Shown: one piece after another, positions 1 to 64,000 of the stretch
How the letters are laid out: every line of letters begins with the position of its first letter
Numbering within the stretch: the stretch's first letter is position 1
NCBI GenBank assembly: GCA_965112155.1
Contig: OZ218105.1
Strand: one strand, 5' to 3'
Length of the DNA: 64,000 bases
Origin: Podarcis liolepis
Taxonomy: Eukaryota
Translations under genes and position numbers: made by a program
Notes under the pieces: generated by a model
What the model saw: only the letters and a program-made list of their open reading frames with translations
Database searches by the model: none
What the model was told of the DNA's origin: nothing

Positions 1-607
1 TTGTAGACAAACTATTCTCCCCTTCCTTGTCATGTCATGGCTCAAGTTGGCATATGTTCAGGGAGAATTTTCCATTCCTTGGGATGCTAGTCCATATATT
101 GTATCGTTCTAAAGTATGCTCCTGGTTAACAAATTTATCCCTGTCAGTGTACTTTGCTAGTTTGTCTAAAGCAGAATGGGCTGGAATGCTTTGTAATAAT
201 TATCTGGAGACATGTCAGGAAGCTAGCTGCGACTAGCTTTGTCCCTGGCAAGTTAATTTCAGTTGTGAGTCACTGTCTCCTCTGGTTGGAACAGGTGGAA
301 ATCATTCTTATTTTAGATTATTCTCCATGAAGAGAAAATTCGCAGGTAAGTGCACTGTTTTTGCAATGCTGGCACCGTCTCTAACTCACTCTTTCGGTTA
401 ATACTTTACTGCAGTTGCACTTTGGTCTTAATCTGCAAAACATTAGCTTTTCCTTTAACACAGCCTTGCTGATTTTGCAAAAGAAAATGCAGATTTTTTT
501 CCCTAGCTTTCTAAAGAAGGCAATGAAAACAGAGTCCACATTTTCATGTGGATTATCCTGCAGCCTGGATTTCTTACTACTTTTTTCTTGTTTCTCCTTG
601 TTTACAG

Positions 608-755
608 TGCTGAGGCAGGGACTAGCTTTCAGTCCTGTTTATCGATTTTCCTTGTCTGACGGCAACATAGTTGCTGCCCAAACGAAGAGCAAGCTCATCC
701 GTTCTCAGACTACTGGTGAACCTCAGCTTGTAATATCCTTGCATATGCTTCACAG
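608..755 (+). CDS. NCOA2: NCOA2 exon (~human exon 10), end of PAS-B; gene continues upstream of the window
   Basis: Flanks tttacag| and CAG|gtaat; encodes [50 protein letters not shown], matching NCOA2. Confidence 0.95.
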
Positions 756-3700
756 GTAATTTATACAATTTTTGCTGCCTTGAAAAATCTTCAACCTCAC
801 TTCCTAAGAACAGCTGCAACTAGACTACATAATTTATCATGCATTGTTGCAGTAGCCCCCTTTAGCTATATTGGGTGTAGCATGACAGTAAAATAAAGTA
901 TAGTTTTGATTGTAATGGTATCTGTTTTGTAAAGAAAACATCCTAGTCCACTTGTTTGTAAGTAAATACCAATTATTTAAATAGTGCTTCCAACCAACCA
1001 CATGAATTTGGGACTTCAGTTGAAGATACAGATTGGTGTTTAAAAGCTGTTTTATCACTTTGAGATCCACATCTACTTTGACCACACTTAATTTTAACGT
1101 TCCACATAAGATAAAATCTTAATACTTCATGTAGTACATTTGGTATGTTGAGCCCCTCACTTTGTGTACAGGCATGGAAATCCTTGCAGGACCGGTTGCA
1201 TTCTCAACTCAGGCTCATTCTGGGGTTTGAAGGGTTTCGCTATTGGGAAAATTGAACAGTTTTCTTGTATGCACTAATGATATTGTTTTGTAAGAAACTT
1301 TATAAGCACTTAAGAGAACTGTTTGGACAACACATCCTTGCATGTAAATATTCACCATTGTTCCAGTTCAACATCTCCTTCACTCTTCCAAGAGAGATCA
1401 TTATGGGACAAAAAAAATGAAGAATGTAGACAAAGGGAAATGACAGTTTTTTCTCCAGAATCTGCAGTTCCTATGCATTAAATATGAAAAGTTCAGTGCT
1501 TGGTTATGAGAAGCAATTGCATATTTGTGTCAGACTCAATTATGAACTATGCATAAGTTTTAATAAAAATTATCTTTCGTTGTTGTTTATCTGTTAGCTG
1601 CTGAACATTGTACAAAAAAAAAGACTTTACTGACTTTGACTATACCCTCTGAACATTGCTGTTTAAACAATTCAGAACTTTTTGTTGGAATTAAGGGGAC
1701 CTTTTTATATTTTGAAGGTGGCTGATGAGGCAGCAAGCTAAATAAAAACTGCTAGGCTACAGGGCACATACTTACAAGAAAGTTAAGTTTTTCTAGCTTA
1801 TAATGCAATCTGAGAAACAGTAAATTAACATGAACCTTTGGGAGTTTTGTGCATTTTTAAACAAAGTTTCCCCTTTCATTTTAGTCATCTCATGCTAACA
1901 AGAATTGACTGGACAGTTTCTCTTCCTCCTCAGCTTTTCTTTCTAGTTCTCATGCCACTAGCAGGGCAAAGTTTAAATGTTTCAGCTGTAGAACTTTCAG
2001 TGCAAACCCTGCAAAGGAATGTTTAAACCAGTGCCAAAACTCTATTAAATATAGTTAGTTCATAAAGCACTTTTCCTTCAATGTTCTTTCAGTAATTTAG
2101 CAAACTTGTAATTTTTAAGAAACTTTTTTTGGGGGGGGGACATTGATAGCTCCCATTTTTAAGTCTGAAGAGAGGAACTGACTACAGATGTTATTCAGTG
2201 TAAATTTATAACAGAACAAAAACCTTATGTGCAAAAGAAAATCTGCAAAAATAACTAAACTTGGATAGTCTTCAAAGAGATTTCATGCACATATCTTCTC
2301 TCAAGAAATGTATTTTCAAACAGCAATATCTTGTTCCTGAAAAATGTGATTCTTCCCTAGATAGTGCTACTGTGTAGAATGTGATTCACCTGTATGCTGT
2401 TGCTCTCAGCATGGGGAAGTGATGAGAGAAGCAGTGAAAGGAAGCTATTTTGCTTCCTTAGATGCTCATGTAGGGAATTCAATCCAGGAAAGAGTGGGAA
2501 GAAAACTTACCCTGAGATTTTAAGCAGTGGATCTCAAGGCAAATCTTCTTTCTCCAGGTTCCTATGGTAGACTCCCCTGCATGAGATTTAAGGCATCCCC
2601 AAATAGCACTTACTCAGTTTCTTATACCTGCATGCACTGAAAAGCCCAAATGGTAGAAGATATGGGGACATGTCTCTCTGTTTTTTATAAACTGTTTAGA
2701 GATATGCTGCTGCACAGAGGAGATTTAATCTGCAGTCTCCACACAGCCGCCATCACTGCTTGTCCAGTGGTTTCCTAAAGTAGTGGGTGGAGATCTTTCC
2801 CCAAAGCTTCCCTGCTAATTGCCTTATATCTCTCTTCTCCACTGCCGGCAGCCACTAGAATAGTCCGAGTTCCCTACTTCACAGAATATTTGGATTGGAA
2901 GATTTGTGCTACCAATGTTCATGCTGCAGTGTACATTTAGCATCCTTTTGTTTTTAAACAAATAGTTTTGGGCTGGTAATACAGTTTTCTCCCCCTCTTC
3001 TCACTCCAAGTCATTTATTGCATACAAATGGAATAACATGCTGTTTACCTGTGGGATTATTCTACAAGGGATAATATTTGGTTGGAGCACACGTTAGTCA
3101 TCTGGAAAAACCTCCTCCTCTTCCCCCCATCTCTGTCCTTCATGCACATTCTTTAGCTTGCATGTACCCACAAAATCTTTCTCTAACTATGCTGATCTCA
3201 TTCTGAACTTGTTTGCTGTACTGTAGTTTTTTTGGCTTCCATACTTAAAGCAGTGTTGTAATTTTTTTTGGCTGTACTTTGAAATGACTTTTAAAACTTG
3301 CTTTTTACTGTAATTTTTGTTGGCAAATGAGGCAGCAGTTTCAAGGCTGTAAAAGGCCTGTTCGTTTACTTTCAGATTGTCAACAAATGCCTATCCTCTT
3401 TCTGCTTTCTTTTTTCAGAAGTGGATTTGTCTGATTCTCTCTTATATAATCAAAATAGTGAAAACTTTATTTGCTATCAGAGAAACTTGTAGATATCTAA
3501 TTGGAGCTTTCTCTCTCATGTGATATTAAGATATCTGTTAAGACAGAAATGAACCCAAGAGCCATGGGATCCATTTCCAGCTGTTAACTCATTTGGGTTC
3601 CGTGCCAAAATAAATATATTTCCACAGTCAGTGGTGACTTTGAGATGATGGTTCTGTTGTTAGGTGAAGCAAGGGTTGCCTGGATAGCTCTGTGCAGTGC

Positions 3701-4493
3701 TTAGCCTCAACATTTCATGAGAGCAGAGCTCAGATGTTGCTTCAGCAGCAGGGCTCTTCAGATTGAGCCTTAAATAGGAGCTGCAGCTATTTCTCTGTTG
3801 CTGAGAAGAAACTTCATTTAAAGGGGCCCAGGCTGCTTTAGCAGTTGATTTCTCTGAAGAGCAGAGAAGGCTTTGGTTGCTGTAGGAGTTTTGAGGTGGA
3901 GTTCTCAAGGGACATGATGTCCTTGACCAGAGGGATGCTGGCACCAAGGATTCTTCCTGCAGAAGCACTTCCAGTTGGTTAGGTCCTCTGAAAAAGGCTC
4001 AGGTCATGACAGTTACCACTATCTCCTGTTGAGTGTTGTTGCATGGAGGAGGGGACCAGCATTCTTAACTGGAGGGGCTTATAACTCAGTCCTGTGCAGG
4101 TGTGTGGCTGCTGAGTGTCTAGCTGCATCCACTATAGGTCTCCACATTACCTCAGGGCCTTAGGGTCTGGCTCCCTCATGCAGTGGATCTCAGCAATGGA
4201 TACCAGCAACCTCCAGCAAATTGTCTTTGTTCATCTGTAAAATAGAAAAAGCAATGATCTTTGTCAAAAAGGTAATTGCTTCTGTTTGTTTCTTTTCTCT
4301 TTCTTTCATTATGAACAAGATAAAGAAATGTTAGTAGAGGCCCCAGGCTTAGGAATACATCAAGATAAAACAAATGCTATGTCCATCTTTGCGTTTGGGA
4401 TTGTCAAATCTTTATTTTATCAGTTTTGTCTTTTATGAATCATATTTAAAATGTAAATTTTAATAATGTTTTTGTTCTTTTTTACTGTTTCAG

Positions 4494-5757
4494 GGAACAG
4501 AATGTTTGTGGAATGAACCAGGATTTAACTGGACAAGCAATGGGAAAGCCATTGAACCCAATTAGCTCCAGCAGTCCTGCCCATCAGGCCATGTGCAGTG
4601 GGAATCCAGGTCAGGATATGACCATCAGTAGCAATATGAATTTTGCCATAAATGGCCCGAAGGAACAAATGGGCATGCCAGCAAGCAGGTTTGGTGGTTC
4701 AGGCGGGATGAACCATGTGTCAAGTATACAAGCATCCACTCCTCAGGGTAGTAACTATGCACTAAAAATGAATAGTCCCTCTCAAAACAGCCCTGGCATG
4801 ACACCAGGTCAGCCAAACTCTATGCTATCCCCACGGCACCGTATGAGTCCGGGAGTGGCAGGCAGTCCTCGGATCCCACCCAGTCAGTTTTCCCCTGCAG
4901 GAAGCTTGCATTCACCTGTTGGGGTTTGCAGCAGCACAGGAAATAGCCATAGTTATACCAACAGTTCCCTCAATGCACTTCAGGCTCTCAGCGAGGGGCA
5001 TGGAGTCTCTCTGGGGTCATCCTTGGCTTCACCTGACGTAAAAATGGGTAATTTGCAAAATTCCCCTGTAAGTATGAATCCTCCTCAGCTAAGCAAAATG
5101 GGAAGCCTGGACTCTAAAGATGGCTTTGGACTTCATGGGGAGCAATCGGAAGGTACAGCTGGACAAGCCGAGAGTGTCTGCCATTCAGGAGAACTGAAAG
5201 AAAGTAATGATGGCATGCCCCAGGTTGTTGGTGAGAGGCCTGATGGACAGAACAGACTTCATGATGGCAAAAGCCAGACAAAGCTCTTACAGCTGCTGAC
5301 CACCAAATCTGATCAGATGGAGCCTTCACCTTTGTCTAACGCTATGGGAGATGCTAACAAGGACTCCGCGGGAGGTTTATCTGGTTCTGGTTCAACGCAT
5401 GGAACCTCGCTCAAGGAGAAGCATAAAATTTTGCACAGGCTCTTGCAGGACAGTAGTTCTCCTGTAGACTTAGCCAAGCTCACAGCAGAGGCCACAGGGA
5501 AAGAACCGAGCCAGGAGACCAGTAGCACAGCTCCTGGTTCAGAGGTGACTACAAAACAGGAACCGGTGAGTCCCAAGAAGAAAGAAAATGCACTACTTCG
5601 CTACTTGCTAGATAAAGATGATACTAAAGATATTGGTTTACCGGACATTACCCCCAAGCTGGAACGGTCGGACAGTAAGACAGACCCTTCCAGTAGCACA
5701 AAGCCAGTAACTATAAAGACAGAAAAAGAAGAGATGCGCTTTGAGCCGAATGAACAG
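4494..5757 (+). CDS. NCOA2: NCOA2 large exon (~exon 11), nuclear-receptor interaction domain with three LxxLL boxes
   Basis: Flanks tttcag| and CAG|gtaaga; KLLQLL (~5284), ILHRLL (~5431), LLRYLL (~5596); phase joins the previous exon (AG|G). Confidence 0.97.
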
Positions 5758-8700
5758 GTAAGAGACTCCTTTTTTTTGTTGTTCATTCAGGAAATTTGTC
5801 GTGGAAATGATCCTTACTCATTTGCTTCATTCCCTTTATACAGGGTTGTTTTTTGTTTTGTTTTGGCTAGGGTGGTTGATTATGTTTGTGATTGGAGGCA
5901 GTTGCCTTGCTTGTATTGCCAAGACCTGGCTGGCTGAAAGGTCCAGTCTAGACCTTGCCAGTTAGTAGCAGTGTGGTTCTTGGTAGAACATCAACTGGGT
6001 GTTGGGGAGGAAATGTAGGCGTGAAGAAGCAACAATTTTTAGAGAAAGCCTGCGACATTCAGTGCCTGACATCGGCTTTCTGTGAGGAGGGTGCCAAAAG
6101 GGAACTTCAGAGGTAGTGAGATGCAAAGCTAGTACACTGAGCTGTTTGAAAAAAGCATTTCACAGAGGAAGGACGAAATGGTTCGTTGTGCAAACTGCAC
6201 AAAAGTGTCCTAAAATGACATAGATACTTCTGTGCCCCAAAAAAAGAAAAGGAAAAAAAAAGCACACAGCAAAAACTCACTCTAGAGTGAGAAAGTGAAA
6301 GAATCATAGCTGGGGCAGGATAAACTTACAGGAAGTATAATCTAAATATAGATCAAAGCTTAACCCATTTGTTGTAATGAAAGAACAGAGAATATTATAA
6401 ATTGTTCCGCTGTCCTCTTGAGTCTTCTTCTCATCCTTTTCTCCTTTCTAGAACAAAAGTGGTAATGTTTTTGCAATACCTACTGGATAGAATTGTTTAT
6501 GTTTTATTTTTGAAGTGATATCTGTTTAAAATAATGGCTAATTTGTATGTATGGTTTTTATTGTAAATATGGCATGGTCATAGTAGAGTAAATATTTTAT
6601 GAGGAGGAATTTGATGGAAAAAAGAATAACATTTTCCTTCCTAGTGTAACTTTTTCTGAACAGGATATACTTTGAAGCATGTTATAACACCAAAAATAGC
6701 ATTATTCCAGGTAGCTTATTTAAATAGTCATCTTCCCAGCATACAGATTTGAGTATTTCAGAATTTTTTTCAATCAAACTCATTTCTAAACAACTCCATC
6801 CCTTTTTATGTTTCTGAGTTTTATTATAGCTAGCTACTAGATTTTGGTCAAACATACATTCTAAAAGTACTTGTTTATTATATGTACACCACCAGTTTTT
6901 ATATAGGAGGTAATAATGGTCATGTTATCTAAGCATTTCTGGCCCCTGTAGCTCAGACCTGTTCTGGTGTCAAATTATAAATTTGTGTCGTGTTTACACA
7001 GCAGTCCTCTAACTTTGGTAAAAATTACTGTCCCCCAACTTTGTCAATATGTTTCCCTTTTCTTCCAAAGTTATTAGCAGAGACTGTAGTAGATTTTCAT
7101 GCTTAAATATCTTCTAAAAATAACAAAGCTTTAAATACAAATGATAGTTCCAAAGAAATCATGAGAAAAACTTTTGGATAAACATGACTCTATAAATCGA
7201 GCTTTTTCCTCCTTCCCTCACCCAAGCTATGGAAGGACAAAAGGCAGGTGGCAAGGATATTAGTTGGGGAATTCAATTTATGCTGCACAGAATAGGCAAA
7301 AGCAGCTGGAAGGAGCAGAAGGGTATACCCAGTTTACTGGTGCTGATGTCATTTCCCCCCTCAGTTTAAATATGGACGTTGAACCCTAACTCACATTCAC
7401 CCTTGAAAAGCACAGAACACATGAAGTCCCTGCCAAATTTGAACCACACATTCAACTATGTATAGGAATGGTCTTATATTGAAATGGTGGCTTTGGAAGC
7501 ATTCACATTTTAGTTTGCTAGATGGAAAGCTGCAGAGAAGCAGCTAGAGTGCTGGGGCAAATTAAGTGTTGAATGCTTCTGGCATGTTTTATAGTTTAAA
7601 TTTTTTTTTTTTATTAAATATGTCCCCCTACCTACAAGTCCTGCGCCAGCAGATGTCTCTTAGAATGGTGACCACTGTGCTGTCCCCCTAAATACAATTA
7701 CAGAATAAGGAGATGGAGGTGGTAGTCTAGATGGTTTGTACTCACTGAAAGATCAGGCAGCTTCTCATTTATACAGGACAGTTTTAGCCCAGGGTTCAGC
7801 TCTAAATCCTACCTTGAATGTCCTGGAGCTGATGCTCAAATTATGGGAGGAAAGATTAGGGGCCTTAGTGAAATCTAATAGCCCCAGACCTTAAATTGCC
7901 TAATTTTAGCCAAATCATGCCTCCCTCAGCCTTCAGTAAAAAAGTAACTGGGGGAAGGGATCCCAAAGTAACGGGGCCTGAAAATGGCTGCCCTGGATCT
8001 AATCCTTCACATAACATTTAACCAGACTGTATGTAGCATGTGGTTAATTGCCTTTGTTCCCCATCATTATCTGCTACTTGGAGTGGTGGTGGTGAAATGC
8101 TGAGAAACACGAGTTTGCCCGTATACTGTAGAAGTGGTAGGGGACAACACAGGACTGCTGTATTTTGGTAGCACTTCCAGACAGAGTGTTTCATCTAGTA
8201 CTCCTCAATATTATTCAGGGTGGTAAAATCCCTAGCTGTCAGTGGGTTGTCTAGAATGAGCATGATTCATGTACCCAGTCCCATAAGGACAAGCCCTGCA
8301 CATTTGGGAGAGCCCCCCAGAACAGTGTGCGGGAGAAGAAAGGAAAGATTGTTCTGTCTGGCAAGCCACAATGCTTGCGCTGATGGGATGGATGTTCACT
8401 ATAGCATGATGTTGAATTTCACCCAGTCATTCCAGAGTCTGAGTCACTAGGGCAAAGAATGGTAGGTAGGATTCAGTGCCTGCAAGTGCAAAGTGATGCA
8501 CATTAGTTAAGAGAAATATGCATATATTTACAGATAGACAGATAGTTGTCCAAAATAGTTCAAGTTGCTTCTGTATATGCCTGTTGTATATTGAAATACT
8601 TATTTTCAAGTAAATACTTGCACAAACCTTTTAAAACATAGATACATGTTTTGTTAATTTTGTATACCGCCCTTCATCAGGGTCGTTCACAACATAAAAT

Positions 8701-10054
8701 ATACAAAATAAATGGTAAAATTACAAATGATAAGGAACTGAACAAGAAAAGTTCATATAAAATACATAGTACTATCAAACTGAGCACTCATTAAATATAA
8801 TTAATGATGTATTAAGTTCTGACCTCTGCAGTTATAAGTATCTTGATTGAAAAAAGGAAATTTTAGCAATCTTTAACACTTTGCATTTCTTTGTCAGTTA
8901 GCTTACAATTAATTCAACACTTGGGCTTTAACATTTTTTGTCTAACGTTCTATTATAGTAAATGAGTCTCAGTTACTAACAAAGTTAGGCGCGGCATTCA
9001 TTTTTGAATGTTGTGTGTGTGTTCCATAGTTGTCATGTTTCATAGAAAGATTTATCAGTGCTGCAAAGACTGAAATTGTATTTGTGGAGGGTGGGGATAC
9101 ACTCTTCATTTTGCAAGGCAGTGCTCCATGTACCATTTTAAGATAAATTCCCACAACTATCCAGACGCAGTATGGAAGATTATAGAATAAGCTGGAGTAG
9201 TTAACATGTTGCCAGTTTGTTGGATTGTTGCCTGTTCATTCTGTAGAGAGGATTTTATGGCTGTTCCATGTACAAAAATATTTGCATTCATTATAAGCTT
9301 TTTTAAGTTGTTTGTTCACCTGCTCAGCATTAATTTTTTAAAGAATTTTTGAGTCAATTAAACTTTCCTCACCCCATAAGATTTTTTGCATCCTGCGGCA
9401 TGTACGTTGGTAAATTTCCCTGATTCTCAAACCAGTAATTTCCTGTAAATTGGGAAATTTTACATTCCGTCAAACTAAGATTCCGGCTGTGTAGGCAATT
9501 TCTCACTACATGGAGATAACCTGTGTATGTTTTTAAACTATGCTGTACTTTTCTGCCACCAATGAAAAGCCTATGCAAGATGTAAAGCATTTTTAGCCAT
9601 GTGGAAGTAACTGTTCTATAGAACGGTTTTTAGCCCTGTCATAAACGAGCAGAATTACAATAGTGGCAGAATGCTGATTTTTGCTGAACAAAGATTCTTT
9701 GTTTCGTTCATGGAAAGCTACAGCCCTTGGAGATATCTCTTTGCCAATTCATGGTTGGGCTCTGGGGAAAGAATATTAGCAATTTGCTTTAAGGAGAGAA
9801 CTTTAATTGGTCTGCTTTGTGCTAACAGAAAGCACAGTGGTGGGGAAGCTTGAGGCCTTTGGGTGCAGACACACAGTCAGCCTTTTCTATATGTCAGACT
9901 AGACCACACTAGACTTTTCTTTGTAGGAGTAAATATCAGACAACCCAGTTGATAGAAGATACAAGCGCTCGTATTCTTATCTTGTACTTTGACTGCCAGA
10001 GAGCTTGTCCAAACTATGAAAAATGAATGTTTTCTTGTTTCTGTTTCATCAAAG

Positions 10055-10265
10055 CCTGCCAGCGAGCTAGATAATTTGGAGGAGATTCTAGATGATCTGC
10101 AGAATAGCCAGTTGTCGCAGCTTTTCCCAGATACCCGACCAGGTACTTCAGCAGGATCAGTTGACAAACAAGCCATCATCAATGACCTCATGCAGATCAC
10201 AGGTGAAAACAGCCCCGGCACACCTGTTGGAGCCCAGAAACCCCAAATGCGGATCTCTCAAAGCA
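10055..10265 (+). CDS. NCOA2: NCOA2 exon (~12)
   Basis: aag|[16 protein letters not shown]...RISQS|gtgagt. Confidence 0.93.
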
Positions 10266-10824
10266 GTGAGTCTGAGTTGTTGCTGGACTGAAATTGTTGT
10301 GATTAGAAAAATGTAGGCTTTGCAACAGTGCCTCTGGGTCTTTCAGATTGTCTGCGCCTTTAAAAAACCCCTGCAGTAATCAAACAGCACCACCTGCTGT
10401 TCTAATCCATAGGATCAACATTTTGAAATAGATGTAGCATCTCCTGAAACCATGATATTGCACTGCTTAGGAAGTCTAAGTCACTGTCGATTTAAAATAT
10501 GTACTTCTTGCTGAGAATTTTTTTACTTTATTTCTATCATTAATGCATGAATTGCCACACATTATTGACATGAAATATTACACCATGTAAAGGAGTTGAT
10601 GTTTTACAGTAAAATAGACATACTTCACAAAACCATGAGGTCACTAGGGAAGTGCATTCCTGTGATCATGGTTTTCACAGAGAGCACTTGATCGTGGAAC
10701 GTAAAAGCTTTTCAGAGTCCTTCCTATAAGCAAAGTATGATGGGATACGTATAGGAGATACTCCCCACCCCCAGACTTGAAATGAAGCCTCTCAAAATCT
10801 GTATGACTTATCACTTAAGTCACA

Positions 10825-10945
10825 TGTGGGGAACCACTGGTCCTCCAGATGTTGCTGAACTACAGCTCCCATCAGCCCTACATGCATGACCTATGGGCAG
10901 GGGTAATGGGAGCTGTAGTTCAGCAAGAACTAGAAGTCCAAAGGT
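10825..10945. mobile_element. Short hairpin MITE (hAT-like family with several copies in the window)
   Basis: Arms ttgctgaactacagctcccat / atgggagctgtagttcagcaa; diverged copies near 16022-16160, 41930-42030 and 62895-63030. Confidence 0.65.
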
Positions 10946-11912
10946 CTCCCAAACTGACTTAAATGAATGAAGAAGTCAGCACCAAACAGTTTGGGCTTCT
11001 TCTTGCTTCACTTAACAGGCAAGTGTTGCTGTGAGAACCTTTTCTCAGAAGTTTTTCATAATCTGAGCTATTAGGACTTTTAACTGCCCACCCAGCTTTC
11101 CAAATCACTGACAGTTCTCATGTTTCAACATAATGTGTGTGCGTTTTTCTGTTTCTGAACCACACAACCCCATCTGCATCTCCAGGTTTACTCACGGAGG
11201 ATTCCCCCCCCATACACCTGCTACAACAGATCTGTGCATAGAAACCTACATCTGCCTGTAAATCACTGTTCCTAGTTGAATCCAAGCAAGTGAATGTGCT
11301 TTCAGCTCTAGAAAATAGGGAATAGGAGGACATGTGCTTTAAATGAATTTAATTGAATTACTTTTTTTTTTTAAAGAAAGCATTAGTTTTAAATGAAGTG
11401 AGTAAATTACAAGGTTAATATCCTGTTAGGCAAAGTTTTGTGCGTGAAAACCAATTTCTAAAAATAAGCAGGTCCCAAAAAGTTGCAGGGAAATCTTTCT
11501 TAAAATACTTTGTTTAAATATTTACCTTTCAGCTAGCCACAGATGCTTCCAATATATAGGTGTTGATCTATTTCAGTAAAATAGTGTGTTGAGCGGAAGT
11601 ATTCTTCATTTATTTTTTAAATTGAATATTGCCCTGTGTAAATATCCACATATGCAAAAAGAGTAATATATTTTTTGAAAGTGTGTGTGGGGGGGGTGGA
11701 ATATATATTTCTAACCATGACATTCTTGTGTTAGTCTCTCAGAAATAAGACAAAATATTATGAGCCATTCATAAGCCATTCACTCTTCTACATTGGTGTG
11801 TGTTTCTGCAAGTTGCTTTTTGAAATATTGTATATACTGTTTCGAAACATCTCAATTTAAAAATAAATAAATAAAATAAATTACAACTCTCAACTATTTT
11901 TCATCTATTTAG

Positions 11913-12119
11913 CTTTTACCAATGCAAGGCAAGCTCAGCTGGGAAGGATGTTACCAAACCAGAATTTACAACTTGACATCGCATTGCAAAATCCACCAGG
12001 TGCTGGAGCTTTCCCACCCATAAGAAACAACAGTCCATATTCAGTCATACCTCAGCCCGGAATGATGGGCAGTCAAGGAATGATGGGAAATCAAGGAAAT
12101 CTTGGGAATAGTAGCCCAG
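11913..12119 (+). CDS. NCOA2: NCOA2 exon (~13), 207 nt, symmetric phase 1-1 (skippable in frame)
   Basis: tttag|..[20 protein letters not shown]|gtaact. Confidence 0.92.
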
Positions 12120-13182
12120 GTAACTTAAATACTCTCTTTTTGTGTGATGTTTCACATGGACTGGAATCTGCAGGAGTGACTAGTGGGGAGCGGCATCACT
12201 GGACTCCCAGCAATGGCATTCTTGTCACTTACCGGAGAGGGGAGGTTGGAGTTATGCGACTGCACCACAGCAGGAGCACTGGATTGTCACAGGACTCGCC
12301 TCCCCACCCCCTTTCCCTTCCTGTAAGCAGCAGTGATAATACTGCTGGGAGGCCAGAAGCTTGCCATGCCCCTTCTCACCAGTCCATCTTGAGAACTTTG
12401 TCATTGGCTTGATTAGAGCAAAAGGTTTCTACTTCTTGTGGGAAGCAAGATCATCCAAACGTATAAAATCATTCCTTGGATGGATAGAGCTCTACAGAAA
12501 AGAGCAGGAATAGTGATTGCACCTGGCTCTGATACCGCTCACCCCATCAGTAAATGAAATTTGGGACTGCTGCAGTCATTGAGAGTTGGGGATTGAGAAC
12601 CCAGTCCTGTGCATATTTGTTTGGAAGTAAGTCTTACTGAGTTCAGAAGGATTTGTTCCATGTAAATTGTACATAGGATTGCTTTCTTAAAATGCAATCC
12701 TGTTTACTTGGAAACAAGTTCCATTACCTTCTATGAGATTAGTCCAGTATTTTTCTCCATAAGATGTGAAAGTTCTTTATGTCTCATAGATTTATTTTTA
12801 TTATAGAGATCTCTGAAACATAATGTCTGCCATTAGATTTATGATTAAAGAACTATAGATTATTGGGAATAGTTTTTAAAGAGCATATTCTTTTGCCATC
12901 ATAAACGGTTCATGCAAATTACAGTTGTGTCAGTACAAGGATCTGTTACGTGGAATCAGATAATGGGTGTGTCTACTCTTATCAGACTTAGCTCAGGTCA
13001 AAAGTTTAACCTACAGAGTCTCCATAATCAAAAGACTGTGTTGGAGAGGAGGAGGTTTGGAGGAAGGCATTGCATTTGAAATGCTATCTGATTTAGTATG
13101 CTAATTTCTAAAATAGTTTCCAAAGAACAATCAAAACTTAGTACATCTCTCAATTTAACCTTTTCTGTGTTTATTTTAGTAG

Positions 13183-13398
13183 GGATGATGGGTAGTAATG
13201 CTCCTCGGCCTACCATGCCATCCGGAGATTGGGGAACCCAAGGTGCTGCTGTGAGGGTGACCTGTGCTCCAACAACGAGTGCCATGAACAGGCCAATCCA
13301 AGGAGGCATGATACGTAACCCAACATCCAGCCTACCTATGAGACCTAACAGTCAACCTGGTCCAAGGCAGATGCTTCAATCTCAAGTCATGAATATGG
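13183..13398 (+). CDS. NCOA2: NCOA2 exon (~14)
   Basis: tagtag|[21 protein letters not shown]|gtaagc. Confidence 0.92.
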
Positions 13399-13808
13399 GT
13401 AAGCTGGAGCATGGTCGTAGTCTGTTCTGCTTTTAATAGGTTTTGCACGATGACATCGTTAAGGACCACAGTAGCTAAGTGTAATTAGATGCCATTTAGG
13501 AATTGGGAACTTGAGAATACCTTGTGCTATGATTTTTTTAATACTTATGTAAACACAGTGGAACAGATTTATATTTCCTTTAGGAGTTGTAGAGTTGTTT
13601 GTTATCTGAACTGCAATGTTGGGCTCCATCAAGTCCTGCCACAAGCACAGTGTCCACAGGCAAAAAGAGATCCCTCAAGGGTATAAAGCATAAATAGTGT
13701 TGTAAGAAAAAGATGGTATGCGCAGCGAACTTTACAATGCTATTGTTCTTAAAAGAGTTATTACCAGTTCCATTGTGATGTGATAGATCATGGATTTCCT
13801 TTCTTCAG

Positions 13809-13938
13809 GGGCTTCTGAACTAGAGATGAATATGGGAGGACCCCAGTATACCCAGCAGCAGGCTCCTCCAAATCAGACTGCCCCATGGCCAGACAGCATC
13901 TTGCCCATAGATCAGACATCTTTTGGCAATCAGAACCG
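13809..13938 (+). CDS. NCOA2: NCOA2 exon (~15)
   Basis: ttcag|[32 protein letters not shown]|gtaagt; not present in the supplied ORF track. Confidence 0.92.
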
Positions 13939-16323
13939 GTAAGTCTTTTATTTAATGGTTGTCTTTGGTACATCTTTCAATTTATATACTGTATCCAGGT
14001 GGAAAGTTTACAGTTTCACATTTGCAAGCACATATTGAATACATTTGTTTATTGTGTCTTGGCCATCCTTGACTAGCCTTACTTCACCGAATCAGAATAG
14101 TGAAAGTGGATGGATGTAGGCACTGTCAGTTACGTAGACATGTTTAGAGGAGGAAAGTGGTATACTGTACCCTACCTTGCTCCTTTTGGGATTAGCTGTA
14201 TGAATTTTCCCCTTGATACAAGTTCAGCTTAACTAGGAATTCCAGGTGGTGTTAAAAAGTTGAACTCTACCTGAAGCTGTAGTGGTGTTTTGTTTTGTTT
14301 TTAATTTAGCCAGTGCTTTTTCCCCCTGGGGGTACTCAATGGTATGCAGTACCTGCACCTCCCCCCAAATGTTAAAAGTGTGGTACTTACTGTATGTAAC
14401 AACTTCATGGTGAGTAAAAAGAAAAAAGAGCAGTTTATTTATCTGTAGCAAACGTATAATCAACATAAGATTAATATATATTAATAACTGTTCAGAACTT
14501 CTAAAATTCTTACATTACCAGTTTAAAAGTAAAATGGAATTTTGATAATGAAATCAATATAAAATGGAACTTGAGTAAGGCAATATGTAACTAAAATTTT
14601 AATAGAATGGAATAAGTAATGGGAGTCTGATTAATTCAAGACATAAGATGTACCTTAAAATAACTTTTGTATAGCAAGAAAATAATACAAATAATCTGTA
14701 GTTTTAGTTGCAGTTGTGTGTATGCTCCTTAAAGAAGATTTTCTGAAGGGGATCATACAAGCCTCCTATCAAATTTAGTATCAAAACAATACCAAATTTT
14801 AATAATAAAATTCATCCATATAAACAACACAAAAATAGCACCAGACTAATGAAAAAATTAAGTGAAAGCCTTGGTGAACAGTGGACACTTAACTCGAGAT
14901 TGAAAGTCAAGACTCTGAGAACCCAAGTCCCTTCTGAATAGCTGCGGAGGGAGAGTGCAGTTTGCAACATAAAAGTGGCAGGTGGGAGAAGGAATCTTCA
15001 CTTTCCCTGTGCTTGCCACTTTTATCTTCTCTTCCTTCCTGCAGACCCGTTCGCTGCGTCATTGGATGAAAAGCAGCCGAAGAGGGTTGCAAGGGAAAAA
15101 CAGCAAGCAGGGGGAAATCTGTTTTTCTCTCTTGCCTTCCTTCTCTGCTCCAGATTGTGTTCTCATTCATTTTGCTTTGTGGCTGCTTGGTCTGTTGCTG
15201 AATGTGTGGTCCTGTTCCATAACATAAAAGGCCACAACTGATACAGTTCTGCTTCGTGCCTTCAAAAGTGAATGGAAAATAGGCATTTCACAATTACAAG
15301 GACACTCTATACCAATGAGCTTTTTTTTTTTTTTGCTTCATTTCAGCCATTTCATCATTATATAATACTAACTGAATTTTGCATCACATGTGTGATGCAT
15401 TTAGTGCTGCTTGTTTCCTTTAATTTTGTTATTCTTATTAATTTTTTACAAAACCTAAATAATTATTCTGTTCATGCGATTACCACATTGGCATTTATTA
15501 TTTACCACTCTGTTTTCACACGGGTGGTTTGATTTCATCACCTTTGAGGACAAAGCACGTTAAATTTCACTATCTTTTGTGGGTATGTTATTGGGAACAA
15601 GCAGTGATCTGTATATGGTACAGAATAAGGAAAGAAACCATCAGCTTCTGTGTTGTCTGATTTAAATGATCTGATTAGGGTTATCATTAGTCATATAGCT
15701 TTTTACAAAATTAAGCTGTCAGAATAGAATAGATGGTCATGCATAAGAACAGAATGTATTGGTGTAAATCAGTACCGTGGCTTAGGCATTGCCGTTTGCC
15801 TGATTGATTGAGTTTGGCAAGTAGGGCAATCATGTGCTAAAGGCTGGAAAGGAGAAATGGCTTCTTCGCCATAGCTTTGGAATAAATCTGTAAAATCCTA
15901 GGTTTATGACTGAGGGAAACTTGGAAATACATGGTTTTGTTTGGTTCTTAAGGTTGGTCTTTGATCAGGCTAAAAGTGATTACTACAGAAAATGGCATCC
16001 TGTTTCTAAGCAAGCTTTAGAACAGGGGTAGGGCCCCTGTGAACTGGCAGATGGCATTAGATTCCTGCTCCCATTAGCCCCAGCCAACATGGTCAATTGC
16101 CCAGGATTGTGGGAATTATAATCCAGCAACATTTGGGGGTTCTTGGGTTCCCCAAAGCTGCTTTCGAGCCTAAAATTTAGAAAGACTATGTTGTGTACAA
16201 TTAGCATTGCAGAGCTGACACACATAAAAATGTGTGTATTAAATTCCCTAAACTAATTTGGGCCTTCTGGGTGGTGAGAGTTCTTGCTTGAGTTGCTTTC
16301 ACGTTGCTTGTTTCTTTTTTCAG

Positions 16324-16489
16324 GCAACCATTTGGGAACTCTCCGGATGACTTGCTGTGTCAACACCCTGCATCAGAGTCTCCAAGCGATGAAGGGACCC
16401 TCCTTGACCAGCTTTACTTGGCACTAAGAAATTTTGACGGTCTGGAAGAAATTGACAGAGCTCTTGGGATCCCAGAACTAGTTAGCCAG
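16324..16489 (+). CDS. NCOA2: NCOA2 exon (~16), CBP/p300-interaction domain (AD1)
   Basis: ttcag|[41 protein letters not shown]|gtattg. Confidence 0.95.
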
Positions 16490-16942
16490 GTATTGTGCTG
16501 CTATTAAGCATTTCTGAAAATATATGTGGCTAAGGTATTTCAGTAGTGAGATTTCTTTTTTCAAATGGATTTCAAATGTTGACTAGATGTAATAATTATA
16601 AATATCCCTCCACATATTAACACTATGGAAATTACAGTATTTCATTGATAATGCAGTGTTTCCCATTAATTTAATTTGAGAAGCTTCTGCATGTAATCTC
16701 ACTCCCACTCCCGTCCCTAGGCAAACTGCCTCAGAGAGATGGAGGAGTTCGTTTAGGTCTTAATTATAGCCTGTCAGCTAGTCCCAACCCAATATGTATG
16801 GGAACAGCATGCCTTTTGCTACACAATGGAGGGAGCAGGACGGAAGTTTGGACTCAAGAGCCTGCAAGCAAATACCACTTGAAGCAGTGGTAGAGTGTTT
16901 AACCTGCGTCACTTACCTTCTGCTTTGTCAGGCTAAAGATAG

Positions 16943-17320
16943 GGGGTGTGTTGCAGTATAATACTGTTCCCAGGATCCCAAGTGACATTGGTAAAAGATG
17001 GCCCAGGAGTTCTTACCTTGAAATATAACCTGAGGTGTGTCAGCAGTGGTACAAGGTATTCCAGATCGTATTACTTTTGGAAGTCTCTTGTAAAGCAGCT
17101 GGTAAGCTGCCTGTTTGCCAAGCTGAAGCCTTGTCCATTCATGGGAGCAGCCTCTAATCTACCACCCTCTTCAGTGTCATTCCAATGACAGAAACATCAT
17201 ATATTAGAGTATGGATGAGGAGGTAAGGACTCCTGGGCCATCTTTTACCAAGGTTACTTGGGATCCTGGGAGCAATATTATACTGCACCACACCCCAGGA
17301 TGCCTCAGGTTATATTTCAA
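16943..17320. repeat. Imperfect inverted repeat, ~76-bp arms plus a permuted ~18-bp block
   Basis: 16943-17018 is the reverse complement of 17221-17296 with several mismatches; 17018-17035 is the reverse complement of 17303-17320. Confidence 0.85.
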
Positions 17321-18234
17321 CAGCTCCTACAAGTTCTTTCGTCATGTCCATCAACAGAGATGTTCTGGAGTATTATGGTTATGATGCTTTCTTCTTAAAA
17401 ACCCTCCAAATGCATTTTAGGGGATCTGACCTCCCAAAGATTTTATTTAAATTTAAAAGCACCTGTGAGGTGAGAGGAACTCTTAAGTAACTTTCTTTTT
17501 AACCATTTCTTCTGTAAGATTTTCCATCTAAATCCTTCCCCTCCAAAGCTGATTCTAGCCCTGCTGAGAACCACAGAAGAACTTATTTTCTTGTTTTACC
17601 TCCAGCAAAAGAAACTACTGATTCATTTAAACAGGGGGAATGGTTCTGGAGTGTGTGTGGAGAGGAGGGTGAGTTAAGCACTCCTCTCTCAGAGTACCAT
17701 CACTCTGCTTGCTGGAATTCTTCACCAGCTTCTGATCAGAGTTGGAGCACGTTTGTAGGGCTGATCAGGTATTTCTTGTAGCAGTTCAACCCTGGTTCAC
17801 CACTGCAATCTGAGGCAAGATTTAAAAAAAAATTAAAAGAGAAAAGATATGAATGGTTTAGAGCAGGGACCTCCTGTATTGAACCAGCTCAAACATGACA
17901 GGAAATAGTAATTTCCCACCATGTGAATGAGCAACGATGAACCTCATCTTCACACAGTCTCCCCTGTCCTCGCACTTGCAAGGAGGGTATCAGAAGCTTT
18001 GGCTTCAGTTTTTATACAAGCTGTGCTTTGCCGTGGCACCTGAACTTTGGAAACTGCTTGCACTTGTGAGGAAATCCAGGATCAAACTGTGGCTTCTTCT
18101 GATCTGCATGAGCACAAAATGAAGAGAAGAGGGGAGTGTGCAAGCCCCCAGACTCATCAAGGCTCCTCAAGAATAGTTTCTTGTTTGCATCTGAACCAGG
18201 ACTCTGTTTATCACATAGTTTTTTCCCTCAATTA

Positions 18235-18478
18235 CAGTCATACCTTGGTTCTCGAACGCTTTGGTACGCGTACGGTTTGGCTCCCGAACACCGGAAACTT
18301 AGAAGTACGTGTTCCGGTTTGCGAACATTCTTTGGAAGCCAAATGTCTGACGTGGCTTCTGCGGCTTCCAATTGAATGCAGGAAGCTCCTGCAGCCAATT
18401 GGAAGCCACACCTTGGTTTTCAAATGTTTTTGGAAGTCAAATGGACTTCCAGAACGGATTCCAACCAAGGTACAACTG
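18235..18478. mobile_element. Non-autonomous Tc1/mariner (Tigger-like) MITE
   Basis: TA|CAGTCATACCTTGGTT ... AACCAAGGTACAACTG|TA. Confidence 0.85.
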
Positions 18479-18501
18479 TAGTTCTGAATGAGTCACAAGT
18501 A

Positions 18502-18727
18502 CAGTGGTACCTTGGGTTACATACGCTTCAGGTTTCAGACTCCGCTAACCCAGAAATATTACCTCGGGTTAAGAACTTTGCTTCAGGATGAGAACAGAAA
18601 TTGTGCTTCGGCGGCGCGGCAGCAGCAGGAGGCCCCATTAGCTAAAGTGGTGCTTCAGGTTAAGTACAGTTTCAGGTTAAGAACGGACCTCCGGAACGAA
18701 TTAAGTACTTAACCCGAGGTACCACTG
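18502..18727. mobile_element. Non-autonomous Tc1/mariner (Tigger-like) MITE
   Basis: TA|CAGTGGTACCTTGGGTTA ... TAACCCGAGGTACCACTG|TA. Confidence 0.88.
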
Positions 18728-18887
18728 TACTAATAAATGGTAATAGAAGCATAGAATGAGTTAAAGCAAATATAAGTTTATGCTGCTCAGCTTCATACAT
18801 CTTTATTCTGCTTTATAAAAACATATATTTCTCAATAACTGTTTAAGCATTCTATGTTCATGTACATCTTGATGTTTGTTTCAGCAG

Positions 18888-19166
18888 AGCCAAGCTGTGG
18901 AACCAGAGCCATTCTCAAGCCAGGAATCAAACATCATCCTCGAACAAAAGGCACCCATTTTCACACAGCAGTATGCATCTCAGGCTCAGATGGCCCAAGG
19001 CAACTACACACCAATGCAGGACCCAAACTTTCACCCAATGGCGCAGCGACCAGGCTATGCATCACTGCGAATGCAGCCTAGGGCTGCCCTGAGGCCTGCT
19101 GGCATAGTGCAAAACCAGCCAAATCAGCTAAGGCTACAGCTGCAGCATAGACTTCAAGCACAGCAG
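18888..19166 (+). CDS. NCOA2: NCOA2 exon (~17), Q-rich region
   Basis: cagcag|[22 protein letters not shown]|gtattt. Confidence 0.93.
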
Positions 19167-19211
19167 GTATTTCATGCTTTTATGCTCTCTGTTGATGCTT
19201 TTACCAGCATG

Positions 19212-19420
19212 CATAGAATCATAGAATTGTAGAGTTCAAAGGTTCCCCAAGGGTCATCTCTAGTCCAACCCCCGACAACGTAAGAATCTCAGCTTAAAGC
19301 ATCCATGACAGATGGCCATCCAGCCTCTGCTTAAAAACCTCCAATGAAGGGGAGTCCACCACTTTCAGGGGAGAACATTCAATCTCGAACAGCTCTTACC
19401 ATAAGAAAGTTCTTCCTCAA
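19212..19420 (-). mobile_element. CR1 LINE 3' end
   Basis: (CATAGAAT)n, the reverse of the CR1 ATTCTRTG tail, followed by ..catc..tagtccaacccc. Confidence 0.8.
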
Positions 19421-19522
19421 GAAGCACTGTATCGTAAAACTAAACCTTGCCATCAAAGCAGAATTTTTCTTACACTGCCTTATATGACTGATTTCTTTAT
19501 TCCGTTTTTCCCCTTGCCCTAG

Positions 19523-19600
19523 AATCGCCAGCCACTCATGAATCAGATCAGCAATGTTTCCAATATGAATCTGTCTCTGAGACCTGGAGTACCTACACAG
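19523..19600 (+). CDS. NCOA2: NCOA2 exon (~18)
   Basis: cctag|[26 protein letters not shown]|gtgagg. Confidence 0.92.
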
Positions 19601-21188
19601 GTGAGGGAACAGGTATTGAAAATGTTTCTATTCTGACGTACCCAATTGATCCCTGTACTTATCATCTTATCAGCAGGTCCCTTCTGTACAACATTGGTAT
19701 TATTATTATTATTACTAGTACTACATTTTTATACTGTCCTTCATTCAAAGATCACAAGACAGTTTAAAATAAGGCCTTTGGATTCCCTCCCATGAAACAT
19801 TAGGCACCTTCTCTTTTGTCTTTTTGGTGCAACAAGCCTTTTAAAGACGAGATCTTTCACAGTCTGCCTCTTTGTTTAGCTACTTTCATTGTTCTGTCAC
19901 TTGTGTGCTCCTTTTAAGAGGAAGGGTAGGAAATGAATTTAATTAATAAATAAAATGTTCTATAAAACTTAGTAGTTCATGTTTTTTTACTATATTATAC
20001 TGACGTTACCGATGTTGCAGTCTCTGTCACGGTACACATCGCCATTGTGCAGCTCTGTTTCCTTGCTTTTGGTGAAATGACTAATTCCATCTCGAAGAAT
20101 ATTATAGTCACAGTTTAATCTGTGGAGCAGGAAATTGTGAAGCTCTTTCATGCTGTACCAGAAGCTGTATGTGTATGCTTCTGGAGAGGCAGAGAATTTC
20201 TCTATGTTCCCTAAGCAGGCCATACGCAAACTGACCACAGACCATGCAGTGAAACCTGCAACTCTTGTTGCATATGAATTTATCCTGAAGAATAAGAGGT
20301 GGCCAATGTGGCTCCCTCCAGGTATTGTTGGGCTAGACATCTTTAAATGAATCCAAATATTCTAAGTAGGGATGACATCGTTTTCTCTGAGTTTTAAAAT
20401 CTGTTACATCATATCTGGAAACAGCTTGAAATGGTGGAAAGCTTTCAGGACCTTGCAAGAGGTTTTATGCTTTTTGTCAGAAAGGTGGCGCTTACGAATA
20501 TTTTTAACTTGAGAAAGAAAGCGTGAGAGCTATTTTTAATTTTATTCAAATCAGCATAGCTTGCTTTATTCAATTTATGGATGTGAGAAGTGCACACTCT
20601 GGTTTTAGGCTGTAGTGTGGATAAGTAAATTTAGATTCTGGACTTAATTGTATTACAGGGTTCACGATTTTTTGATGGTAATATGTTTTACTCCCCATAC
20701 TACAAAATGTAGCAATCCAGCTGTTTCAGGGACTCTCCTGCTCACTCTGCTATGTACAAGCTGGACTTCTGCTCAAAATTTGGGCCTTCAGCAACACCAA
20801 ATTTAGACATCACTTAGAAAAATTGCCTTATTCTAGGAATTCATATGGTAATCGGTGTATCTGTTTTAGAATTTATTACCCCAGAATGAGAGCTCATAGG
20901 CCAGCTGAAGAGCACATTTACATGCCGCATGCAAAAGTTGCTGCTTCAATCCATGGCATTTCTAGTTAAAACTGTGCCTGAGCCCTACTCCAAGTAGACA
21001 GTAGTGAGCTAGGTAGATAAATAATCTGTCTGGCCTGGTATTAAACAGCTTCATATGTTATGTGCCAGAAAGGTAGCTCTTCACCTGATTATTGTAAAGT
21101 TGCTAGGGTTTTGTTTTTTTAGTAGCCAGGCTGATGGAAATGCCTTGCTAATCGTATGTGTTAATGCAGTTTTTTGCTTACCCTGCAG

Positions 21189-21417
21189 GGACCCATCAAT
21201 TCCCAGATGCTAGCCCAGAGGCAGAGGGAGATACTGAGCCAGCACCTGAGGCATAGGCAGATGCAGCAGCAAGTGCAGCAGCGAACGCTGATGATGCGAG
21301 GACAGAGTATGAATATGACGCCGAGTATGGTGGCCTCCGGTGGCATACCAGCAACAATGAGCAACCCGCGGATTCCCCAGGCAAATGCCCAGCAATTTCC
21401 ATTTCCTCCAAACTATG
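21189..21417 (+). CDS. NCOA2: NCOA2 exon (~19)
   Basis: ctgcag|[25 protein letters not shown]|gtattg. Confidence 0.93.
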
Positions 21418-21913
21418 GTATTGCACTTATTTCAACACCTTTCATCCATCACAATAGTCTCAACTCCTGGATCACAGCTCCTTTCCTACTGTTCTTTATA
21501 TGGCTCCCAGATGAGACACACCATCTGGAGATACTGGGAATTGGGTTGGGGGGGTGATGGTAGCATTTAAACTTGTTGGGATTCTCAAAATGCAAAACAG
21601 TATGTTTCTGGTTTATTACAAAACTACCAAAAAAAACTCATTTGTTTTGCTAAAAAGTCATATATCACAAAACAAAGTAAGCCGTGAACTTTATCCCATT
21701 TCTTTGGTACCTCAAAAAAAGATGATATTAGTCTTCAGCAGGATTTTTTTCACTGTAGTTTATGGTAGCCTTGTTTTGTCCTTGTCCAAAAAAGTCCCCT
21801 CAAAATAGATTCCATTACTGCTGTACTCCTAGTGAAGGCCATTCCAAGCCATTACATACTTCTGGCTGAATTGTTGTGTGCAGCATGAGTAAGAATCCTG
21901 TTGTGTTTTCCAG

Positions 21914-22091
21914 GAATAAATCAGCAGGCCGATCCAGGCTTCACTGGAGCTACCACTCCCCAAAGTCCGCTGATGTCCCCAAGAATGGCTCATACCCAGA
22001 GTCCCATGATCCAGCAGTCTCAGGCCAATCCTGCCTACCAATCCTCTACGGAGATGAATGGATGGGCACAAGGGAATATGGGTGGAAACAG
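21914..22091 (+). CDS. NCOA2: NCOA2 exon (~20)
   Basis: ccag|[29 protein letters not shown]|gtacgt. Confidence 0.93.
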
Positions 22092-22319
22092 GTACGTCAG
22101 TTTTGGCCGTTGTCACATAGCTCATTCATGCATTTTTTTCAGCAATCATCCTGTTGAATCTGGGCATTCACAGAACACAGCAGTGCTGCAGACTGACACC
22201 AGAATCATTATTGGGAAAAGAGAGCGAAATATAACATGTGACTTCTATACATGAGGCCATGTCATATGAATTGTACATTCTCTTATGGAGCTATAGGGAC
22301 ATATCCAGCACTGCATAGT

Positions 22320-22640
22320 AGTAGTAGCAGTAGTTGTTATTAAATTTGTATACTGTCCTTCACCCGCAGATCTCACGGCAGTTCACAACATAAAATTACA
22401 ATATAAAAACCACAAAATAACATAGTAAAAATAAGGACAACAAACCAATAATCCTCCTTCCCACAACACATTTAAAAGGGCATCAGATGTCAGTCAGCCA
22501 AAGGCCTGGTTGGAGAGAAACATTGCCTGGCGCCTAAAGGTCTATCATTAAGACATCAGCCAGAACGCCCTGGGGAGAGTATTCTACCAACAGGGAGCCA
22601 TTGCAGAAAAGGCCCATTCTTGCATTGGCACCCTCTAGAC
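22320..22640 (-). mobile_element. Degraded L2 3' end
   Basis: ttattaaatttgtatactgtccttcacc..ctcacggcagttcacaac..aaaggcctgg pattern; related stubs at ~8650 and ~19710. Confidence 0.6.
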
Positions 22641-23682
22641 CACTTATACAATGGGATTTCCCCTTTCTGTCCACTCTCTGCATTCCCCCTACTTCTGGTT
22701 AGGGTGGGGGTGGTCTTCCTGAAGCAGATTTTGATGGCGCATGGTTGGTCTGCAGTGAGGAAGAAGAGGGATTTCTGTTACACAAGTGGAAGTCCGTTGC
22801 TCAAGCAGAACAACTATGACTAGTTTACACTTTTTTCTTATGGGGCCTCTCATTACTAAGTAGGAATTTCCATGTCACCCAGTTTTCAAAAAGATCAAGT
22901 AACTACAAAAACATGTGAATTTCTGATTAGAGTTTTATTCTGCATGTTCGTAAAACCAATCCATAATAAAATATATGTGATGTGTATTTATCAGCCATGG
23001 GCTAAAAATATAAATCACAGTTCAATCCTTGTATATCCAATCAGAAGTCAGTCCTATTAAATTCATTGGGACTTATTTCCAGGTAGTCGTGAATAGGAGT
23101 GAAGCAAATTTTTTGAAATGATAATTATTTGTAAATTATGACTTGAAATCATCCCAAACTGCTTTTTCTTCAGTTTTCTAGGATCTTTTCTGCTACAAAG
23201 ACAGTGGACTCACTAAACTACTTAGTCTTGCAGGGCTTTAAATTTTCTGCCTACTGACAGATAATTAGATAGATATATACACACACATCTAGATCACTGC
23301 ATTGGTATCTCTTGAATGAGCACGACAACTATGTTTAGATGGCCCTAAGGTTTAGCTCAGAATATTTTAAGTGTCTTTGCATCTTGATGTTAAAAGATAA
23401 GCAGGAAAAGTTTCTTTTCCAATTTATTACTCTTTTAAAGATGCTGTAGGTCTATTTAACACATATATTATTTTGGCAAATTGTGGGGAGAATTTTTGCA
23501 GACCTAATCATCACATTACTTACAAGCTGAGAAAGAAATGCATGCTTTGTGCACTGATAATCAGACTCCATTTATTGAAGGCGTCCCCAGATGCACTAAC
23601 CCTCTGAGGTGTTCAGGAATGTTCAAAGCCCGAAGGATGAACATCTTGATTCTGACGTGCTGGTGTGTATTTCATCCTGCAG

Positions 23683-23881
23683 CATGTTTTCACAACAGTC
23701 TCCTCCACACTTCGGGCAGCAAGCTAACACCAGCATGTACAATAACAACATGAACATCAATGTATCCATGGTGACCAACACAAGCGGTATGAACAACATG
23801 AACCAGATGACAGGACAGATCAGCATGACCTCAGCAACCTCTGTGCCTACATCAGGGTTGTCCTCCATGGGTCCTGAGCAG
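23683..23881 (+). CDS. NCOA2: NCOA2 exon (~21), AD2 region
   Basis: tgcag|[21 protein letters not shown]|gtgaga. Confidence 0.93.
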
Positions 23882-24250
23882 GTGAGAATTCTCTGCCTGG
23901 TCAAATTTGTAACCAGTAGTTGATTTAATACAGCTTTTCCCAACATATATTACCAATTTTAACATTTGCCTGGAGACACTCCCCCTCTCACAGTAACCAA
24001 CTCAAAATAGGGCAAGAGCAAAATGTGCATAAGAATGACAGTGTAAAGAAGGGAGAGAAGTGGAGGTGAGCACATAGCACAACACCTTGTATGACATGTG
24101 CCTCCTCATTAAGTCTGCTCTCTTATTTTGTTATATTTTTGCTAGAAAGGTGTGTGTGTCTGTGCATGTATGCATGCAGTGTTGTGGTTTATTCAAAGAT
24201 GCTTTCTATTTCCCCCAGTGACTTACAAACGAGTCTTCTCCTTGCCGTAG

Positions 24251-24340
24251 GTTAATGATCCTGCTATGAGAGGAGGCAATCTTTTTCCAAACCAGCTACC
24301 TGGAATGGATATGATAAAGCAGGAGGGAGATGCATCACGG
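24251..24340 (+). CDS. NCOA2: NCOA2 exon (~22)
   Basis: cgtag|[30 protein letters not shown]|gtaaga. Confidence 0.93.
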
Positions 24341-24524
24341 GTAAGAAACGGTTCACATTTTGCCTTGAATCTTTTAAGGAATAGATGCATTTTTATCCAG
24401 TTGCAAGTAATATGATTCTTCCTAAGTGGACTTCTTAGAAAAATATTCTGGCAAATTCATTCTCAAAACTAGTCAAACACTTTGAATTGTGCTCAGAAAT
24501 GTACTGGGAGCCAATGTAGGTCTT

Positions 24525-24890
24525 TCAGGACCGGTGTTATGTGGTGTCAGCGGCCACTCCCAGTCACCAGTCTAGCTGCCGCATTCTGGATTAGTTGTAG
24601 TTTCCGGGTCACCTTCAAAGGTAGCCCCACGTAGAGCGCATTGCAGTAGTCCAAGCAGAAGATAACCACTCTGGCGAGACAGTTCACGGGCAGGTAGGGT
24701 CTCAGCCTACGTACCAGATGGAGCTGGTACACAGCTGCCCTGGACACGGATTTAACCTGTGCCTCCATGGACAGCTGTGAGTCCAAAATGACTCCCAGGC
24801 CGTGCACCTGGTCCTTCAAAGGCACAGTTACCCCATTCAGGACCAGGGAGTCCTCCACACCCGCCTGCCCCTTGTCCCCCAAGAACAGTA
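24525..24890 (-). mobile_element. L2-clade LINE ORF2 (RT C-terminal) fragment in the last NCOA2 intron
   Basis: Minus ORF LGVILDSQLSMEAQV..LDYCNALYVGLPLKVTRKLQLIQNAAARLVTG is typical of L2 ORF2. Confidence 0.85.
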
Positions 24891-24944
24891 CATGCTCAGT
24901 TAAGCATTGCTATTAATGCCTCTTTTTCCTTTTTGGTCTTCTAG

Positions 24945-24956
24945 AAATATTGCTGA
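24945..24956 (+). CDS. NCOA2: NCOA2 last coding exon (KYC*)
   Basis: Polypyrimidine tract + ctag|AAA TAT TGC TGA, the known NCOA2 C-terminus. Confidence 0.92.
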   Translation, partial: KYC

Positions 24957-27900
24957 CCCTGAAGATTGCTAATTTCTTCAACTGACTGGGTTCCCCAGCC
25001 CAGACTTCTTACCAGTTTGAAGAGCTGCATATGTTTGGTTTTGCCCCAACTGTTCTGCCAGTCGGTTCTGCTGGAGAAAGTAGAGTTTAGTGCTGCAAAC
25101 GGAACAACGCCACTTGAGTGGAATCAAAACCATTGTTGGTGGAGGAGCAGCCTCTTCTTTGACAGTCTGAAGCTAGCGTACAGACAGTTGCTCAGTCTGT
25201 TCACTGCATTCACCTTAGTGCAACTTAGATCTCTCCTGCAAAGTAAATGTTGATAGCCAGTTTTCATAAACCGTGTCAGATTGAATGTATTTAAATGTAT
25301 GTATTTAAGGAAAACCAACCATGCTCTCATTCTGTTCTGTTTGTAGATTTAGATCTTTATCTCTTTCTGTTTTCCTTCGCTACACAGTCTGGTGCAAAGG
25401 ATTCAGTTCCATCTGGAAATAAGTGGGTTAATATTAAAACCTCCACTTTAGGAGGCGGGGCGTTAGCTGGATTACGACTCTCATAGTGCTAAATGACAAA
25501 ATGTGGAGAACAGACATCTAACTGTTTTGGGGAAAAGGTATTTAGTTGACTAGACATCCCATGCTAGAAAACAAAACCAGTCCGTTTTGAATAGGTTTAC
25601 ATTTGTAAACAGGTTAAAATATCCTGTGAGAGGGCTGTTTTTAAAGTTCTTTTGGTTACTTTGAACAAAATCATGAGTCAAACCAATTAAGTTCCCATTC
25701 AATTGATTTCAGCATCCTAAAAAATTAACTAAAGTTAGCATCCCTTTTCTCCTGCCTTCAGTTGCCCTTTCTCTGTTTCTTTTCTTACAGGATGGAGAAA
25801 TGAATAACCCTCATTGTATCCCTAGGTTTGTTACCTGAGTTCTAGGTTGCAGGTAACTAGTTGCTAAATAATCATTTTAAATAAGGGTGCATCTTTTGGT
25901 GATGGAAGTGGCAGGATTGAGGCATAAAAAAATCAGAACTTAAAGGCATCTGATGTAAATGATAAAACTTAATTTTTCCCCCATCTCCACAACTGGGGAA
26001 AATAATGACTTAAGCTATGGCAGATATCACTACAGAGTTAACCATCATGTGTTCTAATTATTTTGAAGCAGCGGGGACTGAGGACATTTTGTAAGGTACA
26101 TAAAAACCAGTTTCTATGTAAACAAGCAATAATTTAAGTTGAAGACTTTAGTGTTTTAATTGTATAATTTTGTGAGGTATACATGTTGTGGAGTTGATTT
26201 CCAAATGAGGTACTTCAGTATTAAATTAGATATCTTCATAGCTATGTGTGTCTCCTGGGGAAAAAAGTGTTTTGTAAAGGATCACAATGCCTTGATTAGA
26301 CCTAATTTGTAGGCTTGAAACTTCATTTTCTAAACCTTGCGATTCTGCTCATAAAGTCATTTATCTAACCTTATATTATATGCAGCCACTGTAGGAGCCA
26401 ATTCTTGACTTTTTTGTATGTTTATATTCTTTCTTAATGAATCTTAGAAAAACTGTTGTTCAGCAGGCCACTGCTTAAGGTGGTTTTACTCTTACCTGCT
26501 ATGGTTCCAGTAATGTTTTAGTATAAGCTGGCATCAGTTTCTGTGGACTTAAAATACCAGGAAGCTGGTTGTTTTTGACCTCCTGTTTCTCTCTTCCCCA
26601 CAATCCACACACTTTCATACCTGGACTCAAAATTTTGGATGTTACTTAAAATGCAATGCATTTTATATTATCTCAATCATCATTCATGTATTTGGGAGAA
26701 GGTCTGTTAACCTTGAAATCTTGTTTGCTTGTGATGAGGGTTAAAATATACAAAGAATCTGACTTTCATAGAGTGCTAAGACAAAAAATAAGTTAAGGAA
26801 TATATAGAATTCATTTCAAACCATTTGTTTCCTGTTGAGTGGCTCTCCTGTTACACTGGGAGAAACTGCACTTCTGAGCAGTCACCCACCACTTTGTCGG
26901 TTAAACTCAAAAGTAGCTATTCAGACAACTGAGCCATCTGGTGGAAATCTATGATATGTCAGCCCTGAGCTCCATAACATTAAGAAAAGTTTTTTAATAT
27001 TAATAGTAAAATTATGTCTGGATTAAAATTTGATCATTTTTAACCTCTAGGTTTTGGATTAAATGTTTTACCTTTGAAATATTCTCTCTCAAAACATTTT
27101 TAATTTTAAAAAGTAGGCAAATAAGTAATTTTTAACTTGAGCCAGTTCAGAATATTTCTTCGTTTGCCCATGTTTAGTTGAATTTTAAAATAAGTGGTTA
27201 TATCCATCAGAAAATTTATTGGGGTCAATGAACTGAAAACAATGAGTAGGCATTTTCTGGGTATGTTAATCATGCTAGAGACAAAGGTAACCATGCCAAA
27301 TTAATTTCTTTTTTATAATCAGTGTTTCTAATTCCATACACAGTAAAATTGATAGAGACAGCAATTGGATTTTATGCTGGAACATAATCAGTGTTCTCTT
27401 ATAATAAGTGTGAAGAACTTAAGAGGTCTTAATTTTTTTTACAAAAATACACATATATAACCACATGGCATAGGGGGTTGGACTAGATGTCCCTTGATGG
27501 TCCCCCCCAACTCTACAATTATACAATTATATGAAAGCTCAATTCAACCAAATTCAGGTAAAGTGCTATCAGTGAAGTTGATATTTTTCAACATCTAACA
27601 GTCAATCAAAGATTTTTTAAAAATGGGGGCCCCACCAATCCATTAGTCTATATTAACTGAAAGCAATGTTTTTGCCATTTATATAAAGCATTTTTAATCT
27701 ATGTGGGTTTTCTTTCTTTCTTTTTTTACAAAAAGGAGTTCATATGGGCTTAACACATGAAAAAGGTGGTTCAGCTCTACTTGCAAAACCCAAAGATACA
27801 CAATCAGTTTTGAAATGCAACTTAAGCCATTAATTGTTGGTGTGAATTTAAAGTTTTCTAGTATTTGTATGGTAGTATTGCTACCTAAGAGCAAAAGCAT

Positions 27901-28386
27901 TCTCTGCACAAAAGAAAATTACTGTAGTGGCTTTGGTTTTTAATTAGAATTTTCTCCCTGGTGTTTCTTTGTAGACTAAAACAAAATCTTTTTAGTTTCT
28001 NNNNNNNNNNNNNNNNNNNNNNNNNNNNNNNNNNNNNNNNNNNNNNNNNNNNNNNNNNNNNNNNNNNNNNNNNNNNNNNNNNNNNNNNNNNNNNNNNNNN
28101 NNNNNNNNNNNNNNNNNNNNNNNNNNNNNNNNNNNNNNNNNNNNNNNNCATCATCACTTAGCTTTCAGTCGTTGAATAGAGATGATGGACACATTTCTTC
28201 AAGCATTGATTCTTATTTTTTTTCTTTTGTCATTTGTGGGTTTTATTTGTACAGTTCCTCATGAAGTTGCATCTGAGATGTGTATGAGTGTGTGTATATG
28301 AAAAGATTATACGAGGGTAAAACTAAGCAATATATAAACTATGGTTCTTCAGGAGAAAGCTTACAGTGTTTTCAGGTTGTGATTTA
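24957..28386 (+). other. NCOA2: NCOA2 3'UTR (3' end uncertain; spans one assembly gap and abuts another)
   Basis: AT-rich and repeat-poor; contains miRNA 8mer sites; poly(A) site not identified and may lie in an N gap. Confidence 0.6.
28001..28148. other. Assembly gap
   Basis: Run of N. Confidence 1.
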
Positions 28387-28619
28387 NNNNNNNNNNNNNN
28401 NNNNNNNNNNNNNNNNNNNNNNNNNNNNNNNNNNNNNNNNNNNNNNNNNNNNNNNNNNNNNNNNNNNNNNNNNNNNNNNNNNNNNNNNNNNNNNNNNNNN
28501 NNNNNNNNNNNNNNNNNNNNNNNNNNNNNNNNNNNNNNNNNNNNNNNNNNNNNNNNNNNNNNNNNNNNNNNNNNNNNNNNNNNNNNNNNNNNNNNNNNNN
28601 NNNNNNNNNNNNNNNNNNN
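28387..28619. other. Assembly gap
   Basis: Run of N. Confidence 1.
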
Positions 28620-29594
28620 TACATGGCTTTAGACATAGCAACATTTCTTCTGTTGTGCCATTTGTGCGTGCAAAAAGTTGTGCCAGGAGAGTCACAGCAT
28701 CCCAGTTGGTAGATGGCGCTGAGTTGAATTAAGACAGCAGGCTTCTTCATTGGTCCTCTCGATGTACTGTCTCTAGAGCTGGCATGCTTAAGTCATTCCA
28801 GTAATGGACTCTTTAATGCCTAGGTCCAAGTGCAATTAGCACAGCCAGCCATACTAAATGTGTATACCTTGGAAACCTGTGGGCAAAATCTGACCGTTTG
28901 CTTGATAAATGATCCTACTAACCAGTGTTCCCTCTCACCTGTGGCCTCATGCAGTACAGGATGAGCAGCAAAAACTGAGGGGAATGTGTATGTGTGAACT
29001 TGCCTATTACTTCTGGGCTATTAAAAAGCAGTGAGGGGGTGAGCCCACGCATTCCCCCCACTATTCCTTTGAGGACAACTACAGCTAAGAGGATTGCACT
29101 GGCTTTGAGTGCTGCATTGGAGTAGGGTGGGTGGGTGGGTGGTGGAAGAGAGACACAACTTTCAAGAAATGCAGGGCTTAAAAAAAAGAGGCTATAGAAG
29201 AACTTGACCCACTATGCAAGCCCTTTTTCTATTACTATTTTAACATTAGTTTCTCAGTTGCTACCTGAGCCATCTTAAAGAGCCTGTATAATGTAAACTG
29301 GTTGCAAGAAACACTTGGAAAACCCCAACAACTTCTATGGATTATAGCATAGCATTATAGCGCCGTAAGAACCACTCCTACACACAAGCCCAGCATATCA
29401 GGGCCCCCAATGGTACTATATCTTTTGCTGAGGAAAACTATGACACAGAAAGGATTGTTAAGTGGTGGGAAATAACCCTTCTGTGTGGCATACAAACACA
29501 AATACACATTTCTGGGGAGGTATTGCAGCCAAAGAGCGCTGCTTAAACTTTGTTGCAGAATAGACTCTATTCTCATTTGCTTTTTCTTTGAGAC

Positions 29595-29935
29595 ACAGGA
29601 AGTTGCCTTATACCAAGTCAGACCTCTGCTTCGTTTAGCTCAGCATTGTCTACACTGACTGTAGCTCTCCAGATTTCTAGAAGAGAAGGGTTCCCAGAAT
29701 CATAGAATCATAAAGGTTGGAAGGGACCCTTAGGATCATCTAGTCCAACCCTCTGCGATACAGAAATATGCAGCTGTCCCTTATGGGGATCATGGCTGCA
29801 ACTTTGGCATAACCAACACCATACTCTGACCAACGGAGCTATCTAGCTGCCAACTAGATAGCAGGAGATGCCAGGGATTGAACCTGGAAACTCCTGCATA
29901 CAAAGCCAGGTGCTGGGCTACTGCACACAGGATCC
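29595..29935 (-). mobile_element. Nested SINEs: a tRNA-head/CR1-tail SINE (~29697-29850) inside an older tRNA-derived SINE
   Basis: Inner element has a catagaatca tail and a reverse A-box head (tagctccgttggtcagag); the outer halves match the SINE at 55640-55795. Confidence 0.65.
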
Positions 29936-32900
29936 TTTCCTAAATAAAGACCTCCCCATCTTTTCAGCACCACCACACCTTACTACATTTCTTTGTGTCA
30001 CCCAGTGAAATTGACGGACAGATTTAAGTGCAAGGGTTGACATTTCGATTTTTGGCAGATTGAAAATAATTCTATTCTGGGTTTCATTAGCTATATGCTC
30101 ACTGAATTTTCTGGGTTATCTGCTGTGCTGCTACATAGATCTGAGTTACATGCTGCCTATCATTCTGAACAGTGGAGCATATCAGGAGAGACCACCACCA
30201 CCTTTGACTGATTCTCCCACTTGTTCTGTACCTCAGTAGCAAGTTGGTTTTTCTTCGGCAGGTGCTTTTACCTCTCAGTCAACTACATTTGGGGGCTAAT
30301 GGAAGTTATTTCTAATATCCTTTTGAAGCCTCCTTTTATGTGGTCACTGGTGTCGTTGGGGCAGGCAGCCTGAGCCCTCTTCAGCAAAAATTGCAGGAGG
30401 GCCTCCAAATTCAAAAGGACTAGTTGTCCATATCTTGAAGTAAGTAGAGTAAACATATTGATATCTAACAGGGCATTGCTCCTGTTTTCAAAATTGATTC
30501 CAAACTGTTCCCAACTATGATTGCTCTGAAAGGAAACTTATCAGACACTGATTACTCTGCACGGGAGGCACTTCAGGCTATAATATATAGCCTCATTCTT
30601 TGGCAATGCACAGTCATTTTGTTGACCTGCTTTCAGCTTTGTACTTATCCTAGGTTTCAAGCCAAACGGGAAGAACCAAAATGGCAAGTCCAAGTATTAC
30701 TAGTCTGGCAACTGTTCTAAGTACCACCTGCACCAGAAAGCCAAGGCTACATCATCAAACCCCACTGGAAAGGAATGAAGCCCCCTACCTGATGACAAAT
30801 CAATTTTAAACATTCTGAGGAAAACTGCTACTTAACCCCAAGAGGTGGTGGGACTAACCACACAAAGCAAAATTGGGGGTAAGGAGCAGGGAAACCAATG
30901 CAGAACAAAACCACAAAGACAAAGGTGGTGTCAGAGAGCAGCTTCAGATGACCCACTGAGCACTTTCAGCCTTTCGCTTTCTCCGTCAGTGGGAATGGAA
31001 AGTAAGCCACAGGAATGGCATTCACATCTATCACTATCTAGATGGCATTCTGCAGCAGGTGTGTCTGAAAGTACAAATAACACCAAATAAGCTCACACTA
31101 ATGTTTTATTGCCAACTGGAAAAAAGACTTGGGTGCAGGTTATCTAGCATCTAGATTCAGTTTTTTACTTGACATTCTTACTTTCTGACAGAGTGATTAA
31201 AGTGGTTGTCAATCAATAGGAACTACTCAGCATGGTCAGAATTGAAACCTTGCACAACCTTTGGAGCTCAGTAGTCTCATATACTGAAAGGATGGTTTGG
31301 CCTGCAAAGTCAACCTTCTGGGTGCTAAACAGACTGTGCTTGAAAGGGGAACTCCTGTTTCTTGGGATACAGCTTGGGCAGGGTTTTTTTTTCTCCATTG
31401 GTGAAGGATGTGAATAATGGGAAGATCCCCTTTGTGGTCTCCACCAGGAGCTGATCTTAGTTCTGCATATGCAATGCACTTTTATGCATGCATGCGCATA
31501 TATATATATATAGCCTTCCCACTTTGTCCAGTGGGGCTTACTCCTTTGTAAACCACTTCCCATGAAACACTGGTAATTGTAGCTCTGAGATGAATAGGAA
31601 TCCCCCTTAAAATTCAGCCCCATTAAATTACAGTTCCCAGGATTATTTGGGGAAAGCCATGATAGTTTAAAGTGCTGTGTTGCTGCTTTAAATGTATAGT
31701 GCCTAAGGAAATCAAAGAACGGCGCACCTTCCTCCCAGGCTTTGTTGTCGGGAAAAACATTGCCAATTCTCAAGTACAGTACTAACGGAGGAGGCCATGT
31801 TCATCCTAAAGACATGCAGCTGCAAATAGCTCCCTCTAGTGTCAGTGGAATATATTTGCACGCAAGGCAATATTTCAGACAAAGTTAAGTCAACTGTCTC
31901 CTGACTGTATAAGAAACAACTATCGCTGCTCAGGCACCCCAAGAGCGTTGCAGCAGCACCAGGTACCGCCTTGACCACAGTTCTTGTCCTATTAAACATT
32001 TCGCACTTACCCGAAGACCCGAGGGATCCGATATTGATTCTGGCATGATGAGTAAAGCACGTATGTGGGGGAAGAATCTGCCCCCAGCGCATCCTTCGGC
32101 GAACCTGGGTTGCAGCCTGCCGCCAGCTCACATCCACTTCTGGACTATCTTTGCACTCTGTTCCACCTTGCTTTGGGCAGCAAGTCCCTTTTCCTTTGTT
32201 TCCCCTTCTTTCTGTCCCTTTCACTCTCCCTCGATAACTTTGTTGAGATCTGCCGGAGAGATAGCTTTGGAGGGGGCTGCATGAAGAAACCGAACAGGCG
32301 TCGCGGCGAAGAAAAAACTAGGAGACCAGAATTTTCGCAGCTCCGGAAGTTCAGCAGGGAATGTGGGAGCGCAGGCAAGCTGTGCGCCTTCGCTTGCTCC
32401 CCTTCGTTTCTCTTTGCCGCTGGAGCCCTGGCTGCATCCTGCACGCGGGTCCTTTTTCCAGAGCGAAACTCAAAGCGCTCGTCTCTTTTCTCTGCCGAAT
32501 TGCCAGTTACTAGCAGGCACACGCAGCCGGGCACACGCAGCCGATGCTTACACCCCTTCCGTTGATCTCTTTGAAACCAAAGTCAAATTGGCTATAGGAC
32601 TCTGGTAGCCCTTGCCCATTCCTTGACCGCAGTGCAGACTTTAAAGCACGTTTAAAGGGTTGCTGCCCTTTCAGGGTCGTATAAATCGTTGCGGTGAGTT
32701 GGAAGCGATGCTCCGCCTCCGCGGATGCTGGCTGGCTTTCTTTCTTTCTTTCTTCTCTCCGGTTTGTCTTATCCCGGAGACCAAGCCTTCCTTAAAAGAT
32801 CTTACATAGAAGATCCCCTGAACGGAGGAGCTGTGCTCTTCGCTTCCTCCTCCCCACTTAAAAAGAAAGTTGTATTTATTATATTGCACGTCGAAGGTGC

Positions 32901-35900
32901 GAAGCGCAATACTTGGAGCAGGGTGGCCAGCTGCAAAAGAGGACCAGGCACCCGCACTTTTGAGAATTGCGTAGAATAAGAGGGAGGCTTCCGTGGAGAC
33001 AGCTTGGTGCACGAGCTGCTCCTGCAGAAATTAATCTAAGTTGACGATTCTGGAGGAGTCCTGGCAGCGCTAGTTGGATGTCCCATGGACATGCATTGGG
33101 GCCCTGCTTTTCCTTCAGTTTCTCCCCCCCCCCTCCGTTTGTAATAATGTTATCACAGGTGAACGTGTCGCTAAAATATAGCCTACCGGCAAGAGAATAA
33201 TTCATTGTTGATAGCAAGCATTGTATATGTGTGTGGGTTTTTTTAAATTAAATTCATTCTAGCTAATAAAATGCATGTAATTGGCTCACTCCAAGTAAGC
33301 GTACATGGAAACGGGCGGTGCATAGTATACCATGGATAGTAATAAATATTTCAGCGACTTGGTAGCCTACAGAAATCTCTTCTCCACAGAGAGATCTCCA
33401 GGATACATTAAAAAAAAATTATTCAAACAACTACATTTCCAAAAGCAGAGCAGCCTGATCAAAGTGTGTTTTGACTGCATGATTTGGGAGTACTATGAAA
33501 AGAAGTTAAATAGGGGATCTACACAGTTCTTAAAAGGACGGGTTTCAATAGAAAAACAACATTTAAAAAATCTCAGTGCATGTCATGGGGTGCTGCTCTA
33601 AAGGGCAGTGGGAAAGTGGGGGTAAGAAATTGACACTGGCTTTCAAAACACCCAAAGTTTATAATAAACATTTCGGGCGTGCCACTAATAGCTCTTTGGA
33701 AACTCATTCCCGCTGTTGGTGTGCCCGCGTGAAAGTAACGTAGGCCGGGTTGTAGCTGACATCATACTCAGAGTAAACCTACTGGACTCAATGGATTTTA
33801 GTCCACATACAACTCCTTAGTCTTTAAATGCTCTTGTATCAGATCTTTGTTTGATTGATGGCAATGCGGGGGTGGGGGTGATTTTTTTTTTATGCCAACC
33901 TTCCTGCGTCTTTGTCTCATTGTGAAAAAGTGGCTGGCCTCCCTAGTCCAAAGTTTCCGAGCCGCATTTTGAGACTTTCACACGCCATTGTTCACAGCTG
34001 CCGGCCTAACACATTTGTATGTGTAGAAGAGTTTGTGTTCTTAACGGGCAACGCTCCCTAACGTGATTTCTCCTAATTTTTCCATGACTGTGAACACACC
34101 CAAAGCTGATGGGCATTGCCATTAAAATGATGCGCGTGCGCCACTCTTGCGATCAGTTATGTGTGGCGGGGCTTATCTGCACCCCGCCCCAATGTTTTAT
34201 TCAAGTTGGCACCCCTGGTGGGTGAAAATTACAATGCAAAAGAAAACCTTTTCGCTTTATCTCCCTTGTCCCTTATTTTCCTTCAAGTTATAACCGACAT
34301 CAGTTACATTATCAAAGGTTCTCTTACCTTTCCTGGTTTCACCAGAGGGCTGCAAAATTTGGAAGCCGTCGGTGTTTTTTATTAAATTGATAGGGCTTCC
34401 TGTCGCTCTGTCATTTTCGGTTGAAACCAGAGATGAGCCAGGATGAAATGGACAAAGACTTCCTGGACCCTTTAAGGAACAATAGGGAAAACGTAGGCTG
34501 TAAATGGTCGCAAAGCACATTAAAAGTCGGGGAATTCTCTTGACAGTTCGTAAAACGCTTAAAAATGCGCGCGTGTTCTTTCTCTTTAAGAAAAAAGCCC
34601 CCAATATTTTATTCTGGGCAAACTGATCTATGATTCTAGCCTACCCTCCAGTTAAATAATTCTGAAAGGGAGGGATGTAAATTGGGGAATGTTCCTATTA
34701 CCTCAACCTGATTCACACGTGGGTGTTTGTGCTACCTGGAGGAAGACTAAGGAAAATGGGGAGGAACACAATTAACAGTTGTGTTGATTTCAGCAGGTGT
34801 AGTAGGTCACGTGGCAAACTATCCCTAATAAAATCCCGTCTTCTACAACTCCGCCTCCTTTCTTCCATCTGGCTACACTAGCAGCTGCTGGTAGGTATCT
34901 GCGCGTTTTCTCAAACTTAAATGTTCGTAGGGAGAAAAGGGAGAAAACAAGAAGCGCTTCCACGACCACCTTCCTTTGGAGAATCTCTCGGCAGCTCCTC
35001 CTATTCAATAAAACCCCTTTTGCAACATTAAAAGTAGATCAGACACTTTGGAGGCGGGTGCGGGGAATTAAGGGGACAGAACGCGGTTGGAACTTACAGT
35101 CAAGTAGTTATCGCTTCCTCTGTTCCAAATATGTATTATTATTTTTATTTATTTTGGCCGCCGTCTTTATTCCCAGGCAATGCCTTTGTCCTTCGCCTCC
35201 CCTTTGGGAGGTTCTACTCTTAGGAAACAATGTTTGCCCAGAAAACGCCTCATGCGGCACAATCTTATACAAAACTGCTCAATAAGGAGCCCCACCGTGT
35301 TAAATTGGTTTATTCTCAGGAATATGCTCGCAGAGCAACCGCCGGGAAGTGTGATGGGAGAATCTGGATGCGATCATGTCGCACGGTTTCTTGCATTTCC
35401 CAATAAGATTACCGTATTAGTTTATTTTGGGGGGGGGGGGGGACTTTGAAGGTTATCAGATTCATTCCGGCATAAGATATCGCGGACCATTCAGATGCAT
35501 GAAATGTTTTCCTGTGTTGAAAGTACAATATGCTTCCATATGCTGTTGCGGGGAGGGGGTGTAAACGGTGAAGTCAGAAGGATACTATGCGGAAATTACG
35601 AACGAGCAAGTGACAGTCACACAAGTACCGGTAACCTTTTTCCTGACATGTCACATAAACGGAATGCGGCACACTGTACTGTAATTTACAGCTAGTTGAT
35701 CGTTCTTTACCGTCGCTGTCGCGATTCCCGCTTCTCCCATAAGCCTCCAGATAAGGCTTATTAATCTGTGATTCCGAATTTCAGGATCGCCCCCCACAAC
35801 TGATGCCAAAGTTTTGTGCTGCAAACCCCGCGTTTTGTGCGACTCCCCAAACCGAGTAATTGACAAAACAAATCGGAGTTACAAGTCAAAAATCCATCCT

Positions 35901-36675
35901 TGTCCCATTGACTCCAAACCAGTGCCAAAGTTTGGTGCCATTTTGTGCCTCACCACCACCACCACCCCCGCTTTCCCAGCCCCCCCCCCCAGCTATTGAC
36001 ACTCAAAGATGAGTGGTCCTTGGCTGAGAGAATGGGCTGGGTAGAACTGGATGCTAAGGAGCGCCTCATCTTTGAGAGATCTCGGATGAACACTCCTTTT
36101 CCTTCGGTTTATTTTAACCTTCCCTGGTGAAGGTAGGACTACGGATGTTTCCACAGTACAAGTTGACAAGACCTCCTTTTTTATTTCTCTTTTTGAACAC
36201 TTCATGTAGTAAACGCTGTTGATGTAGGGAGAGCGGAAGAGAGTTGGAAACAAAACTGAGCGCCAGTGCCGGTTGCATCTTGGGCAGTCATTGCTGAGAT
36301 GTGATGCGGAGCGAAGGCTCTCCACCTTCCTCCTCCTCCTCTCCTCTAAGCAAGCCGGTCTTTGACCAATAGCTGGTGCCGTCTAAGGAGGCGGGCGAAG
36401 GTGGTGGTCGGAGAGAGACTTGCATCTCCCCGCCCGCCTCCTCCCGGCGAGCATCCTTGGAGCACCATCTGCCCGCAAGGCACACGTGGCTCCTCCTTAA
36501 GCAGCCGCTTCTGGGAGGCGCAGCGTCGAGGGGCGGCCAGAAGAACCGTCGCGGAGCAAGTTGAGCAACTCCGGAGTGAGTAGCAGCTGCGGGCAGCAAA
36601 CTTCCCTTCCTTGGCTGGCTGCCTTCCATCCCGGGAGCCTCTGACGTTGCCGGGGAGCGGGAGGCGTCCAAACAC

Positions 36676-36766
36676 CATAGCTGTCAACGCCCCCCCCCCT
36701 TTTAAGGGAAATTCCCTTATTCCGAATAGGATTCCTCGCAAGAAAAGGGGAAAGTTGACAGCTATG
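36676..36766. mobile_element. 91-bp hAT MITE
   Basis: TIR CATAGCTGTCAAC/GTTGACAGCTATG; perfect 8-bp TSD CCAAACAC. Confidence 0.9.
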
Positions 36767-37635
36767 CCAAACACCTTCTAGCGTAGATGCCTGCCAAAGA
36801 AAATCGGAGTGACTCCATTTCTAGAGCGAGCGCCAGATCACTTTTGCCAGCAGAATTACTAGGAGAGAAGGGATGCTGCTTTCTGTAGGTGTTTGGGAAG
36901 AGTATTGCGACTTTAGCTGCGGGGCGAGGACCGACCGCTCCTTAGTCCAAGGCGTCTCGCTTGCCTCCCACTCGAGCCTGCCGGCCAGCCGGGGCAGATC
37001 TGCCCTGCGAGGGCCCGCTTCTGCCCTTGGGAGGTGCTCGTTGCTTAAGCGGAGTAGGAAGCGCTCGGCCCCCTCTGTCCCTTGCCAGCGATGGAGAGCC
37101 AGATCTGACGGGAAGGACTGGTGCTGGTGTCCTCGCTCCGGAAGAGGAGGTGGCTGGGCTGGCGACACTGGTCCTGGGTCTCTAGGGCAAGAAAGCAGGG
37201 AGGTTCTGGGACGACAGCAAGCCCTGCTACTGCAGTGGGCCAGATCCCAGACGTGGACCACAAGTCCCTTTAAAGATCTCACTGATGGTTAAGTAGGGAG
37301 CATCAAGGAGTCTTTAACCCACCGCTGGTCCCTGGAGTCATTTTTATTTCATAGGCAGAGTAAATTTCCCCGCATGGATTCTGAATAGCATCCCTCGCTT
37401 TTTAGTGTCTCTGTTTAGCTTAGGGCGCCTCTGCCGTGGAGCTCAATGGGACTTATCTCCCAAATAAGAAAAGGGTGGTCAGGATCGCAGCGCAGGAGGG
37501 CCTCCTCTGTGCGCAATCCGACGTCTTTCAGGAGGTTGGGCGGCTGCATCTCTTTTGGGTCCGCTGCAGAAGGGGGCATTTCAGCTGGTCCTGGCCAGCC
37601 ATGGAAGGTGCAGGAGGAGCCCCCCGAATGGGGAG

Positions 37636-37685
37636 CATAGCTGTCAACTTTCCCCTTTTCTTGCGAGGAATCCTTGACAGCTATG
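37636..37685. mobile_element. 50-bp hAT MITE, same family, opposite orientation
   Basis: TIR CATAGCTGTCAA/TTGACAGCTATG; TSD ATGGGGAG/GTGGGGAG. Confidence 0.85.
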
Positions 37686-38786
37686 GTGGGGAGCGCCGCC
37701 TCTGCGAGAGCTGCTTGCGGAGGTGCTCCTCGAGGTTTGGCGGAAAGGGAGCACCGTCAGGGCGAGGAGACCTGCGGGAGCAAGACCACGAAGCGCCGCT
37801 TTCCTGGACCAGAGCTTTCCCAAAGTCACAGATCCCTTCCAGTGCAGTCCCTAGGAGTGTTTGCTCGCGAGTAGCTCCATCAGAGTTCAAAGGAGCTTAT
37901 TCTTCCAAGATGCGTTTACAGCCTCATCTTAGGCAACTTTATTCAGAAATAAGCCTAGCATGATATGGGAAACTAAAAAATGAACACTGACAGGCATTTC
38001 CTCCCGTTACTTATTCTACCCCATGAAAAGCAGCATGGGGAGATTTTTTTATTACTTATTACATCCCCTCCCCCCAGTGATTTATTTTGAATGTTTCTGG
38101 CTCCCAAGCACTGTAAATGGTGAAGGGCTGGAATTTAGGAAAGTGGTTTAAAACCACCCTGCAGATGGCAATCATTAAGAGGACGGTGTGGCGGGTCTGT
38201 TTTTGTGGAAATGGTGCGATGATGAAAGGTGTCCCAGGATGGATTTTTCGCACGAAGGTTAATATTGCTCTCTGGTCCCCTCGGAAGAAAGTCTCCCTAA
38301 TCCATGGGGATGGGGCTCCCCCCCCCCAGCACGCCACATTCTCATGTAGAATCGGTAGGTTCACGAATCCACTTGGACACCTGAGGAAAGGTTCAGGCTG
38401 CGAGCAAAGAGAGTGACAGACTAGAAGCCCGCCAAAAAGCGAAGCTCGAGGGGAGATGGCGGGAAGAAGGTCGCGACCCCGAAACACCTGGGAGTAAGGC
38501 CCATTGAACTCGGCGAGGCTTATTTCTGAGCAGACTTTTTGAGAAGCCATGCTTAGGATTAAGATATGGTGGTTTATCTGTATTCTGTCGATAACTGGCG
38601 CTCCCTTCCTCGGTGCAGGAAGCGTTCCTGGACTTGTCACAGCTGGGGCTCCTGTTGTTTCGTGTCCATTTGCCTCGCAATAGCCCCTCGTGTTCGCTTT
38701 GGGTGTTCCCGCCACACCCCACAGATGACGACCCTCCGGGAGAGTCCTCGGTGGGTGGGGACTTATGAAAGGGTCTCGGCACAAAA

Positions 38787-38862
38787 GGGCGGAGAGTGTT
38801 TCCCTGACGGGGAAGTGATCGGGAGGCCTTATATAAGCCTCCGGGGACGGAAACTTGACAGT
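38787..38862 (+). promoter_or_regulatory. PRDM14: PRDM14 core promoter: GC box, TATA box, Inr-like start
   Basis: GGGCGGAG at 38787, TATATAAG at 38830-38837, CAGT with its A at 38860, 30 nt after the first T of TATA. Confidence 0.65.
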
Positions 38863-38982
38863 AGCTGAGGTAACCTCAGCTCCACTGTGCCTGAGGAAAA
38901 GTGGCCCTTCCTTCCTTCCCTCAGCTCTCTGGCCACAATGCACCCCATGTCGAGTCTCCATGAGCACCTTTTCCTCCAGCAG
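38860..38982 (+). other. PRDM14: PRDM14 putative exon 1 (leader; in-frame ATGs at 38938 and 38947)
   Basis: Donor CAG|gtagcc, followed by an acceptor ..ttctccccacag| at 39066. Confidence 0.55.
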
Positions 38983-39099
38983 GTAGCCCCTCCCCTCCCC
39001 CTCCCTGCCCTCCCCGAGGCGCGCGCTGCCTCTCACGCCCCCCTGCCTTATTATTTCTCCCCACAGGTTCCCGCGCTTTCCACCGCGCCGCGCTCCTCG

Positions 39100-39652
39100 A
39101 TGGCCTCCTCCTCCTCCTCCTTCTCCGCCGAGCCTGACCGAGGCGAAGGCAGCAGCGAGTCTTTGCTGATGCTCCTAAGGGGCTGCCAGCCCGGGCCCGG
39201 CGTCGCCTCCCCCTTCGGCCCGGTCCTGCCAGCGCCGCGCTTCCTCGAGGCGCAGCCTTCCGCTTGCCCCTTCCAGACGCCCCTGGGAGCAGGACTGAGC
39301 CCCGGTTCGCCTCGCCTGGCGCCCTTCCCCTTCTCGCGCCTGCCCGCCGCCGCCTTCCTGCCTCCTCAGCTGCTGCCGCCGCCGCCGCCCGGTCCTCCTC
39401 TGCCCAGGCCCCAGCCGCTGCCAGTGGTCTTCCCGTCGCCCTTGGCTCGGAAGGGCGAGTCGCCTCGCCGGCGCGTCTCCGAGGGAGCGTCGCCCAAGAA
39501 GAGGAGCCCCGACGGAGCTCCGGACGCCGAGCAGCGCGCGCCCACCTACCGCTTCACGGCTCAGGAGCTGCACGCCGTCCTCTACGGGGCCGGGCCAGGA
39601 GGGAGGCAGCAGGGCGCCATGGCGGGAGCCGGCCACCCTCCTCGCAGCCCGG
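39100..39652 (+). CDS. PRDM14: PRDM14 exon 2 coding part (exon starts at 39067): P/S-rich N-terminus and pre-SET motif
   Basis: YRFTAQELHAVLYG matches the conserved F(T)EE(D/E)LxxVLYG pre-SET motif; donor G|gtaagg; start codon choice uncertain. Confidence 0.8.
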
Positions 39653-41118
39653 GTAAGGAAGGCACCCGCGCGGGGTTTCCCCACAGCCTAGAGGGCGGAG
39701 GGTGGAGGGCAGGAAGAAGGCGGGCTTGGGGTGAGAGGGTGGCTGCTTCATAGGAAGAAACTTTTCGACGAGGACGACCAAGTTTGCACAAAAGCTTTTT
39801 TCCCCGGGACGTCTCACTGCCCCAACGCGAGGCTCCTTGGATAGGAACGTTTCCTCAAATAAAAGTAAAGCGTGGCGTCAAAAGAAATGGAACTTTTCCC
39901 CACCCCATTAAATCTGCTCCCAGATTTAAGATCGTTATGAAACTCTTGCCCCCCGGGTTAAATAACAGGGGCAAGAAGAACCCTTCTAATACATTGAATT
40001 CTGGGTTTTTGGTGCACATACAGAAAGAAAAGTGGCTGGAATTTGCGGACTGTTTTTAATGGGCAGATGGCAATATCCTAGAAAGACTCTGGTGCAGCCG
40101 TGGTCAACTTCTGTCCAAATTTTGCAAAGAAAAGTACACCCCCTTTTTATATAACCCCCCCCAATGACTGGAATAGGATGGGGTGGGAGGAGAGAGTGAA
40201 GTAGAAGTTCAACCATTAATTGCAGGCAAATTTAAACTGGGTTTTAAAAAATCGGAGCAGTTCTGTGGAAAAACTAGATAATGGCACAGCTGGAGTCAAT
40301 TTCTCTATTCTATTTTAACCCAACAGTTTATTTTGGCCATGTGTTTACTGTATATTGCTTAAACTGATGAAAACGATTGTATCTGTCGGTGATTTTTAAA
40401 AAGCATTGGGTGAGGAACTGGTGTAAGTATTTTATTATCGTCCATGTATTGGTTAAATACGTTTTCAAAGCAAAAATGTTTCTGTGGAAGGAGAAACTCT
40501 GAATGCTTCTGGAGAGTCTCTCTTGACTCCCTTTTTTGTTACATTTAATCCACCCCCAAATAAGAGAATCTAAATTTTTCTCAGAAGGGCTCCTCTTGCG
40601 AAAGAAGACCCTGATCATGCTCTTCAAGACTCCAACGCCTTTGCCAGATAAGAGTCAGGAAATCCTGCACTTTAACAGCAGGGCTATGGAATAAATTACC
40701 CGCTCACCCCCACTGTAACCATCCATCCCATATGCTTCAGAGAAGTGGTTAAACTGGGACAGAGTGGGGACCTTTAGATGTGTCTGTGCCCGCGCGGTTA
40801 TTTTCTAACCTTATCTTGTTGGTACTGAAGGGTGGGGTAGTTTATTTCGGATGTATTACTCCGGTGTAACAGGGTTTACGTTTTGTAAAGGCACGAATCC
40901 TATGAGTTTCTATTCAAATTCCAATGAGGCAAATACTGATTCCAGCCTATTTTATTGCAGGGTCCGTAGACCCCGTGTAACTGCAATCCTCGCTCTACTT
41001 TCATGGGAATCGCCTATTTAATTCGGTGGGACTTACTTCTGAGTAGGCATGGTTGGGATTGCGTTGTTAGTCCCAGTTGTCTGATTGCAGTACTAGTTTC
41101 CCTTTGCTTTCCCGTTAG

Positions 41119-41175
41119 GCGCAGTTGACGGTCAGCCGCCGCTCCTGGACAGGTCTTCTCTGCAACTCCCGGAAG
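41119..41175 (+). CDS. PRDM14: PRDM14 exon 3
   Basis: ttag|GAVDGQPPLLDRSSLQLPE G|gtagct (compare LDKDSLQLPEG); alternative in-frame acceptor would start the exon at 41125. Confidence 0.85.
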
Positions 41176-41337
41176 GTAGCTGCGTTTGTTTGGTTTGGCT
41201 TTTGTCAAGGGGGTGGTTGGGGAAGAGGGATCAAGGCTGATCCTTTTGAGTTCTCCTCGTTTTCTTCAACCCAAAGACTAATCCCTCTCCCTTATTCCTC
41301 TCTTCCCCCCCCCGCCCCCCCCGTTTCCTCTCTGTAG

Positions 41338-41495
41338 GGCTGACGGTGTTGCAGACCGTCTACGAGGACAGCCCGCAGCTGGGAGTCTTCTGTACCGAGA
41401 CCATCCCGGTCGGCGTTCGGTTCGGCCCTTTCCAGGGCAAAGTTGTCAACATCAGCGAGATCAAGACTTACGACGACAATTCCCTGATGTGGGAG
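41338..41495 (+). CDS. PRDM14: PRDM14 exon 4, PR/SET domain
   Basis: GVFCTETIPVGVRFGPFQGKVVNISEIKTYDDNSLMWE|gtac. Confidence 0.95.
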
Positions 41496-41719
41496 GTACA
41501 ATTCGCTGGTGTACTGTCGCTTTCTTTTCTCCGAGGGGAGGTGGGGGGGGGCTGGATGCCTCAAGCCACGCCTCTGCATAGCTGATCACCGCGCTTACAG
41601 TACTTGGGAAACCAGTTTCTCTGGTTCCAAGGGGTCTTACTCCCAGTAAATGCGCACGCGGTTCCAGCTTTCTAAGGGAGATAGCGCATTTCCCTCCTCA
41701 GCTGGGTGTTTTATGAAGA

Positions 41720-41925
41720 AAGCAGTGTGGAGTAATGGTAGAGTGTTGGACTAGGAAGCCCAGGGTTCAAATTTCCGCTGAGCCATGAAACTCCTAGGGT
41801 CAATCAGTCTCTCAGACTAACCTACCTCACAGGGTTGTTCTGAGGATAAAATGGGGAGGAAGAGGACCGTGAATGCCGCCTTGAGCTTCCTTGTAGGGAA
41901 GGTGGAATATAAATGCAAAAAAATA
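41720..41925 (+). mobile_element. Old tRNA/CORE-type SINE
   Basis: A box (gtggagtaatggtagag), B box (ggttcaaatttc), ctaacctacctcacagggttgtt core, A-rich tail. Confidence 0.7.
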
Positions 41926-42318
41926 AACAAAGGGCGTATGATGCTGGACTCCCATCAACCTCAGGCAGCACGGCCAGTGGTTAAGACGAGTGTTTTAGTC
42001 CCATCTTGAAGTCCAGACGTTCCTCCACCGCTGTCTACTCTAGAGGAATAGGTGGCTTGGCTATGAAAAGATCCTGCGCAGATTGATTTAGAAGCAATCC
42101 CCATTGCTATCTCCTAACTAAGCGCGTCCATGAGGATTGCGGTTTAGCTGAACGCCAAACCCCTTGCTTTCAACGTGAGTGGGGCGAGGGAGCAGGAAGG
42201 GGCGTTTAGATCCCCCCCCCGCCTCCCTGCCAGGAGCGGCGTTGCCTTCCTGGGTTGCTGCTGTCGCTATAAGCGCGGTGAGCAACCGTGTGTAAAGTTT
42301 GTGTGTCCATCCCCACAG

Positions 42319-42589
42319 ATTTTTGAGAACGGCCGCTTGAGCCACTTCATCGACGGCAGGGGCTCCTCCGGCAACTGGATGTCCTTGGTGAACTGCGCCC
42401 GCTTCCCCGAGGAGCAGAACTTGACGGCCCTGCAGTGCCAGGGGCAGATATTCTACGAGAGCTGCAAAGAGGTCACGCCCGGCCAGGAGCTGTTGGTCTG
42501 GTACGGGGATTGCTACTTGCAGTTCTTGGGCATCCCTATCAGCCTGAAGGGAACGGCGGAAGGGAAGCCTGTCCAGGCGCACAGTGAAG
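42319..42589 (+). CDS. PRDM14: PRDM14 exon 5, PR/SET domain
   Basis: [40 protein letters not shown]. Confidence 0.95.
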
Positions 42590-42899
42590 GTCAGTTGGCA
42601 ACCTTCCAAGGCTCCGTAAGAGTCGCGCTCAGAGCTGTTGCAGCCGGGAATCTGAACGGTCTGCTCTGTTTGCACATTGGCTCTCTCCCCATCCCCTAAT
42701 ACCGCTTGTAAGTTCAAAAGAAGTTAAATGCTTCACTTTATAGTCTGGTTGTCCACTTATAAAACTCCCAGTTCATTGCATTTATTCCTCCTTTTCCCTC
42801 TTTCACTTTTTGAGCGCGCGCCTGCTTCTGAAACTAGGTGGCTATAAAAGAACCAACCACCCCTGACGGTGGCTTTTTCCTTCCCTTTCTCACCCTCAG

Positions 42900-43102
42900 A
42901 GTCTCTGGAGGGCTATAAGTGCGAACGCTGCGGCAAGGTGTTCGCCTACAAATACTACCGCGACAAGCACCTGAAGTACACCCGGTGCGTGGACCAAGGG
43001 GACAGGAAATTCCCGTGCCAGCTTTGCAAGCGATCTTTTGAGAAAAGGGACCGGCTGAGGATCCACGTCCTGCACGTGCACGAGAAGCACAGGCCTCACA
43101 AA
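42900..43102 (+). CDS. PRDM14: PRDM14 exon 6, zinc fingers 1-2
   Basis: GYKCERCGKVFAYKYYRDKHLKYTRCVDQGDRKFPC..HVHEKHRPHK|gtaagg. Confidence 0.96.
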
Positions 43103-43423
43103 GTAAGGGATCGCCAACTGGCGCCGCCGCCTTTCTCTTAGAATCTGAAGGCGGGAGAGCCCGCCTTGCCTCGAAGCAGCTGCAGCAGCAGGAAATAAGT
43201 GTTTCAAAGAGTGCAGAGTGCCACCCGAACTCCCCCCCCCAACACGCTTCTCAGGAATGGAAGCAAGACTCGGGGAATGTGTGCGATGGGGGGGGGGCAT
43301 TGCTGGGCAGGGACATCTCAGGCGATAGATTCAGGATTGCCAAAGGGAATCGTCCTCAATAAGACGATTCAATTATCCTTGAATCGTGGGCAAGTTGAAC
43401 GGTCCGTGTATCTTTCTCCATCT

Positions 43424-43584
43424 CAGTGGCGTAGCGTGGGTTGTCAGCACCCGGGGCAAGGCAAGTAATTTGCGCCCCCTAACCCGTGGATTTGCGCCCC
43501 CTAACCAGTGGATTTGCGCCCCCTAACCCCCAGATGTTGCGTCAGGTGCGGCCGGCCCCCTGCACCCCCCACGCTACGCCACTG
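43424..43584. mobile_element. hAT MITE with three internal ~22-bp tandem units
   Basis: TIR CAGTGGCGTAGCGTGGG; perfect TSD CTCCATCT; (ATTTGCGCCCCCTAACC)x3. Confidence 0.9.
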
Positions 43585-44022
43585 CTCCATCTCTCTCTCT
43601 CTGTGCGTGTGTGTGTTCTGTGACTTGCTTTTGCGTGATTGTGGTTTCATCCAACGGGAACTTTACTCTTCTGTTTTTAATTTTAAAAAGGTCTTTTGGT
43701 CGTTTTCATAAAAGGCTCCGTGCGTGTAGCCTTACTTGGGAGTAAGTCCCATGGATAGCAATGGGATTTGACTTCCGAGTAAACATTGCTTTGTATGGCA
43801 TCGGGCTTAAATACGGTGTGTCACAAAGGATGCCCTCGAAAGCCTCTGCAGCTGTTACGTGTTGCATTTGTGTGTGTGAATGCGGAGGAGTCTAAAGGAC
43901 TGTGATAGGTTGTTCTCCGTGGGCACTTGATTTCGTTTAAGCTCCGCCTAAGTAGGCTGAGGCAGAGACTCAATGCAGTAGTTATGTATTAAGAGTACGT
44001 TTTCTTTGCGGTCTAGTTAGAA

Positions 44023-44299
44023 CAGTGGTTCTCAAAGGGTGTGGCAGTAGAGGGTGGCGGGAGGATTCAAATACAATCAATATTATATGTTATTATGTGG
44101 GTGCATTGTTTTTTCTGGGTGTCCCATCATCGTATTATAAAGCAGCTGTGTTCTGAGTTACAAGTCATGCACTGCTAGGAGTTGCTTCTTTGTCTTTTCC
44201 AATGTATTTCTTATCGATAAAAAACAAAAAAATCGGTGTGGCGCCTGCAAATTTTACTTCTGAAAGCGTGGCCCAAAGAAAAGAGTCTGAGAACCACTG
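44023..44299. mobile_element. hAT MITE
   Basis: TIR CAGTGGTTCTCA/TGAGAACCACTG; TSD AGTTAGAA/AGTTAGGG. Confidence 0.8.
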
Positions 44300-45180
44300 A
44301 GTTAGGGAGTGAAGGAAAACCATGGTGACACTTCCGGGGAGGGGTCCTGATTGTGCCCCCTCCCCCCCCTTGAGAAAAAACAACGCAGAGAGTTCAAGCT
44401 ACTCGCCTGCTTCACTGCAGGGAGTGATTGCAGCTCCAGGAAACCACAATTGCAAAACTCACCACCTCTGCTGATTCTCTGCCCTGAAATCTTTTTTCCT
44501 CTTGTTTTGTTGCTGTCCCTCCCTTTCCCTCCCCCCTTCCTTTTTTAAAACCATGATTACTTGCGGTTTATTGGAGCAAGCGTTCGGCCTCACCTCTGGA
44601 GCGCACTTGTCTGAAAGCAGACCCAGTTCATTCAAAGCCAATGAGGTTTGCTTGTGACGGTAGTGATCTTCACACAAAACCCCTAGCAATGAAATCGGGT
44701 GGATCGAGTTCCTCAAGGTAATGGTTCTGGATAGTTCACCTGTTGTGAAATTTAGAAGCGTGGTGTTGCATTTAGTTGCAATTGCACTACACTTTTGGAA
44801 ACAGAATTACAAAATGGAAAGGTTATGGAACTTTTAAATATAGAGATAAGTGTGCTTTCTGTCTCTTCTCTCCCCTGCTACACCCAAGGATTCCAGGCAC
44901 TGAAATGTCCTGTAGCCTCTCCAGTATCTTCGGTTGCCTGGAATAATTAAAGATGAACTAGGCAAAGGGGAATTCCCATAAGTGCCATATTTTAAAGAGC
45001 AGCTCCTTATTTGAATTGTGTTAGAGCTCCTGGCAGGGGGAGGAGAAAGAAGACTCATTTCATAGTGAGAAACTGATCTCACCCACTTTTACTTAGAAGT
45101 AACTGACAGACCAGCCTTTATGTATGTATGTATATATAGAACTATAGCCTGAGGCTGCAATCCTATACTTACCTAGGAGT

Positions 45181-45262
45181 ATAGAATCATAGAATCATAG
45201 AGTTGGAAGAGACCACAAGGGCCATCGAGTCCAACCCCCTGCCAAGCAGGAAACAGCATCAG
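45181..45262 (-). mobile_element. CR1-type 3' tail, 5'-truncated
   Basis: atagaatcatagaatcatagagttggaagagaccacaagggccatcgagtccaacccc. Confidence 0.8.
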
Positions 45263-45389
45263 AGTATGTCTGATTAAATTAACTGGGGCTTACTTCTAAG
45301 TAGATAGTCTTAGGAATGTGCTCTGAAAAGGTGTCACTTGACTTGATTGCTATTCCAGACAATAGCTGAGTACTATCTTCCATTTAATA

Positions 45390-45915
45390 ATATACATTCA
45401 CATCATCATTATCCACTTTACCACCCTGGCTCTTTAGAGTCTATCAACTTCCTTCCCTCCCACCTCATGGCTTTCAAAATTAACCTTTATATCATTACAT
45501 TTCGTATGTTTCCCACTTCTAATCACACTCATTACAAAATAGCTCAAAATGTAAATAAATAAACTTCTCATTACAAGTCTTCAGATAACCTTGCTAGTGA
45601 TATTAATTGCTTACAATAATCTTTCAGATATTGAATAAATTCACTCCAGTCCTTTTGGAATACTTGATGGTGCTTGTTTCGGATTTTTCCTGTCAGCTTC
45701 GCCAATTCTGCAAAGTCCATCATCTTCATCTGCCACTCTTCTTTCATTGGTACTTCTTGTTGTTTCCATTTTTGAGCTAAAATAATTTTTGCCACAGTTG
45801 TTGCATACATAAACAGTTTTTTTTATCTTCCCTTCATATCTCTTCACCCACTATACCCAATAAAAAGGCTTCTGGTTTTTTAACAAAAGTATTTTTAAAT
45901 ACTTTAACTTCAATC
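45390..45915 (-). mobile_element. L1-clade LINE, ORF2 C-terminus and 3'UTR fragment
   Basis: Minus ORF YATTVAKIILAQKWK..EEWQMK..AELAKLT..F..DW..FIQYL resembles the end of non-mammalian L1 ORF2. Confidence 0.7.
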
Positions 45916-46422
45916 CAACAGACTTAGGACAGCTTTATAACATTTTAGTTTTGTCCTTGATTTGTACCACTCTGCCATAAAACTTGCAGAGAACACCCCA
46001 GATGTAGAACCTCTCTTGGGTGCTTTGTTCTCCACAAAGGGTGACAGGAATGGGGAGGAGGGAGGTGCTAGCACATTAACTTAGCATCCAACCATGACTT
46101 CTGAACTGATGGCTGTTCACTAACAACCTCTCACGAACTAGCATTACACTTTCTTCAAGCCCAGCTGGCCATATAAACACAACTTCAACTCAGTTGTCTC
46201 ATTCCCTAGCCTTGAAATCTGATTAAGCGGGAGGAAAAAGTGAGACATCTTCCTTCATTTTCTTCCCTTGTTACAGGGACAGAAAGAGGCTCAGCTTGGT
46301 AGCAATTAAGTGGTAGCAATTAAGAAGTCCCAGATAATAAACAATGTTAAAATAGTTTTGTAAAATGGTTGCAAACTACAAGTGCACCTCCCCTTACATG
46401 CATCCCACTCGGAGACCTCATA

Positions 46423-46468
<46 letters not shown>

Positions 46469-46504
46469 GATAGATAGGTAGATAGATAGATATAGATAGA
46501 TAGA
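46423..46504. repeat. (GATA)n microsatellite
   Basis: Directly visible. Confidence 0.98.
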
Positions 46505-46845
46505 CTTCTCCTTGTTTGGGGCTGCTGCCCAGAAGTTGCTGCCTCAGTGAGGGAAGGTGGCCTTTGATTGACTAGCGGCTTCTCACCTCCATTGTGGGTC
46601 CATGAACCCATCGTGGCACCAGTTACGTTGGACGCCCTTCTCTGCCCCTGCCCTCTGGCCAGCCAGCCACTGCTGCTGCACACACTGCCCCCCCTCAGGT
46701 AGGCAGGCTCAGTTCAGGCTAGGCAGCTGCCACAGATAATGAGTCTCTCCCTCCCTCCCCTCCCTCCCTGCATGCCCTCCTTATTAAAGTTAGCTGCTCC
46801 CCACTTTACACGAGTTCACTTATGCGTGCGAGGGGCCAGAACACC

Positions 46846-46851
<6 letters not shown>

Positions 46852-46891
<40 letters not shown>
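46852..46891. repeat. (GT)n microsatellite
   Basis: Directly visible. Confidence 0.98.
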
Positions 46892-46892
<1 letters not shown>

Positions 46893-47304
46893 TCAGCCTC
46901 TGCTTTAACATAACAATGCTTTGAAAATGCGTGAAACTATATAGTAGGCACCAATGCTCCAGTATTGGACAAGACTACAGGCTTATGCCAGAGTGTTTTC
47001 TGGGGGACGGGGGGAATCAGACTCTCAGGCCTTGTTATCACTGTGCACCCAAGTCCCCACAAATTGATCAGAGCATCTTTATAGAGGAATCTGCAAATCA
47101 GTGTGTAGGCTTCAAGCCTACACAGCGAAGGCACGTAGTACAGGCAGAGAGGGGCTGTGGCTAGAATAATCTTCTTGGCATGATTCATACATATAGGTTG
47201 AAACCTTGTATATTTCTACATTCTACATGCATTATTTTTTATATGTAAAAAAGCACATTATCAATTATGTTTGCCTTCTCTGTCTCGTCTGTATTCCTAT
47301 CTAA

Positions 47305-47556
<252 letters not shown>

Positions 47557-48296
47557 TAGGATGTTACGTTCTCTGGCATGCTCAGTTTAATCTGTTTTAA
47601 TTCTGAATTTAATGTTGAGCCCCAACTATGTTAGATGTAATGCAGAAAACACACGGCAGGTCTCCCAACATATGCATTTGTTATTACTGCATCTGGGAAG
47701 GCATGGGAATACAATGTTTTCTATTTGCAATGTACTGGAGTCTCAGCCTCCTTAGGTGGATATAAGGCTATCTGATACAAGCTTTTATTCCTGGGGTCCC
47801 ACACCTGAACAGACTGTTATAAAACAGTGGTGTGGTTGATGAAATTTTAGGCTCTGGATTTAACCTTCTTGCAGCCCTCTTCCACTTAGATGATAAATAA
47901 TTAAAGTAGCAAGGCAGCCCTGCTGGGTCCCCCCCCCCCCGGGGGGGGTGGTTTTGCTGAGTGGGACCTTGGATTTCTTCCTCAAAGTCCTCCCTTAACA
48001 GCATCACAGACTGCAAAACAAAATACCACCTTTTGATGGTGACTGACTTGTAAGTTGATTTGTCACATGTGTTGCCTGCCTGCCCTTTAGGGGAGCTTGT
48101 GGAAATGTATATGGAGCGAGTCCCCTTTTTATTTCCACTACAATCTTGTGAACTAGGCTTGTATGAGAGATAATGATGACTTGCTCAAGGCTATTTACAG
48201 AATGCCATAGCTTGGCTGTGATTTGCACATAGTTTCCCACATCCCTCCTTCACTGGCTGTGAACATGTAAGGCTGGCATTTTATCTGCCATATATA

Positions 48297-48653
48297 GTAA
48301 AGGTAAAGGGACCCCTGACCATTAGGTCCAGTCGTGGCCGACTCTGGGGTTGCAGCGCTCATCTTGCTTTATTGGCCGAGGGAGCCGGCGTACAGCTTCC
48401 GGGTCATGTGGCCAGCATGTCATGTGGCCAGCTTCTGGCGAACCAGAGCAGCGCACGGAAATGCCGTTTACCTTCCCGCCGGAGCGGTACCTATTTATCT
48501 ACTTGCACTTTGACGTGCTTTCGAACTGCTAGGTTGGCAGGAGCAGGGACCGAGCTACGGGAGCTCACCCCGTCGCGGGGATTCGAACTGCCAACCTTCT
48601 GATCGGCAAGCCCTAGGCTCTGTGGTTTAACCCACAGCGCCACCCACGTCCCA
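48297..48653 (-). mobile_element. Full-length Sauria SINE
   Basis: (ACCTTT)n tail, B box (gttcgaatccc on the minus strand), typical body; 14-bp TSD ATCTGCCATATATA at 48283 and 48654. Confidence 0.92.
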
Positions 48654-48784
48654 ATCTGCCATATATAAGACCCAGCAAAAGTCCAATTGGTTCTCCTGCT
48701 GTAGAAACAAGCATTGAATCTTAATTACAATTTTGTGAGCATGTGATTCCTTTCATCTTGTTTGTCACTTGTAGCTTTGTGTCT

Positions 48785-48791
<7 letters not shown>

Positions 48792-48845
<54 letters not shown>

Positions 48846-48868
48846 TGTGTGTGTGTGTGTTTGTGTGT
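48792..48868. repeat. Compound (CT)n(GT)n microsatellite just upstream of the PRDM14 exon 8 acceptor
   Basis: Directly visible. Confidence 0.97.
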
Positions 48869-48916
48869 AAAAGCTTTTTATGCCACCTGAAATCATTTTG
48901 TTCACCATCTCCATAG

Positions 48917-49147
48917 GCATTCACCGCCTCCAGCATCCTGCGTACCCACATCCGCCAGCATTCAGGAGAGAAGCCTTTTAAATGCAGACATTGTGGCAGA
49001 GCATTTGCTTCCCATGCTGCCCATGACAGCCATGTGCGGCGCACACACGGTGCTAAAGACAACTGCCGCACCTGTGCTTTGTGTGGCAAGACCTTTTCAG
49101 AGCTAGAAGAATTCCGCTTCCATATGAAGTTTCACATGGGCCATTAG
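48917..49147 (+). CDS. PRDM14: PRDM14 exon 8, zinc fingers 4-6 and stop
   Basis: AFTASSILRTHIRQHSGEKPFKCRHCGRAFASHAAHDSHVRRTH..CALCGKTF..HMKFHMGH*; about 524 aa in total from ATG 39100. Confidence 0.95.
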   Translation, partial: AFTASSILRTHIRQHSGEKPFKCRHCGRAFASHAAHDSHVRRTHGAKDNCRTCALCGKTFSELEEFRFHMKFHMGH

Positions 49148-52100
49148 CCAGAAAGCTAACGAATAGGTTGCTAACCATTTGGACATCTGTGTGGCATTTT
49201 CTGTAATGTGTCGGTTTTAATTTAGCACTACCCACCCAATAGAGATAATGAGAGATACAACTATATACAACTGCTCAGAGTGTGATCTTCACCTATTAGT
49301 ACAGGCATGAGGAACCTATCCCCATGCTCTGAGGGCCAAAGTGGTGCCACACTATTTTCTGCCCTGCTCAAAACACACACACCAATCACTCCCCCGTTCT
49401 CATCCCCCACCCTTTCAGCTGATTTGTGCAAAACAGCTGAGCAGTGCTAAGTCATTCATTCCCTTAGTGCAAAATTTCTGCTTGTGCAACAGAACTCTCC
49501 CCTCTTCCCTTCGCATGCCCCCCAATCTTTTATGGGGGAAATTTCCATTGTTCAAGCATAAATTGAGTGAATGGAATGAGGGCTTTAGACAACACTCTTA
49601 ACATTGCAGTGGGGATGAAAACCAGCCATTCCTTGACTGATCCCACCATAATCAGCTCAGGAAGCAGCAGGTTTCAACCCCATCACAGTGTGTTAGGAAG
49701 GGAGGTTTTTCAACACACTTGCACACCCTTCCCAACACATTGCAATGGGAGATGGCCCATCAGTTGATTGGATCCTATAAGATGTGGTGGTGTGAAAATG
49801 ACATTCCACTCCCTTTGGATAAGGGGTGGGGAGAACTTTGTTTTTACCTGCATTGTGAAAGGTGGAAATGAAAACCAGGTTCTCCTGATCACCTGAGGAG
49901 AGGGCCTGGTTTCAGGGGAGTGCTAGGGCAAACAACTACTGAGATGGAGATTACCCAGAAGAATCCAGAAAATTTGATCCTGAGATGCCAAAGACATTTT
50001 AGTAACCACCGATGCCAAATTAAAACACAATGTTTAATTATGGCAAATATTTCTGCACTTCCAATACATTGTATTTGCTGTCAGTTTTTAAAAAAGAGAG
50101 AATGTATGTAATTTTTGCTGGCTCATTTCTATGTTTTTGTGCTGCTAGAATTTGTTGAAAGGTTTGTCAATGTGAATGTGTTTCTAGGGGTACTGGGTTG
50201 TATTCAGTGGTGCTCAGTGGATGTTAAGCTTCTGTCAGCAGAACAGGGAAGGAAGCAGTTTTCAGCAATTTCCCCTGCTCTCTGCACACACCCCAAATCT
50301 TCACTGGAGCAAATGGGGTGGTGGCAAGGGGAGGGAGAATTGCTAAAATTACTTACAACCCTGTTCTGTTCTTATTACAGTTACCCACAAAAAGGCTAGT
50401 TGTGGTGTTACTAGCTGCCAGCCATTCACTCATCTGTTAACTTACTGCCCCTTACCTGTCTGCTTGGACATTTGTTGGCTCTATGTCAAGGACGCTCTCC
50501 TTTGGGCTCTAAGCTATTGCCCACCTCCCTTCCTGTCCAGTGTGCCAGCCCATTTGTCACCTAGGCTAGGGCATCCACCAGCTCATTGCTGGAGAACAGA
50601 GTGGCAACACATCAGCAGGTATATTTCTTTTTAAAATTACACTATTGAATTTTTGTAAATGTGCGCAATTTTCTTTAACAAATCTCAAAATTCATCCCGT
50701 GCTTAATACTGAGGCAACACTTTTAAACAATAGCTTATTGGCACTCTTAAAGTGGGGAAGGAAATACAAAGTTTATGAAGTATTGTTCAAACATAATCTA
50801 CAGCAAATTGTACTTTATATAGGCTTTGCGCATAAGTATAAGAAATATGGGCTGGAATGTTTGTGATTATGGTTTGAGAGTTGCCTTACTCTTTAAATAC
50901 GGTGTGACTGTGTGTTGCTGTTGGAAGTTAAATGTAATTTTACATTTGGGTATACAAATGTTAGTGACTTGCACTGATCTATTTATTATTGCTGCTCAAA
51001 ATGATGTCTGTCTTGTTTTGTTGGGTAAAATGAAATCCTGTAAGCATAAAATATACATAAAAATTCTTTACATGAATGTTAAGATTTGTAGAGTACGTGG
51101 AAGACTGAATGGCTAGAGTTGTGTTTTAGCTTTGTTTCTTACCTTTTGCATGTTTGTCTATGTTTTGTAATATTTGAACAGATGTGCTGTAGCATCGAGA
51201 TCCTTGGGGAACTCGGATGTAATGAACTGCTGTATGTGGTGCAGCCCTTGGAAAAGCTTTTGAATTTTGATACTGTAGTTAGTTCTGAGCACAGTTGCTG
51301 GGATGCTAATTGGGACCTGGCATTGGGGGTTGTAGCTTGCTAGTGCTTAAATGTTTCCAACTGAGTTCAGTTTGTACTTTCAACTTCCCCTACATGGTTT
51401 GGGGTAAGCTGAAGATAGTTCTGGATCATCTGATAGATGCTTTTTAGTAGATCTGCAAGGATTTCTGACTCCCAATTTGTTTGAACATTGGCACCACTAA
51501 CAAAATGACTTTCCCCACCTGAATTAGACTGCCAAATAAAGAGAGCTACACAGAAATAATATGAAGACGATGAATAAAGTTCAGTTCTGCTACTGAAAAA
51601 AAATGCCTAGGCTCAGAATGTACTCAGAGGCACCCTCCCCCTCTTTTTTACTTATAAGGTTTAGTCTGGCTCTTGCTAGTAAATTTTGGGGTTCTACTAA
51701 AAAACAAAGTAGCTCCAACAAACCTGAAGTCTGTCCAACAAACCTGAAGTCTGCCCAATCCTAGATTAGGACCCACATACTACTTGTTCTGTCTCTTTTC
51801 CAACCAGTCTGCATGATCTCTGAATCTGTCTTGGGTGTCCCCACATTCTGGCATATAGCCCATCTGTTCAATGTTTTGTTCTGACACTATTCTGTTCTAG
51901 TTTTTGTGTGTTGCTTCTGTTCTAATTTTTATGTTTGATTTGTGTTTTTTACTTGTGAAATGTCCTGAATGCTTGATGTAGAAGAGTGGGATAAAAATAA
52001 ATTTTATTTAAAAACTAATTAGCTACCTAGTCTTTTATTTGCTACCAATAGGGCCAAGAGTCATTACATACATTTTCCCTAGAACCAGACTGCAGAAATA

Positions 52101-55100
52101 ACTTGAAAACCCTAAAACACATTGACTAATTATGCATCATGAACAATTATGACATTAGTTCAGGACTGAAACAAGTACCTTGGACAGCTCCATGGGCCGA
52201 TCAGGCAGAAACTTTGTAGAAGCAAGTTTTAATTGTTCCTGGCAAGAAGCAACAGCTCTCTAGGTGTTCAGTGTGAGAAGTCTCTTCAGTTAAAGAGGCC
52301 TCTTCCAACAATGTTTTTGATTTAAGCAGAATTTAAAATAGAAGAATGTGTGTTCTCTGTTGAAATGAGGAGTCGGGGAAGAAAGAAATGACAATCGTAA
52401 TCAACTCCCCATGTATAAACTATAATTATTGTTTCTACAAGATAGATGTGTGTTGCATGCATTCTTACTGTTTTTGCTTTAAACTGGCTTGATCTCTAAG
52501 GGTTACTGTAAATTACAATTTTAAGAATTTACTATTAGGAAATGCTGCTTGGTCTATTGGAGACAGAACATTCATAACAGGAAAAAGGGTAACTTATGGT
52601 AAGCCCATTCCTCTAGTATTTTCCTCAAAAGGATTGGGATTCTTATTTGAAATATACATAAATTTATCACTATGTAATGCAGATGCACCTGGAGTGATCT
52701 GTTTGTCCTTTCACAGCCCAGGGGACTTGCTCCAAGTGTATGTTTTAGATGTTCCTCCTTAAATTAATTTTCTTAGCGTACTTTTTGACAGAAACACATC
52801 AACCTTTTAAAAAGGTAGCTTTTGATTCATTCCCATTCAGTACCCATCTTGTACAGTATACTGAAACTAAGGTTGCGTATGTATAAACACTTGTAAAGTG
52901 TGTATATGTGAGATATATCTAGCTGTATTAGACAAGATGGTTTTCAGTTTTTTTTTTCTTTGTTCAAGCAGTATCCAATGATAACCCTAAAACAGAGCAG
53001 GGACTTGCATTGGGTCAAATGGAAAGAAGCAGCTGCAGAAATGGACACAATATATAAGGAAGCAGGAGGGGACCCTGTCTATTTTATTTATTTCATAGAA
53101 TTTGTACTGTTTCATTGTTAAACAACAGCCTCAGAGTGGTGATGGCCTCTTTAGCTACATCTTTAGAGGAGGAGTGTTTGTGTGTGCAATTAGCTGACTT
53201 AAATTGGGAGATATCAGGGTTGCACTTAATTAATTTTTAAGTTTAATAGATTTATATCCCTCCTTTCCCCCCAAACTGGTATTCAAGGTGGCTTATAATA
53301 TTTAAACACAGCACATTAAATAAAAAAAACAAGCTAGTTGCAAACAATAATTAAAATACCTCAAAACACATTTTAAACCAGTTTGCCCTGACAGCAGCCC
53401 AGTGAACAGCATTGTCTACACCTTAATTATCAAACTTCTGTCTAAAAAATATTTCATAAAGGGCCCGTTTACCACTTCCTCCATGATTCAAAGAACATTC
53501 TATGGGAAAGTCAGGAGGGGACCAAAAATTAAGTGTTGTAATAATGGCTGAGTCTGTGGTTAGCTCAGATGCCTGTTCTCACTTTTCTGCTTTCATTTGA
53601 TGCACAAGTATCCTTGCAGCTGATTCTACCCCCCCAACAGATGATGTTGGTCAGTCAGTCACCCATTAGTGTACAGTTCAGCACTGACTCAGAGGTAGCT
53701 CAGATCTGAGGCTACTCTTTTTGTTTGCCAGCTTGCAAATATTAGATGCTCGAAAGGCCAAGAGGAGAATAGATTGTAATAAAATGCTGGATAATACACA
53801 TTTATCATTGATTTATCTCTGGAAAACCTGAATGTAGGCATATTTCCACATCATTCTCAATTTGAGGTGTTGAATATCTTTCTTCGATCTGTTGATCCAT
53901 TGAAGAAAAGTACTGCACAAGTTCCAGGAGAAAGTCATCACAGTGAAACTATTCCAATTATCATTATACAAATTTATAGACCACTCCCTGGTATATAAAG
54001 ACCACTGAAGCAGTTTACAGGTAAAAACAAAACAAAACTCTTTAAGAATAATAAAATCAATTCAACAAACTTTATAAAGAAATAACGCCATCCATGCAAA
54101 CTCCAAAAACCATGAAACATGTCATCAGCTATAAGAGTGATATTCTATAAATGGCTGGGTTACACAGCAATGGTGGCTTCCTAAACAAACCTGTAGAAAA
54201 AGAACTTATTTTCACTGTTTTGCATTATACCCACAAGAGTATTTTAAATGTAAAACAAGAAGTGATCTAAGCACAAGCCGCAGAGGCTTCTGGCAATCTC
54301 AGATGTTTTGTTGGGATCTTAAACAGGGATGGGATGGGGATTGTCTCCCTGAAACATGAATGACAATAGAGCAGCTAAAACAGTAATATGGCCCTTAAAG
54401 CTCAGGCTGGCCACTTGCAGCACAACAAAAGCCATCCCAGTGACATCTGCTGCCCTTTAGCTGAGTCCAGCATGACACCAAATGTTCAGATGTTTTCATC
54501 CTCTTTCCCTGCCCCCCCCCCCGCCAATAGCTCTTGTTCTACTGTACTAAATGGGGTGGGGTGGAGAAGAGAATAAAAGGAGGAGAGTTGCTTCTCCCCA
54601 TGGAATGGCAGAAAGCAGCCAAGAGATTAGTGAGCTACAGATAATGCAGCAAGCAAATATTGATTAAACCAAACTGTTCATTAAACCAGGAAAATCATTC
54701 TACCCAGTGTGCCTCCCAACTCTGGTGTTGGAAGAGACCAGTATTCTCAGATGGTGGGTTCTGAAGGGTTGGTTGGACATAGGGAGAGGAGTAATTCTCT
54801 TCCCTAACCCCATTTATGGGGCTGCTTGAGGAAATACTAATTTGAATGAGGCACAAGAAGGTGCTGACATTTCCATGAACACAGCAAATGGAGAAAAAAG
54901 TATGGTCTAAATCGTAGGACTATGTGCCACAGTCTCTGCACAGCCGTCCTGGTCCCCAGGGTTACCGTGTGTCTCCTTTTGAAGGGCTGCAGCAAACCTG
55001 CCTCATGTTACATAAAAAAGATACCAACTTTAGAGGGCAGTCCTGTGTTTGAAAGACCCTGAGAGGTCCAGTCCAAGGTTTAAAGATAAAACACAGATGG

Positions 55101-55639
55101 GCCACTTATGGTTCTTTCATCAGCTGGGCAACAGACTGAGCAGGCATGCAAGTCACCAGGTTTTAGTCTTCTTCACAATGGCAGGATGTATTGCATTTCT
55201 GCTGAAATTATAATAAATTATTCCTGAATTTGCATCTATGCACTTATTTAGAAGATTTATAAATGGGTTAATCAAAGAAATTAACATATGCAAGTCTATC
55301 TTTTATTATTACAATTAGTTGGATCTTGCCTTTCATGATGTAAACTTTACCTAGGGAGCTTACAAGTAACATTCAGTTACATAGTTTGTAAGCATAATAA
55401 ACAATATTAACCTCTTAAAAACTCATTGGAATCATTCCCACAGGACAGTTGGTGGAAGATCACCCTGTGGGAAGGAGAGTGCAGCTGGACCAGTCCCTGA
55501 GAGGTGGTCTTCACCTCCAGCCCTTTCTTTCAGAATTCTTCCCACAAGGCAGTTTTTGTCCTCTTTTTGGTGACAAAATCTCTCTCTGTGTATGTCTTTT
55601 GGTGATGCATAAGTGGCCACCTTGCAGTTTACGCTAACT

Positions 55640-55795
55640 CATAGAAAGCTGCCTTAGACTGAGTTGGACCATTAGTCTCTACACTGACTGGCCATTGCTC
55701 TTTCTTAAAGGGGTCTTTCCCAGTCCTACCTGCAGATGCCAGGAATTGAACCTGCAACCTTCTTCATGCAAAGCTTTCCTACTGAGCTATGGCTA
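55640..55795 (-). mobile_element. Old tRNA-derived SINE
   Basis: Reverse A and B boxes (tagctcagtagg; ggttcaattcc); similar to 29595-29935 and 20895-21060. Confidence 0.65.
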
Positions 55796-56631
55796 GAGCC
55801 TATTAGAAAAGAAAAGGCTTCTATTGATGCCTGGTGAGCCCAAGGCTTTCACATTAGGAGCACTATGCTCCAAGCATAACACTGAGCTGCGAGGTAGCAA
55901 TGGAGAAGTTGGGAGGTGAGTTTTATTTTTTAGAATAAATGACTGATAAGTGACTGATGGTCACTGTATCTACAACGTATACTGATGGTAGCTTTTTGTT
56001 ACTGTTGATATTAGTATTCTTTGTGTCTCATTTTTTTCTCTTTCTTTTTTCCTTTCCTTTAATCCCCCCATGTTTTTTCCTTTCTCTCCTTTTCCTTGTT
56101 AAATTTGCTAAAAAATAAATAAATTAAATCAACTACTACTAATGCAAATAGTACAATGCCAAATACAAATTCCACTTACTAAGCACAGCTATTTCCCCTT
56201 AGTATGGACCCTTCTCACAGTCCATTATTCTGAAAAGTGATTCCTTGGTGGTTGTTTTTAAGTTGCAAGTCCCTGTTCTGCTGGCATAAAGTTGAAAGCC
56301 AGGTTCTTAGCAGTCTTCTTGCCAGAAAGCCAATATAGTACAATGGTTAGAGTTTTACTTCGGAGTAGGTGGCTCCATTTCTATTGCCTGTTTAGCTATG
56401 GAGCTCTCCTTGTGCAGGGATGGAGTTTGGTCTTTCAGCAGCACCCTGTGTGAGGCAAAAATCTGGTGCCTCTCCGCTTCTTGCCTTTTGTTCTGCTCAA
56501 TTCACTATGTCATAGTTGCAATGCCCTGTGGCGCCCCCTAGGCTCAGCGACGAGTGCAGGGGAACTGGTTGCACTGCCCTAAATCTGCCTCTGCCTTGTG
56601 CAAGTCATTCTTTGTGTCTCTTATTAACTTA

Positions 56632-56959
56632 CCGTATTTTTCGCCCTATAGGGCGCACCGGCCCATAGGGCACACCTAGTTTTTTGGGGGGGAAATAAAG
56701 GGGAAAAAATTATTTCTCCCCCAGCCCCCAGAACAGGCTGCTATCCACAAGCCTTGGGAGCCCGGCGGGAACTCCTGCCGCACTCAGAAGGCTTGCGGAT
56801 AGTTGCCCGAAGCCTGGAGAGCAAGAGGGATCGGTGCGCACCGACCCCTCTCGCTCTCCAGGCTTCAGCGAAAGCCTGCATTCGCCCCATAGGACGCACA
56901 CACATTTCCCCTTCATTTTTGGAGGGGAAAAAGTGCGTCCTATAGGGCGAAAAATACGG
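56632..56959. mobile_element. Tc1/mariner (pogo/Tc2-like) MITE
   Basis: TA|CCGTATTTTTCGCCCTATAGG ... CCTATAGGGCGAAAAATACGG|TA. Confidence 0.9.
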
Positions 56960-58769
56960 TAAGTGGGGTTACGAGGACAAAATGCCACGAGCTGCTTGGA
57001 GGAAGAGCAGGATTTCATATGTAGCAGGCAAGCATCTCCCAGGTGCTATGCATATGTGTCACTAAGGCTGTGTTCCAGTCTCTTATTACACTTCAGCATT
57101 GAATATAAAAGCTCCCCAGCAGCACATGGAAGTGACTCCCACACACACTGTGTGTGTGAAGGGGGCTTTAGCTTGGATGCTGATGGAGCTGTTCAACTTG
57201 AATCTGGAAGATCTAAGACCTTAGCCATGGCTCCATCACTTTGCTAAGTCTCCTATCCCTGAATGTTAAGTGGGGATAATAAGTGGCCTACCCTGTGCAA
57301 AGCAGCTAATCAAAGGTGATAGCAAAGCGATAGCCAGAAGCAGCAACCTCAAAAGATCATGGGCTAAGATTAAAATTAAGCAACAAGACACAGGATAATT
57401 TCCCCAACTATTTCAGATTATGTCTCTTGAACTGGAATAGGCCCAGATGCATTCTAAAAGCCCTTCTAAAATCCATGTTACATGTCTTGAGTCCCCAGTA
57501 GCAACTTGGACTTAAGGCCATTCCCCTCCACTGCCCCCAGGGTTCAAGGGGAAAATGCAGTGGGGTTTTATAGGTGTCTGGCCTTTGTGCCATCTATCCA
57601 ATCCTGGGGCAGGCTGCTGCTGGCTCTCCCTGGAGGAGCTTCACTTTTCAACGTGTTTGACCCACAGACTCTCTCTAAGTGGCTACCTGTCAGTTTCCAT
57701 TTCAGCCTTACCTTACTGTTTACATGAGTGCTGACCACTGCCTGACATATTACCTGTATTGATTCTCTAATAGCTGTCAAGGTGGAGAGAGAGAGACTAT
57801 TCTAAGACAGGGCTTGGAGCTCTTAGCCGAGTAGGATCATAAACGCCTCCCATTAAAGGGTCCATTCAATAACAATCTTTACCAAAGTAAATGGACATCA
57901 GTGGGCTCCCCAGCAGGCTGCCTAATGCAAAGGCCATTATAAAGCACCGAGGCAGAGCTGGAGGAAGGTTATGGCTGTGGTATCAGTTTCAGCAATGTTT
58001 TTCAAGTGATTCCTTTAATGAAAAGCACGTTCTTTTTTATCTCAGGGCCGTAATAGAGTTGCTCAGAGTTGTCCTGTGTACCTAAGGCCATATCCGCTAA
58101 GAAAAAATAATCAAGTTGTTTTAGCCAGCGTTTACTTGCAGCTAACAGTAACAAGGCAGGTGCATATTTGTCTCCTGGAAACAACAACAACACACAACCA
58201 TAAAATAATCATTTTTCTGGTGGTCAGAAATGGTGCAATGCCCTGTACAAATATTAATAAAATGATCCCATTCTCATTGCAGTGTTGGGAAGCAATACTA
58301 AGTCATCTCATCTATCAGATTCTGGATTAGTAACACACCAATTTAACTTTTTATATTTTTTATTATCCAAGCCATACAGGCTAGACGTTATATCTCTATC
58401 TATATATGGCATCTTTTCTAAAAATTAAAATTGAGTTTTCAGGATGTCGGTGGGAACTACCAGATTTAATGTAAGACTATGGAGTTCAGCGTCACACACT
58501 ATGTTGAATGTTCCATCTGCCAAAGGTATCAGCTTGCCAGATGAAATGATCCACCTTTCCTCCCCCAGTTTTATGGGGGTTCTCTCAAGCTCCCAAGCCA
58601 ATTTTTGCGTGTGTGCAGAAGGAGGAAAGATCCTTTGCACAAGTGGAAGCCCTTGTACAGGGCTTCTGCTGATCATGTTTATTAGGCAATGCCCACCCAC
58701 CATGTTTAGAAATGTATTGCGCACAAACAGATTCCTGGACCTCCAGATTCCTGGACAACTGAAGGTGGC

Positions 58770-58900
58770 CCAGTTTGGGAAGTTTTTAATGTTTTATGCT
58801 GTATTGTTTTTTAATATTCAGCTGGAAGCCACCCAGAGTGACTGGGGAAACCCAGCCAGATGGGCGGGGTATAAATAATAAATTATTTTTATTATATTAT
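58770..58900 (+). mobile_element. L2 3' end
   Basis: gccacccagagtg..gatgggcggggtataaataataaatt. Confidence 0.7.
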
Positions 58901-59561
58901 TATAACATGTGTGTCTCTAAATGCTGTAAAATCTAAACTGAGTGCCAAACTAGACACAACACTTTTGGGAGCCTACATCAGAGGGGTTTTGGGTTGGGGG
59001 TGGGGATATTAATAGGCATAGGGGGTTATTGCTCATCAAGACTGCCTCCTATGGCCCTGAGAAAAATCATCCCCAGCCGCAATGCCTACTCTTACTCCAG
59101 AAAGGAACTCCCAGGATTACCAATGGAGGCTAATAACAGGCAGAGAGGATAATCATAATCTGGGCTCCAGTGCTGAGAAAAGGTTAAACCTATCTCTGTG
59201 TAGTTATGCTCCACCCTGCCCCACCCGCACTGTCTTATCTTTCCTTTTCTTTCCAGCTGATGTGTTTGCCAGTGACATGATCAGCATTAGGTCAAGTTTG
59301 GCTTTGAGGTTCTCTTTGTTCCAGCAGATCTCCTTTGAGGACAGCCATGGACAATTTGCATTGTGGACAATTTGCCTTGCCCTTGACTGGAGCAAATGAA
59401 AGCCGCAAGGCTCTGTTGTGTAGTATCTGAGCTCATTTTGGTAGTTAGGAACCCAACACCCACCCAGTCACCACATCTGCTGTATTGGAGGGCGTTTGGG
59501 TGGGGTGGAGATGTCTCTCCACTCACCTCTGCTGATGCAGAACAGCTGTGCTCACCTAAAC

Positions 59562-60088
59562 CAGTGTTTCCCAACCGGTGTGCCGCGGCACACTACTGTG
59601 CCGTGAGACACCGGCTGGTGTGCCGTGGGAGGGAGGCGGGCGAGTCGGGCGGCGAGAGGCGGCGGCGGCGGCGAGGATCCGCGTCGAGCCGGGGGCGGCT
59701 CCGCGGTGGTGGTGCCGAGCGGCGGGGCAGCTCGCGCAAAAGGGAGGAGCGCGAGACAGCGGAGGAGGAGGAGGCCGGCATGTCCGGGCAGCAGCAGCAA
59801 CAGCAGCAGCAGCAACTCCCGGCGACGGCTCCTCCTCCGCCCGCTATCGCCGCCACCACCACAACAGCCGCCGCCGCCTCAGCTGCCGCCGTCCCTCAGT
59901 CCCTCGCTCTGCTGCCTCCTCCCACCCCGGCAAGGGGAAGGGAAAAAACGTTCACTTTTGTGCGTCCCCCCCCCCCCGCGTGACGCTGCGCGCTGACGTC
60001 ACGGGGCGGGGCTTTAATGGTGGTGTGCCGCGAGATTTTTTTCTGGTAAGCAGGTGTGCCGTTGCCCAAAAACGTTTGGGAAACACTG
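59562..60088. mobile_element. 527-bp non-autonomous hAT element with GC-rich cargo
   Basis: TIR CAGTGTTTCCCAA/TTGGGAAACACTG; perfect TSD ACCTAAAC; subterminal GTGTGCCG repeats. Confidence 0.92.
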
Positions 60089-60433
60089 ACCTAAACTATG
60101 GATTGACAGTAGCTAACCCCCACCCCCGATGTGCTTTCTGGGATGGGAAAGGAGGAGGTGGAGCTTGGCTGGCTAAGGACAGTCTGGATTCAAAGATGGT
60201 TCAGCTTCTGGCAAGTTGCCACACAGGGCATGATCTGGGCCCCACTGCTGCATGAGTCTGGAGTTGATGCAGCAAAGATTTTGAGGGCTCCTTTCCCCTA
60301 CCAAACATCCACCTTGGCCAGCATGAGTGGCAGCGCTCTGCATATGCCCATGGCTTTGCTGCTCCATTAAGCCCCAGTGCTGCCTGCCAGAAGTTTGGCT
60401 TGCTCTATGTACCACAACCATAACAGTCTAGCC

Positions 60434-60688
60434 CAGGGATCAGCAAACTTTTTCAGCAGGGGGCCGGTCCACTGTCCCTCAGACCTTGTGGGGGGCCGGA
60501 CTATATTTTGAAGGGGGGGAATGAATGAACAGATTCCTGTGCCCCAGAGATAACCCAGAGATGCATTGTAAATAAAAGGACACATTCTACTCATGTAAAA
60601 ACACGGTGATTCCCATACCATCCGCGGGCTGGATTGAGAAGGCAATTGGGCCGGATCTGGCCCCAGGGCCTTAGTTTGCCTATGCATG
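60434..60688. mobile_element. hAT (Charlie-like) MITE
   Basis: Ends CAGGGATCAGCAAACT / AGTTTGCCTATGCATG; TSD GTCTAGCC/GTCTACCC; gggccgg subterminal motifs. Confidence 0.8.
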
Positions 60689-61759
60689 GTCTACCCTATC
60701 CAAGGCACAAGCGAGGGAAGAACTATGGAGTTATTAAAGGAAAGCGAAGTTTCTTGGAATCTGAATAGGCTAGTGCTTCAGTGGTCACAGCCAAAGTTTC
60801 TGATTGTGTCCTGGCCCAATAGCAAAAACAACAGCATTGGATGGAGCTGTGAATTAAAAAGTGAGTGCAGTCTTGTTGCCTTGACGTTTCACTTTTACTG
60901 TTTGCTGCAGAGTGGGAAACAGGTGCTTTAGTGCCTTTGCTTTATTTACATACCAGGCTTGAAAGGCTGCAGAGCAGATGACTTTACAACAATGGCAGAT
61001 GGTGAGCATCCTTCTTGGGGGGACTGCTGATTAAGGCAGTCTTCTTCTTGATCACCAAGGAGTTGTGGCTTAAAGTGAATCCCCCTTGAAAGCTGTTGCC
61101 TGACATGGACTAAGCTTCTATTGCTGTCTTTGTGAAATAATGTCCATGCTATAGCGAAATCTTGAATGGAAGGGTCTCCCTGAATTACTGCATTCCTGTC
61201 TTGTAGGGCTGATTGCAAGAACAGAGTAAAATAATTGGTGGTCTATAAGGAAGACTCATTAATGCATTAGTTTAACATATTAGTATTGATCACACAAAGA
61301 CTTTCAGCTGTAGTTTCGGAGATTTCTACAAGGAGACAAGACAAAGGTCAGTGGGTAAATAGCGCTAAACTTGAGGTCAAAGGTGAATGTGTACAGTCAT
61401 TAAAAACAAATCACAGTAGATTAAATGACGGATTAAATCGGTGGGATATGACAATTCTCCTGAAATAGTTTCAAGTCAACATGGCCAATAACAAAGTGAG
61501 TCCTGCATTCCACACTGTTCTTTCAAACTGATTTTAATTGCTGGTGGAATAAATTTATTATTATTCTCAAATTCAAACTTGGCAGCTTTCTTCTTTAAGA
61601 AGTAGCGCAGGAAAGGATCTGGCCTGTTTTTGAATTGTACAGTAAAACAACTCAGATGCTTGTGGTGATGGGATTTCTTTCTTCTCTGCCAATCTTTTAT
61701 GTGACTTATAAGGATAATTGAATGCATACTAACAATGTGATAAGTAGGTAAGAGGAAAT

Positions 61760-62003
61760 AAAAAAATTCCTTCCAGTAGCACCTTAAAGACCAACTAAGT
61801 TAGTTCTTGGTATGAGCTTTCGTGTGCATGCACACTTCTTCAGATACACTGAAACAGAAGTTGCCAGACTGTTTCAGTGTATCTGAAGAAGTGTGCATGC
61901 ACACGAAAGCTCATACCAAGAACTAACTTAGTTGGTCTTTAAGGTGCTACTGGAAGGAATTTTTTTTATTTTGACTATGGCAGACCAACACGGCTACCTA
62001 TCT
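61760..62003. mobile_element. Penelope-like element remnant: inverted pseudo-LTR, 98-bp perfect arms, 11-nt loop
   Basis: 61760-61857 is the reverse complement of 61869-61966; 16-bp TSD GTAGGTAAGAGGAAAT at 61744 and 62004; hammerhead core in each arm. Confidence 0.85.
61879..61916 (+). ncRNA. Minimal type I hammerhead ribozyme motif (mirror copy at 61810-61847 on the minus strand)
   Basis: GUAU-CUGAAGA-A-[GUGUG CAUG CACAC]-GAAA-GC-UC-AUAC. Confidence 0.7.
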
Positions 62004-63587
62004 GTAGGTAAGAGGAAATGAGAGAGAATATATCTCCAGGAATTTCACATTATAAACCCAAACAAAAAACTTCAACAAATCTTATTTTTGTCCTGTGTAT
62101 GTAGATTTTAAAAATGCAAATACTTCATCTAGCTCAAGGCAATCTTCATGGGATTAAACTAGGGTTGCCACTGCATTATTTTCCTGAATGAGGCTCTATG
62201 CATTTCACAGCTGCATGGCAGACAGGGAGCCTCTTTTCCTATTGCTAAATGTCAATGCTAGAAATGCTGCTCTTGTTGAACTTTGTCATGCAGATGTTAA
62301 TGCATAGGGCTTTTACTGGAGGGTGGTGGGGGTGGGGGTGTCGAGGTTGTAACCTTAGATTAAGCAAATGATTTAAGAAAAATTATCTTAAAGTCAACAT
62401 TTTCCAGAATCCTTTGAAATGTATTTGGACCCTTCTGATTTCCTGAATCTAGGAGAAGATCCTGCCAAAGTAGATACTGTTAGTTTCAATATAGAAGAGC
62501 AAACTTGCTTATTTTCTTCTCAGAGCAGTTTTCCTTCTGTGAAATGGGTTTTTTGTTGCTGCTGCTCTTTGTGAGGTTTGGTATTTGGGGCTCAGCCTCA
62601 ATCTTTGTCTTGAACTCAGTTTCTTCAGAAGTTATTTGACTTTTGTGACAAGGAGGGTCCCCTTGGCAGCCATTATTAAACATGGCTGCCCATTTTATGG
62701 TGTTCACAGCACTTACATTTCCAGATGTGGCCCAGGGCTCTAAAAGGCTGATGACCCCTGAATTAGTTTGTGGCTAATAAAGGAAGCCATGAAGGTCACT
62801 GGCTGACTTTGAGCCAGTGATGACTTTCTCTGTTCCTCCTACCTGTCTCGATTGGCTACAACTTCTATCCTCAAAATCTTGTCAAGTCTTTAAGGAAGGG
62901 ATGGAAAACTTGTGGCCTTCCAGATGTTGCTGGATTCCAGTTCCCACCCTCCCTGAACATTGCTCATGCTGTCTGGGGGGGGGGTGAGTTGGAGTCTAAC
63001 AGTGTTTGGATGACCACATGTTTCCCCACCCCTGTTTTGTTTTGTTTTTAAATCCCAATCTAGAATATTTATGGAACAGATCATTTTAGTTTTAGAACTT
63101 TTGTTTCCTGTTGTTTTGCAATATGATTCACACAGTTAAGGAAATTGTTATTTCTTTTCTTAACATCTTGGCCACAAGTGAGGATACTTCTGTCGTGCTT
63201 CAATCTCATTGATTTCAGTGTAATTTAAATGTGTGGAATTTAAGTGTTCGAATATGTACATTTTTAAAAGAGAATGTTTATTTCCTTTCCTTTAGATGCA
63301 TTTTACCTGAGGCCATTGCACTACTTTTTTGACCAGTTATCTTGGATTGATGCATTCCTGTGAAATTCCTATTGTAAGGGAATCTGGGGTCACAACAATA
63401 TAAGTTCTCATCAAATGCCAACAAAATGTCATAAAACTGAAGAACCATGTTGGTTTTTGATGGTGTTTGAGTTTCTGAAACAGCAGGACAGAACTAGGCT
63501 AACCCTCAAACTCCCATGGGCATGGGAGGTGATAGGGGCTTGAGCATATAGCCCAGCCTTTGCTAACCTGGTGTCCTCTAGATGTTT

Positions 63588-63840
63588 TGAGAGCCAGTGT
63601 GGTGTAGTGGTTAAGAGCGGTAGTCTTGTAATCTGGAGAACCGGGTTCGCGTCTCCGCTCCTCCACATGCAGCTGCTGGGTGACCTTGGGCCAGTCACAC
63701 TTCTTTGAAGTCTCTCAGCCTCACTCACCTCACAGGGTGCTTGTTGTGGGGGAGGAAGGGAAAGGAGAATGTTAGCCACTTTGAGACTCCTTAAAGGGAG
63801 TGAAAGGCGGGATATCAAGTCCAAACTCTTCTTCTTCTTT
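63588..63840 (+). mobile_element. Young tRNA-derived CORE-type SINE
   Basis: A box tggtgtagtggtt, B-box-like gggttcgcgtctc, gtgaccttgggccagtcac core, (TCT)n tail. Confidence 0.85.
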
Positions 63841-64000
63841 TTCTTTTGTGCTGACTAGGACTGATAAGTGTTGCAGTCCAAAACATCTGAAAGGCACCAG
63901 GTTGACAAAGGTTCTTATAGCCCAGTTTTGGCCATGCAGAGATAACATAGTAAAGGTCTGGCAGGGGAGTGCTTGTTTGATTGACAACCGGTTGATAAAC

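Follow-up and report, generated by a model that had tools for sequence, protein, structure and literature searches.

The window, that is, the whole 64-kb stretch of Podarcis liolepis DNA analysed here, contains the 3' exons of an NCOA-family gene at 4450-23900 and the coding exons of PRDM14 at 39103-49144, the first of which is 96% identical to a Podarcis lilfordi protein. The PRDM14 coding exons sit in an extended stretch rich in CpG (about 32-44 kb of the window). About 10.4 kb downstream of the last of them lies a short element of 527 bp, whose coordinates, 59562-60088, are exact. It is enclosed by the same 8 letters, ACCTAAAC, on the left (59554-59561, plus strand) and on the right (60089-60096, plus strand), a TSD with which the joint at an empty site agrees. 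Finding these letters on both sides upheld the boundaries and the 8-bp TSD given in a preliminary description of this DNA.

Structure, age and class of the element

The two TIRs (59562-59577 on the plus strand and 60073-60088 on the minus strand) had been called perfect, which is true of their first 13 bp and fails over the full 16 bp, where 15/16 letters agree. A left subterminal arm (59578-59631, plus strand) follows, with three copies of GTGCCG (at 59580, 59598 and 59620) and one inverted copy (59586). The right arm (59930-60072, plus strand) carries GTGCCG at 60025 and 60056, together with a CRE-like TGACGTCA at 59994 and a GC box at 60003, motif names that we take from general knowledge. 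At 59994-60011, in the right part of the element, the CRE-like palindrome is perfect and adjoins the GC box. The GTGCCG repeats of the left arm are likely to be transposase-binding sites.

Between the arms, the left part of the interior (59632-59719) is (GGC)n-rich with 81-85% GC, and relatives leave the sequence of the window copy at 59662/59677 and at 59719; a further GTGCCG lies at 59712, just ahead of a breakpoint. The middle part (59720-59865) contains (GGA)n, an ATG at 59780 and a CAG/CAA repeat at 59788-59816. The right part (59866-59929) is (GCC)n-rich and is preceded in other members, found in the sequencing runs X6 and X16, by a different upstream sequence of 136-139 letters. From the ATG an ORF of 67 codons (59780-59983, plus strand; polyQ/P/T/A) extends to a TGA; it yields the peptide quoted in the preliminary description and is likely incidental. 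The extreme GC and CpG richness reported for block 59630-59935 was borne out, with 75.5% GC and a CpG o/e of 0.94. The 1-kb flanks, described as AT-rich, have in fact 46% and 50% GC, and the contrast lies in CpG, their o/e being 0.13 and 0.18.

Two further short elements were observed nearby. One at 60434-60688, 345 bp to the right of the main element, is hAT-like and older, with a TSD agreeing in 7/8 letters (GTCTAGCC / GTCTACCC) and decayed CpG (o/e 0.36). The other, at 56630-56962, is an inverted-repeat element flanked by TA, presumably Tc1/mariner-like, and its interior is CpG-rich (o/e 0.73). Filler of this kind may occur in several MITE families in the window.

Four of the 24 listed runs were aligned to 59100-60420, among them the genomic-type runs X1 (organism A, which may be the source of the window) and X6 (organism F). 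Both contain a joint from 59553 to 60089, which skips 535 letters, namely the 527 of the element plus 8 of one TSD, and at this joint 8 letters fit both sides. In X1 the empty joint has a depth of 47.6 against 86.2 in the flank, a ratio of 0.55, and a flank contig terminates exactly at 59561; the insertion looks heterozygous in this run, and a pooled sample would give the same picture. In X6 a single unbroken contig spans the empty site at a depth of 98.2, its flanks differing from the window in 13/681 letters. Because the empty site is observed, the TIR/TSD structure is real beyond doubt, and because two genomic-type runs show it, one of them at 0.55 of flank depth, the insertion is recent, as had been proposed. 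At 59582, 59732, 60044 and 60050 the window copy differs from 89-97% of the X1 depth, so these are private or minor-subfamily changes despite the recent insertion.

The TSD pair together with the empty site, the short TIRs starting with YARNG and the subterminal repeats agree with the definition of hAT elements in the cited part of Novick et al. (PMC3014272). A target site of the form nnnTAnnn, which marks the Buster/Charlie group according to the portion of PMC3499496 used here, is seen both in ACCTAAAC and in CTCTAGAG, which lies between tandem copies. With its 527 bp, its many similar copies and its lack of transposase (its three long frames gave no Pfam match), the element is a MITE, and its earlier reading as a non-autonomous hAT element stands.

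The left-arm motif was recovered in three metagenome loci on eukaryote-like contigs, of which one codes for transposase (L001, 1-1906) and two are short with AT-rich interiors (L002, 3480-3838; L003, 989-1779). Contig L001, a distant relative, matches over 47 bp only: its end agrees with bases 1-47 of the element at 93.6% identity (44/47), subterminal repeats included. Behind this common left end L001 has AT-rich DNA (35% GC) and then transposase-coding ORFs; in the Atlas these come closest to clusters of FAM200/ZBED5/GTF2IRD2-like hAT transposases (score 0.96), and they have no meaningful match in Pfam, NCBIfam or PDB. Moreover, over its last 68 bp the element is 72% similar to the right end of the L003 MITE. 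The GC-rich interior has no match in any of the three loci. The L001 transposase clusters and the nnnTAnnn TSD point to a Buster/Charlie-type hAT, an assignment made on sequence likeness. Judging from the identity of the L001 terminus, the family may have spread widely or horizontally.

Other searches gave little. A 15-nt arm motif had 70 matches in viral contigs, none of them extending beyond chance-level length to the element, and searches of prokaryotic genomes and viral contigs with the interior motifs gave 0 matches. Rfam returned 2 matches (E 0.1-0.8), far under the gathering score, and a scan of the element for bacterial promoters and terminators, a method not applicable here, found nothing.

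Copy number and mosaic interiors of the family

Of the 24 listed runs, 20 contain 50% or more of the words sampled from the interior. The runs with the interior come from 12 studies under 11 organism labels, two of them comprise only 1 million letters, and no RNA run is among those listed. In total, 4137 contigs of X1 and 3218 of X6 aligned to 59100-60420, and 71% and 60% of them, respectively, are at least 95% alike to the window copy. The summed contig word depth reached 0.39-1.26 million in the interior bins (the CAG repeat was skipped) against 78-98 in the flank. This sum is not a copy number, and we bracketed the latter between a floor of sum/31/flank, the division by 31 allowing for maximal word overlap, and a ceiling of sum/flank. 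Over four interior positions the bracket is 179-9785 for X1 and 111-5398 for X6, and the mean depth per variant contig is 101-215x that of the flank. The family is therefore likely to have hundreds to thousands of copies in lacertid genomes (about 100-10,000, as estimated from these brackets). Varied flanks on reads at both TIRs, and a further copy in a myosin-7B-like gene model, also show it to be multicopy. The interior is thus the standard interior of a high-copy subfamily and not a rare one-off cargo.

The copies share the same arms and carry other, mostly GC-rich interiors, swapped at about four breakpoints that lie at or near GC-rich repeats. These breakpoints were drawn from the best-supported 24 of 241 loose ends, each seen over at most 30 letters. 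The one at 59662/59677 is found in 12 contigs of X1, 20 contigs of X6 and 89 reads of X24. At 59719 the switch occurs in both directions in X6, with an alternative upstream sequence that contains CCAAT in 7 contigs. The breakpoint at 59762 is represented by one X16 contig of 255 letters, and that at 59865, which interrupts the proposed ORF near codon 29, by X6 and X16 (including X16 record 14). Among the same best 24 loose ends the alternative interiors are, by eye, mostly GC-rich and unlike the window, and the alternatives at 59970, 60007 and 60043 are, also by eye, right arms in diverged form. Donor loci or host CpG islands, rather than sister subfamilies, could account for some of the single-contig loose ends, and since the best-supported 24 of 241 were examined, a single-copy donor would stay hidden.

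We also examined X24, which consists of raw RNA reads from one bulk library of organism F, of which about 12% was read. There were 981 reads on the element in both directions, 84% of them continuing into unlike sequence, and 0 on the flanks beyond the element junctions; the pattern fits read-through of many copies within host transcripts. Because the 59562 locus is empty in the genomic run of organism F, X24 is silent on that locus. The element as a transcription start was considered and rejected, as no pile of read starts or read ends was seen in this portion of the library. In fifteen X24 reads (14 starts, one direction) a right TIR is connected to a left TIR through a single 8-bp TSD, and in the X24 consensus the TSD behind the right TIR is followed immediately by another hAT-type TIR. 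Such tandem hAT insertions could move as composite elements.

The open reading frame and the origin of the interior

It had been suggested that the interior carries a captured host 5'UTR with its start codon and polyQ N-terminus; in the version weighed here, a single capture from a regulatory gene was followed by amplification. The (GGA)n leader, the G at -3 of the ATG, the homopolymer runs with synonymous third positions and the CCAAT-containing sequence ahead of 59719 all speak for such a first exon. The expected identity of the peptide with the N-terminus of a host protein was not found in the proteins searched. The MSGQQQ peptide had no match at E<=10 among 5856 candidates (proteins of 89-2000 aa), none at E<=0.001 among 1.84 billion representatives (50% identity) and no usable match in the Atlas. 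In a local sensitivity test an exact match scored E 3e-15 and the first 29 aa alone E 9e-6, and 15 of 15 simulated versions at 70-90% identity scored 2.2e-5 or better. In addition, a matched control, a 50-aa low-complexity piece of PRDM14, retrieved two lacertid proteins, PRDM14 included. The 90%-cluster protein search covered the plus-strand polyQ and the minus-strand polyLeu frames, the other four frames lying outside it. Proteins longer than 2000 aa, also outside this search, leave some room for a donor, GC-rich first exons are frequently absent from annotations, and a non-coding donor would have escaped searches at protein level.

The ORF itself also argues against a captured N-terminus. 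Among 1000 dinucleotide shuffles of 59630-60020, an ATG ORF reached 50 aa or more in 641 and 68 aa or more in 464, and an ORF of such length is therefore at chance level. In the Gln, Leu and Cys frames, 3 of the 6, the CAG/CAA interruption leaves the amino acid unchanged, and the codon-like pattern is equally strong in minus-strand frames. Moreover, the ORF is cut by the 59865 family breakpoint, and no GT[AG]AG splice donor was found at its end. The polyQ ORF is thus likely a by-product of trinucleotide-rich, stop-poor DNA, the suggestion of a captured start codon and polyQ N-terminus did not hold up, and we regard the capture of a host first exon as very doubtful.

In the minus-strand polyLeu frame there was 1 match among 809 candidates (proteins of at most 2000 aa), a UniRef myosin-7B-like model of Podarcis muralis without a start Met, here called P0003. 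Its residues 1-41 equal the minus-strand frame at 59827-59705 in 41/41 aa and are followed by an ordinary myosin head. P0003 was rejected as the donor, as the 41 aa cross the 59719 breakpoint in the window copy's own arrangement. Most simply, its N-terminus is another copy of the element swept in by the annotation pipeline; exonisation of an element copy could also have produced it. No donor locus was found by the protein-level searches in these two frames or within the 64-kb window.

As the lacertid autonomous partner was not seen, the interior could be that partner's own sequence, namely a GC-rich UTR remnant grown by GGC/CAG/GCC slippage with no host donor. The depth of the interior is near the family level and the extra GTGCCG at 59712 stands just before a breakpoint, as such an origin would allow, and most Anolis hAT MITEs are deletion derivatives according to the cited part of PMC3014272. 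Against this, the sole transposase-coding relative, L001, is AT-rich behind its left end, none of the three metagenome loci matches the interior, and deletion alone would not easily give several interiors between the same arms from one parent. We consider a self-derived interior unlikely. Slightly less likely still, in our judgement, is that parts of the interior are fragments of other repeats, such as the GC-rich 5' regions of LINEs, SINEs, LTR elements or DNA transposons, brought in by nested or composite insertions. Anolis hobo elements do contain TE filler (PMC3014272, in the part cited), and the tandem elements with one TSD in the RNA reads indicate that composites can form. A larger donor repeat, however, might raise the depth of the interior above that of the arms, which is not observed, and the longest match elsewhere in the window is 24 bp.

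With moderate confidence, we favour the reading that this is a recent high-copy hAT MITE whose subfamily-wide CpG-rich interior is non-coding filler from a host CpG island of promoter/5'UTR type. The host origin of the filler is plausible from composition, motifs and analogy. A lacertid Buster/Charlie-type transposase would move the MITE in trans, cutting and pasting any DNA between these arms. Filler might be taken up when broken donor sites are repaired through template switching to nearby open GC-rich chromatin, and new interiors would then be reshuffled among copies by recombination and amplified. Precedents for single steps are given in the cited portions of three papers: TcBuster has a weak preference for TSSs and CpG islands (PMC3499496), hATs of Anolis acquire extraneous DNA and undergo recombination between copies (PMC3014272), and in a frog a hAT element picked up a 5'UTR and then increased in number (PMC8277862).

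Comparison with known systems and significance

The nearest counterparts are the Charlie-related non-autonomous hATs of Anolis, hAT-HT3N, the "orphan" families hAT-N3/N4 and hobo-N, as presented in the cited part of Novick et al. (PMC3014272). Like the present element, they are squamate elements of a few hundred bp with TIRs starting with CAGTG and 8-bp TSDs with a central TA, and they have hundreds to more than 1000 copies, uptake of extraneous DNA and recombination between elements. The right TIR of our element closely matches that of hAT-HT3_AC, by eye and over the TIR only. The filler of the Anolis elements is mostly other TEs, whereas here it is CpG-island-like.

Among animal Pack-TIRs, as far as they are treated in the cited part of Tan et al. 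(PMC8277862), the element is most like Pack-hAT-N8_XT with its CAPSL 5'UTR, in which hAT ends enclose some 300 bp of non-transposase DNA and which moved again after capture. Pack-TIRs, however, have a known parental locus and are present in low numbers; 4 multicopy cases are given there, the frog example lying in 3 places, and the lizard assembly anoCar2 is listed with 0 Pack-TIRs. Membership among them requires a parental locus; none was found here at protein level or in the window, and the copies probably number hundreds to thousands. Bat Helitrons such as HelibatN3/NUBPL are likewise non-autonomous and amplify host promoter/5'UTR DNA to thousands of copies in the cited part of Thomas et al. 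(PMC4224331). The likeness depends on a host origin of the interior, and Helitrons differ in being rolling-circle elements rather than TIR elements and in having identified donors.

The element also shares with TcBuster and other Buster hATs, as described in the portions of PMC3499496 and PMC12637253 used here, the 8-bp nnnTAnnn TSD, TIRs of 14-16 bp and a need for subterminal arms. A related terminus adjoins a FAM200/ZBED5/GTF2IRD2-like transposase in L001, whereas the element, unlike TcBuster, has no transposase. Its arms are at or below lengths that are poor for AnBuster, unless interior DNA counts (PMC12637253, in the same portion).

As it stands, the finding adds one more squamate hAT MITE family. 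Searches of the open-access literature turned up no description of the lacertid family, which may already be catalogued in Repbase, Dfam or subscription journals. The finding also gives a caution, since an interior that resembles a gene start has by now entered a public gene model (P0003). Should donors come to light, the family would count as a high-copy reptilian Pack-hAT; the multicopy Pack-TIRs published for animals are rare and of low copy number (PMC8277862). We put forward tentatively, as a possibility rather than an expectation, that still-mobile lacertid Buster-type MITEs have repeatedly captured, shuffled and spread pieces of host CpG-island promoters and 5'UTRs to thousands of loci. 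If true, these MITEs would parallel, by cut-and-paste transposition, the promoter-carrying Helitrons of bats, and polymorphic CpG islands, CRE and GC-box motifs and CAG repeats would have been seeded, here 10 kb downstream of PRDM14, which we take to be a germline regulator. With thousands of such mobile CpG-island pieces, some of them apparently still polymorphic, filled and empty alleles could then be compared within one animal, and they would show if a CpG island remains unmethylated after insertion and alters the neighbouring gene.

Follow-up and report, generated by a model that had tools for sequence, protein, structure and literature searches.

Does a short insertion that folds back on itself, with a hammerhead ribozyme motif on each strand, represent an evolved device of a mobile element, or a by-product of the way in which the element is copied? 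The question is raised by an insert of 244 bases in a stretch of 64,000 nt from the lizard Podarcis liolepis (assembly GCA_965112155.1, contig OZ218105.1), the whole of which is called the window here. The insert is young and consists of two truncated ends, joined head to head and without coding capacity, of a very abundant repeat that is most likely Penelope-like; the hairpin is likely to have arisen as a side effect of copying and not as an evolved switch.

The insert is flanked by an exact 16-bp direct repeat (61744–61759 and 62004–62019, plus strand), a match that at these given places has a chance probability of about 3e-10. Between the two repeat copies lie two arms of 98 nt each (61760–61857 and 61869–61966) that are 100% complementary and separated by 11 nt, and a tail of 37 nt (61967–62003, plus strand) follows the right arm only. 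The first-pass annotation had given these lengths for arms, tail, and duplication, and all are exact by sequence comparison. The predicted fold of the palindrome region has an energy of −188.8 kcal/mol (z −25), which was equaled by none of 200 shuffles. The 11 nt at 61858–61868 had been described as a loop; their length and position stand, but the reading as a spacer does not. The unpaired centre is element sequence, antisense on the plus strand, because family copies match the window through 61868 before they diverge from it and continue into common family sequence. The loose ends behind 61868 share this further sequence with an agreement of 0.82–1.0 in four sequencing runs. Arm and centre together form an inverted, tail-less, 5′-truncated element end of 109 nt on the minus strand (61760–61868), which is joined with 0–1 nt of microhomology to the sense, 5′-truncated element end of 98 nt on the plus strand (61869–61966) that the inverted-repeat comparison delimits. 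At the right end, family sequence matches on to 62006 and then scatters; tail and right duplication therefore share 3 nt as microhomology, and each of the four runs shows loose ends behind 62006. At the left end, the last four bases of the duplication resemble the element sequence just beyond the start of the left arm, which is possibly a priming microhomology, and an A/T tract differs by one base (A7 on the left, T8 on the right). The stump contains no ORF, as each of the three frames between 61869 and 62003 is interrupted by stops.

Of 24 listed sequencing runs, four (three of DNA and one of RNA) were compared with positions 61450–62349; no RNA run is among the listed holders of the 1.2-kb stretch. 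In DNA run X1, which may come from the source itself, contigs from each flank enter the element, and the site is filled. In DNA run X2, which comes from a relative, contig 16 joins 61743 directly to 62004. This precise empty site carries a single copy of the repeat, which identifies the 16-bp repeat as a target-site duplication. DNA run X14 from another relative is likewise empty, and 61759 and 62021 are separated there by nine other letters. The insertion is therefore younger than the divergence from these two close relatives, and the earlier proposal of a young, target-primed insertion is borne out by both empty sites. The protein domains found by Pfam in the window, NCOA and PRDM, lie upstream of the insertion; the window is vertebrate, and SINE-like sequence of a squamate-specific kind points to a lizard. 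A GC-rich, CpG-island-like segment at 59600–60050 holds a donor-like GTAAG at 60046. If the mammalian synteny of NCOA2, PRDM14, and SLCO5A1 applies, the insertion may lie in a first intron. Taken singly, the event is of little consequence; it marks a lineage and gives a clean, textbook-like example.

When the 64-kb window is scanned throughout on both strands, a minimal hammerhead motif turns up only at 61879–61916 on the plus strand and at its mirror on the minus strand (61810–61847). The motif is made up of a 4-bp stem I, the CUGAAGA core, one extra A, a 5-bp stem II closed by G10.1–C11.1, GAAA, and a palindromic AGCU. Judged from sequence by its core, stems, extra base, G10.1–C11.1 pair, and palindromic 15–16 region, 61879–61916 is a minimal type I hammerhead motif; C17 lies at 61912, and the cut in the mirror motif is predicted after 61814. 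The scan confirms the earlier claim of one such motif per strand with C17 at 61912, and the assignment to the Penelope type agrees with the published descriptor and with a painted-turtle motif that has the same AGCU palindrome. The motifs described in the available parts of Cervera and De la Pena 2014 (PMC4209133) share the core, the extra base before stem II, G10.1–C11.1, the short stem I, and AGCU in place of stem III; the supplement includes a motif of the same build from Chrysemys picta (painted turtle), not marked there as linked to an ORF. Unlike the motifs given there, the one described here has a self-complementary 4-mer as stem II loop, and its two copies lie ~30 nt apart, compared with 100 to 700 bp for the opposite-strand pairs of that study (PMC4209133). 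A search of Rfam returned 22 matches, none of them a hammerhead and none at the gathering score; hairpin families appeared only below threshold. A microRNA precursor was rejected on this count, with 0 of 22 matches at the gathering score.

Among the 17 of 20 variable places listed for X1, the only ones that fall in the motif are the CpG C11.1/G12 (14–16%) and C17, which changes to U in 23% and is still allowed as such in the hammerhead descriptor. The core, whose loss among copies had been named as grounds for giving up the ribozyme, is kept at the places listed. Shared descent within a young family explains this conservation as well as selection does. Stem-loop II (61891–61904) is a perfect 14-nt palindrome, and the corresponding loop of the turtle motif is non-palindromic. 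Dimerization is therefore predicted to use stem II in preference to the stem III palindrome of 4 nt; the double-hammerhead dimer reaches −11.1 kcal/mol versus −30.6 kcal/mol for the dimer through stem II, in secondary-structure energies that leave out protein help and tertiary contacts. When the sense arm is folded alone, stem II has a pairing probability of 0.9 and stem I one of 0.02. Minimal hammerheads of metazoan Penelope-like elements are reported to have low activity even as dimers (PMC4209133), and dimer cleavage is restated in a review (PMC6765202), as far as the accessible text of both sources goes. No pile-up of RNA ends occurs at the cut site or elsewhere in the one fragmented RNA library, which is a weak test of cleavage. 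The template was uncleaved, because both arms run through the cut site. Directly before stem I stands a pyrimidine-rich run (61869–61877, plus strand) that ends in an acceptor-like CAG (61875–61877). It may mark the 3′ splice site of an intron retained in the element, by analogy with the Penelope of D. virilis, whose intron is described as ending at hammerhead stem I (PMC4209133). No donor or spliced read is seen among the 15 of 515 joints listed.

Elsewhere in the 64-kb window there are no further copies of the element; in the sequencing runs it is extremely abundant. Summed contig depth is 0.46 to 2.9 million on the element versus 15 to 73 on the flanks, a rough ratio that corresponds to 90,000–150,000 arm-equivalents and is taken as ~10^4–10^5, since summed depth measures copies poorly. 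The reads contain 515 joints, and all 15 of those listed connect the left arm with the right arm at turn points that differ. Other copies are therefore head to head as well, with other centres. Some centre junctions are deep (up to 3600 in X2), so that some palindromes must themselves be multicopy or recurrent. The ratio of tail depth to summed arm depth is 0.39–0.47 in all three DNA runs, equivalent to about one tail per two arms. In 11 of the 15 joints listed (of 515), the antisense arm is left at the start of hammerhead stem I (61846–61849/61877–61880), by the acceptor-like CAG, and in X1 a depth of 1.5 million at 61905 has dropped to 0.26 million by 61880; the start of stem I is possibly a preferred stop of reverse transcription. 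At 61968, G makes up 83% of the depth in X14 and 4–8% in X1 and X2, which suggests different dominant subfamilies in closely related species.

By its sequence marks, the family is most likely a Penelope-like retroelement: it combines an inverted, 5′-truncated head-to-head copy with a one-sided tail in the range of 30–40 bp (37 nt), a target-site duplication, and a hammerhead upstream of the tail. An inverted, 5′-truncated copy, a 30–40 bp tail on one end, and target duplications are standard for Penelope-like elements (PMC8557442; PMC3846280). The elements in the available portions of Arkhipova et al. 2013 and Craig et al. 2021 also show head-to-head inversion, tail, target-site duplication, strong 5′ truncation, and a hammerhead near the 3′ end. 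In contrast to these elements, both copies here are only ~100 nt long, and the whole insert is a hairpin without an ORF (PMC3846280; PMC8557442). The duplication is also longer, with 16 bp versus 8–10 bp in the rotifer examples (PMC3846280; PMC8557442). Hairpin shape and hammerhead have thus been described before for such elements, and as a single case the insertion is ordinary. What is added here, namely strand-specific A-to-G changes in the family and one tail per two arms, is modest. No family copy linked to an RT/GIY-YIG ORF was found in viral contigs, metagenome contigs, prokaryote genomes, or plasmids, where such copies were sought as contaminants. Two candidate family copies, L001 and L002, were rejected as chance matches, as they have only an 18–22-base pattern in common with the element, in context that looks unrelated.

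Another close known system is the Poseidon element PAc of the green anole, whose protein nicks and extends both strands on an uncleaved template RNA, with two start sites that bracket the tail (Frangieh et al. 2024, PMC11167929). Its hammerhead is protein-assisted and dispensable for insertion, mutants being unimpaired in vitro, and RNA ends at the cut site were absent in the reported experiments (PMC11167929). PAc likewise comes from a lizard, and the distance from cut site to outer start is 85–92 nt there versus 91–94 nt here; by eye, the present element differs in sequence from the RNA printed in the supplement (PMC11167929). The ORF of PAc begins within stem II, but here none of the three frames is open; an ORF start at that place was rejected for the present element on account of the stops, and the clade of the present element may be Poseidon or Neptune.

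The first-pass annotation also expected the hairpin to mask the ribozyme and to be a Dicer or ADAR substrate. Masking agrees with the folding model, in which stems I and II have a pairing probability of 0 inside the hairpin on either strand. Editing was addressed with RNA run X23, which comes from a relative and from a study separate from the DNA. In it 1,457 reads matched among the 12.8 million read (~12% of the run), at an 85% likeness cut-off that loses heavily edited reads. Changes of A>G or T>C account for 42 of 60 changed places in this RNA and for 7 of 20, 6 of 20, and 11 of 32 in the three DNA runs (p 0.002 for X23 versus X14, the run with 11 of 32). The change table of X23 lists 40 of its 74 rows, of which 27 lie in the element and 16 are A>G or T>C; these 16 and two core rows were tested. 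Six of the 16 are DNA variants, and the other 10 reach at most 1.6% in DNA. In nine of these 10, reads of one mate direction carry A>G and reads of the other T>C, at 21–54% versus 0–3% in the opposite direction, where the strandedness of the library is taken from the change pattern itself. The nine rows reduce to seven family positions on both arms. On the sense arm these are 61908 (A15.1; 45 of 204 reads changed), 61915 in stem I (54 of 227), 61930, 61941, and 61942; on the antisense arm they lie opposite 61880 and 61924. ADAR prefers U or A as the 5′ neighbor, and all seven positions have U or A on their 5′ side. Position 61797 falls outside the editing pattern, and the DNA-variant places 61939 and 61968 are mate-asymmetric too.

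Family transcripts show the signature of A-to-I editing of double-stranded RNA. The pattern shows that the RNA was double-stranded; an intramolecular duplex does not follow from it. X23 has no depth on the flanks of the locus, and a DNA run of the same species lacks the insertion, so the evidence concerns the family and not the present copy. The expected ADAR substrate is accordingly upheld at the level of the family, by the strand-specific changes, and not for this copy itself, whose flanks carry no RNA depth. Massive editing of Penelope in lizard has been reported (Porath et al. 2017, PMC5625713), and in a Xenopus study Penelope is among the most edited repeats (PMC10636886). Porath et al. 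2017 resembles the present case in that lizard Penelope is edited and self-folding palindromic repeats are strong ADAR substrates (PMC5625713). The accessible text of that paper gives the palindrome explanation for frog Harbinger only and mentions no hammerhead, and the likeness is to Penelope by name.

Whether the palindrome was shaped by selection can be weighed against what it consists of. A very improbable reading is that of a non-autonomous palindromic element, that is, a MITE, a fold-back element, or a retrozyme, that moves as a hairpin unit. Such a unit would be short, non-coding, near-symmetric, and of high copy number, as is the present insert, and the few centre junctions of high depth (up to 3600 in X2) would suit it. 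The asymmetric tail, the 16-bp duplication, the hundreds of different centres, and the longer one-sided family sequence in both DNA and RNA are at odds with it. A MITE or DNA transposon has symmetric terminal inverted repeats that abut a short fixed duplication, and a constant interior; this class was rejected because of the 37-nt one-sided tail, the 16-bp duplication, and the variable centres. A non-LTR retrozyme was rejected as well, since the two copies here are inverted only, whereas retrozymes are defined in the available text by direct tandem units, each with a type I hammerhead (10.64898/2026.07.22.740005). It is also improbable, if less so, that the hairpin is a selected self-silencing device in which read-through transcripts of the many palindromic copies become substrates of Dicer or ADAR and keep the autonomous element, or its ribozyme, in check. 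The edited sites on both arms, A15.1 and the stem I base included, fit this device, as do the modeled absence of the ribozyme fold inside the hairpin and siRNAs that map to inverted Penelope regions in Drosophila (PMC3681739). The same siRNAs silence inefficiently (Evgen'ev 2013, PMC3681739; Rozhkov et al. 2011, PMC3136932), and hammerhead mutants leave insertion unimpaired in vitro (PMC11167929). Moreover, the stump is non-coding and is missing the upstream portion of the repeat, the turn points differ from copy to copy, and the family has reached very high copy number regardless. The notion of a special layout with a built-in switch is not supported by these comparisons: the layout is routine in the family, where all 15 of the 515 joints listed lead from left to right arm at differing turn points, the published Drosophila siRNAs silence poorly (PMC3681739), and there is nothing to switch, because the stump is without an ORF. 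Selection for self-silencing is conceivable, but the preferred reading is that the hairpin arises as a by-product when both target nicks prime synthesis.

For this by-product, the following origin is proposed. An RT/GIY-YIG protein supplied by a full-length copy elsewhere would nick the two target strands 16 bp apart, and from each target 3′ end a cDNA would be started on uncleaved RNA of the element. For the top strand, synthesis would begin at the inner start site, which leaves no tail, and for the bottom strand at the outer site, which yields the tail. Both cDNAs would stop early, just past the hammerhead, and their ends would be joined and the gaps filled; joining of two such cDNAs, blunt at their stopping points, would yield the structure seen here without further assumptions, and with it one tail per pair. 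In a copy of this kind, host read-through in either direction would produce the antisense arm first; the ribozyme would be locked into a 98-bp duplex, which ADAR would then edit. In the window, the top-strand end of the duplication is followed by antisense element from 54 nt past the cut site, and the bottom-strand end by antisense element from 91–94 nt past the cut site, with the 3 nt of microhomology noted above. An antisense centre on the top strand and a tail on the other arm only are the pattern expected of two separately primed cDNAs. By the rival route of fold-back or self-priming, on an antisense template for instance, one strand would be made and then copied back on itself, as has been proposed for the head-to-head inverted ends of rotifer elements (Arkhipova et al. 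2013, PMC3846280). This is a minority reading to which we give some weight, as the arms are 100% identical in a polymorphic family. They agree at seven family-variable positions, for which the chance is ~0.05–0.09 if templates are drawn freely; copying of one arm from the other and a single active source locus account equally well for this identity. Self-priming would have had only 0–1 nt of homology at the centre from which to start, the right-arm tail could not have been copied from the left arm, and the tract of A7 faces one of T8. The PAc start site did not differ between strands in the reported data (PMC11167929), and equal start sites do not by themselves predict one tail per pair, which counts against the proposed origin. 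On balance, two-ended priming is held to be about twice as probable as fold-back.

A wider proposal is advanced tentatively, as one that is somewhat more apt to fail than to hold. Tens of thousands of self-contained hammerhead palindromes may be what makes Penelope repeats dominant in the A-to-I editing of lizards, with ADAR rewriting the ribozyme core, and the fixed asymmetry of the copies, with one tailed and one tail-less arm that both stop near stem I, may record two-ended priming with a start site for each strand. Among open-licence papers, neither two-ended priming of Penelope nor editing of a Penelope hammerhead was found, and the links of palindromes to editing and of asymmetry to priming were not found stated. 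The family may explain in structural terms the published A-to-I excess in lizard Penelope repeats, and its hairpins may play in reptiles the part of inverted Alu pairs, supplying endogenous double-stranded RNA. It is also a large natural data set on the open question of how Penelope-like elements form their inverted ends and tails.

Several other repeats occur in the window. At 56627–56964 lies a MITE-like element, unrelated to the insertion, whose terminal inverted repeats measure 32 bp (97%) and which has an inner palindrome at 56809–56866. An inverted pair of 76 bp (92%) at 16943–17296 and an old, degenerate palindrome (73%) at 10811–10966 are both without a hammerhead motif. An assembly gap is located at ~28390–28630, and N totals 381 in the window. 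A perfect 40-bp inverted pair (36728–36767 and 37635–37674), its members ~870 bp apart, lies in a GC-rich region before the PRDM-domain gene.
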